Notes under the pieces: generated by a model
Seen by the model: the letters and a program-made list of their open reading frames with translations, nothing else
The model's database searches: none
What the model was told of the DNA's origin: nothing
Program-made: the position numbers and the translations under genes
Assembly: GCF_006345805.1 (NCBI RefSeq)
Contig: NC_043026.1
Location: 5,642,001-5,706,000 of the forward strand
Direction of reading: 5' to 3'
Source: Octopus sinensis
Taxonomy: Eukaryota
DNA length: 64,000 nucleotides
In this document: positions 1 to 64,000 of the stretch, piece by piece
Numbering within the stretch: position 1 is the first letter of the stretch
Layout of the letters: each line of letters starts with the position of its first letter

Positions 1-850
1 TTAAACCTTGTAAATGGTTACTGTGCATAGTGTAGTATCCAGCCCTCGATGGAAAAAGGTAAGGTTTGCTGTACACATGGGACTCGAACCCACACCTCTG
101 TATATACAATGGGCTTCTTTCAGTCTCTGTATACCAATCCACTCACAAGGCTTTGGTCAGCCCAAGGCGAAAGTAGAAGGTGCCATGCAGTGGGACTGAA
201 CCTGGATTCATGTGGTTTGGAAGCAAACTTCTTACCACCCTTAAATTTCTTGTAGTTGTAGTTTAGATGCAAACGAGCCCTGATCAGCAAATATCTATGA
301 TGAATGGCTTTCCATCCATGGCTATCTCATCTTTTTATTTGGTGATATCGCCGAGGTCAACTTTGCCTTTCATCCTTTCGGGGTCGATAAATAAAGTACC
401 AGTTACACACTGGGGTCGATGTAATCGACTTAATACCTATGTCTGTCCTTGTTTGTCCCTTCTATGTTTAGCCCCTTGTGGGTAATAAAGAAATGGATAT
501 CTAGAACGACAGGTGTGAATTTTCTTAAAATGATCAGGTGATGATAATAACATAGCTCGGGAAAGACCCTTAATCCAAAGTCGGTATCTATTGTCAAAGG
601 TCTTTGATGTTAATGGTTGAGAGGGTTCAGCTGGAATTTGAGAGGTACAAAGTCTGATTCTCTACGGAGGTTGGCTGGTCCCTTTTTTCCATCTTCTAAA
701 GGGTGTTTATCCAATTTTCTAAGCTGTCTTCATGGCCATCCAGCGTTCAAGAGGATTCCTTTATTTTCTGTAGAATACCAGCCAACTCCATTCTTCTAAG
801 TTTCTTTACAAAATGTTCTTACATTCCAAAAGCTATTATTTAGCATCATA

Positions 851-1240
851 TTAGGTTGTCCAGAAAGTTCGTGCCGATTTTTAAAGGAAAGAAAAAGGTC
901 AATAAATACTTGCCATTACCTTTTTCATCAACCAAATATGAATCATTTTGTTGCACAATGCGTCTCCATCTTTCCTTTAACTTGAAAGCACCCTCTTCCC
1001 AGAATTGAGGTGGCTTCATGGCAAAGAATTCATCAAGGTATCTTTTTACATCATCTAAGGAATTGAAATTTTTACCATTGAGAGTATTCTGGAAATCCGA
1101 AGGAGCAATAACTGGTGAATATGGAGGTGGGGTAACACACCCCAATCGAACTGCAGCAATTTTTGTCTGGTTCCCAAAGCATCAAGTGCCGAAAATGAAC
1201 TTTCTTATCTTCCATTTTAAAGGGTTACAGAATTAACACA
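851..1240 (-). mobile_element. Internally deleted mariner remnant
   Basis: Minus strand: MEDKKVHFRHLMLWE (transposase N-terminus) joined to PPYSPVIAPSDF...NGKNFNSLDDVKRYLDEFFAMKPPQFWEEGAFKLKERWRRIVQQN (C-terminus). Terminal repeat TTAGGTTGTCCAGAAAGTTCGTGCCGATTT at 851 follows a TA. Confidence 0.9.
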
Positions 1241-1545
1241 GGTTATAGGAACATAAACGACCTCATGACGCTGGACCTTTCAGACAAGAAGACAAAGGAT
1301 CAAGATGCCTGGTACTTTGCTGTAGTCAGGAAGACATGTACTTCACAGCAGAAGTGTTAACGCTGCTCCCCCTGGGGAAGAGGATTGATCTGTAGGGGTC
1401 ACATGTCGGTGCCACGTGAAAAGCACTCCAACCAGTGTCACTTAAAAGTGCCCATGATTGTGCCACGTTAAAAGCATGCGGCACCGCGCTGTAAAATGGT
1501 TGGTGTTAGGAAGGGCATCCAGCTGTAGAAACCATGCCAAATCAG

Positions 1546-3490
1546 GCGAGCTGGCAGAATCATTAGCATGCCAGGCAAAATGCTTAGCAGCATTTCATCT
1601 GCCTTTATGTTCTGGGTTCAAATTCCGCCAAGGTCGACTTTGCCTTTTATCCTTTCGGGGTCGATTAAATAAGTACCAGTTACGCACTGGGGTCGATGTA
1701 ATCGACTTAATCCCTTTGTCTGTCCTTGTTTGTCCCCTCTGTGTTTAGCCCCTTGTGGGTAGTAAAGAAATAGGTATTTCGTCTGCTGTTACGTTCTGAG
1801 TTCAAATTCCACCGAGGTCGACTTTGCCTTTTATCCTTTCGGGGTCGATTAAATAAGTACCAGTTACGCACTGGGGTCAATGTAATCGACTTAATCCGTT
1901 TGTCTGCCCTTGTTTGTCCCCTCTATGTTTAGCTCCTTGTGGGCAATAAAGAAATAAGAAACGTTAGCATGCTGGGCGAAATGCTTAGCGGTATTTCATC
2001 TGCTGTTATGTTCTGAGTTCAAATTCCGCCATGGTCAACTTTGCCTTTCATCCTTTTGGGGTGGATTAAATAAGTACCAGTTACGCACTGGGGTCGATGT
2101 AATTGACTTAATCCATTTGTTTGTCCTTGTTGGTCTCCTCTGTGTTTAGCCCCTTGTGGGTAGTAAGAAATATTATTTCGTCTGCTGTTATGTTCTGAGT
2201 TCAAATTCCGCCGGGGTCGACTTTGCCTTTCATCCTTTTGGGGTGGATTAAATAAGTACCAGTTATGCACTGGAGTCGATGTAATCAACTTAATCCGTCT
2301 GTCTGTCCTTATTTGTCCTCTCTGTGTTTAGCCCCTTGTGGGTAGTAAGAAATAGGTATTTCGTCTGCTGTTACGTTCTGAGTTCAAATTCCACCGAGGT
2401 CGACTTTGCCTTTTATTCCTTTCGGGGTCGATAAATAAGTACCAGTTACGCACTGGGGTCAATGTAATCGACTTAATCCGTTTGTCTGCCCTTGTTTGTC
2501 CCCTCTATGTTTAGCTCCTTGTGGGCAATAAAGAAATAAGAAACGTTAGCATGCTGGGCGAAATGCTTAGCGGTATTTCATCTGCTGTTATGTTCTGAGT
2601 TCAAATTCCGCCATGGTCAACTTTGCCTTTCATCCTTTTGGGGTGGATTAAATAAGTACCAGTTACGCACTGGGGTCGATGTAATTGACTTAATCCATTT
2701 GTTTGTCCTTGTTGGTCTCCTCTGTGTTTAGCCCCTTGTGGGTAGTAAAGAAATATTATTTCGTCTGCTGTTATGTTCTGAGTTCAAATTCCGCCGGGGT
2801 CGACTTTGCCTTTCATCCTTTTGGGGTGGATTAAATAAGTACCAGTTATGCACTGGAGTCGATGTAATCAACTTAATCCGTCTGTCTGTCCTTATTTGTC
2901 CTCTCTGTGTTTAGCCCCTTGTGGGTAGTAAAGAAATAGATATTTCGTCTGCTGTTACGTTCTGAGTTCAAATTCCACCGAGGTCGACTTTGCTTTTCCT
3001 TCTTTCGGGGTCAATTAAATAAGTACCAGTTATGCACTGGGGTCGATGTAATCGACTTAATCTCTATGTCTGTTCTTGTTTGTCCCCTCTATGTTTAGCT
3101 CCTTGTGGGCAATAAAGAAATAAGAAACGTTAGCATGCTGGGCGAAATGCTTAGCGGTATTTCGTCTGTTGTTACATTCTGAGTTCAAATTCCGCCGGGG
3201 TTGACTTTGCCTTTCATCCTTTTGGGGTGGATTAAATAAGTACCAGTTATGCACTGGGGTCGATGTAATCAACTTAATCCGTCTGTCTGTCCTCTCTGTG
3301 TTTAGCCCCTTGTGGGTAGTAAAGAAATAGATATTTCCTCTGCTGTTGTGTTCTGAGTTCAAATTCCACTGAGGTCGACTTTGCTTTTCACTCTTTCGTG
3401 GTCAATTAAATAAGTACCAGTTATGCACTGGGGTTGATGTAATCGACTTAATCTCTATGTCTGTCCTTGTTTGTCCCCTCTGTGTTTAGC
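1546..3490 (+). mobile_element. Tandem array of tRNA-derived SINE family A (head GGCGAGCTGGCAGAATC..GAGTTCAAATTCC), about 10 monomers
   Basis: A-box/B-box-like head followed by a repeated body, gtcgactttgcctttcatcctttcggggtcg...tagtaaagaaatag. Other copies at about 5948-6300, 6888-7420, 28850-29390, 32445-33200, 40671-41090, 43118-43520, and on the minus strand at 48720-48958 and 56335-56571. Confidence 0.85.
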
Positions 3491-3827
3491 CCACTGTGGA
3501 CAATACAGAAATAAGAAACCATGCCAAATCAGACTAGAACTTGGTGCAACTCTCTTGCTTGCCAGCTCCGGTCAGATCGTCCAACCCATGCCAGCATGGA
3601 CAATGGACAATGACGATGATGATGATGATGATGACGATAATGATACATACATACACCCATACACATGTACTATTTTATTGAAGTTGAAAAATATCTTCAC
3701 AAACTGTGACTCAGGTTTACCTGACTATTCATCAGGTCGTTATGAGGACCATCTAATTAGCTAGTTTTACAGACAGACACACACACACACACACATATAT
3801 ATATCGGACGTTAAACAATGATGATGA

Positions 3828-3870
<43 letters not shown>

Positions 3871-3949
3871 TGCATATAGATAACCAGTTAATTAGATGGC
3901 TTTATAGATAGACACACACAAATTGTTAGAAAGATACTTCACCGAAGAT

Positions 3950-4472
<523 letters not shown>

Positions 4473-4631
4473 TCTCTATCTATCTATCTTCCTCGTCATC
4501 CAACTCTATCTCGCTTGTTTGCGAGTTAGCCTAGACTATCTACCTGAATGTCTTTGACACGGATCAAGCGAAGAGATAACGCGGAGGAAATAATTGCTGG
4601 CGTCATATTGTCATTGAGCACCGTTAGTAAT

Positions 4632-4689
4632 ATGGCGGCCTTTGCGGTACGCCACCCAAGTCGAGCTTTGAAAAACGGCAGGCTACGAG
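4632..4689 (+). CDS. RICTOR: RICTOR coding exon 1 (MAAFAVRHPSRALKNGRLR-G)
   Basis: ATG 4632, donor GAG|GTAATA, 58 nt, phase 1. Resembles the RICTOR N-terminus (MAAIGRGRSLKNLRVRG) and splices in frame to exon 2. Confidence 0.9.
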
Positions 4690-7616
4690 GTAATACCATC
4701 TCTTCACACCATTTTCCTAATACTGTAGTTTCATTTACACATGCTTACGTCTATTTACGTTGTTCTTGTGTGTCTTCCACGCCCCTACGCTGCTTTAAAT
4801 CCATGCTTAATTAGATAGATGCTATTAAAATCCTATCTTGAAAATATGGTCCGTGTTTGTGAGACGTCGTAATATTGCGTGTGAGTGTATATATACACAC
4901 ATATACACCTATATATGTGTGTATATATGTATGTTAGTCCTTGTTTCTTATTCTGCTGTTTGTTTACTTACGACCCGTGTACTCTATCTTACACGCAAGC
5001 GCTATATTTATAATAATAATAAAGCAGGTTCTTTTTTTTTTATCTTGAGTTCAAAATATTATTAGGGTCGATTGTACTTCTCAGGCCTTCCGGGGGTCGA
5101 ATTGATAAAGTACTGGTGGGTGGGGGTTGAGGGAGTCGATTTAATCGACTGTGCCTCGATAATCCGTGGTGCTGTGTCAGTGTAAGAAATCCTTATTAAT
5201 TAGTTATTTTATTTAATTAATCGATTTGAGCGAGCACGCCCGTTTTACGTTCCGTGTTCAAATCGTCTGAAGGAGACGACTTTGTTTTACATCCTTCTGG
5301 GGTCGATAAATTAAGTCCTAGTTGATAACTGAGGTGACATGATGGTAGTGGTGGTGATGGTGGTGGTGTCTTAATCGACTGCGTCCCATCCCCGCCTATC
5401 GAAATCCGTTACCTTGTGACTTTTACTTTTCGGAATCATAATAAAACTCTCTAACATTGGCACAAGGCCAATAATAATTATTGTTGTGTCGGATAAAGTG
5501 CCTTGCAGTATTTGTTACTGCTCTTTACATTCTGAGTTCAAATCCCGCCGATGTCTGCTAGACCTTTCATCGTTTTGGGGTCAATGAAATAAAGTACCAG
5601 TTGAATACTAGGGCCGATGTAACCTACTGACCTTCCTCCCATTATGGCTGGCTTTGTGTCTAAATTAGCAACAACAACAATAATATTAGTTTCAAATTTT
5701 AACACAAGGCCAGCAATTTCGGGGGACTCGCGTGCATCAACCCATTATTCAACTGGTACTTATTTTCTCATCCCTGAAAGAATGAAAGGCAAAGTCGACT
5801 ATAGGCACAAGGCCCGAAATTTTTTAAGGGGGGAGGTGATTAGTCGATTACATCGACCCCAGTGTTTCGCTGGTGGTTAAGGACGGACAAACGGATTAGG
5901 TCGATTATATCGACCCCAATGCATAACTGGTACTTATTTAATCAATGCAGCGAGCTGGCAGAAACGTTAGCACGCCGGGCGAAATGCGTGGCCATATTTC
6001 GTCTGCCGCTACGTTCTGAGTTCAAATTCTGCCGAGGTCGACTTTGCTTTTCATCCTTTCGGGGTCGATTAAATAAGTACCAGTTACGCACTGGGGTCGA
6101 TGTAATCGACTTAATCCCTTTGTCTGTCCTTGTTTGTCCCCTCTGTGTTTAGCCCCTTGTGGGTAGTAAAGAAATAGGTACTTATTTAATCGACCCCAAA
6201 AGGATGAAAGGCAAAGTTGACCCTAGCAGAATTTGAACTCAGAACGTAGCGGCAGACGAAATGCCGCTAAGCATTTTGCCCAGAGTGCTAATGAATCTTC
6301 TAACTTGACACCTTAATAATAATAATAATAATAATTATAATAGTAATAATAATAATAATAATCTTTTCTACAATTGGCAGAAGGCTTGAGATTTTGGGGG
6401 AGGGGACTTGTTGATTACACCAACCCCAGTGCATAACTGGTACTTGTTTCATTGACCCTGAAATGAGGAAAGGCAAAATACCACATACTTTGTATATTCT
6501 TTTATTCTTTTACGTGTTTCAGTCATTTGACTGTGGCCATGCTGGAGCACCGCCTTTAGTCAAACAAATCGACCCCAGGACTTATTCTTTGGAAGCCTAG
6601 TACTTATTCTATCGGTTTTTTTTTTACCAAACTGCTAGGTTATGGGGACGTGAACACACCAACATCGGTTGTGAAGCGATGTTGGGGAAACAGGGACAGA
6701 CAAACATACACACACATACATATATATGACGGGCATTGTAGGTAGGTATGAGAGACTAGATCTGGCTATTTTGAACATAAAACATGTAGAATATTCGGGC
6801 TGGTTTAAATGCTAAAAGTTTAAGGCTGTGGGCTGGCAGAAATGTTGTGGTACTGGACAAGATACTTAGTGGTATTTCCTCCAATAAGGCGGCAAGCTGG
6901 CAGAATCGTTAGCACGCTGGGTGAAATGCTTAGTGGTATTTCGTCTGCCACTACGTTCTGAGTTCAAATTCTGCCGAGGTCGACTTTGCCTTTCATCCTT
7001 TCGGGGTCAATAAATTAAGTATCAGTTATGCACTAGGGTCGATGTAATCGACTTAATACCTATGTCTGTCCTTGTTTGTCCCCTCTGTGTTTAGTCCCTT
7101 GTGGGTAGTAAAGAAATAGATATTTCGTCTGCCGCTACGTTCTGAGTTCAAATTCCGCCGAGGTCGACTTTGCCTTTCATCTTTTCGGGGTCGATTAAAT
7201 AAGTATCAGATACGCACTGGGGTTGATGTAATCGACTCAATCCGTCTTTCTGTCTTTGTTTGGCCCCTCTGTGTGTAGCCCCTTGTGGGTAGTAAAGAAA
7301 TAGGTATTTCGTCTGCCGTTACGTTCTGAGTTCAAATTCTGCCGAGGTCAACTTTGCCTTTCATCCTTTCGGGGTCGATAAATTAAGTACCAGTTACACA
7401 CTGGGATCGATGTAATCGACTTTACATACCAGTCTCGACCACTGGGGTCTATGTAATCAGCTTAGCCTTTCCCCCAAAATTGCTGGCTTGGTGTCAAAAT
7501 TATACACATATATATATATATATATATGATGGGACTGAACCTGCAACCGTGTGGTTGGAAATCAAGCTACTTACACACCCATTCTTACGTATATATATAT
7601 ATGTGTGTGTATATAT

Positions 7617-7679
<63 letters not shown>

Positions 7680-7716
7680 GTATTTATATATAGATATATA
7701 GATATTTATATATGTG

Positions 7717-7762
<46 letters not shown>

Positions 7763-7814
7763 GTATTTATATATAGATATATAGATATTTATATATGTGT
7801 ATTTATTATATATC

Positions 7815-7845
<31 letters not shown>

Positions 7846-8358
7846 CTAGCAGTATCACCCGGTGTTGCTCGGTTTGTAAGGGAAATAACTATATAAGCAT
7901 TTTTAGAGAGTTACTTCCCTTATAGATGCCAATTCGGGCTTTCTAGCCATTTCTGTTTTGGTGTCTTCAAGCCATTAGTCGTTGTTCTAAAAGAACGCTG
8001 GTCTCCTTGACAACGCTTTACGATGTTGATTTCCTTACACTCCCTTCCCCACAGCTTCACGAGGGAGGGAAGAAGGGGGAGAAGCAAACAGGTGCAGCTG
8101 TGACCATGGACGCCAACTCCCCGCCCCATCGACACACACGAAAAATTATGCATTAAAATGGAATAAAAAATGATGTTAAATTATTTTTTAAATCATAGAC
8201 TCATCGTAGACGCGCGCTAATAGCCAGACGGGCTCGATATGAATCACGACTATAAGATACCCGAATTTGGTTAAACTGCACCGCAAAATGTGGGAGGAGT
8301 TAGGAATCTAAATCGAAGGGGACAGACACTCACACAACTACAGTTTTATATATATAGA
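7846..8358 (-). mobile_element. Non-autonomous Helitron-like element
   Basis: Minus strand begins TCTATATATATAAAACTG and ends with the hairpin ccgagcaacaccggg followed by CTAG. Same family as 34165-34563. Confidence 0.7.
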
Positions 8359-8629
8359 TAGATATATATTTGTGTGTCTATATATGTATGAATATCTGTT
8401 TGTACCTCCTTTTCTCTTGATATGTCATAGATGTAAATGTGGGCCAACATTATGCAAAATGCCCATTGGCATTTCGTCTGTTTTAAGTTCAAATTCCACT
8501 GACGTCGACTTTGCCTTTCGTTCTTTTGGGGTCAGTAAAATAAGTACCAGTTATGTACTGGGGTTGATGGTAATCGACTTATCCCATTCCTTGAAATTGC
8601 TGGCCTTGCGACAAAATTTGAAATTCTTG

Positions 8630-10007
8630 CCAGCCTCGCCTGGCCTCCGTGCCGATGGCATGTAAAAAGCACCATCCGAGTGCGGCCGTTCGCCAGCCTC
8701 GTCTGGCACCTGTGTCGATGGCTCGTAAAAAGCACCATCCGAGTGTGGCTGTTCACCAGCCTCGTCTGGCACGTAAAAAGCACCATCCGAGTGTGGCCAT
8801 TCACCAGCCTCGTCTGGCACCTGTGCCGGTGGCACGTAAAAAGCACCATCCGAGTGCGGCCGTTCACCAGCCTCGTCTGGCACCTGTGCCGGTGGCACGT
8901 AAAAAGCACCATCCGAGTGTGGCCGTTCGCCAGCCTCGTCTGGCACCTGTGTCGATGGCACGTAAAAAGCACCCACTACACTCACGGAGTGGTTGGTCTT
9001 AGGAAGGGCATCCAGCTGTAGAAACACTGCCAGATCAAACTGGGCCTGGTGCAGCCTTCTGGCTTCCCAGACCCCAGTTGAACCGTCCAACCCATGCTAG
9101 CATGGAAAGCGGACGTTAAACGACAACGATGATGATGATGATGATCTCTACTTTTGTTGAAACCCACTGCATTTGTTTCAACTGATTTTAAAGCTCATAG
9201 AGAATCTAGTAAGCTGACTGTTATTGTCAAACTGAACGTGGCCATTGCCAGCGCCGCCCCGACTGGCCTCCATGCCGGTGGCACGTAAAAAGCACCATCC
9301 GAGTGTGGCTGTTCACCAGCCTCGTCTGGCACGTAAAAAGCACCATCCGAGTGTGGCCGTTCGCCAGCCTCGTCTGGCACCTGTGTCGATGGCACGTAAA
9401 AAGCACCCACTACACTCACGGAGTGGTTGGCGTTAGGAAGGGCATCCAGCTGTAGAAACACTGCCAGATCTGACTGGAGTCTGGTGCAGCCTTCTGGCTT
9501 CCCAGACCCCAGTTGAACCGTCCAACCAATGCTAGCATGGAAAGCGGACGTTAACGACGACGACGATGATGATGATGATGATCCCTACTTTTGTTGAAAC
9601 CCACTGCATTTGTTTCAACTGATTTTAAAGCTCATAGAGAATCTAGTAAGCTGACTGTTATTGTCAAACTGAACGTGGCCATTGCCAGCGCCGCCCCGAC
9701 TGGCCTCCGTGCCGGTGGCACGTAAAAAGCACCATCCGAGTGTGGCCGTTCACCAGCCTCGTCTGGCACCTGTGCCGGTGGCACGTAAAAAGCACCATCC
9801 AAGTGTGGCTGTTCACCAGCCTTGCCTGGCACCTGTGCCGGTGGCACGTAAAAAGCACCCACTACACTCATGGAGTTGTTGGCGTTAGGAAGGGCATCCA
9901 GCTGTAGAAACACTGCCAGATCTGATTGGGCCTGGTGCAACCTTCGGGCTTCCCAGACCCCAGTTGAACCGTCCAACCCATGCTAGCATGGAAAGCGGAT
10001 GTTAAAC

Positions 10008-10040
<33 letters not shown>
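8630..10040 (+). mobile_element. Three RTE-type LINE 3' ends (gcacgtaaaaagcacc units + ...gttaaacg(ATG)n tail)
   Basis: The same tail recurs at 11270-12310, 23755-24050(-), 26150-26525, 26765-27366(-), 37905-39105, 44100-44310, 45170-45455, 49100-49640 and 57995-58380(-). It is linked to RT and ORF-end sequence in two copies. Confidence 0.8.
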
Positions 10041-10041
<1 letters not shown>

Positions 10042-10065
10042 CTGATTATTATTTCTATCTTGCAG

Positions 10066-10113
10066 GTCGCCATGAAAGCGGCGAAGAAAATATTCGACTA
10101 GACTTATCCCGAG
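10066..10113 (+). CDS. RICTOR: RICTOR exon 2 (GRHESGEENIRLDLSR)
   Basis: ttgcag| ... GAG|gtcagt, 48 nt, phase 1/1. Matches human GRNDSGEENVPLDLTRE. Confidence 0.95.
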
Positions 10114-12002
10114 GTCAGTATATTTCCATTACTCTCTGTCCACCCTTGCCCATCACTATATTTTTGGCCCCTTGGACTTTACTCATTCAAAACATCACCC
10201 CCCCCCCCCCCAACACACCTGAGCCAACCAAGGAGACCTCTACATGGTTGCTCAACCTGCTAGAAACAGCAGCCAATTCTCCCTCAGGTCACACCCTGAT
10301 GTATGTTTATTGGTGAGTATGAACTAACAACGGCTGCCCCTGAATGGTTGCTGGAGCTGTTGAAAGAAATAGCAGCCAAATCTCCATCAAATTGCACCCT
10401 GCTGCCTTATATTGTTGCATTCAGAGCCTACTTCTCACTACACCGACCCTTTCTGCTCTTCTCTCCTATTCTCTCTCATATTTACCTTGTACCTGGACCT
10501 CACACCACCTTCTGTCTCTCTGTCTGTCTGCCTGTCTCTCTCTCTTTCTGAGTTGCCAAGCCATGTAGTGACCCCTTCAGCAAGACACCTGCTCCTCTCA
10601 CTCTATCATAATTTCTTATTCTTTTACTTTCTTTCTTTTACTTGTTTCAGTCATTTTGACTGCGGCCATGCTGGAGCACTGCCTTTAGTCGAGCAACTCG
10701 AACCCGGGACTTATTCTTTGTAAGCCCAGTACTTAATCTATCGGTCTCTTTTGCCGAACCGCTAAGTTACAGGGACGTAAACACACCAGCATCAGTTGTC
10801 AAGCAATGCTAGGGGGACAAACACACACATACATACATACATATATATATATATATACATATATACGACAGGCTTCTTTCAGTTTCCGTCTACCAAATCC
10901 ACTCACAAGGCATTGGTCGGCCCGGGGCTATAGTAGAAGACACTTGCCCAAGATGCCACGCAGTGGGACTGAACCCGGGACCATGTGGTTGGTTAGCAAG
11001 CTACTTACCACACAGCCACTCCTACGCCTATCTCTCCATTCTATGCCTCGCTTACTTGAGGTGGGTGGGGTCTTCATCTTGTGGGTACTTGGTGACCTCA
11101 CCAGTGCTGGTGCCAGGCAAAAAGCACCCAGTAAAGGGAATCCAGCCATAAAGACCCTGCCAAAGCAGACACAGAATCTGGTGGAACTCTGTAGGTTGTC
11201 TGTTTTTGTCAAACTGTCCAACCCATGCCAGCATGGCAAAGAGGATTTTAAATGATGATGATGATCCTGCCGGTGGCACGTAAAAAGCACCAATCGAGCG
11301 TGATCGTTACCAGCGCCGCCTTACTGGCACATGAAAAAACATTCGAGTGAGGTTGTTGCCAGTGCCGCTGGACTGGCTCCTGTACAGGTGGCGCGTAAAA
11401 AACACCATCTGAGCGTGGCCGTTGCCAGTACCACCTGACTGGCCCTCATGCCAGTGGCATGTAAAAGCACCCACTATACTCTCGGAGTGGTTGGCGTTAG
11501 GAAGGGCATCCAGCTGTAGAAACTCTGCCAGATCAAGACTGGAGCCTGGTGCAGTCATCTGGTTCACCAGACCTCAGTCAATTCGTCCAACCCATGCTAG
11601 CATGTAAAGCGGATGTTAAACGATGATGATGATGATGATATATATATATATATATAATATATATATATATAGACACACACACACACACATACATTTATAT
11701 GAAAAGCACCAACCAGTCATAGCTGATGCCAATACCTCATGACTAGCTCTTGTGCTGGTGGCATGTAAAAAGCACCATCTGAACATGATCGAAGGCAGAC
11801 CTGCTTGACTGGCATTTGTGCCAGTGGTATGTAAAACGCACCCACGACACTCTCGGAGTGGTTGGCGTTAAGAAGGGCATCCAGCTGTAGAAACTGTCAT
11901 ATCAGATTGGAGCTTGGTGCAGCCATCTGGTTTGCCAGACCCCAGTTAAACCGTCCAACCCAAGCTAGCATGGAAAGCAGACGTTAAACGATGATGATGA
12001 TG

Positions 12003-12041
<39 letters not shown>

Positions 12042-12491
12042 TACATTTATATAAAAAGCACCATCCGAACGTGATCAAAGCCAGATCTGCTTGATTGGCA
12101 CCTGTGAAGGTGGCGCATAAAAAGCACCCACTACACTCTCGGAGTGGTTGGCATTAGGAAGGGCATCCAGCTGTAGAAACTCTGCCAGATCAGATTGGAG
12201 CCTGGTGCAGCCATCTGGTTTGCCAGACCTCAGTCAAATTGTCTAACCCATGCCAGCATGGAAAGCGGACCTTAAACAATGATGATGATGATGATGATGA
12301 TGATGATATATATCATCTTCATCATTTAACGTCTGTTTTCCATGCTGGCATGGGTTAGGTGGTTTGACTGTAACTGGTAAACCAGAGGGCTGCACCAATG
12401 CAGTGCACCCCCCTCTCTCTCTCTCTCTCTCCTTAAACCTCAGTACTCAATCCCCACTAAACCTTACCCCTTCTCACCTTCTCTTTAACAG

Positions 12492-12651
12492 CCCCATCTG
12501 AGAATGTTAAGGAGGTTCTCAGCAATGTTGTCTGTCAGAACGGGATATCCAAGAATAAAAAACTTGGCTACCTCAACTTCTTTGTCAAGTTACTCAACAA
12601 ACTTGGCCCATCGAAGAACCTTGGCTACACCATGGAAGAGATCCTTTGCTG
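12492..12651 (+). CDS. RICTOR: RICTOR exon 3 (APSENVKEVLSNVVCQNGISKNKKLGYLNFFVKLLNKLGPSKNLGYTMEEILC)
   Basis: taacag| ... TG|gtaagt, 160 nt, phase 1/2. Matches EPSDNLREILQNV...KLGHLNNFTKLL...EDIIIC. Confidence 0.95.
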
Positions 12652-12764
12652 GTAAGTTCACATTTTCATTGGCATTTGTTGTTGTTGTTGCTGTTGTTAG
12701 GTCTCTTGATTCCTCGGGGAACATGGGGCCGCTTTATGGTTTCTGTAACAGGTATACTCTTTTA

Positions 12765-13141
12765 CTCTTTTACTTGTTTCAGTCGTTTGACTGCGGCCAT
12801 GCTGGAGCACCACCTTTAATCGAGCAACTCGACCCCAGTACTTATTCTATCGGTCTCTTTTGCCGAACCGCTAAGTAACGGGGACATAAACACACCAGCA
12901 TCGGTTGTCAAGCAATGCTAGGGGGGCAAACACAGACACTCAAACACACACACGCATATATATACATATACACATATACGACAGGCTTCTTTCAGTTTCC
13001 GTCTACCAAATCCACTCACAAGGCTTTGGTCGGCCCGAGGCTATAACAGAAGACACTTGCCCAAGGTGCCACGCAGTGGGACTGAACCTGGAACCATGTG
13101 GTTGGTAAACAAGCTACTTACCACACAGCCACTCCTGCGCC
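12765..13141 (-). mobile_element. tRNA-derived SINE family B, full copy
   Basis: Reverse complement of ggcgcaggagtggctgtgtggtaagtagc...gggttcagtcccactgcgtggcacc...gactgaaacaagtaaaagag. Many further copies, e.g. 10625-11030(-), 32001-32390(+), 51875-52200(+), 60300-61285(-), 62385-62965(-), 63432-63905(+). Confidence 0.85.
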
Positions 13142-13321
13142 TATGTTTTTTTTTTTTACTAGACCGAGTTGTTAGCCCAAAGCTAAACCCCCATCCGAGA
13201 GGGCCAGTTAAGTATTCTTCATCTGGTCTCTACCCTTCGACCCATCTGGCATGGATGGCCCTACCAGGACACAAATCTCCTGCCAGCATAGCTCTCATGG
13301 TCATGGAGACACACAGTCCCT

Positions 13322-13666
13322 GTGTAGCAATATTGATATCCTCACTCTTTGAGAAAAATATCAGGAATGACCTCGTTTGAGATTACAACCATCTTTGGCT
13401 AATTAACTCTGTTGTGCCCACTGATCTGATTGGTTAGCATCTAGCGCAGTCTGTCTCTCTACTTATTTCGCGCCAATCCTATCCGAAGGCCATGATTGGT
13501 CAGTTTACACACTGGCGCGGAATAAGTAGGGAGACAGACCGCGCTAGATGCTAACCAATCAGGTCAGTGGGCACAACAGGGTTAACTAGCCAAAGATGGT
13601 TGTAATCTCAAACGAGATCATTCCTAAAGTTTTCCTCAAAGAGTGAGGATATCAATATTGCTACAC
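13322..13666. repeat. Long imperfect inverted repeat (about 150-bp arms, about 37-nt loop), MITE/foldback-like
   Basis: gtgtagcaatattgatatcctcactctttgag... pairs with ...ctcaaagagtgaggatatcaatattgctacac. Confidence 0.9.
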
Positions 13667-13722
13667 CTGCAACCAATGACAAGGTGGTACTCATCTGCAA
13701 GGCAGGTATTTGGGTCAATGGA

Positions 13723-14428
13723 ACTGCCATACACAGACAACTTCAGCAAAAAATAGGGATTTTCATAGAAAAAAAGCACCTTTTTGATGTAAATAATATT
13801 TGGTGTTAACATGGTCCGATTTGAATTTTTTCTTCTACGGAAGGAAGAGCAAGCCTTCTTCTGTCATACTCTCAATTTTGGTCAACTTGCGCCACAGGGT
13901 CTCGGAGGAGATAGCGTTAGTTGAAGGCTACCAAACCTGCCACACACAGACAACTTCAGCTTTATAAATAGTAAAAAATAGGGATCTTCATAGAAAAAAA
14001 ACACCTTTTTGATGTAAATAATATTTGGTGTTAACATGGTCCAATTTGAATTTTTTTCTTCTATGGAATGAAGAGCAAGCCTTCTTCTATCATACTTTCA
14101 ATTTTGGTCAACTTGCGCCACAGGGTCTCGGAGGAGATAGCGTTAGTTGAAGGCTACCAAACCTGCCACACACAGACAACTTCAGCTTTATAAATAGTAA
14201 AAAATAGGGATCTTCATAGAAAAAAAGCACCTTTTTGATGTAAATAATATTTGGTGTTAACATGATCCAATTTGAATTTTTTTCTTCTATGGAATGAAGA
14301 GCAAGCCTTCTTCTATCATACTTTCAATTTTGGTCACCTTGCGCCACAGGGTCTCGGAGGAGATAGCGTTAGTTGAAGGCTACCAAACCTGCCATACACA
14401 GACAACTTCAGCTTTATATATAGAGAGA
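13723..14428 (-). repeat. Tandem array of about 226-bp Helitron-like 5' segments (about 3 copies)
   Basis: The motif cctgccacacacagac recurs at 13936, 14162 and 14388. The minus strand starts TCTCTCTATATATAAAGCTGAAG. Confidence 0.75.
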
Positions 14429-14659
14429 TATTTTTGCAGTATTTCTTCTGCTTTCTCTTGATATTGTTTTCAATTATTTTCCACCTTTTTAAATTGTATT
14501 TTCATTTTTTCTAATTATTATTATTTTTTTTTTGGTAATACATTTTAATAAATTTAAAACAAACTTGATAAAAAATAAATTATAATGTAAAAAAGTGGAA
14601 AAATTATTATTGTTACTTCTATAAAGTTAATATTCGTTTTTCATTTCCCTGATATTTTC

Positions 14660-15760
14660 TCTCCCACCTCTCTCTCTCTTTTTTTCTCTCTTGCCTCTCC
14701 CTCTCTCCCTCTCTCCTTCTCTCTCTTGCTGCTCTCTTTTCTTTACCTTTCTCTTTCTATTGTCTTTTTCTCTTTCTCTCTAATTCTTTCTTGCCCTGCC
14801 TGTCTCTCTCTCTTTCTTGCCCTTGCTCCTCTTGCTCTCTCTCTCTCTCTCTCGCCCCTTCTCTCTTTCTCTTGTTTCTGTCTCTCTTTTGTTCGTCTCT
14901 TTTCCTTGCCTCTTATTCTGTCCATCTCTTTCTCTCTTACTCTTTCTCTTTCTCTCTTGTTCCTGTCTCTCTCTCTCCTTTCCTGTCTCTCTCTCTCATT
15001 CCTGTCTCTCTGTCTCTCTCTTGTTCCTGTCTGTCTCTCTCTCTCTTGTCTAACTCTGTCTCTCTCTCTTGTTCCTCTCTCTCTCGTTCCTGTCTCTCTC
15101 TCTCTCTCTCTTGTCTATCTCTCTCTTGTCTATCTCTGTCTCTCTCTTGTTCCTGTCTGTCTCTCTCTCTCTTGTTCCTCTCTCTCTCTCTCTTGCTCCT
15201 CTCTCTCCCTCTCTCATCCCTCTTTGTTCCTTGCCTCCTATTCTCTCCATTTCTCCCTATCACCCTTGTCTCTCTCTCTCTATCTTGTCCCCATCTCTCC
15301 CTCTCTTGCCTCTCTCTCTTGCTCCTCCTTCTCTTGTCCACCCCATCCCTCTCTCCCTTGCCTCTCACTCTCTCTGGTTTCTCTCTCTTTCCCCCTTCTC
15401 TCCCTTTATCACCCTCTCTCTCAACACTCACCCCCTCTCTCCTTTTACCCTCTCCCTCATCTCTCTCTCATCCTCATCTCTCTCTCATCCTCATCTCTCT
15501 CTCATCCTCATCTCTCTCTCATCCTCATCTCTCTCTCTCATCCTCATCTCTCTCTCATCCTCATCTCTCTCTCTCATCCTCATCTCTCTCTCATCCTCAT
15601 CTCTCTCTCATCCTCATCTCTCTCTCATCCTCATCTCTCTCTCATCCTCATCTCTCTCTCTCATCCTCATCTCTCTCTCATCCTCATCTCTCTCTCTCAT
15701 CCTCATCTCTCTCTCATCCTCATCTCTCTCTCATCCTCATCTCTCTCTCTCTTTCTTCTT
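14660..15760. repeat. Pyrimidine-rich (CT)n/(CTCTCTCATCCTCAT)n tract ending at the exon 4 acceptor
   Basis: Directly visible. Confidence 0.95.
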
Positions 15761-15763
15761 CAG

Positions 15764-15895
15764 CCTGAAAGTTGGTCTCCTTCACGAAGCAAAAGAGGTG
15801 CGTGCTGCCACCTTGAGGGTAATTCGCTACCTACTCACCGAGCAGAAGGTTCTAGATATTATTGTCAGTTTACACATTGACTACCTCATAGCAAG
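15764..15895 (+). CDS. RICTOR: RICTOR exon 4 (CLKVGLLHEAKEVRAATLRVIRYLLTEQKVLDIIVSLHIDYLIAR)
   Basis: cttcag| ... AG|gtaagc, 132 nt, phase 2/2. Matches LRLALLNEAKEVRAAGLRALRYL...VDYLIAR. Confidence 0.97.
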
Positions 15896-16221
15896 GTAAG
15901 CGACCACCACCTTCTATCTCTCTCTCTCCCTCTCTCTCTCTCAATCTTGACAACAAATGGGATAGTCATGGGTGGAACACCCCCACCTCTTTGATCCCGG
16001 ATTTGCTGGATTAGAGCTGATGTAAGGTTAAATGATGACAGAGAAGGAAATGTTGGATAATGTAATCGCTGGCTGTGTGGGTAAGAAGCTTGGATCTCAG
16101 CCTCATTGTCTTGGGTTCAATCCCACAGTGTGGTACCTTGGGGAGTATCCTCCGCTACAGCCCCATGCCAGTCGAAGCCTTGCAAATGAATTTGGTAGGC
16201 GGAAAGTGAAAGAAGCCTGTC

Positions 16222-16254
<33 letters not shown>

Positions 16255-16304
16255 ATTATATACTCCTTTACTTTTTATATGTATGTATATATATATTATA
16301 TATG

Positions 16305-16338
<34 letters not shown>

Positions 16339-16397
16339 GTATATATATTTATATATATACACATGTATGTATATATATGTGTATATATATATGTATG

Positions 16398-16429
<32 letters not shown>

Positions 16430-16580
16430 ATATATACATCAGTATGTATATATATGTATATATATAAATATGTATGTATATGTATATATGTATGTATGTA
16501 TATATGTTATATATATATGTATGTATATGTATATTGTATATGTATATATGTATATATAAATGTATGTATATGTATATATG

Positions 16581-16621
<41 letters not shown>

Positions 16622-16833
16622 ATATATACATACATATATATATATGTATGTATATATATACATACATATATATATATATCATATTGTATGTGTGTGTCTT
16701 ACACTGTGTATTTGTATTATTCTTTCAGTTTATCACACATCACATTGCTTTCTCACTCTCACTCACACTCACTCTCTCACTCGCCACTCACTCTCTCACT
16801 CGCCACTCACTTCTCACTCTCCCTCCACTCTAG

Positions 16834-17024
16834 ATGTCTGGACATCTGCCTGAGCAACGAGGTCGAACGCATCCATGCCATGAAACTGATCCGGAAGATA
16901 ATCCAGCTGTTTCCCCACCAGGTGCCGCTGTCGATGCTCTACCCCATGGTGGCTATTGGCAGGGACGGCTCCTCCGAGAGGGATCGACTGAGGCGGGCTT
17001 GTCTTGCAACCATCTGTGAACTCG
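16834..17024 (+). CDS. RICTOR: RICTOR exon 5 ([21 protein letters not shown]...[22 protein letters not shown])
   Basis: ctctag| ... G|gtgagt, 191 nt, phase 2/1. Matches CIDIQQSNEVERTQALRLVRK...ERDRMVRACIAIICEL. Confidence 0.97.
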
Positions 17025-17152
17025 GTGAGTATTCCTACATTTGCTCTCTGTGTGTATGTGTGCACATGTATATGTGTGTGTGTGTGCCCCAGCATGGCCA
17101 CAGCTCGTGAGCTGAAACTAGATAAAGATAAAGATATATATATATATATATA

Positions 17153-17740
17153 GGCGCAGGAGTGGCTGTGTGGTAAGTAGCTTGTTTACCAACCACATGG
17201 TTCCGGGTTCAGTCCCACTGCGTGGCACCTTGGGCAAGTGTCTTCTACTATAGCCTCGGGCCGACCAAAGCCTTGTGAGTGGATTTGGTAGACGGAAACT
17301 GAAAGAAGCCCGTCGTATATATGTGTATATATATATATATAGGTGCAGGAGTGGCTGTGTGGTAAGTAGCTTGTTTACCAACCACATGGTTCCGGGTTCA
17401 GTCCCACTGCGTGGCACCTTGAGCAAGTGTCTTCTACTATAGCCCCGGGCCGACCAAAGCCTTGTGAGTGGATTTGGTAGACGGAAACTTAAAGAAGCCC
17501 ATCGTATATATGTATATATATATGTGTGTGCGTGTATGTTTGTGTGTCTGTGTTTGTCCCCCTAGCATTGCTTGACAACCGATGCTGGTGTGTTTACGTC
17601 CCCGTTACTTAGCGGTTCGGCAAAAGTGACCAATAGAATAAGTACTGGGCTTACAAAGAATAAGTCCCGGGGTCGATTTACTCGACTAAAGGCGGTGCTT
17701 CAGCATGGCCGCAGCCAAATGACTGTAACAAGTAATAGAG
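17153..17740 (+). mobile_element. SINE family B, head-to-tail dimer
   Basis: Two heads, at 17153 and about 17342, with a full tail on the second. Confidence 0.85.
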
Positions 17741-17768
17741 TATATATACATATATGATATATATATAT

Positions 17769-17837
<69 letters not shown>

Positions 17838-18135
17838 GTGGAAGCGCAATGGCCCAGTTGTTAGGGCAGCAGACTCGCGGTTGGAGGATCGCGGTTTCGA
17901 TTCCCAGACCGGGCGTTGTGAGTGTTTATTGAGCGAAAACACCTAAAGCTCCACGAGGCTCCAGCAGGAGGTGGTGGTGATCCCTGCTGTACTCTTTCAC
18001 CACTCTTTCTTCTGTTGGCCTGCTCGCTTAGCCAGCGGGGTGGCGTCGTCCGAAGGCTAAAACAATGCGAAGCGCATTGTGACCAGCGATGTGTAGCAAC
18101 ATCTGATGGTCTGGTCGGTCACGTGATCACGTGAT
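17838..18135 (+). mobile_element. tRNA-derived SINE family C
   Basis: gtggaagcgcaatggcccagttgttagggcagc...ggtttcgattcccagacc head. Other copies at 58699-58965(+), 39600-39835(-) and 41390-41600(-). Confidence 0.8.
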
Positions 18136-18589
18136 ATATATATACATATATATATCAGATTTTGTAAGTAGTAGATGTACGTGTGTGTGTGTGTTGGTGC
18201 AAGCATGGCTGAGTGGTAAGATACTTGCTTCCCAACTTCATGTTCCTGGGTTCAGTCCCACTGCATGGCACCTTGTGTCTTCTACTATATAGCTCTGGGC
18301 CAACCAAAGCCTTGTGAGTGGATTTGGTAGATGGAAACTGAAAGAAACCTGTTGCATGTGTGTGTGTGTTCATGTCTGTATCCTCCACCGTATGACAACT
18401 GGTGTTGGTTTGTTTACATCCCCATAACTTTAGCAGTTTGGTAAAAAGAGGCAAAATATGTACCAGGGTTAAAATGTTTGCAAAATGAGTTCTGGGGCCG
18501 ATTTGTATGACTGAAAAAATTCAAGGTGGTGCCCCAGCATGGCCACAGTCTAATGACCGAAACGAGTAAAAGGTTAAAGATATCGTCGT

Positions 18590-19815
18590 GGTTACTGCCA
18601 CTTTCACACCACAACTACCATTACTGCTTTCACCACCACTATCACCACTTGTACTATAACCCACGTCCTAGAATGTGGTTATTAGTACCATTACACCACC
18701 ACAACCACAGCCTCTTGCATCACCACCACTACCACCACCACCACTACCACAACCACCACCACCACCATACTTGGTCATGTGGTATAATATTACTACTACT
18801 ATTACCACCATGGTAATCACACCACTACTATTACCACTACCACCACCACTACCAATACCACCACCAATACCACTATCACCACCACACTCAGTCATGTGGT
18901 ATTACACTGCTACTACCACCCTGGTAACCACCACCAACACCACCACTGTACTTGGTCATATGCTATAATATTACTATTACTATTACCACAATGGTAATCA
19001 CACTACCACCACCACTACTACTACTACCACCACCACTACCAATACCACCACTACCACTGCCATCACCACCACACTTAGTCATGTGGTATTACACTGCTAC
19101 TACCACCATAGTAACCACAATCACTACTACTACTACCACCACCACCACTACCACCACCACTACCAATACCACCACCACCACATTCAGTCATGTGGTATTA
19201 CACTGCTACTACAACCATGGTAACCACCACTGTACTTGGTCATATGGTATACTATTACTATTACCACCATGGTAACCACCACCAACACCACTACCAATAC
19301 CATCAATACCACCACCACCACCACTACCACCACTGCCATCACCACCAACACCGTACTTGGTCATATGGTATATTACTATTACTATTACCACCATGGTAAC
19401 CACACTACCACCACCACCACCACCACCATTACCACCACACTCAGTCATGTGGTATTACACTGCTACTACCACCACAGTAACCACTACCAATACCACTACC
19501 ACCACCACTACCAATATCACTACCACCATTACCACCACCACCACTACCAATACCATCACCACACTCAGTCATATGGTATTACACTGCTACTACCACCATG
19601 GTAACCACCACTGTACTTGGTCATATGGTATATTACTATTACCACCATGGTAACCACACTACCACCACCACCACCACCACCACCACCACCACCACCACCA
19701 CTACTACTACTACTACTACCATCACCACTACTACTACCACCACCACCATTACTACCATCACCACCACTACTACTGCCACCACCACCACCACCACCACCAC
19801 CACCATCACCATGTA
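18590..19815. repeat. Degenerate (CAC/TAC)n minisatellite with recurring cagtcatgtggtattacactgc / gtacttggtcatatggta motifs
   Basis: Directly visible; source of many false T/H/P-rich ORFs. Confidence 0.92.
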
Positions 19816-19862
19816 ATTTCCTATTGAAGTTTTCACTAGTTTTTCCTCCGCCCAAACATTAG

Positions 19863-19919
19863 GCACAAAAAAGACGGATGGACTGAGGCAAGTATGCCTT
19901 GCCACCTTATGTGAACTGG
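19863..19919 (+). CDS. RICTOR: Candidate duplicated/alternative RICTOR exon (G-TKKTDGLRQVCLATLCEL), paralogous to the 3' end of exon 5; alternative acceptor at 19840
   Basis: acattag| 57 nt, open in frame, G|gtaagt. 11/19 aa identical and ungapped versus 16967-17024. Confidence 0.55.
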
Positions 19920-20029
19920 GTAAGTACCACCTCTCCACACCGATCCATCTCTTCACTTTAACACTCCGTTCCAACTCACTAACGTTACACTCTCTCCATT
20001 AACTCTCTTCCCCCTCTCTCTCTCTCTCT

Positions 20030-21170
20030 ACATATCTATCTATCTATCCATTCATCTATTTATCTCTCCATCTATCTAGGGATCTATCTATTTGTATCTC
20101 TCTCTCTCTCTATTAGTATCTTTCTTTTTGTCTCTCTCTCTCTCTTTGTCTCTTTCTATTTGTCTCTCTCTCTCTATTTGTCTCTTTCTCTTTGTCTCTC
20201 TCTCTATTTGTCTCTCTCTCTCTATTTGTCTCTCTATATATTTGTCTCTCTCTCTATATATATTTGTCTCTCTCTCTCTCTATTTGTCTCTCTCTCTCTA
20301 TTTGTCTCTCTTTCTATTTGTCTCTCTCTATTTGTCTCTCTCTCTATTTGTCTCTCTTTGTCTCTTTCTCTCTATATTTGTCTCTCTCTCTCTTTGTCTC
20401 TTTCTCTTTGTCTCTCTCTCTATTTGTCTCTCTTTATTTGTCTCTTTCTCTTTGTCTCTCTCTCTCTATTTGTCTCTCTCTCTCTCTATTTGTCTCTCTA
20501 TATATTTGTCTTCTCTCTATATATTGTCTCTCTCTCTATATATATTTGTCTCTCTCTCTCTCTATTTGTCTCTCTCTCTCTATTTGTCTCTCTTTCTATT
20601 TGTCTCTCTATATTTGTCTCTCTCTCTCTTTGTCTCTCTCTCTCTTTGTCTCTTTCTCTTTGTCTCTCTCTCTCTATTTGTCTCTCTTTATTTGTCTCTT
20701 TCTCTTTGTCTCTCTCTCTCTCTATTTGTTTCTCTCTCTATTTGTCTCTCTCTCTATTTGTCTCTCTCTCTCTTTGTCTCTCTTTGTTTCTTTCTCTTTG
20801 TCTCTCTCTCTCTATTTGTTTCTCTCTCTATTTGTCTCTCTCTCTCTCTATTTGTTTCTCTCTCTATTTGTCTCTCTCTCTCTATTTGTCTCTCTCTCTA
20901 TTTGTCTCACTCTCTCTATTTGTCTCTCTCTCTCTTTGTCTCTTTCTCTTTGTCTCTCTTTCTCTATTTGTTTCTCTCTCTCTATTTGTCTTTCTCTCTC
21001 TCTCTTTGTCTTTCTCTCTCTTTGTCCCGCTCTCCTCTCTCTCTCTATTTGTCTTTCTCTCTTTTTGTCTCTCTCTCTATTTGTCTCTCTCTCTCTCTAT
21101 TTGTCTTTCTCTCTATTTGTCCTCTCTCTCTCTATTTGTCTCTCTCTCTCTCTCTATTTGTCTCTCTCTT
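20030..21170. repeat. (CT)n-TATTTGT compound microsatellite
   Basis: Directly visible. Confidence 0.95.
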
Positions 21171-21540
21171 CTCTTACCTTCATCTTTTCCCGTCCATCTT
21201 CCATCTCTTTCTACATTGTCCTCTCCCTCCATCTCGCTCTCTCTCCCCCCGCATCTCTCCTCTTTAACAAACAACTCACACAATTCTATCTAACCATTAA
21301 AAAGAAATCTAATTCAAATTTATTACTCAGAGGCACCATCTGCACAAAAGAGCTACATTTAAGTGCGTGCGAATGTGTTGAATGTTGTGAGATTATTTAA
21401 AAAATCAATGTCTTATAGGAACACAGTATTTCATTATGCAATCATTACATAATATAAAGTATAGTAAATGCTTTATAAGCCAATACTGTGTTCTACTGTG
21501 TTAGCAGTGCTATAACATCATTTGTTAAGGTTATCTTTTA

Positions 21541-22361
21541 TCTCTCAATATATAAACAGCAAAATGTCTGTGTGTGTGTCCTTTATACAAATCCACAATT
21601 TTTCAGTTAGAGGGCTCACACCTTCTATGGTCATTCAAAACCGTCCAAGGGTGGTCGTGCACATCTTTACATTTCTCCAGTCGCCCCGCAAATCTCTCTA
21701 TATATAAATGGCAAAATGTCTGTGTGTGTGTCCTTTATACAAATCCACAATTTTTCAGTTAGAGGGCTCGCACTTTCTATGGTCATTCAAAACCGTCCAA
21801 GGGTGGTCGTGCACATCTTTAGTTTTCCCCAGTCACCCCGCAAATCTCTCTATATATAAACGGCAAAATCTCTGTGTGTGTGTCCTTTATACAAATCCAC
21901 AATTTTTCAGTTAGAGGGCTCGCACTTTCTATGGTCATTCAAAACTGTCCAAGAGTGGTTGTGCACATCTTTACATTTCCCCAGTCACCCCGCAAATCTC
22001 TCTATATATAAACGGCAAAATCTCTGTGTGTGTGTGTCCTTTATACAAATCCACAATTTTTCAGTTAGAGGGCTCGCACTTTCTATAGTCATTCAAAACC
22101 GTCCAAGGGTGGTCATGCACATCTTTACATTTCCCCAGTCACCCCGCAAAGCCATTAAAAATCAATAGAAGTGACTTTTCTGTGAATTTTCTATCCAAAA
22201 CCCAATCAAAATGCCTGAAACTTGATACGCCAATTGAATGCCAGCTAGCTGTATGTGATTGGTCGGAGATTTGGACAGTACTCGCATGTATGTGCGCATG
22301 CACGCAGCTGTATATGCATGCACTAGCACTATGACCCAGCAACGCCAGGTCATAGTGCTAG
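21541..22361 (+). mobile_element. Helitron-like element with four tandem 152-bp 5' segments
   Basis: The aaaat(g/c)tctgtgtgtg motif starts at 21561, 21713, 21865 and 22017, each after tctctatatataaa. The 3' end is cccagcaacgccagg...gCTAGt. Confidence 0.7.
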
Positions 22362-22654
22362 TCTTTATAATAATCTGTTTGTTCATTTGCCTGTTACACT
22401 TTAGTTAGTTAGAGAGGTGGGGTAAAAGTGAGAGTTAGTGGGGGAAGAGAGAACTGTGAGTAGAGAAGAAAGAAGAGAGGAGTATAAGGATACACTTAGG
22501 TGAAATGTATCATGCGGTTAGTTGAAGGGAGAGGTGAAGAGTAAGAGAAAAAGACAGTGAGAGAAAAGTGGGAGAGAGAAGTGTTAGTGATATGCTATTG
22601 GGTGGAGAGGGAAAAGTGAAGAGAAAAAGAAAAATGTTAAAGACATGAAGAGGG

Positions 22655-23430
22655 GAGTGGTGTGTGGTAAGTAGCTTGCTTACCAACTACATGGTTCCAG
22701 GTTCAGTCCCACTGCGTGGCACCTTGGGCAACTGTCTTCTACTATAGCCTCGGGCCGACCAAAGCCTTGTGAGTGGATTTGGTAGACGGAAACTGAAAGA
22801 AGCCCATCGTATATGTATATATATATGCATATGTATGTGTGCGTGTGTATATGTTTGTGTGTCTGTGTTTGTCCCCCCCCCCAACATCGCTTGACAATCG
22901 ATGGTGGTGTGTTTATGTCCCCGTAACGTAGCAGTTCGGCAAAAGAGACCGATAGAATAAGTACTGGGCTTACAAAAGAATAAGTCCGGGGGGGGGGGTC
23001 GATTCGCTCGACTATAAAGGCGGTGCTCCAGCATGGCCACAGTCAAATGACTGAAACAAGTAAAAGAGACCGATAGAATAAGTACTAGGCTTACAAAGAA
23101 TAAGTCCTGGGCGGGGGGTCGATTTGCTCGACTATAAAGGCGGTGCTCCAGCATGGCCACAGTCAAATGACTGAAACAAGTAAAAGGGACCGATAAAATA
23201 AGTACTAGGCTTTCAAAGAATAAGTCCTGGGAGTGGGGTCGATTTGCTCGACTATAAAGGCGGTGCTCCAGCATGGCCGCAGTCAAATGACTGAAACAAG
23301 TAAAAGAGGCCGATAGAATAAGTACTAGGCTTACAAAGAATAAGTCCTGGGGGCGGGGTCGATTTGCTCGACTATAAAGGCTGTGCTCCAGCATGGCCGC
23401 AGTCGAATGACTGAAACAAGTAAAAGAGTA
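22655..23430 (+). mobile_element. SINE family B with its 120-bp tail repeated four times
   Basis: gatagaataagtact...gaaacaagtaaaagag at about 22951, 23072, 23192 and 23311. Confidence 0.85.
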
Positions 23431-24409
23431 GAAGAGTACATTCTTACTGTCTCTCTCTTTCTCATGCTTATACAATCTTATTCTGCCTGTCTGTCTGTCT
23501 GTCTGTTTGTCACCCTTCCTTTGCTTAGACAAGTTTGTTCTCTCTTTCTTTTTTCTTATGCTCATACAATCTCATTCTCTCCCCCTCCCCCCATCTCTCT
23601 TTGCTATGCTTCTGCAACCTTATCCTTCCCATTCTTTCCGATACTCATTCAAAGTCTTATATTCTCTCTCCCTCTCTCTTTCATTATCTCATTGTCTTAC
23701 TCTCTCTCTTTCCCTTTCTCTCTCTCTGCCAATGGTTCTCTTTCTTTCATCATCATCATCATCATCGTTTAACGTCCGTTCTCCATGCTAGCACGGGTTG
23801 GACGGTTCGACCGGGGATCTGGGAAGCCAGGAGGCTGCACCAGTCTCCAGTCTTGATCTGGCAGTGTTTCTACAGCTGGATGCCCTTCCTAATGCCAACC
23901 ACTCCGTGAGTGTAGCGGGTGCTTTTTACGTGCCACCTGCACTGGAGACAGGCGAGGCTGGCATCGGCCACGGGCGATTTGGTGCTTTTTACGTGCCACC
24001 GGCACAGGTACCAGGGCAATCTGGCAGCGACCACGATCGGTTGGTGCTCTCTCAGCCCTTATATATACACACTCATTCACTTATCATTTTCATTCATACC
24101 CTTACATTTACTTTCACTTTCACTTTGTCATTCATTCATTCATTTTCTCTCGCTCTCTTATTCTTTAACCCAGCCACTGTATTACCCTCTTGCATTCACT
24201 CACCCTCTCACTCACACTCACACTCACTCTTTACTTACACTCTGTTATTTTTTTTTTTTCCAATTTCCATCACACGATTTCTTAACTAAGATCACTCTGT
24301 CTCTTTCTTTCTTTCTCTCTCGCTCTCTCTCTCTCCCTGTGTCTCTCTGCCTATACTGACCACCTCCCACACCTGGACCGAACTGGACCTCAACGACCTC
24401 CACCTGCAG

Positions 24410-24582
24410 CATTTGTGAACGCCCAGGCAGCTGACCGGTGCGATGCAATCAGCTGCATTCTGCGCAACATCCTGGACTGCTATCACTATCCACGGATCAA
24501 CGAGTCACTCGTGGTGACCGTGCTTTTCCTGCTAAACCATCCCAACACACGGCACTACATCAAACAGAACACTGACCTTGAG
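24410..24582 (+). CDS. RICTOR: RICTOR exon 6 (AFVNAQAADRCDAISCILRNILDCYHYPRINESLVVTVLFLLNHPNTRHYIKQNTDLE)
   Basis: ctgcag| ... GAG|gtgagt, 173 nt, phase 1/0. Matches ILKNVIDC-QLSRINEALITTILHLLNHPKTRQYV. Confidence 0.97.
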
Positions 24583-24800
24583 GTGAGTACTAACTACACA
24601 CTATTGCCATCATTTAGCATCCTGTTTTTTACACACACACACACACAAGTAGCTTGCTTACCAACCGCTTTATTCCGGGTTCAGTCCCACTGCGTGGCAC
24701 CTTGGGCAAGTGTCTTCTACTATAGCCTCTGGTCGACCAAAGCTTTGTGAGTGGATTTGTGACAGAAACTGAAAGAAGTCCATCGTATATATATATATAT

Positions 24801-25120
24801 ATATATAAACAAGGAAATGAAGAAAATGCTGACAAAATAATTTAAGTAAGGGAGAGTGTATTTAATTAGGTGAAAGTTCTTTTTACCGGTTGCGCATTTG
24901 TTATGCTTATCAAAAGATATTTTTTTAAGAGAGATAGAGTTTCTTTCTGATAGATTTTTTTCAATCTATCAGAAAGAAACTCTATCTCTCTTAAAAAATA
25001 TATCTTTTGATAAGCATAACAAATGCGCAACCGGTAAAAAGAACTTTCACCTAATTAAATACACTCTCCCTTACTTAAATTATTTTGTCAGCATTTTCTT
25101 CATTTCCTTTTTTTATATAT
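24801..25120. repeat. Near-perfect palindrome (about 155-bp arms, about 7-nt loop)
   Basis: Centre ...tttctgatagatt ttttttc aatctatcagaaa...; the arms pair out to aaggaaatgaagaaaatgctgac / gtcagcattttcttcatttcctt. Confidence 0.95.
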
Positions 25121-25184
25121 CACAACTCGTGTTCCACATCTCCTTTTTTAAATATATATATATATATATATATAGTTAATCCAA

Positions 25185-25380
25185 ATATGAAAACACAAAG
25201 AGAAAATACAACAACGCGAGGACGTGGAACAAATATAGTATTATTGGACGCTCAGGAAGGAAGGAAAGAAAGAGGGTTTAACGTTTCAAGCGGAGCTCTT
25301 TGTCAGAAACATAGGAGAAGGAAAGATCCAGAGAAGGGAAGACAGGAAAAAAATCACCAACGGTACTCACGAGGTCAACA
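25185..25380 (-). mobile_element. Penelope-like terminal repeat fragment with a minimal hammerhead-like motif
   Basis: Reverse complement of 57825-58020. Contains CTGACAA-A-GAGC..GCTT-GAAACGTT. Confidence 0.6.
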
Positions 25381-27144
25381 TATATATATGTATATATATA
25401 TATATCGGTCCCTCTTGCCGAACCGCTAAGTGACGGGGAAGTAAACACACCAGCATCGGTTGTCATGCGATGTTGGGGGGGGACAAATACAGACACACAA
25501 ACATATACATACACATATATATATATGTGTGCGTGTGTGTTTGTGTGTCTGTGTTGTTCCCCCCAACATTGCTTGACAACCGATGCTGGTGTGTTTATGT
25601 CCTCATCACTTAGCGGTTCGGCAAAAGAGACCGATAAAATAAGTACTGGGCTTACAAAGAATTAGTCCTGGGGTCGATTTGCTCGACTAAAGGTGGTGCT
25701 CCAGCATGGCCACAGTCAAATGACTGAAACAAGTAAAAGAATAAAAGAATACATACATATGTAGGAGTGGCTGTGTGGTAAGTAGCTTGCTTACAAACCA
25801 CATGGTTCTGGGTTCAGTCTCACTGCTGGAGAGAAAGCATTGAAATAAAATAATTGACTCGTGTAAAAACGAGATTTTCAGAATCCTCTATTGGAGTCCC
25901 AGACTTCGGTGGCAGCAATGCCTGCAAATTGCACAAAATTTACTGGGGAAAGAATTGTAGAGGTTTATTGCCCCTAATTTGTGTAGAAATTGTAATTTGT
26001 GGTTAGATGGACTTTTTGGTCGAAAGATATTGTATTTTGAATTGTAAGGGGGTCATTACCTCGATATATGTATTTTTAAAAACAATGTTTTAGAGAAGCA
26101 GAGGATCAGCAGGCACCTTCTGCCTTCTCCCATCTTTACCATTTTAGTGCCAGTGGCACGTAAGAGAACCATCCGAACGTGTGCGTAGCCAGCGCCGCAT
26201 CGCCTGGCCTCCGTGCTGGTGGCACGTAACAAACACCATCCGATTGTGGCCGTTGCCAGCCTCGCCTGGCCTCCGTGCCGGTGGCACATAACAAACACCA
26301 TCCGAGCGTGGCCGTTCGCGAGCCTCATCTGGCACCTGTGTCAGTGGCACGTAAAAAGCACCCACTACACTCACGGAGTGGTTGGCGTTAGGAAGGGCAT
26401 CCAGCTGTAGAAACACTGCCAGATTTGACTGGACCTGGTGCAGCCTTCAGGCTTCCCAGACCCAGTTGAACCGTCCAACCCATGCTAGCATGGAAAGCGG
26501 ATGTTAAACGATGATGATGATGATGATCCACCTCATTAATGTTCATGTCCAGCCCGCAAGCCACCTATCTTTGTACTGCCTCTATGGCAAATTTGATAAA
26601 ATAAAGTAGCTTGCTTACCAACCACATGGTTCCAGATTCAGTCCCACTGCATGGCACCTTGGGCAGGTGTCTTCTACTATAACCTCTTGATTTATATTAG
26701 CCCTTGTGGCCTATAAAACTTGAATTAATTATTATTATTGTTATTGTTAAGGTAGTCATCGTCATCATCATCGTTTAGCGTCCGCTTTCCATGCTGGCAT
26801 GGGTTGGATGGTGCAACTGGGATCTGGGAAGCCAGAAGGCTGCACCAGGCCCAGTCTGATCTGGCAATGTTTCTACGGCTGGATGCCCTTCCTAATGCCA
26901 ACCACTCCGTGAGTGTAGTGGGTGCTTTTTATGTGCCGCTGGCACAGGTGCCAGACGAGGCTGGCAAACAGCCACACTTGGATGGTGCTTTTTACGTGCC
27001 ACCGGCATGGAGGCCAGGCGAGGCTGGCAATGGCCATGATTGGATGGTGCTTTTTACGTGCCACCGGCATGGGGGCCAGGTGAGGCTGGCAACAGTCACT
27101 ATCGGATGGTGATTTATACGTGCCACCGGCACGAAAGCTAGTCG

Positions 27145-27366
27145 GGGCTTGTCTACCTTCCTACTTATTAGGACTTTGGTTTTAGCTAGGTTGACTCTAA
27201 GGCCCTTCAATTCTAATCCTTGCTTCCACACCTGAAACTTCTCCTCCAGTTCTGATAGTGTCTCAGCAATTACAGCAAGGTCATCAGCGTAGAGGAGCTC
27301 CCAGGGGCATCCTGTCTTGAATTCCTCCGTTATTGCCTGGAGGACTATGATAAATAGGAGGGGGCT
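27145..27366 (-). pseudogene. RTE-clade LINE reverse-transcriptase fragment
   Basis: SPLLFIIVLQAITEEFKTGCPWELLYADDLAVIAETLSELEEKFQVWKQGLELKGLRVNLAKTKVLISRKVDKP (YADD motif), fused directly to the LINE 3' tail at 26765-27144. Confidence 0.9.
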
Positions 27367-27625
27367 AAAATCTTTTGTAGCATTTCATTGGTTTTTATGT
27401 TCTGAGTTCAAATTCTGCCAAGGTCAACTTTGCTTTTCCATTGTTACGGGGTTGATAAATCAAGTACCAGTGAAACAATGGGGTCAATAAATTAAGTGCC
27501 AGTGAAACACTGGGGTCGGTGTAATCGACTTACCCCTCCCCCCCAAATGCTGGCCTTGTGCCAAAATTTGAAACCATTATTCTTGTTGCTGTTTCATATG
27601 TCTTTTCTTAAATTTGTTTCCATAG

Positions 27626-27693
27626 CAACTAATTGCTCCCTTTACTGACTGTCACTTCAAATTCAGCGCTGAGACCAATGAACACGGCACAGG
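27626..27693 (+). CDS. RICTOR: RICTOR exon 7 (QLIAPFTDCHFKFSAETNEHGT)
   Basis: ttccatag| ... GG|gtaagt, 68 nt, phase 0/2. Matches RILAPYTDFHYRHSPDT. Confidence 0.93.
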
Positions 27694-27714
27694 GTAAGTA
27701 ATTTAAGCTTTTTG

Positions 27715-29472
27715 TGGGGCCCAGTTAGAATTTTCTTCTGGTTGAGTAGCCCATCCCGCTCAAAAGGTCCCTGATTAAGGGTTGTTTAAGGATGTTGAAC
27801 GAAACACCCATGTTTCCAGAGGTGAATTATTCAAACCCTAAAGAATCCCTCTCAACACACGGCTATGATGCTCCCCCACTACTTCTGCTTGTGATCGGAG
27901 ATGCACACATCATCAGTCACCAAGGGACATGCTCAACTGGCTAAGGTCAAACAACTGACAAGCAAATCTGTGGTATTGAGCAGAATATTTGCTGTAAAAC
28001 CCATCTTTTATACCAAGACAAAACAATGTACATGATAACACTTCCAATCAGTTAAGATCAGAAGCCATGAGAACCATTGCCTGGTACTGCATCAGGGCAT
28101 TTATTATTATTATTATATTATTATTATTATTGAGTGAGAAATGTGAATTATTCAAACCCCAAAGAATCCCTCACAACACATGGCTATGATGCTCCCCCAC
28201 TACTTCTGCTCGTGAGCAGAGATGCACATATCGTCAGCCACTAAGGGACATGCTCAACTGGTTAAGGTCAAACAACTGACCAAGCAAATCTGTGGTATTG
28301 AGCAGAATATTTGCTGTAGCCCATCTTTTATACCAAGACAAAACAATGTACATGATAACACTTCCAATCAGTTAAGATCAGAAGCCACAAGAGCCACTGC
28401 CTGGTACTGCATCAGGGCATTTATTATTATTATTATTATTATTATCATTGAGTCAGCCACTAAGGGACATGCTCAACTGGTTACGGTCAAACAACTGACA
28501 AGCAAATCTGTGGTATTGAGCAGAATATTTGCTGTAGCCCATCTTTTATACCAAGACAAAATAATGTACATGATAACACTTCCAATCAGTTAAGATCAGA
28601 AGCCATCCTCATCCTCCTCTTCATCATCATCATCATCCTGTTTTTCTTTTTTTTGTTTTTACTGTGTTGTACTATGTGTGCTTCCCTTTTTTTTTATTGT
28701 ATACCATGTATACTTCATTATATATATATATATATTTTCTTTTTATTATTATTATTATTATTTTATTTTTATCATTTCATTATTTGCAAAAACCCTTTAT
28801 TTTTTTGTCTCTCATCCTTTCTCCTGATGGCAAATATAAGAAAACATTGAGCTGGCAGAATCATTAGCACGCTGGATGAAATGCTTAGCGGTATTTTGTC
28901 TGCCGTTACGTTCTGAGTTCGAATTCCGCCGAGGTCGACTTTGCCTTTCATCCTTTCGGGGTTGATAAATTAAGTAGCAGTTACACACTGGGGTCGATAT
29001 AATTGACTTAATCCATTTGTCTGTCCTTGTTTGTCCCTTCTGTGTTTAGCTCCTTGTGGGTAGTAAAGAAATAGGTATTTCATCTGCTGCTACGTTCTGA
29101 ATTCAAATTCCGCTGAGGTTGACTTTGCCTTTCATCCTTTCGGGGTTGATAAATTAAGTACTAGTTACACACTGGGGTCGATATAATCGACTTAATCCAT
29201 TTGTCTATCCTTGTTTGTCCCTTCTGTGTTTAGCTCCTTGTGGGTAGTAAAGAAATAGGTATTTCGTCTGCCGCTATGTTCTGAGTTCAAATTCTGCTGA
29301 GGTTGACTTTGCCTTTCATCCTTTTGGAGTCAATGAATTAAGTACCAGTTGCATACTGGGGTCAATCTAATCGACTGACCCCCCCTTTCCCCCAAAATAT
29401 CAGGCTTTCTGCTTATAATATAAAGGATTATTATTATTATTATTGTTATTATTATTATTATTATCATTATTA

Positions 29473-29504
<32 letters not shown>

Positions 29505-30025
29505 GAGTGAGAGAGCAGTTCATGCCATCAAGGTGACACTGGGGTAAAATATACAAAGCCCAATATACCCATCATGACTACCCGTCTGATAAAGGTACAC
29601 CAGGCACATGCATCACAACCATATGTGCGCGACATGGTGATCTTATATCAAGATAAACAGCACATGACCTTGCAGGTGGGGCCCAGTTAGAATTTTCTTC
29701 AGGTTGCGTAGCCCATCCCGCTCAAACGGTCTCTGAATAAGGGTTGTTTAAGGATGTTGAAAGAACCACCCATGTTTCCAGAGGTGAACTATTCAAACCC
29801 TAAAGAATCCCTCTCAACACATGGCTATGATGCTCCCCCACTACTTCTGCTCGTGATCAGAGATGCCCATATCGTCAGCCACTAAGGGACATGATCAACT
29901 GGTTAAGGTCAAACAACTGACAAGCAAATCTGTGGTATTGAGCAGAATATTTGCTGTAGCCCATCTTTTATACCAAGACAAAACAATGTACATGATAACA
30001 CTTCCAATCAGTTAAGATCAGAATA
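27715..30025. repeat. Cluster of an unclassified (ATT)n-flanked interspersed repeat (4 partial copies)
   Basis: gaatccctctcaacacatggctatgatgctcccccactacttctgc...ttaagatcagaa at about 27715-28110, 28140-28420, 28450-28605 and 29505-30025. Head also at 39460-39600. Confidence 0.8.
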
Positions 30026-30058
30026 TTATCATTATTATTATTATTATCATTATTATTA

Positions 30059-30114
<56 letters not shown>

Positions 30115-30204
30115 TTAATGGTATTAAAAAAACAACAAGCATATAAATAAAAGAAAATATATAACAAAAAAAACATATCTTTTATTTGGATTTTTCTATT
30201 TCAG

Positions 30205-30255
30205 AGAGTTAGAACATCGCCATGGGGCTTTTAAACGCCCTAAACCATCTTCAGT
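30205..30255 (+). CDS. RICTOR: RICTOR candidate extra exon 8 (G-ELEHRHGAFKRPKPSS), frame-preserving
   Basis: tttttctatttcag| 51 nt |gtaagt, phase 2/2. Only the frame required by the flanking exons is free of stops. No homology support. Confidence 0.6.
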
Positions 30256-30259
30256 GTAA

Positions 30260-31070
30260 GTTGTTGGTGGTGGGTGGTGTGGTGTGGTGTGGTCGCATGA
30301 TGGTGGTGGTGGGTGGTGGGGAAGCATGATCTCTGCTGGTGATGGTGATATTGGTAGTGGTACTCTGTGGGGGAAGCATGACCTGTAGTGGTGATGGTGG
30401 TGGTGGTTGTGGTGTTGTTGGTGTCATAGTGTAGGTGAAAGTGTGGTGGTGATGACTGTAGAAATCATGGGCCGTGGGTGTAGGTAGTGGCATAAAGGTT
30501 GGGGTGAGTGCTGTAGTGTTTGGTGTAAGTAGAGGGTGTGGTGATGGTGGTGGTGGTGGTGGTGGTGTTGGTGTCATAGTGTAGGTGGAAGTGTGGTGGT
30601 GATGACGACGGTGGTAGAAGTCATGGGCCGTGGGTGATTGTGGTGGTGTAGGTAGTGGCATAAAGGTTGGGGGTGAGTGCTGTAGTGTTTGGTGTAAGTA
30701 GAGGGTGTGGTGATGGTGGTGACGGTGGTGGTGGTAGTGTAGGGAGAGTGCTGTTGTGGTGGTTGTAGTGGGGATTATAGTGTCATAGTGTATATGTGGT
30801 GTGTGCTAATAAGGTGGTGGTGGTGGTGGTCATGAAATGCTGTGGCTGTGGTAGCAGTAGTAGTATAATGAGTGGTGTGGTACTGTTGAGGATGTAGGGA
30901 AGATTGTTAGTGGTGGTGGTGGTGGTGGTGGTGGGAGTTGTGGTGGTGTAGTAAAAGTGGTAGTGGTTGTGGTGGTGGTGGTTGTAGTGGTGTTGATGGT
31001 AGCGCTGGTGGTTGTGCAGCTAGGGATTGCTGTGGCTCTGGTGGTAGTGATTGTAGAGAGAGAGAGAGAG
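30260..31070. repeat. (GGT)n-rich low-complexity tract following the 51-nt exon
   Basis: Directly visible. Confidence 0.9.
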
Positions 31071-33649
31071 AGAGAGAAGGAGAAGGAATACACATTGAAT
31101 AATGTACTCCTAGATATATTATGACTGTGAAAGCAAACAAAAAAGTAAATAAAATATATAAATAGAAGCTTGTATGGTCACTACTCTTTCAGGTCTGACC
31201 TAGGGCTAAACAGGAGCAACAGCAGCAATAACCCTTACAGAAGGAGATCCTAGACAGCGGTGTTGTTGTTTAACCCCAGGTCAGCCTTAATCGAGCAGAC
31301 TGATGATGAGAGGCATTCCAACCATGACCATCCTGTCTCTCCCCAACCCCACCGCCCTTGATTTGTGTAGGAAACTCAGGACTGTTATTCAATGTGTCCC
31401 TTCCTTTTCTAAGATGGCGTAGTGTGAGCTTCGAGGGAGATTTGGCTGCTGTTTCTAGCAGGCTGCACGTTATTTGTAAGAGACAGCATACTGGAGCAAA
31501 ATGGGGAATTTGTTTTGTTTGGGGAAAAAAAAAAAAAAGGGGTCATGTCCCCACCTTTCTCCTCTTCCTCCTCCTCTCCTTTATTATCTGGTTGTTACAG
31601 CTATTCTCCTCCTCCTCCTCCTTTCCATACCACCACCATCACCACCATCACCACCATCACCACCGCTGCTGCCTGGATACCATTGCAGCTGTGTCCCATG
31701 CCACGTCCGTCCACTCACACCCCTGTGATCCCTTGTAGGGTGGATTTATATTTGTTGATTGGTTCAATCCAGACTAATTCATTAATCTCCGTTCCCCCCT
31801 AATGACCTAATGATAACAGAGCATGATTCAACACCCCCTGCTTATCCTTATCGTCCCCTTTTCTTTTCCTTCCTTTTTTTTTTTTGTTTTACTTCACCTG
31901 TTCAGGACCCACCAGACAGAAGATGGAATTGTATGTATGTTTGTGTGTGTGTGTGTGTGTGTATAAATAATATATATATATATATATATATGTAAATATA
32001 GGCGCAGGAGTGGCTGTGTGGTAAGTAGCTTGCTAACCAACCACATGGTTCTGGGTTCAGTCCCACTGCGTGGCACCTTGGGCAAGTGTCTTCTACTATA
32101 GCCTCGGGCCGACCAAAGCCTTGTGAGTGGATTTGGTTGACGGAAACTGAAAGAAGCCCGTCGTATGTATATAGTTATGTGTGTGTTTGTGTGTCTGTGT
32201 TTGTCCCCCTAGCATTGCTTGACAACCGATGCTGGTGTGTTTATGTCCCCGTTACTTAGCGGTTCGGCAAAAGAGACCGATAGAATAAGTACTGGGCTTA
32301 CAAAGAATAAGTCCCGGGGTCGATTTGCTCGACTAAAGGCAGTGCTCCAGCATGGCCACAGTCAAATGACTGAAACAAGTAAAAGAGTAAAGTGTATATG
32401 GATATATGCAAACATATATATTGGGTCGTCTGGAAAGTTCGTGGCGAGCTGGCAGAATCGTTAGCACACAGGGTGAAATGCTTAGCGGTATTTTGTCTGC
32501 TGCTACGTTAGGAGTTCAAATTCCACCAAGGTCGACTTTGTCTATCATCCTCTCGGGGTCGATAAATTAAGTACCAGTTGCATACGAGGGTCGATTTGAT
32601 TGACTGGACCTCCCCCAAAAAAAATTTAGGGCCTTGTGCCTAGAGTAGAAAAGGATATTTATTAATCCAAAAGTGGTGACCTGGCAGAATCATTAGCACA
32701 CTGGATGAAATGCTTAGCGGTATTTCGTCTGCTGCTACGTTCTGAGTTCAAATTCCACCAAGGTCGACTTTGTCTATCATCCTCTCAGGGTTGATAAATT
32801 AAGTACCAGTTGCATACTGGGGCCGATCTGATCAACTGGACCCCTCCCCCCCACAAAAAATTTTGGACCTTGTGCCTAGGTGGCGAACTGGCAGAATCGT
32901 TAGCACACCGGGTGAAATGTTTAGCGGTATTTTGTCTATCTTTATGTTCTGAGTTCAAATTCCACCGAAGTTGACTTTGCCTTTCATCCTCTCGGGGCCC
33001 GATGAATTAAGTACCAGTTGCATACTTGGGTCGATCTGATTGACTGCCCTGCACCCCCACCCCCCAAAAAAATTCGGGCTTTGTGCCTAGAGTAGAAATG
33101 AATATTCCGGATTTTTCCGCCGAGATCACCTTTGCCTTTCATCCTTTCGGGGGTCGACTGGCCCCATTCCCCTCAAAAATTTCAGGCCTTCTGCCTAGAG
33201 TAGAAAAGAATATTCCGGATTTTAAAAAATTAATCTCTCTCTCTCTCTCTCTCACACTTATCTTACCTTTTGAATTAGCCTGCTTGTTTATCCCTTCTCT
33301 GTTGACCCCTCTCTCTTTCTTTCCTACCCTTTTTGGACCTCTTCCCCCCCTCATTTGCTCCCCCTCCTGCCTCGGTTTGCAGTTTTCTTTTTATTTCTGC
33401 GTTTGTGTTTCTTGTACTAATTGAGAACGCATTAATTATGAATATGTATTGTATTTTTGTATGTGTATATTTACACATACCTATGATTGTGTATACACTT
33501 ATGATTGTGTATATACACTTATATATGCATACCCTGTGTTTATGTATAGTATATGTACCATTTCTGCTGATATATAAATACATAGACAATATATATATAA
33601 GTCAGTCTATAGTACATTTTGTGTGTGTGTGTGTGTATATATATATAAA

Positions 33650-33847
33650 GGGAAAGTTTACGAAAATAAACAAAAGACGAAGGCAGGTGGAGTACAAACA
33701 AACAAATGTATTAGTATAGCGCTCAGGAATAGAAATAGAAAAAGTCTTTTACGTTTCGAGCGTACGCTCTTCAACAGAAAGATACACAGAAAAGAAACAC
33801 GGAGAGAAACAAGGAGAGAAAAAAAATGCGTGCAGAAGCTAGCGATT

Positions 33848-33878
<31 letters not shown>

Positions 33879-34065
33879 ACGGGAAGGTTTATGAAACTAA
33901 ACAAAAGACGAACGCAGGTGGAGTACAAACAAACAAATGTATTAGTATGGCGCTCAGGAATAGAAATAAAATAAGTCTTTTACGTTTCAAGCGTACGCTC
34001 TTCGACAGAAAGATACACAGAAAAAAAACAAGGAGAGAAAAGAATGCGTGTAGGAGCTAACGATC
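33650..34065 (-). mobile_element. Tandem pair of Penelope-like terminal repeats with hammerhead-like motifs
   Basis: Two copies of about 200 bp (gggaaagtttacgaaaataaac...gctagcgat), each containing ttttacgtttc(g/a)agcgtacgctcttc(a/g)acagaaaga. Confidence 0.6.
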
Positions 34066-34164
34066 TATCATGGCATCCTGACGTCCAATATACACACACA
34101 CACACACACACACATATATATGCAAACACACACGCACACATATGTATCTACATTCACACACATA

Positions 34165-34563
34165 TCTTTATATATAAAAGTCAAGTTGTGTGTCTGTCTG
34201 TCTCCTACAATTTAGATTCCTAACTACTCCCACATTTTGTGGTGCAGTTTAACCAAAAGCGGGTATCTTATAGTTGTGATTCATATCGAGCCCTTCTGGG
34301 TATTAGTGCACGTCTACGATAAGTCTACGATTTAAAAAAAAATTTACCATAATTTTTTCTCATTTTAATGCATTTTCGCTCGGTTTATATAAGGGATGTA
34401 ACTCTCTAAAAATGTATTATTAAATCTCAGAATGTAAACAGCTACAGTAACACCCCCCTTTGTGGTTAGCCATACTGAGATGGCTATTATACTTTACATC
34501 TCTAAAAATGCTTATATAGTTATTTCCCTTACAAACCCGAGCAACGCCGGGCGATACTGCTAG
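34165..34563 (+). mobile_element. Non-autonomous Helitron-like element
   Basis: Starts TCTTTATATATAAAAG; ends cccgagcaacgccggg-cgatactg-CTAG followed by T. Confidence 0.75.
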
Positions 34564-34725
34564 TAAGAATATAAATTCCATGTCTTTCATCAGCGTAAGA
34601 AATCTACCAGTAAATAATTGTTGGTTTTTTTTAAAAACCATTAAAGCTTTTATTTACTCTTATTATATTGCTATATATATATATATACACTCACACATAT
34701 ATATGTGTATGTATACATATATATA

Positions 34726-34795
<70 letters not shown>

Positions 34796-34845
34796 CATAT
34801 ATATATAGTGGTTGTTTTAATGTAAGTTCTTTTTATTTCTCAAAG

Positions 34846-34913
34846 AGATGAACAGGAGACTCGATTCAAGGCAAGCAAGATGGCCCTTCTAACTGTGATG
34901 AGATCTTGGCCAG
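34846..34913 (+). CDS. RICTOR: RICTOR exon 9 ([22 protein letters not shown])
   Basis: ctcaaag| ... CAG|gtgagt, 68 nt, phase 2/1. Matches EDREARFLASKMGIIATFRSWAG. Confidence 0.95.
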
Positions 34914-35049
34914 GTGAGTAACCCCCTTACCTCATCGCTTGGTTTTTCTCACATGTTTCATCGCTGTTCTCAAAGATTGTGTTTAGCCTTTGATTCTCTA
35001 GTTCTTTGCTTATGTGTTCTAACGATTTAGTTAGCATCTGGTTTGGTGT

Positions 35050-35495
35050 TTAACCCTTTAGTGTTCTGATTATTCTATCAAACATAATGCTTAGTGATTC
35101 CCATTGATTTGAATTAATCATGCATTATCTCATATCTTCAAGATCTTGATGGTGTAATTACTTAACCCTTTAGTGTTCAGATTATTCAATCAAACATAAT
35201 GCTTAGTGATTCCCATTGATTTGAATTAATCATGCATTATCTCATATCTTCAAGATCTTGATGGTGTAATTACTTAACCCTTTAGTGTTCAGATTATTCA
35301 ATCAAACATAATGCTTAGTGATTCCCATTGATTTGAATTAATCATGCATTATCTCATATCTTCAAGATCTTGATGGTGTAATTACTTAATGTAGAATAAC
35401 ATTGTAGGGTAGGTGTGAGAGCCTGGATCTGGTCAGTTTGAACATAAAACAGATTAAATATTTTGGCCGGATATGGCCGGTTTAAATAGGGTTAA
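35050..35495. mobile_element. piggyBac-type MITE (TTAA-CCCT...AGGG-TTAA) with its first 112 bp triplicated
   Basis: ttaaccctttagtg at 35050, 35162 and 35274; aataggg-ttaa at 35495. Confidence 0.7.
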
Positions 35496-35854
35496 GCATG
35501 TTCTAATAAATTTCTGCTTAGCGTGGGTTTGTCTTAGTACAGTGAATCTCAACCAGGGTCTATACGGTCCTTAGTGACCCATATAAGATTATTTTGTTAA
35601 AATTTATGTACAGTAAATTGTTTATATTTCTACAGTACAGAAAATATTTTAACAATTTCTTTTTATGCAATTCTTAATAATATTTAACCCTTTCATAACC
35701 AACCCGGCTGAAACCGGCTCTGGCTCTGTAGTACAAATGTCTTGTTTTCATAAGTTTTGAATTAAAATCTTCTACCAAACCTTAGTCACACTCCTGTCTT
35801 AATCATCATTAACTTGTTTCAGTCATTAGACTTTGGCCATGCTGTGGCACCCAA

Positions 35855-36640
35855 AATTCATTTTACAGGTCCGATCCCAGATTTCATGCTACAGTTTTCT
35901 GCATAAATTTCACACCACACGCTTGATTTGCCCAGACTCCATACTCTAGTTTTAATCACTATATTTCATTTCACAGTTCTGATCTCAGATTTCATGCTAC
36001 AATTTTCTGCTTAAATTTCACACCACACTCTTGATTTGCCCAGATTCCACACTCCAGGTCAGTTTTAATCACTAAATTTCATTTTACAGTTCTGATCCCA
36101 GATTTCATGCGACAATTTTCTTCTTAAATTCCATACCACACACTTGATTTGCCCAGATTCCACACTCCAGTTTTAATCACTAAATTTCATTTTACAGTTC
36201 TGATCCCAGATTTCATGCGACAATTTTCTTCTTAAATTCCATACCACACACTTGATTTGCCCAGATTCCACACTCCAGTTTTAATCACTAAATTTCATTT
36301 CACAGTTCTGATCCCAGATTTCATGCGACAATTTTCTTCTTAAATTCCATACCACACACTTGATTTGCCCAGATTCCACACTCCAGTTTTAATCACTATA
36401 TTTCATTTCACTGTTCTAATCCCAGATTTCATGCTACAGTTTTCTGCTTAAATTTCACACCACACACTTGATTTGCCCAGATTTCACACTCCAATTTTAA
36501 TCACCAAATTTCATTTCACAGTTCTGATCCCAGATTTCATACTACAATTTTCTGCATAAATTTCACACCACACACTTGATTTGCCCAGATTCCACACTCC
36601 AGTTTTAATTGCCAAATTTCACAGTTCTGCCCACCTGCCA
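35855..36640. repeat. 108-bp tandem satellite, about 7.5 copies
   Basis: The acagttctgatcccagatttcatg motif recurs at 35865, 35973, 36086, 36194, 36302, 36410, 36518 and 36621. Confidence 0.95.
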
Positions 36641-36768
36641 GTTTTGTCCTAGATTTCATGCCGGTTTTTTTGGTTTTTACTGTTTATATTTCATGCCACA
36701 CTCTTGATACTTCCCAGATCCCATACTGCAGTTTTTGACCCTTTCTCCACTACTCTTCATTATTTCAG

Positions 36769-36851
36769 GGCTTATCAGAATGTGTCGACCAACAGGCTCA
36801 GGGTTACAGTCCCTGATAGGCATCCTATATATCCAAAACAATGAGATTAGG
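36769..36851 (+). CDS. RICTOR: RICTOR exon 10 (GLIRMCRPTGSGLQSLIGILYIQNNEIR)
   Basis: atttcag| ... AGG|gtgagt, 83 nt, phase 1/0. Matches GIINLCKPGNSGIQSLIGVLCIPNMEIR. Confidence 0.96.
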
Positions 36852-36882
36852 GTGAGTTAATTTCCCTTTACTTCTCTCACTC

Positions 36883-36926
<44 letters not shown>

Positions 36927-37171
36927 CAGCCCATCTTTGACCACATCTTACACTTTTTCCCCTCTTCCCTTTGAACTTTTCATTCCTCCCCCTCTCCCCT
37001 CCCCCCTCCTCTCCTCCCCTCCTCCTCCTCCTAATTTCCTCCCACTCCCTCCTCCCTCCCCATCCCATCCACTCCCCTCCCCCACCACCTCCCCTCATTT
37101 CTTCCCTCCCCTCCCCATCTCTACTCCCATCCTCCTCTTCCTCCTCCTCCTTCCCCTCCTCTTCCCCCCAT

Positions 37172-37480
37172 CCAACTCATGCCAGCATGGAAAACTGTCC
37201 AACTCATACTAGCTCCTGTCAAACCGTCCAACTCATACCAGCTCCTGTCAAACCGTCCAACTCATGCCAACTCCTGTCAAACCGTCCAACTCATGCTGTC
37301 AAACCGTCCAACTCATGCCAACTCCTGTCAAACCGTCCAACTCATGCCAACTCCTGTCAAACCGTCCAACTCATGCTGTCAAACCGTCCAACTCATGCCA
37401 ACTCCTGTCAAACCGTCCAACTCATGCCAGCTCCTGCCAAACCGTCCAACTCATGCCAGCATGGAAAATGGACGTTAAAC
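37172..37480 (+). repeat. 21-29-bp minisatellite derived from the RTE tail (aaaccgtccaactcatgcc...)
   Basis: About 10 units, ending in the normal tail gcatggaaaatggacgttaaacgatga. Confidence 0.85.
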
Positions 37481-37541
37481 GATGAAGACGATGATGCATA
37501 ATTGTCCCTTTGTCTTTTTTTTCTCTCTCTCTCCTCCACAG

Positions 37542-37629
37542 CAAGCCATCATGGATGTGATGTTCGACTTGTTCCGCCTAACCACTCCGAAGTTGACAGA
37601 CAGTTTTGTCGAAGCTTTAAACAGTGTTG
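37542..37629 (+). CDS. RICTOR: RICTOR exon 11 (QAIMDVMFDLFRLTTPKLTDSFVEALNSV)
   Basis: ccacag| ... G|gtgagt, 88 nt, phase 0/1. Matches RGLLEVLYDIFRLPLPVVTEEFIEALLSV. Confidence 0.96.
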
Positions 37630-37729
37630 GTGAGTTTAACTTTCCCCTGTTCTACATGTTTTCGTTCATCTCCGTCGATCATTATCTCAGCCTCACACCT
37701 TACATTGTCTCACTTGTCCCTCTTTCCAG

Positions 37730-37820
37730 ATCCTTCTGCAATGAGAGAAGAATGGAAACTTCTTGAAGGTTTTGTGGCAGAAGAAGGCAGAGCCATATTA
37801 CCACATTTGGCAAAAGTCAG
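37730..37820 (+). CDS. RICTOR: RICTOR exon 12 (DPSAMREEWKLLEGFVAEEGRAILPHLAKVR)
   Basis: tttccag| ... AG|gtaaaa, 91 nt, phase 1/2, after a 100-nt intron. Matches DPGRFQDSWRLSDGFVAAEAKTILPHRARSR. Confidence 0.96.
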
Positions 37821-37904
37821 GTAAAACCCTTCTCTCTTCTCCTGTATTTTCCGGTGTACATGTCAGTGTTGTTTGTAGTATAATATAATCATCCCGTAGT
37901 TGTG

Positions 37905-38935
37905 ATCCCTGTGCCGGTGGCATGTAAAAAGCACCATCCAAACATGGCTGATGCCTGCACCGCCTCGACTGGCTTCCGTGCCGGTGGCACGTAAAAAGCA
38001 CCATCCGAACGTGGCCGATGCCAGCGCCGCCTCGACTGGCTTCCGTGCTGGTGGCATGTAAAAAGCACCATCCGCTCATGGTCAATGCCAGCGCCACCTC
38101 GACTGGCTTCCGTGCCGGTGGCATGTAAAAAGCACCATCCGAACGTGGCCGATGCCAGCGCCGCTTCAACTGGCTTCCGTGCCGGTGGGACATAAAAAGC
38201 ACCATCTGAACGTGGCCGATGCCAGCGCTGCCTTGACTGGCTTCCGTGCCAGTGACATGTAAAAGGCACCATCCGAACGTGGCCGATGCCAACACCGCCT
38301 CGACTGGCTTCTGTACCGGTGGCATGTAAAAAGCACCATCTGAACATGGCCGATGCCAGCGCTGCCTCGACTGGCTTCCGTGCTGGTGGCACGTAAAAAG
38401 CACCATCCGAACGTGGCCGATGCCAGCGCTGCCTCGACTGTCTTCCGTGCTGGTGGCATGTAAAAAGCACCATCAGGTCATGGTCGATGCCAGCGTTGCC
38501 TCGAGTGGTTTCCGTGCCGGTGGCACGTAAAAAGCACCATCTGAACATGGCCGATGCCAGCGCTGCCTCGACTGGCTTCCGTGCTGGTGGCACGTAAAAA
38601 GCACCATCCGAACGTGGCCGATGCCAGCGCTGCCTCGACTGTCTTCCGTGCTGGTGGCATGTAAAAAGCACCATCAGGTCATGGTCGATGCCAGCGTTGC
38701 CTTGAGTGGCTTCCGTGCCGGTGGCACGTAAAAAGCACCATCTGAACATGGCTGATGCCAGCCCCACCTCGACTGGCTTCCGTGCCGGTGGCACGTAAAA
38801 AGCACCATCTAAACGTGGCCGATGCCAGCGCTGCCTTGACTGGCTTCCGTGCCGGTGGCATGTAAAAGGCACCAATCCGATCGTGGCCGTTGCCAGCCTC
38901 CCCTGGCACCTGTGCCGGTGGCACGTAAAAAGCAT
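37905..38935 (+). repeat. 67-bp tandem array (about 15 copies) inside an RTE 3' UTR
   Basis: gtaaaaagcacc at 37924, 37991 and onward; 201-bp (3-mer) identity between 38401 and 38602. Confidence 0.92.
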
Positions 38936-39349
38936 CCACTACACTCATGGAGTGGTTGGTGTTAGGAAGGGCATCCAGCTGTAGAAACACTGCCAGATAA
39001 GACTGGAGCCTGGTGCAGCCTCCTGGCTTCCCAGATCCCGGTCGAACCGTCCAACCCATGCTAGCATGGAAAACACGTTAAAAGATGATGATGATGATGA
39101 TGATGATCCAGGGTGGTATCCTTCAAAACCTATGACAATGTGAGGAAGTCCATTGTGACTCTGGCAGTGTAACAACATCTGGTAGTTTGGTTCATGTAGT
39201 GACACAGTGATATATATATGTGTGTATGTGTGATTTTTTTATTTAGATTTATTTATTCATGTAAATATGTGTGTGTCTGTGTGTGTATTATGTTGCATTC
39301 AACTTCCAATATAGCATACCAGTAATATACTGTTTCTGTTTCTTTGCAG

Positions 39350-39416
39350 ACCAAATTTAATCGAAAACCATTTGGCTTTAATTTTGGCAGCTTGGATTGA
39401 AACGGGAATTCTACAG
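39350..39416 (+). CDS. RICTOR: RICTOR exon 13 (PNLIENHLALILAAWIETGILQ)
   Basis: tttgcag| ... CAG|gttaga, 67 nt, phase 2/0. Matches PDLMDNYLALILSAFIRNGLLE. Confidence 0.93.
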
Positions 39417-40506
39417 GTTAGATTTACATACTGGGAAATATTATTATTATTATTATTATTGAGTGAGAGAGCAGTGCATGCCATCAAAGTGACACTGGGG
39501 TAAAATATACGAAGCCCATATCAAGATAAACAGCGCATGACCTCGCAAGTGGGGCCCAGTTAGAATCTTCTTCTGGTCGAGTAACCATCCCATATGTGTT
39601 CCCCCCAGCTGAGTGGGTTGCAAGTCCATCGCAGCGTTACTCAAGAAACAGGAAGAGGGAGCAAGAGAAAATCGGGGTGAAAGAGTACAACAGGGGTTGC
39701 CACCACCCCTTGCCGGACCATCATGGAGCCTTTAGGTGTTTACGCTCAATAAACACAGACAACGCCTGGTCTGGGAATCGAAACCGCGATCCTCCGACCG
39801 CGAGTCCACTGCCCTAACCACTGGGCCATTGTGCGTCAACAAAAATAAACGTGCCCTTTTAAAGCCTAGCGAGGCTCATGGGTCTGGTTTCCCGGTTTCT
39901 ATGGCGTATGTGTTCCCCAGCTGGACGGGACGCTATTCCATTGCAGCGTTACTCATTCTTTGTCAGCTGAGTGGACTGGAGCAAAGCGATGTGTTTTGCT
40001 CAAGAACACAATGCGTCACCCAGTCCAGGAATCGAAACCACAATCTTACGATCATGATGTTGACACCCTAACCACTAAGCCACAATCTAGCAAATGTGAG
40101 TGCAACAGCCTAACCATATGTGTGTGTGTGTGAGTATACATATGTGTATGTGTGTGTGTAAATATATATATATATATAAATGTGCCCTTTTAAAACCTAG
40201 TCAGGTTCATGGGCCCGGTTTCAGTGGCTTATGTGGTCCCCAGCTGGATGGGATACCAGTCCAACACAGCGTTACTCATTTCTGTCAGCTGAGTGGACTG
40301 GAGCAACGTGAAAATGAAGTGTTTTGCTCAAGAACACAACGCGTCGCCCGGTCCAGGAATCGAAACCACAATCTTACGATCATGATGCTGACACCCTAAC
40401 CACTAAGCCACGCGCCTCCACTTACAGTAGAAAGGATTATTGTTGTTGTTGTTGTTATGATGTTTTTTACCTGGATTCTCCTCTGTTCTCTGTCTTTTGC
40501 TTTCAG

Positions 40507-40587
40507 GCTTTAGTGGAAGTCATAACCAGCACAGAGGGACATTTATTTATCAGAGCTGTGATATTGCTGGGAGAACTTCTACACATG
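40507..40587 (+). CDS. RICTOR: RICTOR exon 14 (ALVEVITSTEGHLFIRAVILLGELLHM)
   Basis: ttttcag| ... ATG|gtaggt, 81 nt, phase 0/0. Matches GLVEVITNSDDHISVRATILLGELLHM. Confidence 0.97.
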
Positions 40588-41804
40588 GTAGGTACCCCAC
40601 ACAAGGCATTGGATCCTTGCCCCCACTCCTCAATTCCTTGGTTGATAGCCCTATTGTTGTTGTTGATGTAAGGCGGTGAGCTGGCAGAAACGTTAGCATG
40701 CCCGGCGAAATGCGTAGCCGTATGTCGTCTGCCACTACGTTCTGATTTTGAATTCCTCCGAGGTTGACTTTGCCTTTCATCCTTTCGGGGTCAATAAATT
40801 AAGTACCAGTTACCCACTGGGGTCGATATAATCAACTTAATCCCCTTGTCTGTCCTTGTTTTGTCCTCTCTGTGTTTAGCCCCTTGTTGGTAGTAAAGAA
40901 ATAGGTATTTCGTCTGCCGCTACGGTCTGAGTTCAAATTCCGCTGAGGTTGACTTTGCCTTTCATCCTTTCGGGGTCGATAAATTAAGTACCAGTTACCC
41001 ATTGGGGTCGATATAATCGACTTAATCCGTTTTCTGTCCTTGTTAGTCCTCTCTGTGTTTAGTCCCTTGTGGGCAATAAAGAAATATATGTTTGTTTGTT
41101 GAGTGAAGCGGTCTTCTGAGAAGTCCAAAACGCAGTCCTTTGCTATTCGTAAGACCCACAGAAGAGAAAGCAGGTCAACCCCCGACACCGAGAGTTTTAT
41201 TCCGTCTCTTTCTTTTAATTAGCCTATTATTGTTGTTGCTGCAGTTGCTGTTGAGCGAACGGTCTTCGTCCCTGAGCTCGCAAGATGGGAGAAGTCCGAA
41301 ACGTGGTCCTTTGGTATTCGTAAGACCCGCAGAAGAGAAAGCAGGTCAACCCCCGACACCGAGAGCATCGATGGATGGATGAATGCGCATCCAGGCTCAG
41401 CGGTTGCGTAGGAAGTCGGGGACAAGAATCAGGAAGAAAGAGTGAGAGAAAGTTGGGGCGAAAGAGTACAACAGGGGTCGCCACCACCCCCTGCCGGAGC
41501 CTCGTGGGGCTTTAAGTGTTTTTGCTCAATAAACACACACAATGCCCGGTCAGGGAATCGAAACCGCGATCCTCCGACCGCAAGTCCGCTGCCCTAACCA
41601 CTGGGCCGTTGCGCCTCCTGTTGTTGATGTGGTTCTGGTTCAGGGAACTGCCTCGTGGAAGGTGACCTTCAGTAAGTGCCTTAACAATCAGTGAATGAAT
41701 AGCTAGCCATCAGTGTTGTGAGTGACCATCAGCGGGCAGCTGAGTGACTGTGTGTAGATGACCATCAATGTTATAGGTGACCATCAGGGATTGACTGACT
41801 GTCA

Positions 41805-42175
41805 TACATCCATCCATCCATCTGTCCATCCATCCATTTGTCCATCCGTCCATCTATCCATCGGTCCATCTCTCCATCCATCGGTCCATCCATCCATCTG
41901 TCCATCCATCCGTCCGTCCATCTGTCCATCCTTCCATCTGTCCATCCATCCATCTGTCCATCCGTCCATCTATCCATCGGTCCATCTCTCCATCCATCGG
42001 TCCATCCTTCCATCTGTCCATCCATCCATCTGTCCATCCATCCATTTGTCCATCCGTCCATCTATCCATCCATCGGTCCATCCATCCATCTGTCCATCCA
42101 TCCGTCCGTCCATCCATCCATCCATCCATCTGTCCATCCATCCATCCATCCATTCATCTGTCCATGCGTCCACCC
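41805..42175. repeat. (TCCA)n microsatellite
   Basis: Directly visible. Confidence 0.95.
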
Positions 42176-43646
42176 ACGCACGTGTGTGTGTGGGTTCGTC
42201 TCCTGTCACAGTTTGACAACCGGTGTTGGTTTCTTTACGTCCTCCTAAACCAGCAGTTCAGCAAAAGAGATCGATAGAACAAGTACTAAACTTTGAAAAA
42301 AAAGTACTGTGGTCGATTCATTCGACTAAACAATAAAAAAATTCGTCGAGTCGGTGCTCCAGCTTGGCCACAGTCAAATGCCTGAAACGAGTGAACGATA
42401 ACAGATAATAAAGTGCTCATAACTTTGTTTTTATCAAACTGAATTACCTCCCTTAGTATTTTCCCCTTTTTAATTACCTTTGGAAGTTGTCTCCCTTGTT
42501 ATAAGAGTTGCCTCCCCTATCGAAATAAAAATGAAGTTTTTTTTTTGAAGCATAAAAGTGATTTTTTTATTTGTTTCAGTTATTTGATTGCGGCCATGCT
42601 GGGGCACCGCCTTGAAGAATTTTTAGATAAATCTATTGACCTCAGTGTTTATTTATTTTTTAAGCCTGGCACTGATTCTTTCGATCGCTTTTGCCGGACC
42701 ACTAAGTTACGTGGATGTACAGACACATACATGCAGATATAGTCCTGGGCTCGATTCCTGACATGGGAACGTAAATTTTTCTATAGGCGCGGGTGTGGCT
42801 GTGTGGCAAGTATCTTGCTTACCAATCACATGGTTCCAGGTTCAGTCCCACTGCGTGGCACCTTGAGCAAGTGTTTTCTACTATAGCCTTGGGCCGACCA
42901 AAGCCTTGTGAGTGGATTTGGTAGACGGAAACTGAAAGAAGCCCGTCGTATATATATATATATATATATATTATATATGTTTGTGTGTGTGTGTTTGTTC
43001 CCCCAATTTCACTTGACAACCGATGCTGGTGTGTTTACATCCCTGTGACTTAGCGGTTTGGCAAAAGAGTCCGATCATAGGCTTACAAAGAATAAGTCCT
43101 GCAGTCGATTTGCTGTGTAAGGCGGCGAGCTGGCAGAATCGTTAGCACGCCGGCGAAAAGTTTAGCAGTATTTCATCAGCTTCTACGTTCTGAGTTCAAA
43201 TTCCGCCGAGGTCACTTTGCCTTTTATCCTTTCGGGGTCGATTAAATAAGTATCAGTTACGCACTGGGGTCGATATAATCGACTTAATCCGTTTGTCTGT
43301 CCTTGTTTCTCCTCTCTGTGTTTAACCCCTTGTGGGTAGTAAAGAAATAGGTATTTCATCTGTCTTTATGTTCTGAGTTCAAATTCCGATGAGGTTGACT
43401 TTGCCTTTCATCCTTTCGGGGTTGATAAAATAAATACCAGTGGACTAACTAGGGTCGATGTAATCGACTTAATCCCTTTGTCTGCTCTTGTTTGGCCCCT
43501 TGTGGGCAGTAAAGAAATAAGAAACATTTCTCATGGCACCGGCACACAATTCACAGATGCTTACATTTTTTTATGTTTTCCATGAATTTTTCCTGCTAGT
43601 TATTATTATTATGATGATGATGATGATTATTATTGTCTATTTCCAG

Positions 43647-43747
43647 GCCAACACATTGTTACCCCATGAGTGCACAACCCATAGCCATTGTTTACCCAAC
43701 CTTATGGCTGTTGCCTCGTCCTTCGATATCCCGGGTCAACACAGACA
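43647..43747 (+). CDS. RICTOR: RICTOR exon 15 (ANTLLPHECTTHSHCLPNLMAVASSFDIPGQHR)
   Basis: tttccag| ... CA|gttaag, 101 nt, phase 0/2. Matches ANTILPHSHSHHLHCLPTLMNMAASFDIPKEKR. Confidence 0.95.
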
Positions 43748-43990
43748 GTTAAGTATATCATTTGTGTCTCTGTGTATGCATCCATGTATGTGTTTTCTAT
43801 ATGTTTATATATGTTTGTATATGCATAGGTGCAGGAGTGGCTGTGTGGTAAGTAGCTTGCTTACCAATCACATGGTTCCAGGTTCAGTCCCACTGTGTGA
43901 CATCTTGGGCAAGTGTCTTCTGCTATAGCCCTGGGCCGACCAATGCCTTGTGAGTGGATTTGGTAGACGGAAACTGAAAGAAGACCGTCG

Positions 43991-44021
<31 letters not shown>

Positions 44022-44036
44022 TTGTGTGTGTGGCTG

Positions 44037-44073
<37 letters not shown>

Positions 44074-44534
44074 TTGTGTGTGTTTGTGTGGGCCAGTGCT
44101 GCCCCGACTGGCCTCCGTGCCGGTGGCACGTAAAAAGCACCCACTACACTCACGGAGTGGTTGGCATTAGGAAGGGCATCCAGTTGTAGAAACACTGCCA
44201 GATCAGACTGGGCCTGGCGCAGCCTACTGGCTCCCCAGACGCCAGTTGAACCGTCCAACCCATGCTAGCACGGGAAGCGGACGTTAAACGATGATGATGA
44301 TGATGATGGTCATTCATCCGTAAAATTGGGTAATCTGTGCTTATTGATTTAATCTGTGGTTATGCTAATCTGTGTCTACAGTACTGTGTGAAAGTGCATT
44401 TATTAGTATGCGAGCATCTTGTTAGTCTTTCAGTAATTCTGTTAAATTCTGTATTTGTTTCTTGGCTTCTTAAATTATAATTTTTCTTTTTGCTTTTGCT
44501 TAAAATCTAAACCCCTAATTTGTTTGTCTTATAG

Positions 44535-44715
44535 CCGTGCTACGTTAGCGGTGAGTTACCTGAATCGCATCCATACCCTGAAAAAGCGCGGCCCGAGGCC
44601 GTGCAGCCTGTTTCTCGACCAACTCATCCAGAACGCAAACACCACGCTACAACAGGAGAGCTTCTACACTCAGTTCAGCCAGGACAAATTATCATCGGAT
44701 GCAGTGAAAACTGTG
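44535..44715 (+). CDS. RICTOR: RICTOR exon 16 (RATLAVSYLNRIHTLKKRGPRPCSLFLDQLIQ...DAVKTV)
   Basis: cttatag| ... GTG|gtaagt, 181 nt, phase 2/0. Matches RASAALNCLKRFHEMKKRGPKPYSLHLDHIIQ. Confidence 0.95.
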
Positions 44716-46012
44716 GTAAGTAGCGCATGGAGGTGGGGAAACGTTTGTGTGTGGGTTTGGGTGTGTCGAGAGGAAGGGTGTGTGGGGGTTTTTGCTTTTA
44801 TTTATGGAGAAGGCATCCGTGCTAGTGGAGCGCTAAGAGCACCATCTGAGCATGATCGTTGCCAGAGTGGCCAACTGGCTTCCATGCCGGTGGCACATAA
44901 AAAGCATCATTCAAGCGTGATTGTTACCAGCATCATCTTACTGGCACTTGTACCTGTGGCATGTGAAAAACATTCGAGTGAGGTCCATTGCCAGTGCCAC
45001 TGGACTGGCTCCTGTGCAGCTGGCACGTAAAAAACACCATTTGAGCGTGGCCATTGCCAGTACCCTCTGACTGGCCCTCGTGCCGGTGGCAGTAAAAGTA
45101 GAACAGTAAACAGCTGTACATATATAAGAATATATATATATATATATATATAAAACTCCATCCGAGCGTGGCCGTCTGCCAGCCACGTCTGGCACCTGTG
45201 TCAGTGGCACATAAAAAACACCATCCGAGCGTGGCCGTTCGCCAGCCTCGTCTGGCACCTGTGTCGGTGGCACACAAAAAGCACCCACTACACTCACGGA
45301 GTGGTTGGCATTAGGAAGGGCATCCAGCTGTAGAAACACTGCCAGATCTGACTGGCCTGGTGCAGCCTTCGGGCTCCCCAGACCCCAGTTGAACCGTCCA
45401 ACCCATGCTAGCATGGAAAGCGGACGTTAAACGATGATGATGATGATGACGATGATACATTTATATATATATATATTAATCAATTTAGGGTAGCAAAAAA
45501 TTCAATAGAAATTATTTTGTCACCAGCGGTCTAGTGAGAAAGATTAACATCCGTTTTCCGTCCTAGCATGGGTTGGACAGTTTGACCGGGGTCTGGGAAG
45601 CTAGACTGGCTGCACCAGGCTCCAATCCCATTTGGCAGTGTTTCTACAGCTGGATGCCCTCCCTAACGCCAACCACTACGTGTGTGTAGTGGGTGCTTTT
45701 TACGTGCCTCCAGCACAGGGGCCAGATGAGGTTGGCAAATCGGCCACGATCTGTTTGTGCTTTTTACGTGCCACCGGCACGGACGCCAATACACACAACA
45801 CTTTCTCTCTCTCTTACTCATATGGTGGCAGACATATAAACATGTACATACACACACGTGCTCACTGGCACACACATTTGTTCTGGTAAACGTGTACGCA
45901 CATGCTGGGCGGACACAGAAGCTGATATGCACATCATCATCATCATGAAGGAAATTATTATTGATGATGATGCTGATATATTCTCTTTCTTTTTCTCTCT
46001 GTCTTTCAATAG

Positions 46013-46117
46013 TTCAACGCTGATGACTTTGTAAGTCAGGTGATCAGAGAGACGCATGTATTGAGTACTAAGGAACACAAGAGCTGGGACTGGCATTCCA
46101 TATCTGCATTACTAAAG
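46013..46117 (+). CDS. RICTOR: RICTOR exon 17 (FNADDFVSQVIRETHVLSTKEHKSWDWHSISALLK); last RICTOR exon found in the window
   Basis: caatag| ... AAG|gtaccg, 105 nt, phase 0/0. Matches LRDSQVLQHKENLEWNWNLIGTILK. No later RICTOR exon recognised. Confidence 0.93.
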
Positions 46118-46331
46118 GTACCGTATACACTCTTCTCTTTTTCTCTCTGTGTTTATGTATAAATATATGTGTGTATATATATTATATATATATACATATA
46201 TTATATATGTATTATATGTGTATGTATATATATGTGTATGTATATATGTATAGTATATATATGTATATATTGTATTATATGTATATATATATATGTATAT
46301 ATATGTATATATATATTATATATATAATATC

Positions 46332-46362
<31 letters not shown>

Positions 46363-46750
46363 TAATTTAATTTAATTTAAAATAATAAGGGTGAAAAATT
46401 TAATATTATTTGATTAATATCAATTTAAAACCAGTGGTCTAGCATATTGAAATATCTGAAGATTCAGAAAAATTAATATATAATGAAATATATATATATA
46501 TAATATATATATTGATAGATAGATAGCTACAAGCATAGGAGTGGTAAGTATGGTAAGTAGTTTGCTTACCAACCACATAGTTCCGGGTTCAGTCCCACTG
46601 CGTGGCACCTTGGGCAAGTGTCTTCGTCTTCTACTATAGCCTCGGGCCGACCAAAGCCTTGTGAGTGGATTTGGTAGACAGAAACTGAAAGAAGCCTGTC
46701 ATATATTTATATATATATGTTCTTCGTTTTTTTTTATTTACTGACATATA

Positions 46751-46782
<32 letters not shown>

Positions 46783-47000
46783 CACACACACATATATATA
46801 AATGTGCATTTGTAATGATGGTGAATGCAGTAATAATCTTTGTTAAACAATCGTCATTTCTGTTAGTATAAACTCCTCCTCCTCATCATCATCATCTTTT
46901 ACTGCTCTGGGCACAAGGCCCGAAATTTTGGGAGAGGGGTGCAGTCGATTAGATTGACTCCAGTATGCAACTGGTACTTAATTCATCGACCCGGAAAGGA

Positions 47001-47100
47001 NNNNNNNNNNNNNNNNNNNNNNNNNNNNNNNNNNNNNNNNNNNNNNNNNNNNNNNNNNNNNNNNNNNNNNNNNNNNNNNNNNNNNNNNNNNNNNNNNNNN
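47001..47100. other. Assembly gap (100 N, true size unknown)
   Basis: Run of n. Confidence 1.
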
Positions 47101-47975
47101 CCGGACAACCCAATATCTTGAGAGAAAGCACAGCTAGCTTAAACTGGGCTCTAAATGGAGATGTAGTCAAATCCTATTTTTGGACTCAACCATGTTCTAA
47201 AATAAGTCGAAAGGTAAGCTACTATAAATTGGCACGAACTTTCCAGACAACCCAATATCTTGAGAGAAAAGCAGAGCTAGCTTAAACTGGGCTCTAATTG
47301 GAGGTGTAGTCGAATCCTATTTTATGGACTCAACCATGTTCTAAAATAAGTCGAAAGGTAAGCTACTATAAATCGGCACAAACTTTCCAGACAACCCAAT
47401 ATCTTGAGAGAAAAGCAGAGCTAGCTTAAACTACACTCTAAATGGAGGTGTAGTCAAATCCTATTTTATGGACTCAACCATGTTCTAAAATAAGTCGAAA
47501 GGTAAGCTACTATAAATCGGCATGAACTTTCCAGACAACCCAATATCTTGAGAGAAAAGCACAGCTAGCTTAAACTGGGCTCTAAATGGAGATGTAGTCA
47601 TATCCTATTTTATGGACTCACCATGTTCTAAAATAAGTCGAAAGGTTAAGCTACTATAAATCAGCAAGAACTTTCCAGACAACCCAATATCTTGAGAGAA
47701 AGCAGAGCTAGCTAAAACTGGGCTCTAAATGGAGGTGTAGTCAAATCCTTTTTATGGACTCAACCATGTTCTAAAATAAGTCGAAAGGTAAGCTACTATA
47801 AATTGACATGAACTTTCCGGACAACCCAATATCTTGAGAGAAAAGCAGAGCTAGCTTAAACTGGGCTCTAAATGGAGGTGTAGTCAAATCCTATTTTATG
47901 GACTCAACCATGTTCTAAAATAAGTTGAAAGGTAAGCTACTATAAATTGGCATGAACTTTCCAGACAACCCAATA
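47101..47975 (-). repeat. 142-144-bp tandem array, each unit containing a mariner terminal inverted repeat
   Basis: cccaata at 47109, 47251, 47395, 47539, 47683, 47825 and 47969. The unit end aaatcggcacgaactttccagacaacccaata is the reverse complement of the ITR at 849-880. Confidence 0.9.
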
Positions 47976-48266
47976 ACAAGCCATATGTACAATCATTGGT
48001 ACATATAGAAGATTTCTGAGGGCAGCCCTTAATACCAAATGACAGACCCATGCAAAAAACCAGGTTCTTTATGGTCATCTTCCAAGAATAACCTTGAAAA
48101 GGGTTTAAATAACAATAATAGGCGCAGGAGTGGCTGTTTGGTAAGTAGCTTGCTAACCAACCACATGGTTGTGGGTTCAGTCCCATTGCGTGGCATCTTG
48201 GGCAAGTAGAAGAGTAAAAGAGTAAAAGAAATAAAAGCAACAAATATAACAACAACAACAACTTAC

Positions 48267-48357
48267 ATTTTTCATATTCTTCCTTGATTTTTCCAATGTC
48301 ATCATTGCTTCGGGTAAACAGGATCTCCACAAGGGTACTTTCATCTGTTCCCAGTCT
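48267..48357 (-). CDS. Annexin exon (RLGTDESTLVEILFTRSNDDIGKIKEEYEK), repeat 2; last annexin exon found
   Basis: catcag| 91 nt T|gtaagt, phase 0/1. GTDE..L.EIL.TRSN..I..I...Y is the annexin signature. Confidence 0.95.
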
Positions 48358-48959
48358 CTGATGATGAAATAAATGAAGAGGAAGAGAAAGAGAGATTAGA
48401 TAGAGTGATGGTGCTAGTGGTAGTGGTGTTGGTGGTGCAGTGTCAGTGGTTGCATTAGGAGTGCTAATGGCTATGACAACCCCTCTGGTGTTGGTGCAAT
48501 GCAAAGAAAAAAAAAAAGGCACCCAGCAGGCCGTACATGTGTAACTGTATAGTAAAAAGTTTGCTTCCCAACCACATGGTTACAGGTTCAGTCCCACAGC
48601 CTGCCTGACTCCTTGGTCAAGTGTCTTCTACAATAACCATGAGCCAGCCAAAGTCATGAGAGCAGATTTAGTAAACAGAAAATGAAAGAAACCCATTGTA
48701 TATATATATTTCTTTACTACCCAGAAGGGGCTAAACACAGACGGGACAAACAAGGTCAGACAAACAAGGTCAGACAAACGGATTAAGTCGATTATATCGA
48801 CCCCAGTGTGTAACTGGTACTTAATTTATCGACCCCGAAAGGATGAAAGGCAAAGTCGACCTCGGCGGAATTTGACTTGAACGCGGAACGTGACGACAGA
48901 CGAAATACAGCTACGCATTTCGCCCGGCGTGCTAACGTTTCTGCCAGCTCGCCGCCTTT

Positions 48960-48994
<35 letters not shown>

Positions 48995-49048
48995 TTTTAC
49001 GTGGCACTGGCACGGGAGCCAGTCAGGGGGCACTAGTACCAACCACGA

Positions 49049-49094
<46 letters not shown>

Positions 49095-49725
49095 TTTGAT
49101 CTTTTTTTTTAGCGTCCGCTTTCCATGCTAGTAATGGTTGGACGGTTCAACTGGGGTCTGGGAGGCCAGAAGGCTGCACCAGGCCCAGTCTGATCTGGCA
49201 ATGTTTTTACGGCTGGATGCCCTTCCTAATGCCAACCATTCTGTGAGTGTAGTGGGTGCTTTTTACGTGCCACAATCGGATGGTGCTTTTTATGTGCCAG
49301 GCGAGGCTGGCAACGGCCACGATCGGATGGTGCTTTTTACGTCCCATGTATGTATGTATGTATGTATGTATATGTAAAAAGCACCATCCGTTCGTGTCCG
49401 TTGCCAGCCTCGCCTGGCCCCCGTGCCGGTGGCAGCTCTGTCTGGCACCTGTGCGGGTGGCACGTAGAAAGCACCCACTACACTCACGGAGTGGTTGGCA
49501 TTAGGAAGGGCATCCAGCTGTAGAAACACTGCCAGATCTGACTAGGCCTGATGAAGCCTTCTGGCTTCACTGACCCCAGTTGAACCGTCCAACCCATGCC
49601 AGCTGGGAAAGCGGACGCTAAACGATGATGATGATGATGATATATATATATGTGTATGTATGTATGTATGTATATATATATATATATTATATATATATAT
49701 GTTATTATGTATGTATGTATGTATG

Positions 49726-49758
<33 letters not shown>

Positions 49759-49759
49759 G

Positions 49760-49802
<43 letters not shown>

Positions 49803-49819
49803 GTATGTATGTATGTATG

Positions 49820-49852
<33 letters not shown>

Positions 49853-49857
49853 GTATG

Positions 49858-49890
<33 letters not shown>

Positions 49891-49924
49891 GTATGTATGC
49901 ATATATATATATATCATCTCATCA

Positions 49925-50812
49925 TCATCGTCGTTTAACGTCCGTTCTCCATGCTAGCATGGGTTGGACGGTTCGACCGGGGTTCTGGGAAGCCAAGAGG
50001 CTGCACCAGGCTCCAGTCTAATTTGGCAATGTTTCTACAGCTGGATGCCCTTCCTAACGCCAACCACTCCGTGAGTGTAGTGGGTGCTTTTTACGTGCCA
50101 CCTGCACAGGTGCCAGGCGGGGCTGGCAACGGCCACGGTCAGATTGGTGTATTTTATGTGCCACCGGGCACGGAAGCCAGTCGAGGCGGTGCTGGCATCG
50201 GCCACGAGTCGGATAGTGTTTTTACGTACCACCAGACCAGGATCCTGGCTGGTTCAATTCGATTTCGATTTCGCTTGCCCCAACATGTCTTCACAAGCAA
50301 AGGGGGTTGGCAAGGGTACCTGTCGTACGGTCGCATTGGAGTATTTTACGTGCCACGGCCACGAGTCGGATAGTGCTTTTAGTACCACCAGACCAGGGAT
50401 CCTGGCTGGTTCAATTCGATTTCGATTTCGCTGGGCCCCAACATGTCTTCACAAGCAAAGGGGGTTGGCATGGGTGCCTGTCGTACGGTCGCATTGGAGT
50501 ATTTTACGTGCCACGGCCCCGAGTCGGATAGTGCTTTTTACGTACCACCAGGCAGGGATCCTGGCTGGTTCAATTCGGTTTCGATTTCGATTTCGATTTC
50601 GCTTGCCCCACAGTCTTCGCAAGCATGGGGGGTTGGGATGGGTGTCTGTCGTCGGATGAGGTTCTATATCGACTTCGCTTGCCTCAACCGGTCTTTGTGT
50701 CCAAGGGAGGAAAGGCATTCATAAGTGGCTGGGCTCACTTGTCCTGCCTGGTCTTCTCACGTACAGAATATTTCCAAAGGTCTCGGTCTCTGGTCATTTC
50801 CTCAGTGAGGCC
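49925..50812 (-). mobile_element. RTE LINE 3' fragment with the ORF C-terminus and full 3' UTR
   Basis: Minus strand 50812-50735 reads [25 protein letters not shown], followed by three about 165-bp UTR repeats and the gttaaacgacgatgatg tail. Confidence 0.8.
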
Positions 50813-50846
50813 CATAATAATATATGTAGTATGTATGTATTGTATG

Positions 50847-50889
<43 letters not shown>

Positions 50890-51312
50890 ATATATATATA
50901 TATTGTATGTATGTATGTATGTTAATTTATATATATATATATAAATATGTATGTATGTATGTATATATATTATATATATAATATGATAATATACATCTAT
51001 ATACATATATATGTATATATACAATATATATATATATATATACAGTAGAGGACACTTGCTCAGGATGCCATGCACAGGGGACTGAACACCATACCATGTG
51101 TTGGGAAGTAAACATCTTAACCACTCGGCCACTCTTGTACCTTTAAAAAAAAAAAAATGTCACACTAAATATTGTATTCCAAGGTGTATGTGTGTCCAGA
51201 AGTAAAACAGGATGATCACGGGTGCAGCGTTTGAGCCGGACTGACCTGGGGCTAAACAGCAACAGCAACAACAACAACAAAAACAATAACAATAACAACA
51301 GTGGCTACTCAC

Positions 51313-51426
51313 ATTGACAGCTCGGTTGAGTTCCTTGCAGTCATACGTTATAAAGGGGTCCAAAAGGGAGAGACACATGTCCTTGTAGTGACCGCTAAGG
51401 TCGGAATCAATGTCATCACGAAGCAC
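51313..51426 (-). CDS. Annexin exon (VLRDDIDSDLSGHYKDMCLSLLDPFITYDCKELNRAVN), repeat 1/2 junction
   Basis: tttccag| 114 nt |gtgagt, phase 0/0. Matches the DL..DL.SELSG.F...L...YD...L..A exon of annexins. Confidence 0.93.
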
Positions 51427-51664
51427 CTGGAAAAGAAGATGCGAGAAAAAGACAGGTAAGTACAGAACTTGACGTGGGGGTACCTGTGTGTATGGGGGAG
51501 GGTGTTTGTTTTACGTGTGTGTTTGTGTGTGAGGTGGGGATAGATACCCCTCCTTGAGTAATTATTAGTTCTGAGGGGTTCTACTCGCTCGGAAACATAT
51601 ATAGCCTGGATTTTACCTGCTCAATTCCTTCATTTGGATTTTATATATGTATATATATGTGTAT

Positions 51665-51697
<33 letters not shown>

Positions 51698-51830
51698 CAA
51701 ATAAAGGGTGAAATATAATTAATTTAATAAAATCAATAAATTTCACCTTGTAGTAATTTCGGTATAAGAAAGACCATATTCGGTACAATTTATAAAATTA
51801 TTAATTTTGTTGCACAAAAACACTTTATTA

Positions 51831-51876
<46 letters not shown>

Positions 51877-52057
51877 TGTAGGAGTGGCTGTGTGGTAAGT
51901 AGCTTGCTTACAACCCACATGGTTCTGGGTTCAATCCCTCTGCATGGCATCTTGGGCAAGTGCCTTCTACTATAGCCTCGGACTGACCAAAGCCTTGTGA
52001 GTGGATTTGGAAGACAGAAACTGAAAGAAGCCCATCGTATATATGTATGTATGTATG

Positions 52058-52112
<55 letters not shown>

Positions 52113-52241
52113 ATGTTTGTGTGTCTGTGTTTGTCCCTCCAGCATCGCTTGAAACCCAATGCTGGTGTGTTTACGTCCCCGTAACTTAGCAGTTCGGCAA
52201 AAGGAATATAATACACACATACTATCTATATATATATTAAT

Positions 52242-52275
<34 letters not shown>

Positions 52276-52822
52276 GTGTGTGTATGTATTGCACAGGCTA
52301 CACACTAACAAGGATGGACACGTAGACATTATAGTCCTAGATATACTATTCTCTTTTACTCTTTTACTTGTTTCAGTCATTTGACTGTGGCCATGCTGGA
52401 GCACCGCCTTTAGTCGAGCAAATTGACCCCCAGGACTGATTCTTTGTAAGCCTAGTACTTATTTCATCGGCCTCTTTTGCCAAACCGCTAAGTTACGGAG
52501 ATGTAAACACACCAGCATTGGTTGTCAAGCGATGTTGGGGGGACAAACACAGACACACAATCATACACACACACATACATATATACAACGGGATTCTTTC
52601 AGCCTCCGTCTACCAAATCCACTCACAAGGCTTTGTTCGTCCCGAGGCTAGAGTAGAAGACACTTGCCCAAGGTGTCATGCGGTCGGTAAGCAAGCTACT
52701 TAACACGCAGCCACTCCTGCGCCCTATGCAACTAAAAAAAAGAATCACCAGAGCTAACACAACGTGATCATTACTCTGCTGGACCAGGGCTGACCTGGGG
52801 CTAAATAGCAGGGACAACTTAC

Positions 52823-52914
52823 CCCAAGCCTTGCATTGTAACTCTTCTCAATCTCCTGCCTCTGTTCATTTGTGTGCTTGGTCAGAATCTCAATCAGTTT
52901 CCTGTCCTTCGTCC
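52823..52914 (-). CDS. Annexin exon (GTKDRKLIEILTKHTNEQRQEIEKSYNARLG), repeat 1
   Basis: tttttag| 92 nt |gtaagt, phase 1/0. Annexin GT....I..IL...N.QRQ.I...Y pattern. Confidence 0.92.
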
Positions 52915-53049
52915 CTAAAAAAAAACAAGGATAAAAAATGTCATATTAGATTTGGGGCTGATTAACAGTGAAGACATGTAGCTTAGTGGCTAGGGATCAG
53001 AAGTTTGTGAGTTCAATTCTTGGCAAGACACCTTATTTCTCATCGATGA

Positions 53050-53200
53050 GATCAAAACACTTTATTTCTCATTATTTACATTTGATGGATATTTGTCCTC
53101 GTCTTGTTTGTTGTTAACACAATGTTTCGGCTGATATACCCTCCAGTCTTCATCAGGTGTCTTGGGGAAATTTCCAACCTGGGTTCTCATTCCTAAGGTA
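53050..53200 (-). mobile_element. Penelope-like terminal fragment with a hammerhead-like motif (second partial copy at 53510-53620, +)
   Basis: Minus strand gacacCTGATGAagactggagggtatatcagccGAAAcattgtgtt. Confidence 0.55.
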
Positions 53201-53406
53201 TTTTTCTATTAGTATTATTATTCTATGTTTGACTTTTGCTTTACATTTGTACAATTTGGCTCCAAGTCTCACTCAGAGACCTCAAAAGACAACAAGTTGG
53301 AAGTTCATGTTGGTGTTATGCCTAGGGTGCCATATATTTGGTTTTGTACTTAGTGTTGTACTAGAGAATGTCTAAAAAAACCATACGAAAATTATGTTTG
53401 TTTATT

Positions 53407-53445
<39 letters not shown>

Positions 53446-53880
53446 CAGGTCACAGCCTGGAATTGAACTTGGAATCTTGGGGTTAGTAGCCCACGCTCTT
53501 AACCACTACGCTGGAGGGGTATATCAGCCGAAATGTTGTGTTAACAATATACAAGATTAGGACAAATATCTGTCTAATGTAAATAATGTAAATAATTCCT
53601 CATCTCTTAAATATAGAACTTTATTTCTCATTGCTCGAGTCCACTCAGCTGGCAAAAATGAGTTGTGCATGTAGGGCAATGGCCAGCATTGTCATACTTG
53701 GATTGTCTTGCTGAATCTTCCTGTGTCTATGAGGTGGTTACTTGTTAATTTCACAAGCAGGCTGTTCTGATGATTAAACCATCTGGAACACATGTCATCA
53801 TCACAGACATAAAATCAGACCAAGAGTAACAATATGAACTTTATGTGGCAGTCTGTGTTTTTATGGAGAGAGAGAGAGAG

Positions 53881-53934
<54 letters not shown>

Positions 53935-54014
53935 CTATTTTTCTTAAGGTTTAATTTGAGTCCTTCTGGTGAGAGTTCAAGCTGGTCACTAACAAAGCAA
54001 TGAGACTGTTTGAG

Positions 54015-54496
54015 TTAACCCTTCCATGACTGTATTTCTGTTGAGATGCTCTGTGTTTCTTTCAATTAATTTTAAATATAACAAAGAATTTAGTAAAATA
54101 ACTTAGTTATCATTCAGCTAGAGTTAGGAACATAAATTGTGACTAAGGTTTGGTGGAAGATTTTAATTCAGAACTTATGAAAACAAGACATTTGTACTAC
54201 AGAGCCAGGAGTGGTTTCAACCAGGTTGGTATCAAAAGGGTTAAGAATTGTTTCTCTATTATATATTTTAACCCTCTTGTTACCATACTTCTGTTGAGAT
54301 GCTCTGAGTTTCTTTCAATTAATTGTAAATATAACAAAGAATTTAGTAAAATAACTTAGTTATCATTCAGCTAGTGTTAGGAACATAAATTGTGACTAAG
54401 GTTTGGTGGAAAATTTTAATTCAAAACTTATGAAAACAAGACATTTGTACTCAGAGCCAGAGGTGGTTTCAACCAGGTTGGTATCAAAAGGGTTAA
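54015..54496. mobile_element. Two adjacent about 230-bp piggyBac-type MITEs
   Basis: TTAA-CCCT...AAGGG-TTAA at 54015-54244 and 54268-54496, near-identical internally. An inverted fragment lies at about 35684-35790. Confidence 0.75.
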
Positions 54497-54619
54497 ATAT
54501 AACAAAGAATTTAATAAAATAACTTAGTTACATATACACATACATATATAAACACACACACACATGCATATATACACCATACTGCAGCAACAGCAACAAC
54601 AACCATAGCAGTAACGTAC

Positions 54620-54695
54620 CAAGTCCTTTCATAGTCTTTTGTAGCCTGTCAGCACAGTCATCAGCATTGAAGTTTGGGTCTGCTATGATGGTACC
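54620..54695 (-). CDS. Annexin exon (GTIIADPNFNADDCADRLQKTMKGL-G), start of repeat 1
   Basis: cttccag| 76 nt G|gtacgt. Typical annexin GT...F.A..DA..L..AMKG.G motif. Confidence 0.92.
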
Positions 54696-54827
54696 CTGGA
54701 AGATGGGAAAAAAAAATCTGTTGTTAGTGTCTTGGGGACGGAGCCTACAACCACCACCACCACCACCACAATCAACATCACCATTATCACAATCACCACC
54801 ACCAATACCACCATCACCACCACAAAC

Positions 54828-54886
54828 TTCTTCAAACTGTGGAGACAGAATTCCATTATGGTCAGTTTGACTGGACATAGACTCAT
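54828..54886 (-). CDS. Annexin probable first coding exon (ATG at 54878: MSSQTDHNGILSPQFEE)
   Basis: Minus strand atgcag| ... GAA|gtttgt. The 17 codons from ATG join GTII of the next exon in phase 0. Donor is weak and there is no homology support. Confidence 0.5.
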
Positions 54887-54965
54887 CTGCATATAAATAC
54901 ATTAATGCTCAATGCTTTCTAGTGGGCATTTTTGTGGTGTGGGGGAGGAATATATGATACATTGA

Positions 54966-55007
<42 letters not shown>

Positions 55008-55367
55008 CGGAGATGTACTTGCATAGCAAGTGATTTGATCTGAGATCATGTGCTGGAACGAAAACAATTGCAGTGTGGAAGGTGTTTGTAAGCCATTCAA
55101 GAAACACACAGCAGCACGGATTTTTATAAACCTTATTCAACATGGATCTTTGTCAGTGAACAGGTTGCGGTCTTAAAGCGACGAAAATATTTTGACAAAT
55201 TAAACTTAAATGTTGAAGTGAATCGAACGGCTTTTGTGTGTTTCTTAAATGGCTTACAAACACCTTCCACACTGCAATTGTTATATATATATATATAACA
55301 TGCTAGCATGGAGAACGGACGTTAAACGACGATGATGATGATGATGATGATAAATATATATATATTA

Positions 55368-55840
55368 TATTTCGGAATGGTCATATTGCCAGTTTAGCCA
55401 ATAAAAACACACGCACTATATATTTGATGTTATTTTGCTTCAGTGCTATTTATTTTTTACATTAATCTTAATCTTATTTCGGCCAGAGTTCTTTCATCAC
55501 ACTCCTGTGACCGCATCAGTGGTCCTTTGTTTTCTTCTTTCTTATTTTAGTAGTGTTGACACCGCTAAATAAACATAGACGCACATAGAGATATACGCAT
55601 GCGCAAATGAAGACATACAATAGAAATACAAAATGGCTGATGGTTAGTAAAGAGAGACACAAATAAGAAAGAAGAAAACAAAGGACCACTGATGCGGTCA
55701 AAGGAGTGAGACGAAAGAACTCTGGCCGAAATAAGATTAAGATTAATGTAAAAAATAAATAACACTGAAGCAAAGTAACACCAAATATATAGTGTGTGTG
55801 TTTTTATTGGCTAAACTGGCAAAATGACCATTCCGAAATA
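55368..55840. repeat. Foldback/MITE-like element with about 180-bp inverted arms and an about 113-bp spacer
   Basis: tatttcggaatggtcatattgccagtttagccaataaaaac... pairs with ...gtttttattggctaaactggcaaaatgaccattccgaaata. Confidence 0.9.
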
Positions 55841-55895
55841 CACAATATCCGTTTCAACACACACGCCGACTTCACATAAAAAATCTTGCACAACA

Positions 55896-55955
<60 letters not shown>

Positions 55956-56301
55956 AAAAGGATGTGTTATTAAATTTATTCCACAGACATTCCAACAATC
56001 CAATAACGCAGTTCTACATATACAAAAACAGCCATACCAACAATCCAACATACCTCCATCATCAGCTGCCACACAGATATCATTATGGTTTCGACACCTG
56101 GGCAGTAGCATTCAATCCAGCAGTGTCAACACCACTAAAATAAGTGTTGTTTGGGAACAAACAAACCAAAGAAACCACAACTTTCAAACACATTTACCCT
56201 ATGTATAAACGTATCGATAAATAAATTCAATAAGTAATGTCTAACAGGTGATGCATAATACCTCTGGATCCACTCCATTTTCTTCTTGCCATATATATAT
56301 A

Positions 56302-56705
56302 TAAAATTATAATTTAGGGTATCTAAGAGATACCTATTTCTTTACAACCCACAAGGAGATAAACACAGAGAGGACAAACAAGGTCAGACACATGGATTAA
56401 GTCGATTATATCAACCCTAGTGCACAACTGGTACTTATTTAATCGACCCCGAAAGGATGAAAGGCAAAGTCGACCTCGGCGGAATTTGAACTCAGAACGT
56501 AACGGCAGCCGAAATACAGCTACGCACTTCGCCCGGCATGCTAACAATTCTGCTAGCTCGCGGCCTTAGACCGAGATACCATCACGCTGGAAATAGCAGT
56601 CAAAACTTGACTCTAAAACCACATTAAATGTGGTTTTTAGAGTCAAGTTTTGACTGCTACTTCCAGCGTGGTGGTATCTCTTAGATACTCTAAATTATAA
56701 TTTTA
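56302..56705. repeat. Palindromic element interrupted by a SINE A insertion with an 8-bp target-site duplication
   Basis: GAGATACC at 56327-56334 and 56573-56580 flank the SINE. With the SINE removed, the element folds around accacatt/aaatgtggt. Confidence 0.85.
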
Positions 56706-56748
56706 ATAATAAATATTACCTTCTTACCACCCCCAGCACACTTCCCCT

Positions 56749-56799
<51 letters not shown>

Positions 56800-57190
56800 T
56801 ATATATATGCATGTGTGTGTATGCATGCATGCAGATATGTATGGATGGATGTATATGTATGCATGGATATGTGAAAGCTTGCACACACAATAAAAACAGA
56901 TGAAGGATTTTCTCACACTGGCTGCATGTTCAAACACAAATCAATCAACCGATCAATAGATCAATAACAGCTGTCACACGCAGAACGAGCTATAAAGACA
57001 AGGACAAGCTGTCAACACAACCTTAAGACCACAGAGAGCGTACAGACCCTTGGTCTATGCTTAAGAAGCACAACGGTTAATAATCCATACTACTACATAA
57101 TGTGGTGAAAAAACATGACCAAATGAGTCAGCCTAACGCATAGATTGATGTGTTTGTGTGTGTGTATGAACGAAGTGAATTTTATATACA

Positions 57191-57704
57191 TCTCTCTCTA
57201 TATAAACGGCAGTTTGTCTGTCTGTGTGTCTGTCAGGTTGTACCCTCACCCTGACCACGGCTTTCAACCGATTCTGATGAAACTTGACACACACATAGCC
57301 CAATGTCATAATTCAAAACTAACGCAGCGAAAATTTTGAAAAGTTCCCCCAGTTCTGAAAAGAATCGATAAATTCGACATGGGGGTCGAGAATCTAAGCT
57401 TTTTATTTGCAACACATTTTCTGTTGTAGTTTTCGCAACTTGCAATCGATTTTCACCAAACTCATGGTGAAGCTTAATGTTACCCTAAGAAACTTAATTC
57501 TGATGTTACTTTTCCATGCAATACCTTACCATCAGAAAAAAATCGATAAAATCATGCCATTTTGGGAAATCGCGTTCAAATTCAAGATGACATATTTTCG
57601 ACAATATCTTTCACAAATTGGCAGGAATTTCTAAATTCACAGCGAGCATCATGTCTGCTCCAGGGGCTCTTACATACCCGGGCAATGCCGGGCTATGCTG
57701 CTAA
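57191..57704 (+). mobile_element. Non-autonomous Helitron-like element
   Basis: Starts TCTCTCTCTATATAAACGGC; ends cccgggcaatgccggg-ctatgctg-CTAA. Confidence 0.65.
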
Positions 57705-57824
57705 TTGATTAATAAATTCATTGATCTGTTAATATTTGAGTGTTCTGTAGTAGTAGCCTATTGTATGCTGGATGTTAATGAACTAATGACCATGATCAAC
57801 AGGATCCCTTTAAATTTATATATA

Positions 57825-58020
57825 TGTGACCGCGTGTGTACCGTTGGTGATTTTTTTTCCTCTGACCTCCCTTCTCTGGATCTTTCCTTCTCCTATGTTT
57901 CCGACGAAGAGCTCTGCTCGAAACGTTAAACCGTCCTTCTTTCCTGAGCATCCAATAATACTATATTTGTTCCACGTCCTCGCGTTGTTGTGTTTTTTTG
58001 TGCTTTCTTGTTTGGATTAA
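57825..58020 (+). mobile_element. Penelope-like terminal repeat fragment with a minimal hammerhead-like motif
   Basis: gtttCCGACGA-A-GAGCtctGCTC-GAAACGTT-aaac at 57897-57931. Confidence 0.6.
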
Positions 58021-58645
58021 CTTTATATCATCATCATCATCATCATCGTTTAACGTCCGTTCTCCATGCTAGCATGGGTTGGACGGTTCAACCGGGGATC
58101 TGGGAAGCCAGAAGGCTGCACCAGACTCCAGTCTTATCTGGCAATGTTTCTACAGCTGGATGCCCTTCCTAACGCCAACCACTATGTGAGTGTAGTGGGT
58201 GCTTTTTACGTGCCACCTGCACAGGTGCCAGGCAAGGCTGGCAACGGCCACGGTCGGATTGGTGTATTTTACGTGCCACGGGTACGGAGGCCAGTCGAGG
58301 CGGCGCTGGCATCGGCCACGAGTCGGATAGTGCTTTTTACGTACCACCAGACCAGGGATCCTGGCTGGTTCAATTCGATTTCGATTATATATATATAAAT
58401 TAGAAAAAAACCCACCTTTTGTCAATTCAATAAGGAAAAAATTTTCTAGATGGTGTAATTTAATTTTTCATTATTGAATTGATAAAAGGTAGGTTTTTTT
58501 CTAATTTATATATATATATATATATTATATTTTGTAAAATTTGATTTAGTATTTCTAAATTGAATTTTTCCCTGTAAGTTTGGAATAATATTCCCATATT
58601 TGATTATTACATATACATATATATATATATACATATTACATATAT

Positions 58646-58699
<54 letters not shown>

Positions 58700-59084
58700 G
58701 TGGCGGCGCAATGGCGCAGTGGTTAGGGTAGCAGTCTCACGATTGTAGGATCGCAGTTTCGATTCCCAGACCGGGCGTTGTGAGTGTTTATTGAGCGAAA
58801 ACAACTAAAGCTCCACGAGGCTCTGGCAGGGGGTGGTGGCAATCCCTGCTGTACTCTTTCACCACAACTTTCTCTCACTCTTTCTTCTGTTGGCCTGCCA
58901 GCTTAGCCAGCGGGGTGGCGTCATTTGAAGGCTAAAACAATGCGTGGTCGGTCACGGTGACGGTGATATATATATATATACACACAAACATATATGTATA
59001 TAAATTAGAGAAGAACCACCATGTAGCAATTCAACAATGATATGATTAAATCATACCATATAGGAAAAAACTGAATATACGATA

Positions 59085-60115
59085 AAAGAATTGGTGGTAG
59101 TGCTGATGGTGGTGGTGGTAATAGTAAAGACAGTATTGGTGGTGTGTGGCAGTAGTGGTGTTAGTAAAATGAAAATGGTGATAGTGGTGGAGAGGCTGGT
59201 AGTGACTGTGGTGGTGATGGTGGTGTACAAGCTACACCAGAATTGTACGGGTCAACCAACGTTCATCATCATCATCATCAACACCACCACTGCCAACATC
59301 ACTACAACCAGCAGCAGCAAACATCAACATCACCATCACCAGCAGCAGTATCAACACCAGCACCACCACCACCACTGCTACCACCAGCCTCAACACCACC
59401 ACTGTCATTACCATTACCACTACTACCAACACCACCACTGCCATCACCACCTCTGCTACAATCAGCACCACAACCACTACCACCAACATCACAACCACTA
59501 CCACCACCACCACCAACAGCATCAACACCACTACTGCCATCACCACCTCCACCACAACCACTACCAGCACCACTGCCACCACCATCAACACTACCACTGC
59601 CATCATCACCTCTGCTACAACCACTACCACCACCAACATCACCATTACCACCTCCACCACAACCACTACCACCACCATCACCATCACCATCACCATCACC
59701 ACCACCACCACCAACATCACCACTGCCACCACCACCATCAACACTACCACTGCCATCACCACCTCCGCCACAAGCACTACCACCACCAAAACCACCACCA
59801 CCACCACCACCACCAACATCACCATCACCACTGCCATCACTACCACCACCACCACCATCAACACTACCACTGCCATCACCACCTCCACCACAACTACTAC
59901 CACCACCACCAACATCACCATCACCACCACCACCACCAGCATCAACACTACCACTGCCATCACCACCTCCGCCACAAGCACTACCACCACCACCAACATT
60001 ACCACCACCACCAACAACTTCACCATCACCATTGCTATCACTACCACCACCACCAGCATCAACACCACCACTGCCACCACCACCACCACCACTACCACCA
60101 GCACCATCAATCATC
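59085..60115. repeat. GGT-rich then (CAC/CAT)n low-complexity tract
   Basis: Directly visible; produces the His/Pro/Val/Gly-rich pseudo-ORFs. Confidence 0.92.
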
Positions 60116-62768
60116 AGTAATAATCGAATGTCCAGTAGGCAGGAGTAAGTGTGAAAAATAAATTAACATAAATTATTGGACATGACCTAATTGTTTCCAG
60201 GAATGTGGGTCACATTCTCTTCCCTTTCTCTCCCTCTCTCTCTCTCTCTCTCCCTCTCTCTCGTTATTTCATAGCTTCATGATTTCAATGTTCTGTTATA
60301 TCAATCTTTTACTTGCTTCAGTCATTTGACTGTGGCCATGCTGGAGCACCGCCTTAAAGTGGTATTTATATACAGTTGCCCCTGTTTCATCTACTCCGAA
60401 ACAGGGACAACTGAAGAAGGGGAATATTCTTTATGTTGCATGTCTCATATCTCTGTTTGTTTTTTCATTACTCTTTTACTTGTTTCAGTCATTTGACTGT
60501 GGCCATGCTGGAGCACTGCCTTTAGTCGAGCAAATCGACCCCGGAACTTATTCTTTTGTAAGCCCGGTACTTATTCTATCGGTCTCTTTTACTTGTTTCA
60601 GTCATTTGACTGTGGCCATGCTGGAGCACCGCCTTTAGTCGAGCAAATCGACTCCGTGACTTATTCTTTGTAAGCCCAGTACTTATTCTATCGGTCTCTT
60701 TTGCCGAACCACTAGTGACGGGGACGTAAACACACCAGCATCAGGGTGTCCATAAATTACCTTTACAATTTGAAACATACAGTGAAACATCATCATCATC
60801 ATTGTTTAATACTCTTCTACGCTTTTACTTGTTTCAGTCATATGACTGTGGCCATGCTGGAGCACCGCCTTTTAGCAATGCTAGGGGGACAAACACACAA
60901 ACACACACACATACACACACACACATATATATACATATATATACGACGGGCTTCTTTCAGTTTCCGTTTACCAAATCAACTCACAAGGCTTTGGTCAGCC
61001 CGAGGCTATAGCAGAAGACACTTGCCCAAGGTGCCACGCAGTGGGACTGAACCCAGAACCATGTGGTTGGTAAGCAAGCTACTTACCACACAGCCACTCC
61101 TGCGCCTGTATATGTATACATGACAGGCTTCTTTCAGTTTCTGTCTACCAAATCCACTCACAAGGCATTGGTCGGTCCGGGGCTATAGTAGAAGACAGTT
61201 GCCCAAGATGCCACGCAGTGGGACTGAACCCGGAACCATGTGGTTGGTTAGCAAGCTACTTACCACACAGCCACTCCTGCGCCATTCTTAAAAAAAAATT
61301 TGTTTTCCATGTCTTTGTTTTTGTTTCTCATTGTGTTCAAAGTTTTTTTGATGTCCTGTCCCCATAAGTGCCTGTATATATACATATACATGTAGGTGTG
61401 TACATATATGTATGTATATATGCATATATTTATACACTATTTATATTATTATATGATCAAACACCAGGCATCCTTTTCCAAGTAGTTTTATCTATATCTA
61501 TATATATATATATACACGTAAAGTATACTAGCCATCTCAATATGGCTAACCACTAAGGGTGGGTGTTACTGTAGCTTGTAGCCCCAGGAGATCATCGTCT
61601 CCAGCTGGCTTTAGGCACACTTTCTGTGCCCTTATAGTAATATTGATATGGCTAGCATACTTTACATTGTCGAGCGGTTACTGTTTACATCTCGTTCAGA
61701 GATTTATTATTGCTATATATAATAAATATATATATATTATATATATATATATATAATATATATATATTATATTAAATTAGAGATAAAACCACTATAAAAC
61801 CACTGTAAGTTTGGATTTATTCCCTAATATTTTATTATATATATTATATGCATACATATATATATATAATATATACATATATATACACATATATATCTAC
61901 ACATATATACACACACACACTCACTCACACACACAAAGGGCAATTTTTAAGCCTTTATGTAATTTTAGATGTAGAATACATGAAAATAAAGATAAAAATG
62001 AAGAAAACAAAAAAAAAAAACCAGTGACAGAATTTCTGACATCCTTGAAATTCCAGAGAGAGAGAGTTCAGTGGTTTGTGTAAACAAAACTGAGATGACT
62101 AACTATTCTGAGAGTCTAGAGCAGAACCAAAAATCTAGGTTTTTTTTTTAGGGGCCCAGCACCAAAAAAAAGTAAAACACAAGTCAATTGAAAAAGGATT
62201 TATTATATTTATAGCAGGAAGACCATTGGGGGTTGTTTGAAGGATGCTTGAGGGCTGCTTGTGTCCCTGGGAGAGACGGTTGAGAAGTGCTGGCGTAGAC
62301 ATCAGGGTGTCCACAAATTATCTTTACAATTTGAAACATTCAGTGAAACATCATCATCATCATCATTTAATACTCTTTTACTTGCTTCAGTCATTTGACT
62401 GTGGCCATGCTGGAGCACCGCCTTTTAGTCGAGCAAAGTGACCTCAGGACTTGTTCTTTGTAAGCCTAGTACTTATTCTATCGGTCTCTCTTGCTGAACC
62501 GCTAAGTAACGGGAACATAAACACACCAGCATCGGTTGTCAAGCAATGCTAGGGGGACAAACACAGACGCACAAACACACACACATATATATATATACAT
62601 ATATACGACGGGCTTCTTTCAGTTTCCGTCTACCAAATCCACTCACAAGGCTTTGGTTCGCCCGAGACTATAGTAGAAGACACTTGCCTGAGGTGCCACG
62701 CAATGGGACTGAACCCGGAACCATGTGGTTGGTAAACAAGCTACTTACCACACAGCTACTCCTGCACC

Positions 62769-62809
<41 letters not shown>

Positions 62810-64000
62810 ACGATGGGCTTCTTTCAGTTTCCGTCTACCAAATCCACTCACAAGGCTTTGGTCGGCCCAGGGTCTATAGTAGAAGACACTTTGTCCAAGG
62901 TGCCATGCAGTGGGACTGAACCCGGAACCATGTGGTCGGCAAGCAAGCTACTTCCCACACAGCCACTCCTACCCCTGTCCATTTCCCATGCATGCATAAG
63001 CAGGATGGTTGATAGGAGCTGACCAGATAGAAGATTATCTCAGGCTACTGTCTGTTTTGGCAGGCTTTTTACAGCTGGATGCCCTTCCTAATACGACCCA
63101 CCCTACAGGGTGGACTGAGTGCTCTTTATGTGGCACCAACAAAGTCGAGGTCAGTTTTGCCATGGTTTTTACAGCTGGATGCCCTTCCAAATGCCAACCA
63201 CTTTACAGTGTGGACTGGATGCTCTTTACATGGCACCAGCTTTAGCAGGGTCACCAAGTAACTTGCAAAACAAGGAATTTTGAGAGGGAAGAGGGCCCTG
63301 GAGGAGGGGAGAGGGCACTGGAGGAGGGGATCTTGTGTCAGATGATGAAAGAATAAAATGAAAAATAAGGGATAACTCAACAGTGTTAAAGACAAATGAA
63401 AGTGATTTAAAGATTAATATAAAGTACATAAGACTGGCTGTGTGGTAAGAAGCTTGCTTCGCAACCACATGGTTCCAGGTTCAGTCCCACTGCATGAAAC
63501 CTTTTACTATATAGCCTCAGTCCAATCAACGCCTTGAGAGAGTATTTGGTAGGCAGAAACTGAAAGAAGCCTGTCGTATATGTATGTATATATAGGTGTG
63601 TGCTTGTGTGTCTGTGTTTGTCCCCCACCCCCAACATCGTTTGACAACCGATGCTGGTGTGTTTACATCCCTGTAACTTAGCAGTTCGGCAAAAGAGTTT
63701 GTGCTCATCTCACCATTACTGCTTGACAACAGGTGTTGGTGTGTTTACGTCCCCATAACTGAACAGTTCAGCAAAAGAAACCAAATGTATTAAGTATTAA
63801 TAAGTATTAAGCTTAAAAAATAAGTCCTGGGGTCGATTTTTTTCAACTTAAAATTCTTCAAGGCAGTGCTGCAGCATGACCGCAGTCACGCCTGAAACAA
63901 GTAAAAGAATAGTAAATTGTGGAAGTTGTAAACATAATTTATGAACACCCTGTATAATTTTAGAAATGAGGTTTTTGTTATCTACCAAAAGCCAACACTG

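What the first reader, a model, noticed from the sequence alone, without database searches (positions are those of the whole stretch)
19840..19919. Diverged, splice-flanked duplicate of the RICTOR exon 5 3' end hidden in intron 5
Seen: between two large microsatellites, 19862-19919 aligns without gaps to 16967-17024 (GTKKTDGLRQVCLATLCEL vs [19 protein letters not shown], 11/19 aa). It ends at the homologous phase-1 donor (G|gtaagt). Three conserved residues differ only at silent positions (TGT/TGC, GCA/GCC, CTC/CTG), and the frame is open. Two acceptors work. The AG at 19861-62 gives a 57-nt phase 1/1 cassette that would tandem-duplicate this helix. The AG at 19838-39 gives an 80-nt phase 2/1 exon with the same phases as exon 5, so it could replace exon 5 mutually exclusively and delete most of that segment. 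Upstream FPIEVFTS faintly echoes FPHQVPLS, hinting the duplication was once longer. Established: this region lies in the armadillo-like N-terminal scaffold of RICTOR that contacts mTOR. Inference: a lineage-specific RICTOR isoform switch made by exon duplication.
Basis: partly seen in the sequence, partly recalled or inferred. Interest (0 to 1): 0.8.

Follow-up and report, generated by a model that had tools for sequence, protein, structure and literature searches.

The report
Conserved hidden RICTOR exon in cephalopods
A 57-base copy of the end of RICTOR exon 5 sits in the next intron of the octopus gene; octopus, argonaut and cuttlefish have all kept it as an intact protein-coding exon, so it is probably a real, unannotated extra exon of a core growth-control protein, although no RNA evidence could be obtained here.

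Summary
Window 19863-19919 is a 57-nt copy of the last 57 nt of RICTOR coding exon 5 (41/58 nt over 19862-19919, 11/19 aa; blastn E 1e-7). It has its own acceptor (TTAG|G) and the homologous phase-1 donor (G|GTAAGT).

It is not a dead duplicate. An orthologous copy lies in the same intron in Argonauta hians and in the cuttlefish Acanthosepion pharaonis. In both it is 57 nt long with the same splice sites and the same open frame. Octopus versus Argonauta shows 12 synonymous and 2 nonsynonymous changes (pN/pS about 0.06). It is the only collinear conserved island outside exons 2-5 between the octopus window and the cuttlefish locus. The bivalve Solemya velum has the same intron and no copy.

The only conserved productive reading is an in-frame cassette ("exon 5b") between exons 5 and 6. 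It adds 19 aa, (G)TKKTDGLRQVCLATLCEL. These repeat armadillo helix H3 with the same hydrophobic face, but four conserved charged residues are changed.

The upstream "echo" is not conserved either.

Untested: whether the exon is used at all, and whether it is alternative or constitutive. This is a new member of a known kind, a tandem-duplication-derived exon.

The parts
19863..19919 (+). Exon 5b: 57-nt in-frame (phase 1/1) candidate cassette exon encoding (G)TKKTDGLRQVCLATLCEL
   Evidence: Copy of 16968-17024. Orthologues are at L003 12956-13012 (Argonauta) and L001 79072-79128 (cuttlefish), with the same length, frame and splice sites. Ov-Ah: 12 syn / 2 nonsyn.
19840..19862 (+). 3' splice region of 5b: pyrimidine tract TTTTTCCTCCGCCC, then AAACATTAG with the acceptor AG at 19861-62
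   Evidence: ATTAG|G is shared with the cuttlefish; Argonauta has CCCCCAG|G. The purine stretch next to the AG in octopus and cuttlefish suggests a weak acceptor (inference).
19920..19926 (+). 5' splice site of 5b, G|GTAAGTA
   Evidence: Homologous to the exon 5 donor G|GTGAGTA at 17025-17031. It is conserved as GTAAGTT in Argonauta and GTGAGTA in the cuttlefish.
19838..19839 (+).
   Evidence: The cuttlefish has an AG at the same distance (-23) but an in-frame TAA follows it. Argonauta has no AG there. It may lie next to the branch point (TTCAC / CTGAT; inference).
16834..17024 (+). RICTOR coding exon 5 (191 nt, phase 2/1); its last 57-58 nt (16967-17024) are the parent of 5b
   Evidence: tblastn of P0014; exon alignment across the three cephalopods.
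15764..15895 (+). RICTOR coding exon 4 (ends in phase 2; splicing it directly to 5b would shift the frame)
24410..24583 (+). RICTOR coding exon 6 (starts in phase 1; accepts either exon 5 or 5b in frame)
19653..19811 (+). (ACC)n microsatellite directly upstream of 5b (part of a wider ACC-rich repeat from about 18.7 kb)
   Evidence: A CCA-rich repeat also precedes 5b in Argonauta.
20097..21174 (+). (TC)n / 16-18-nt TC-rich microsatellite downstream of 5b

Best explanation
Window 19863-19919 is a real but unannotated coding exon of RICTOR, 'exon 5b'. It arose before octopods and decapods (cuttlefish) split, by tandem duplication of the last ~57 nt of exon 5 together with its donor site. Selection on its peptide has kept it since then.

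It most likely works as an in-frame cassette spliced between exon 5 and exon 6 (17024>19863 and 19919>24410). This inserts 19 residues, GTKKTDGLRQVCLATLCEL, after Leu196 of the octopus protein, which corresponds to human RICTOR 194/195. The insertion falls inside helix H3 of one of the early armadillo repeats of the N-terminal domain.

The inserted piece is a second copy of the turn plus H3. It keeps the buried residues (D, L, C, L, A, T, L, C, E, L) but replaces four conserved charged residues (E, R, R, R become K/M, T, G/R, Q). It therefore probably presents a different polar surface on the part of RICTOR that docks on mTOR and SIN1.

Shown: homology, orthology, intact splice sites, a constant 57-nt length, and frame-specific purifying selection. 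Inferred: that it is spliced in as a cassette, that inclusion is alternative rather than constitutive, and every structural consequence.
For: (1) Paralogy with exon 5: 43/55 nt, E 1.2e-7, the only non-repeat hit in the window.

(2) Orthologues lie in the same intron and orientation in Argonauta hians (L003 12956-13012) and Acanthosepion pharaonis (L001 79072-79128). Each is 57 nt and flanked by AG|G and G|GTRAGT.

(3) Paralogue-specific residues are shared among orthologues and not with exon 5: T/P-K-K/M-T-D, Q, and Leu instead of Ile in CLAT-L-CEL. So the duplication predates the split and the copies have not been homogenised by gene conversion.

(4) Codon-level selection. Ov-Ah: 12 syn vs 2 nonsyn changes (pS 0.80, pN 0.05, Fisher 5e-8). 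Ah-Ap: 10.5 vs 7.5 (p 5e-4). Ov-Ap: 6 vs 6 (p 0.02). Differences by codon position in Ov-Ah are 3/1/10. Of the three sense-strand frames, only the RICTOR frame is free of stops in all three species, and it has the lowest pN/pS of all six frames; one antisense frame is also open.

(5) Specificity control. Between the 64-kb window and the 81.5-kb cuttlefish locus, the only collinear matches are exons 2-5 and 5b. 5b is 81% identical over 69 nt (E 7e-12), against 73-77% for the exons. Everything else is SINE-like or simple repeat. Synonymous sites of the exon 5 3' end (the parental 57 nt) are saturated between these species (pS about 1), so neutral DNA should not align.

(6) Frame logic. 57 = 19 x 3 with phase 1/1, so 5-5b-6 is in frame, whereas 4-5b frameshifts into a stop. 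There is no conserved phase-1 internal donor in exon 5 that would allow a swap.

(7) 5b still fits the family. Against a profile of 30 non-cephalopod RICTORs, putting 5b in place of the canonical 19 aa costs only 3-8 bits, while deleting the segment costs 55 bits.

(8) Location. The AF2 model of the octopus protein has H2 at 165-180, a turn at 181-182 and H3 at 183-199. The human equivalent is residues 176-194. This lies within the ARM domain (26-487), which sits between the mTOR Horn and Bridge and carries grooves for the SIN1 N-terminal helices (PMC7673708).
Against: There is no transcript or peptide evidence. The protein databases reachable here returned no sequence carrying the insertion: and none of the 170 proteins fetched. 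The two annotated octopod models that cover the junction (O. vulgaris CAI9743242.1, A. hians GAB1606230.1) go straight from exon 5 to exon 6. However, apart from those two gene models, which turned up only in the unindexed representative search, the databases returned almost no cephalopod RICTOR sequences and nothing transcript-like, so this absence is weak evidence.

A tandem second H3 helix is awkward for an armadillo repeat. A seven-residue linker would have to bring the chain back, or one of the two helices would have to be displaced.

The sample is small: 19 codons and three species. An unidentified cephalopod contig showed no copy within 17.9 kb upstream of exon 6. That is inconclusive, because exon 5 was not reached either.
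Confidence: 0.72

Rival explanations
1. Exon 5b is constitutive in coleoid cephalopods. Every RICTOR mRNA would contain it, and the annotated models simply miss it because homology-guided gene prediction follows the exon structure of other animals.
For: The same conservation evidence as for the best explanation. The donor is a perfect G|GTAAGT in both octopods. The cuttlefish model is visibly faulty at this spot: it reads through the exon 5 donor and ends with '...CELGE'. The O. vulgaris model is only 1078 aa, against 1644-1776 aa in other molluscs.
Against: Two independent octopod annotations join exon 5 to exon 6 directly. The acceptor has a purine-rich stretch next to the AG in octopus and a poor pyrimidine tract in the cuttlefish, which is more typical of a regulated exon. 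A permanent tandem H3 helix would be a surprising fixed change in a domain conserved across animals.
Confidence: 0.15
2. It is a conserved non-coding RNA element that is never translated. For example, it could be a decoy exon or decoy donor that modulates removal of the long intron 5, and it resembles exon 5 only because that is where it came from.
For: It has strong splice-site consensus and lies alone in a long, repeat-rich intron. Fifteen consecutive bases (ACAAAAAAGACGGAT) are identical between octopus and cuttlefish, including their silent positions, which hints at some constraint at the RNA level.
Against: Substitutions follow the codon pattern of the RICTOR frame: 10 of 14 Ov-Ah differences are at third positions, with 12 syn vs 2 nonsyn, and the RICTOR frame has the lowest pN/pS of the six. 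Of the sense-strand frames it is also the only one without stops. The 15-base block is not conserved in Argonauta, where it changes mostly synonymously. The length stays at exactly 57 nt.
Confidence: 0.06
3. It is a dead intronic duplicate (pseudo-exon) of the exon 5 end, produced by the repeat-driven duplication common in these genomes, and it has no function.
For: In the Argonauta locus, many RICTOR exon ends plus donors are repeated 2-13 times in the downstream intron. Such duplicates therefore arise easily, and most are surely neutral. The copy sits between microsatellites.
Against: It is retained, intact and in frame, in three lineages whose synonymous sites are saturated. It is the only collinear non-exon island between octopus and cuttlefish. 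pN/pS is 0.06-0.36.
Confidence: 0.03
4. One reading: an 80-nt exon (19840-19919, phase 2/1) that is used instead of exon 5 in a mutually exclusive way, deleting 37 residues.
For: In O. vulgaris the AG at 19838-39 and the open frame allow it. The cuttlefish also has an AG at -23.
Against: In the cuttlefish the extension contains an in-frame TAA. In Argonauta there is no AG at that position and the region is a CCA repeat. The extension shows no amino-acid conservation. Removing the segment costs 55 bits against the family profile.
Confidence: 0.03

Closest known systems
Tandem exon duplication-derived alternative exons (Kondrashov & Koonin 2001 and Letunic et al. 2002, from my own knowledge; human survey in PMC8373072)
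   Same: 5b is a neighbouring, same-strand copy of an exon with homologous sequence, the same donor phase and conserved hydrophobic residues, and paralogue-specific residues cluster on one part of the helix. It is ancient and conserved, as such events usually are: in the human survey, 100 of the 111 internal events with homologous exons have orthologues in fish (PMC8373072). 'Hidden' unannotated copies found by searching introns for similarity to flanking exons are the classic way such exons are discovered.
   Different: Only the last 30% of the exon was copied, so the copy cannot replace the whole parent exon. The phases (2/1 for exon 5, 1/1 for 5b) make a substitution impossible without an internal donor, and none is conserved. 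The predicted product is therefore a tandem insertion, not a homologous substitution. Mutually exclusive use is not enforced by frame.
Ordinary in-frame cassette exons with conserved inclusion or skipping
   Same: The length is a multiple of three, the phases are symmetric, the exon has its own acceptor and donor, two of the three species appear to have a weak acceptor, and both the skipped and the included forms stay in frame.
   Different: Its sequence is not novel or transposon-derived. It is a paralogue of the preceding coding sequence, and it duplicates a structural helix inside a folded repeat domain rather than adding a loop or a disordered segment.
Exon-end tandem arrays in the Argonauta hians RICTOR locus
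   Same: Both are an exon 3' end plus donor, copied into the downstream intron next to microsatellites. This is a plausible picture of how 5b began.
   Different: The Argonauta arrays are near-identical, young, multi-copy and lack an acceptor. 5b is single-copy, old and diverged at silent sites, and it has acquired an acceptor exactly at the edge of the copied segment.

Membership tests
RICTOR gene (Pfam RICTOR_N, PF14664) | The flanking exons encode the RICTOR N-terminal domain | tested here: met
   RICTOR_N at 145.9 bits against a cut-off of 28.5. 100% identity to O. vulgaris 'rapamycin-insensitive companion of mTOR-like'. Aligns to human RICTOR 88-251 in 6ZWM.
Tandem exon duplication-derived exon | Significant sequence homology to an adjacent exon of the same gene, on the same strand | tested here: met
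   43/55 nt, E 1.2e-7; 11/19 aa; 2.8 kb downstream of exon 5.
Tandem exon duplication-derived exon | Both copies conserved in orthologous genes of distant species | tested here: met
   Exon 5 and 5b are both present in Octopus, Argonauta and Acanthosepion. Orthologous 5b copies share 13-17 of 19 aa with each other, against 10-11 of 19 for any 5b compared with any exon 5 end.
Tandem exon duplication-derived exon | The copies are used as substitutes for each other (mutually exclusive splicing) | tested here: not met
   Exon 4>5b shifts the frame. There is no conserved internal donor in exon 5. The 80-nt variant is not conserved. Sequence logic predicts insertion, not substitution. Actual usage is not testable here.
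Functional coding cassette exon | Length a multiple of three, with an open frame and consensus splice sites in all species | tested here: met
   57 nt, AG|G ... G|GTRAGT, no stops in the RICTOR frame in all three species.
Functional coding cassette exon | Purifying selection on the encoded peptide (dN/dS well below 1, excess of third-position change) | tested here: met
   Ov-Ah pN/pS 0.06, Fisher 5e-8; Ah-Ap 0.25; Ov-Ap 0.36; codon-position differences 3/1/10. Only 19 codons.
Functional coding cassette exon | Spliced transcripts or peptides containing the exon | not testable with these tools
   No read data are available. The protein searches returned no sequence with the insertion, but they also returned almost no cephalopod RICTOR sequences.

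The most novel reading that the evidence does not exclude
Exon 5b is a tissue-regulated (for example neural) cassette that gives coleoid cephalopods a second, structurally distinct RICTOR. The extra H3-like helix keeps the armadillo core contacts but swaps four conserved charges on the surface that faces mTOR/SIN1 or another partner, so that mTORC2 assembly or substrate choice differs between tissues. That would be a lineage-specific isoform of a core mTORC2 subunit, made by partial exon duplication and kept since the octopod-decapod split (roughly 250-300 million years ago, from my own knowledge).
Probability: 0.3. Interest if true: 0.7.

Novelty: new member of a known kind. Interest (0 to 1): 0.55.

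Why it matters
RICTOR is the defining subunit of mTORC2, and its N-terminal armadillo domain is among the most conserved parts of the complex. None of the 170 RICTOR-family sequences fetched here carries a repeat of this helix.

A 19-residue paralogous helix, kept under protein-level selection across the deepest split of living coleoid cephalopods, would be a natural experiment on how that domain tolerates or exploits change. It would also be one more case of cephalopods diversifying a signalling protein after transcription.

On the practical side, current cephalopod gene models (O. vulgaris, A. hians, A. pharaonis) miss a conserved coding exon. Comparing introns between octopus and cuttlefish finds such exons cleanly, because nothing neutral still aligns.

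Tried and rejected
(1) Transcript-like proteins with the insertion. I searched with the exon 4-5-5b-6 peptide and with a concatenation of three reading frames that overlap 5b: the cuttlefish ORF starting inside 5b, the octopus open frame, and the octopus minus-strand ORF. There were no hits with the insertion. The indexed database returned only three cephalopod fragments, so this negative says little.

(2) Representative search of 1.84 billion proteins. All full-length hits span 165 residues for the 184-residue query, so none has the insertion. A motif scan of all 170 fetched proteins found no tandem helix. The sea-urchin isoforms differ at another site.

(3) Degenerate DNA pattern for the 5b 3' half plus donor against JGI metagenome contigs: 0 hits.

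(4) A fourth cephalopod: the ENA contig ctg105923l (L002), extended by one further look-up (L006). Neither 5b nor exon 5 lies within 17.9 kb upstream of exon 6, so this is inconclusive.

(5) Outgroups. Lottia RICTOR is intronless. The Potamilus gene is too long to fetch. Nucella and Mya are not on record. Only Solemya was informative: it has the same intron and no copy.

Only the canonical protein was modelled.

(7) Internal donor in exon 5 that would turn 5b into a true substitute. The only phase-1 G|GY present in all three species is ACG|GCTCC at the edge of the duplication. It has no other match to a donor consensus, so I rejected it.

(8) Gene conversion as the cause of the similarity. Rejected because 5b-specific residues, including Leu versus Ile, are fixed in all three species.

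(9) Literature searches (RICTOR + cephalopod + alternative splicing; exon duplication + octopus) found nothing about this exon.

Full report
**What is in the sequence.** The window carries the 5' part of an octopus RICTOR gene on the + strand. tblastn with the Octopus vulgaris protein CAI9743242.1 (P0014, 100% identical over the window's exons) places 16 exon matches: 4632-4691, 10059-10112, 12491-12649, exon 4 at 15764-15895, exon 5 at 16834-17024, exon 6 at 24410-24583, and ten more up to about 46.1 kb. Identity and name come; the exon 4-6 peptide matches Pfam RICTOR_N at 146 bits.

- 19862-19919 aligns without gaps to 16967-17024, 41/58 nt. The peptides are GTKKTDGLRQVCLATLCEL and [19 protein letters not shown], 11/19 identical.
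- The copy ends at G|GTAAGTA, homologous to the exon 5 donor G|GTGAGTA.
- AG at 19861-62 gives a 57-nt exon in phase 1/1. AG at 19838-39 gives an 80-nt exon in phase 2/1.
- The copy lies between an (ACC)n array (19653-19811) and a TC-rich array (20097-21174).
- The similarity is not chance. The best local match is 43/55 nt with E 1.2e-7, and it is the only hit of exon 5 in the window that is not a microsatellite.
- Similarity ends 7 nt into the intron and at about 19872 upstream. The frame is open for only 58 codons (19817 to about 19990).

**The decisive evidence: orthologues.** The protein searches returned a partial RICTOR model from the cuttlefish Acanthosepion pharaonis (P0001) and a model from the octopod Argonauta hians (P0015). 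I fetched both loci (L001; L003). Each has, in the intron after exon 5 and on the same strand, a 57-nt copy with the same boundaries.

| Species | Locus and coordinates | Sequence | Peptide |
|---|---|---|---|
| Cuttlefish | L001 79072-79128 | attag\|GG ACA AAA AAG ACG GAT CGA ATG ATG CAA ACA TGT CTT GCT ACC CTT TGT GAG TTG G\|gtgagta | (G)TKKTDRMMQTCLATLCEL |
| Argonauta | L003 12956-13012 | cccag\|GA CCT AAA ATG ACC GAC GGA CTG CGG CAG GTA TGT CTG GCC ACT CTG TGT GAG CTG G\|gtaagtt | (G)PKMTDGLRQVCLATLCEL |

The 5b copies resemble each other (13-17 of 19 aa) more than any of them resembles exon 5 (10-11 of 19). They share residues that exon 5 lacks, including Leu in CLAT-L-CEL where exon 5 has Ile in all three species. 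So the duplication predates the octopod-decapod split, and the two copies have stayed distinct since then. That rules out recent independent duplications and homogenisation by gene conversion.

**Selection.**

| Comparison of 5b | Synonymous | Nonsynonymous | Statistics |
|---|---|---|---|
| Octopus vs Argonauta | 12 | 2 | pS 0.80, pN 0.05, Fisher 5e-8 |
| Argonauta vs cuttlefish | 10.5 | 7.5 | p 5e-4 |
| Octopus vs cuttlefish | 6 | 6 | p 0.02 |

The parental 3' end of exon 5 gives 10/1, 14/3 and 16/4 for the same three pairs, with synonymous sites saturated in both comparisons with the cuttlefish.

Of the three sense-strand frames, only the RICTOR frame is free of stops in all three species, and it has the lowest pN/pS of all six frames; one antisense frame is also open. 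In the Octopus-Argonauta comparison, 10 of the 14 differences fall at third codon positions.

As a control for specificity, I compared the whole 64-kb window with the 81.5-kb cuttlefish locus. The only collinear matches are exons 2, 3, 4 and 5 and the 5b copy. 5b is 81% identical over 69 nt (E 7e-12), which is higher than the exons at 73-77%. All remaining hits are a SINE-like element or simple repeats. Comparing intron 5 with intron 5 gives 5b alone. A dead duplicate, or an element constrained only as RNA, does not predict this pattern.

**Which exon form.** Only the 57-nt form is conserved.
- In the cuttlefish, an in-frame TAA lies two codons upstream of the acceptor.
- In Argonauta the upstream region is a CCA repeat with no AG at -23.
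- The 80-nt "replacement of exon 5" and the supposed [16 protein letters not shown] echo are therefore not supported.
- No second copy of the first 44 codons of exon 5 was found in any of the three introns.

Frame logic leaves one productive use. Exon 5 ends in phase 1, 5b is phase 1/1 and exon 6 starts in phase 1, so 5-5b-6 is in frame. Exon 4 (which ends in phase 2) spliced to 5b runs into a stop. I also looked for a conserved phase-1 donor inside exon 5 that would let 5b replace the parental 19 codons, and there is none. The predicted product therefore carries both copies in tandem...[36 protein letters not shown]...

**Where this falls in the protein.** The octopus segment aligns to human RICTOR 88-251 (6ZWM chain E and others). 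The duplicated 19 residues correspond to human 176-194. This lies in the ARM domain (residues 26-487, nine ARM repeats), which sits between the Horn of one mTOR and the Bridge of the other and has surface grooves holding the two N-terminal helices of SIN1 (PMC7673708).

An AlphaFold model of the octopus protein (pLDDT around 90 in this region) shows helix 165-180, a two-residue turn, and helix 183-199. The copied unit is therefore the end of one helix, the turn, and most of the next helix (H3). The exon 5/6 junction falls three residues before the end of H3.

Against a profile built from 30 non-cephalopod RICTORs, substituting 5b for the parental 19 residues costs 3-8 bits, while deleting them costs 55 bits. 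5b keeps G, D, L, C, L, A, T, L, C, E and L but has lost E181, R182, R184 and R187, which are conserved in most of the 30 outgroup sequences (18-26 of 30). My inference is that 5b encodes an H3-type helix with the same buried face and a different polar face.

How two such helices in series are accommodated is unknown. The seven-residue linker is about long enough to return along a 13-16-residue helix, so one helix might take the repeat position and the other might pack outside it. The structure tool would not accept a spliced sequence, so this was not modelled.

**Distribution.** The protobranch bivalve Solemya velum has the same exon 5/6 boundary (...CLCTLCEL | VFHN...) and a 3.3-kb intron without any second copy. 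Lottia's RICTOR is intronless and so uninformative. Other mollusc loci could not be fetched. Nautilus was not available. The exon is therefore at least coleoid-wide and absent from at least one non-cephalopod mollusc.

**What is missing.** There is no evidence of use. No protein with the insertion was found. The two annotated octopod models that span this junction skip 5b; the cuttlefish model ends at exon 5. Apart from those two gene models, which came up only in the unindexed representative search, the searchable databases held almost no cephalopod RICTOR sequences and nothing transcript-like, so this is weak negative evidence.

I cannot tell whether 5b is alternative or constitutive. The purine-rich stretch before the acceptor in octopus, the poor pyrimidine tract in the cuttlefish, and the two annotations that skip the exon make me favour an alternative cassette. 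This is inference.

**Origin.** In the Argonauta locus, many RICTOR exon ends with their donors are repeated 2-13 times in the following intron, embedded in microsatellite-like arrays. Whether or not some of this is an assembly artefact, it shows a simple route: duplication of an exon end together with the start of its intron. A copy needs only to gain an acceptor at its upstream edge to become an in-frame cassette. In 5b the acceptor sits exactly at that edge.

**Comparison with known kinds.** This belongs to the well-described class of exons made by tandem exon duplication, which are usually ancient and functional (PMC8373072; Kondrashov & Koonin 2001 and Letunic et al. 2002 from my own knowledge). 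It departs from the usual case in two ways. Only the last third of the exon was copied, and the phases predict a tandem insertion rather than a mutually exclusive substitution. I found no report of it in the literature I could search.

**Verdict.** The core of the interpretation (a selected, coding, duplication-derived RICTOR exon) is supported by comparative evidence. The mutually exclusive variant and the "longer duplication" are rejected. Usage and regulation remain to be shown with RNA data.

Noticed in passing
L003 (Argonauta hians RICTOR locus): 15816-15863, 16454-16501, 25964-26418, 40810-42370, 43279-46292, 48013-50487; also 32282-32840: Exon 3' ends with their donor sites and the first ~100-400 nt of intron are tandemly repeated 2-13 times downstream of at least five RICTOR exons. 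One example is ITVACCHYIDFLIDSDV, with 13 extra copies. One array instead repeats an acceptor plus the start of an exon. Nothing like this is seen in the O. vulgaris window. It is either a striking mutational process or a long-read assembly artefact.
   Followed up: partly
L004 501-5435 (Lottia gigantea, KB203083.1): The Lottia RICTOR gene is one uninterrupted 1644-codon ORF, so it is intronless. The bivalve Solemya and the cephalopods share many intron positions. This suggests replacement by a retrocopy or wholesale intron loss.
   Followed up: no
L002/L006 (ENA assembly ERZ21867824, contig ctg105923l): A contig filed under a metagenome assembly is cephalopod host DNA carrying RICTOR exons 6-7. 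Its gene calls were made with TGA read as Trp, so the 'proteins' run through stop codons and fuse intron to exon.
   Followed up: partly
P0014 (O. vulgaris CAI9743242.1) versus window and other molluscs: The annotated O. vulgaris RICTOR model is 1078 aa, against 1644-1776 aa in other molluscs, and its last third has very low AlphaFold confidence. It is probably incomplete or mis-joined. The cuttlefish model (198 aa) reads through the exon 5 donor and ends '...CELGE'.
   Followed up: partly
window 47001-47100: A run of exactly 100 N (a scaffold gap) lies just downstream of the last RICTOR exon mapped in the window (46013-46123).
   Followed up: yes
window, 22 sites, e.g. 17199, 17388, 18242, 22693, 24671, 61039(-): A SINE-like element about 190 nt long (core GGTTCCGGGTTCAGTCCCACTG, translating as ...PRSGTEPGTMWLVSKLLTTQPLL...) occurs 22 times on both strands. 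A related copy in the cuttlefish locus (L001 64320-64413) accounts for most of the non-exon cross-species hits.
   Followed up: partly
window 21540-22150 and 22941-23428: Two minisatellites lie in intron 5 downstream of 5b: a 152-nt unit x4 and a 120-nt unit x4.1, each 94% identical between copies.
   Followed up: no
window 16967-16969; L003 and L001 equivalents: The Gly codon at the upstream edge of the duplicated segment in exon 5 is GGC in all three cephalopods, although most other silent sites are saturated. This could be chance (about 6%) or a weak hint of constraint at that boundary.
   Followed up: partly
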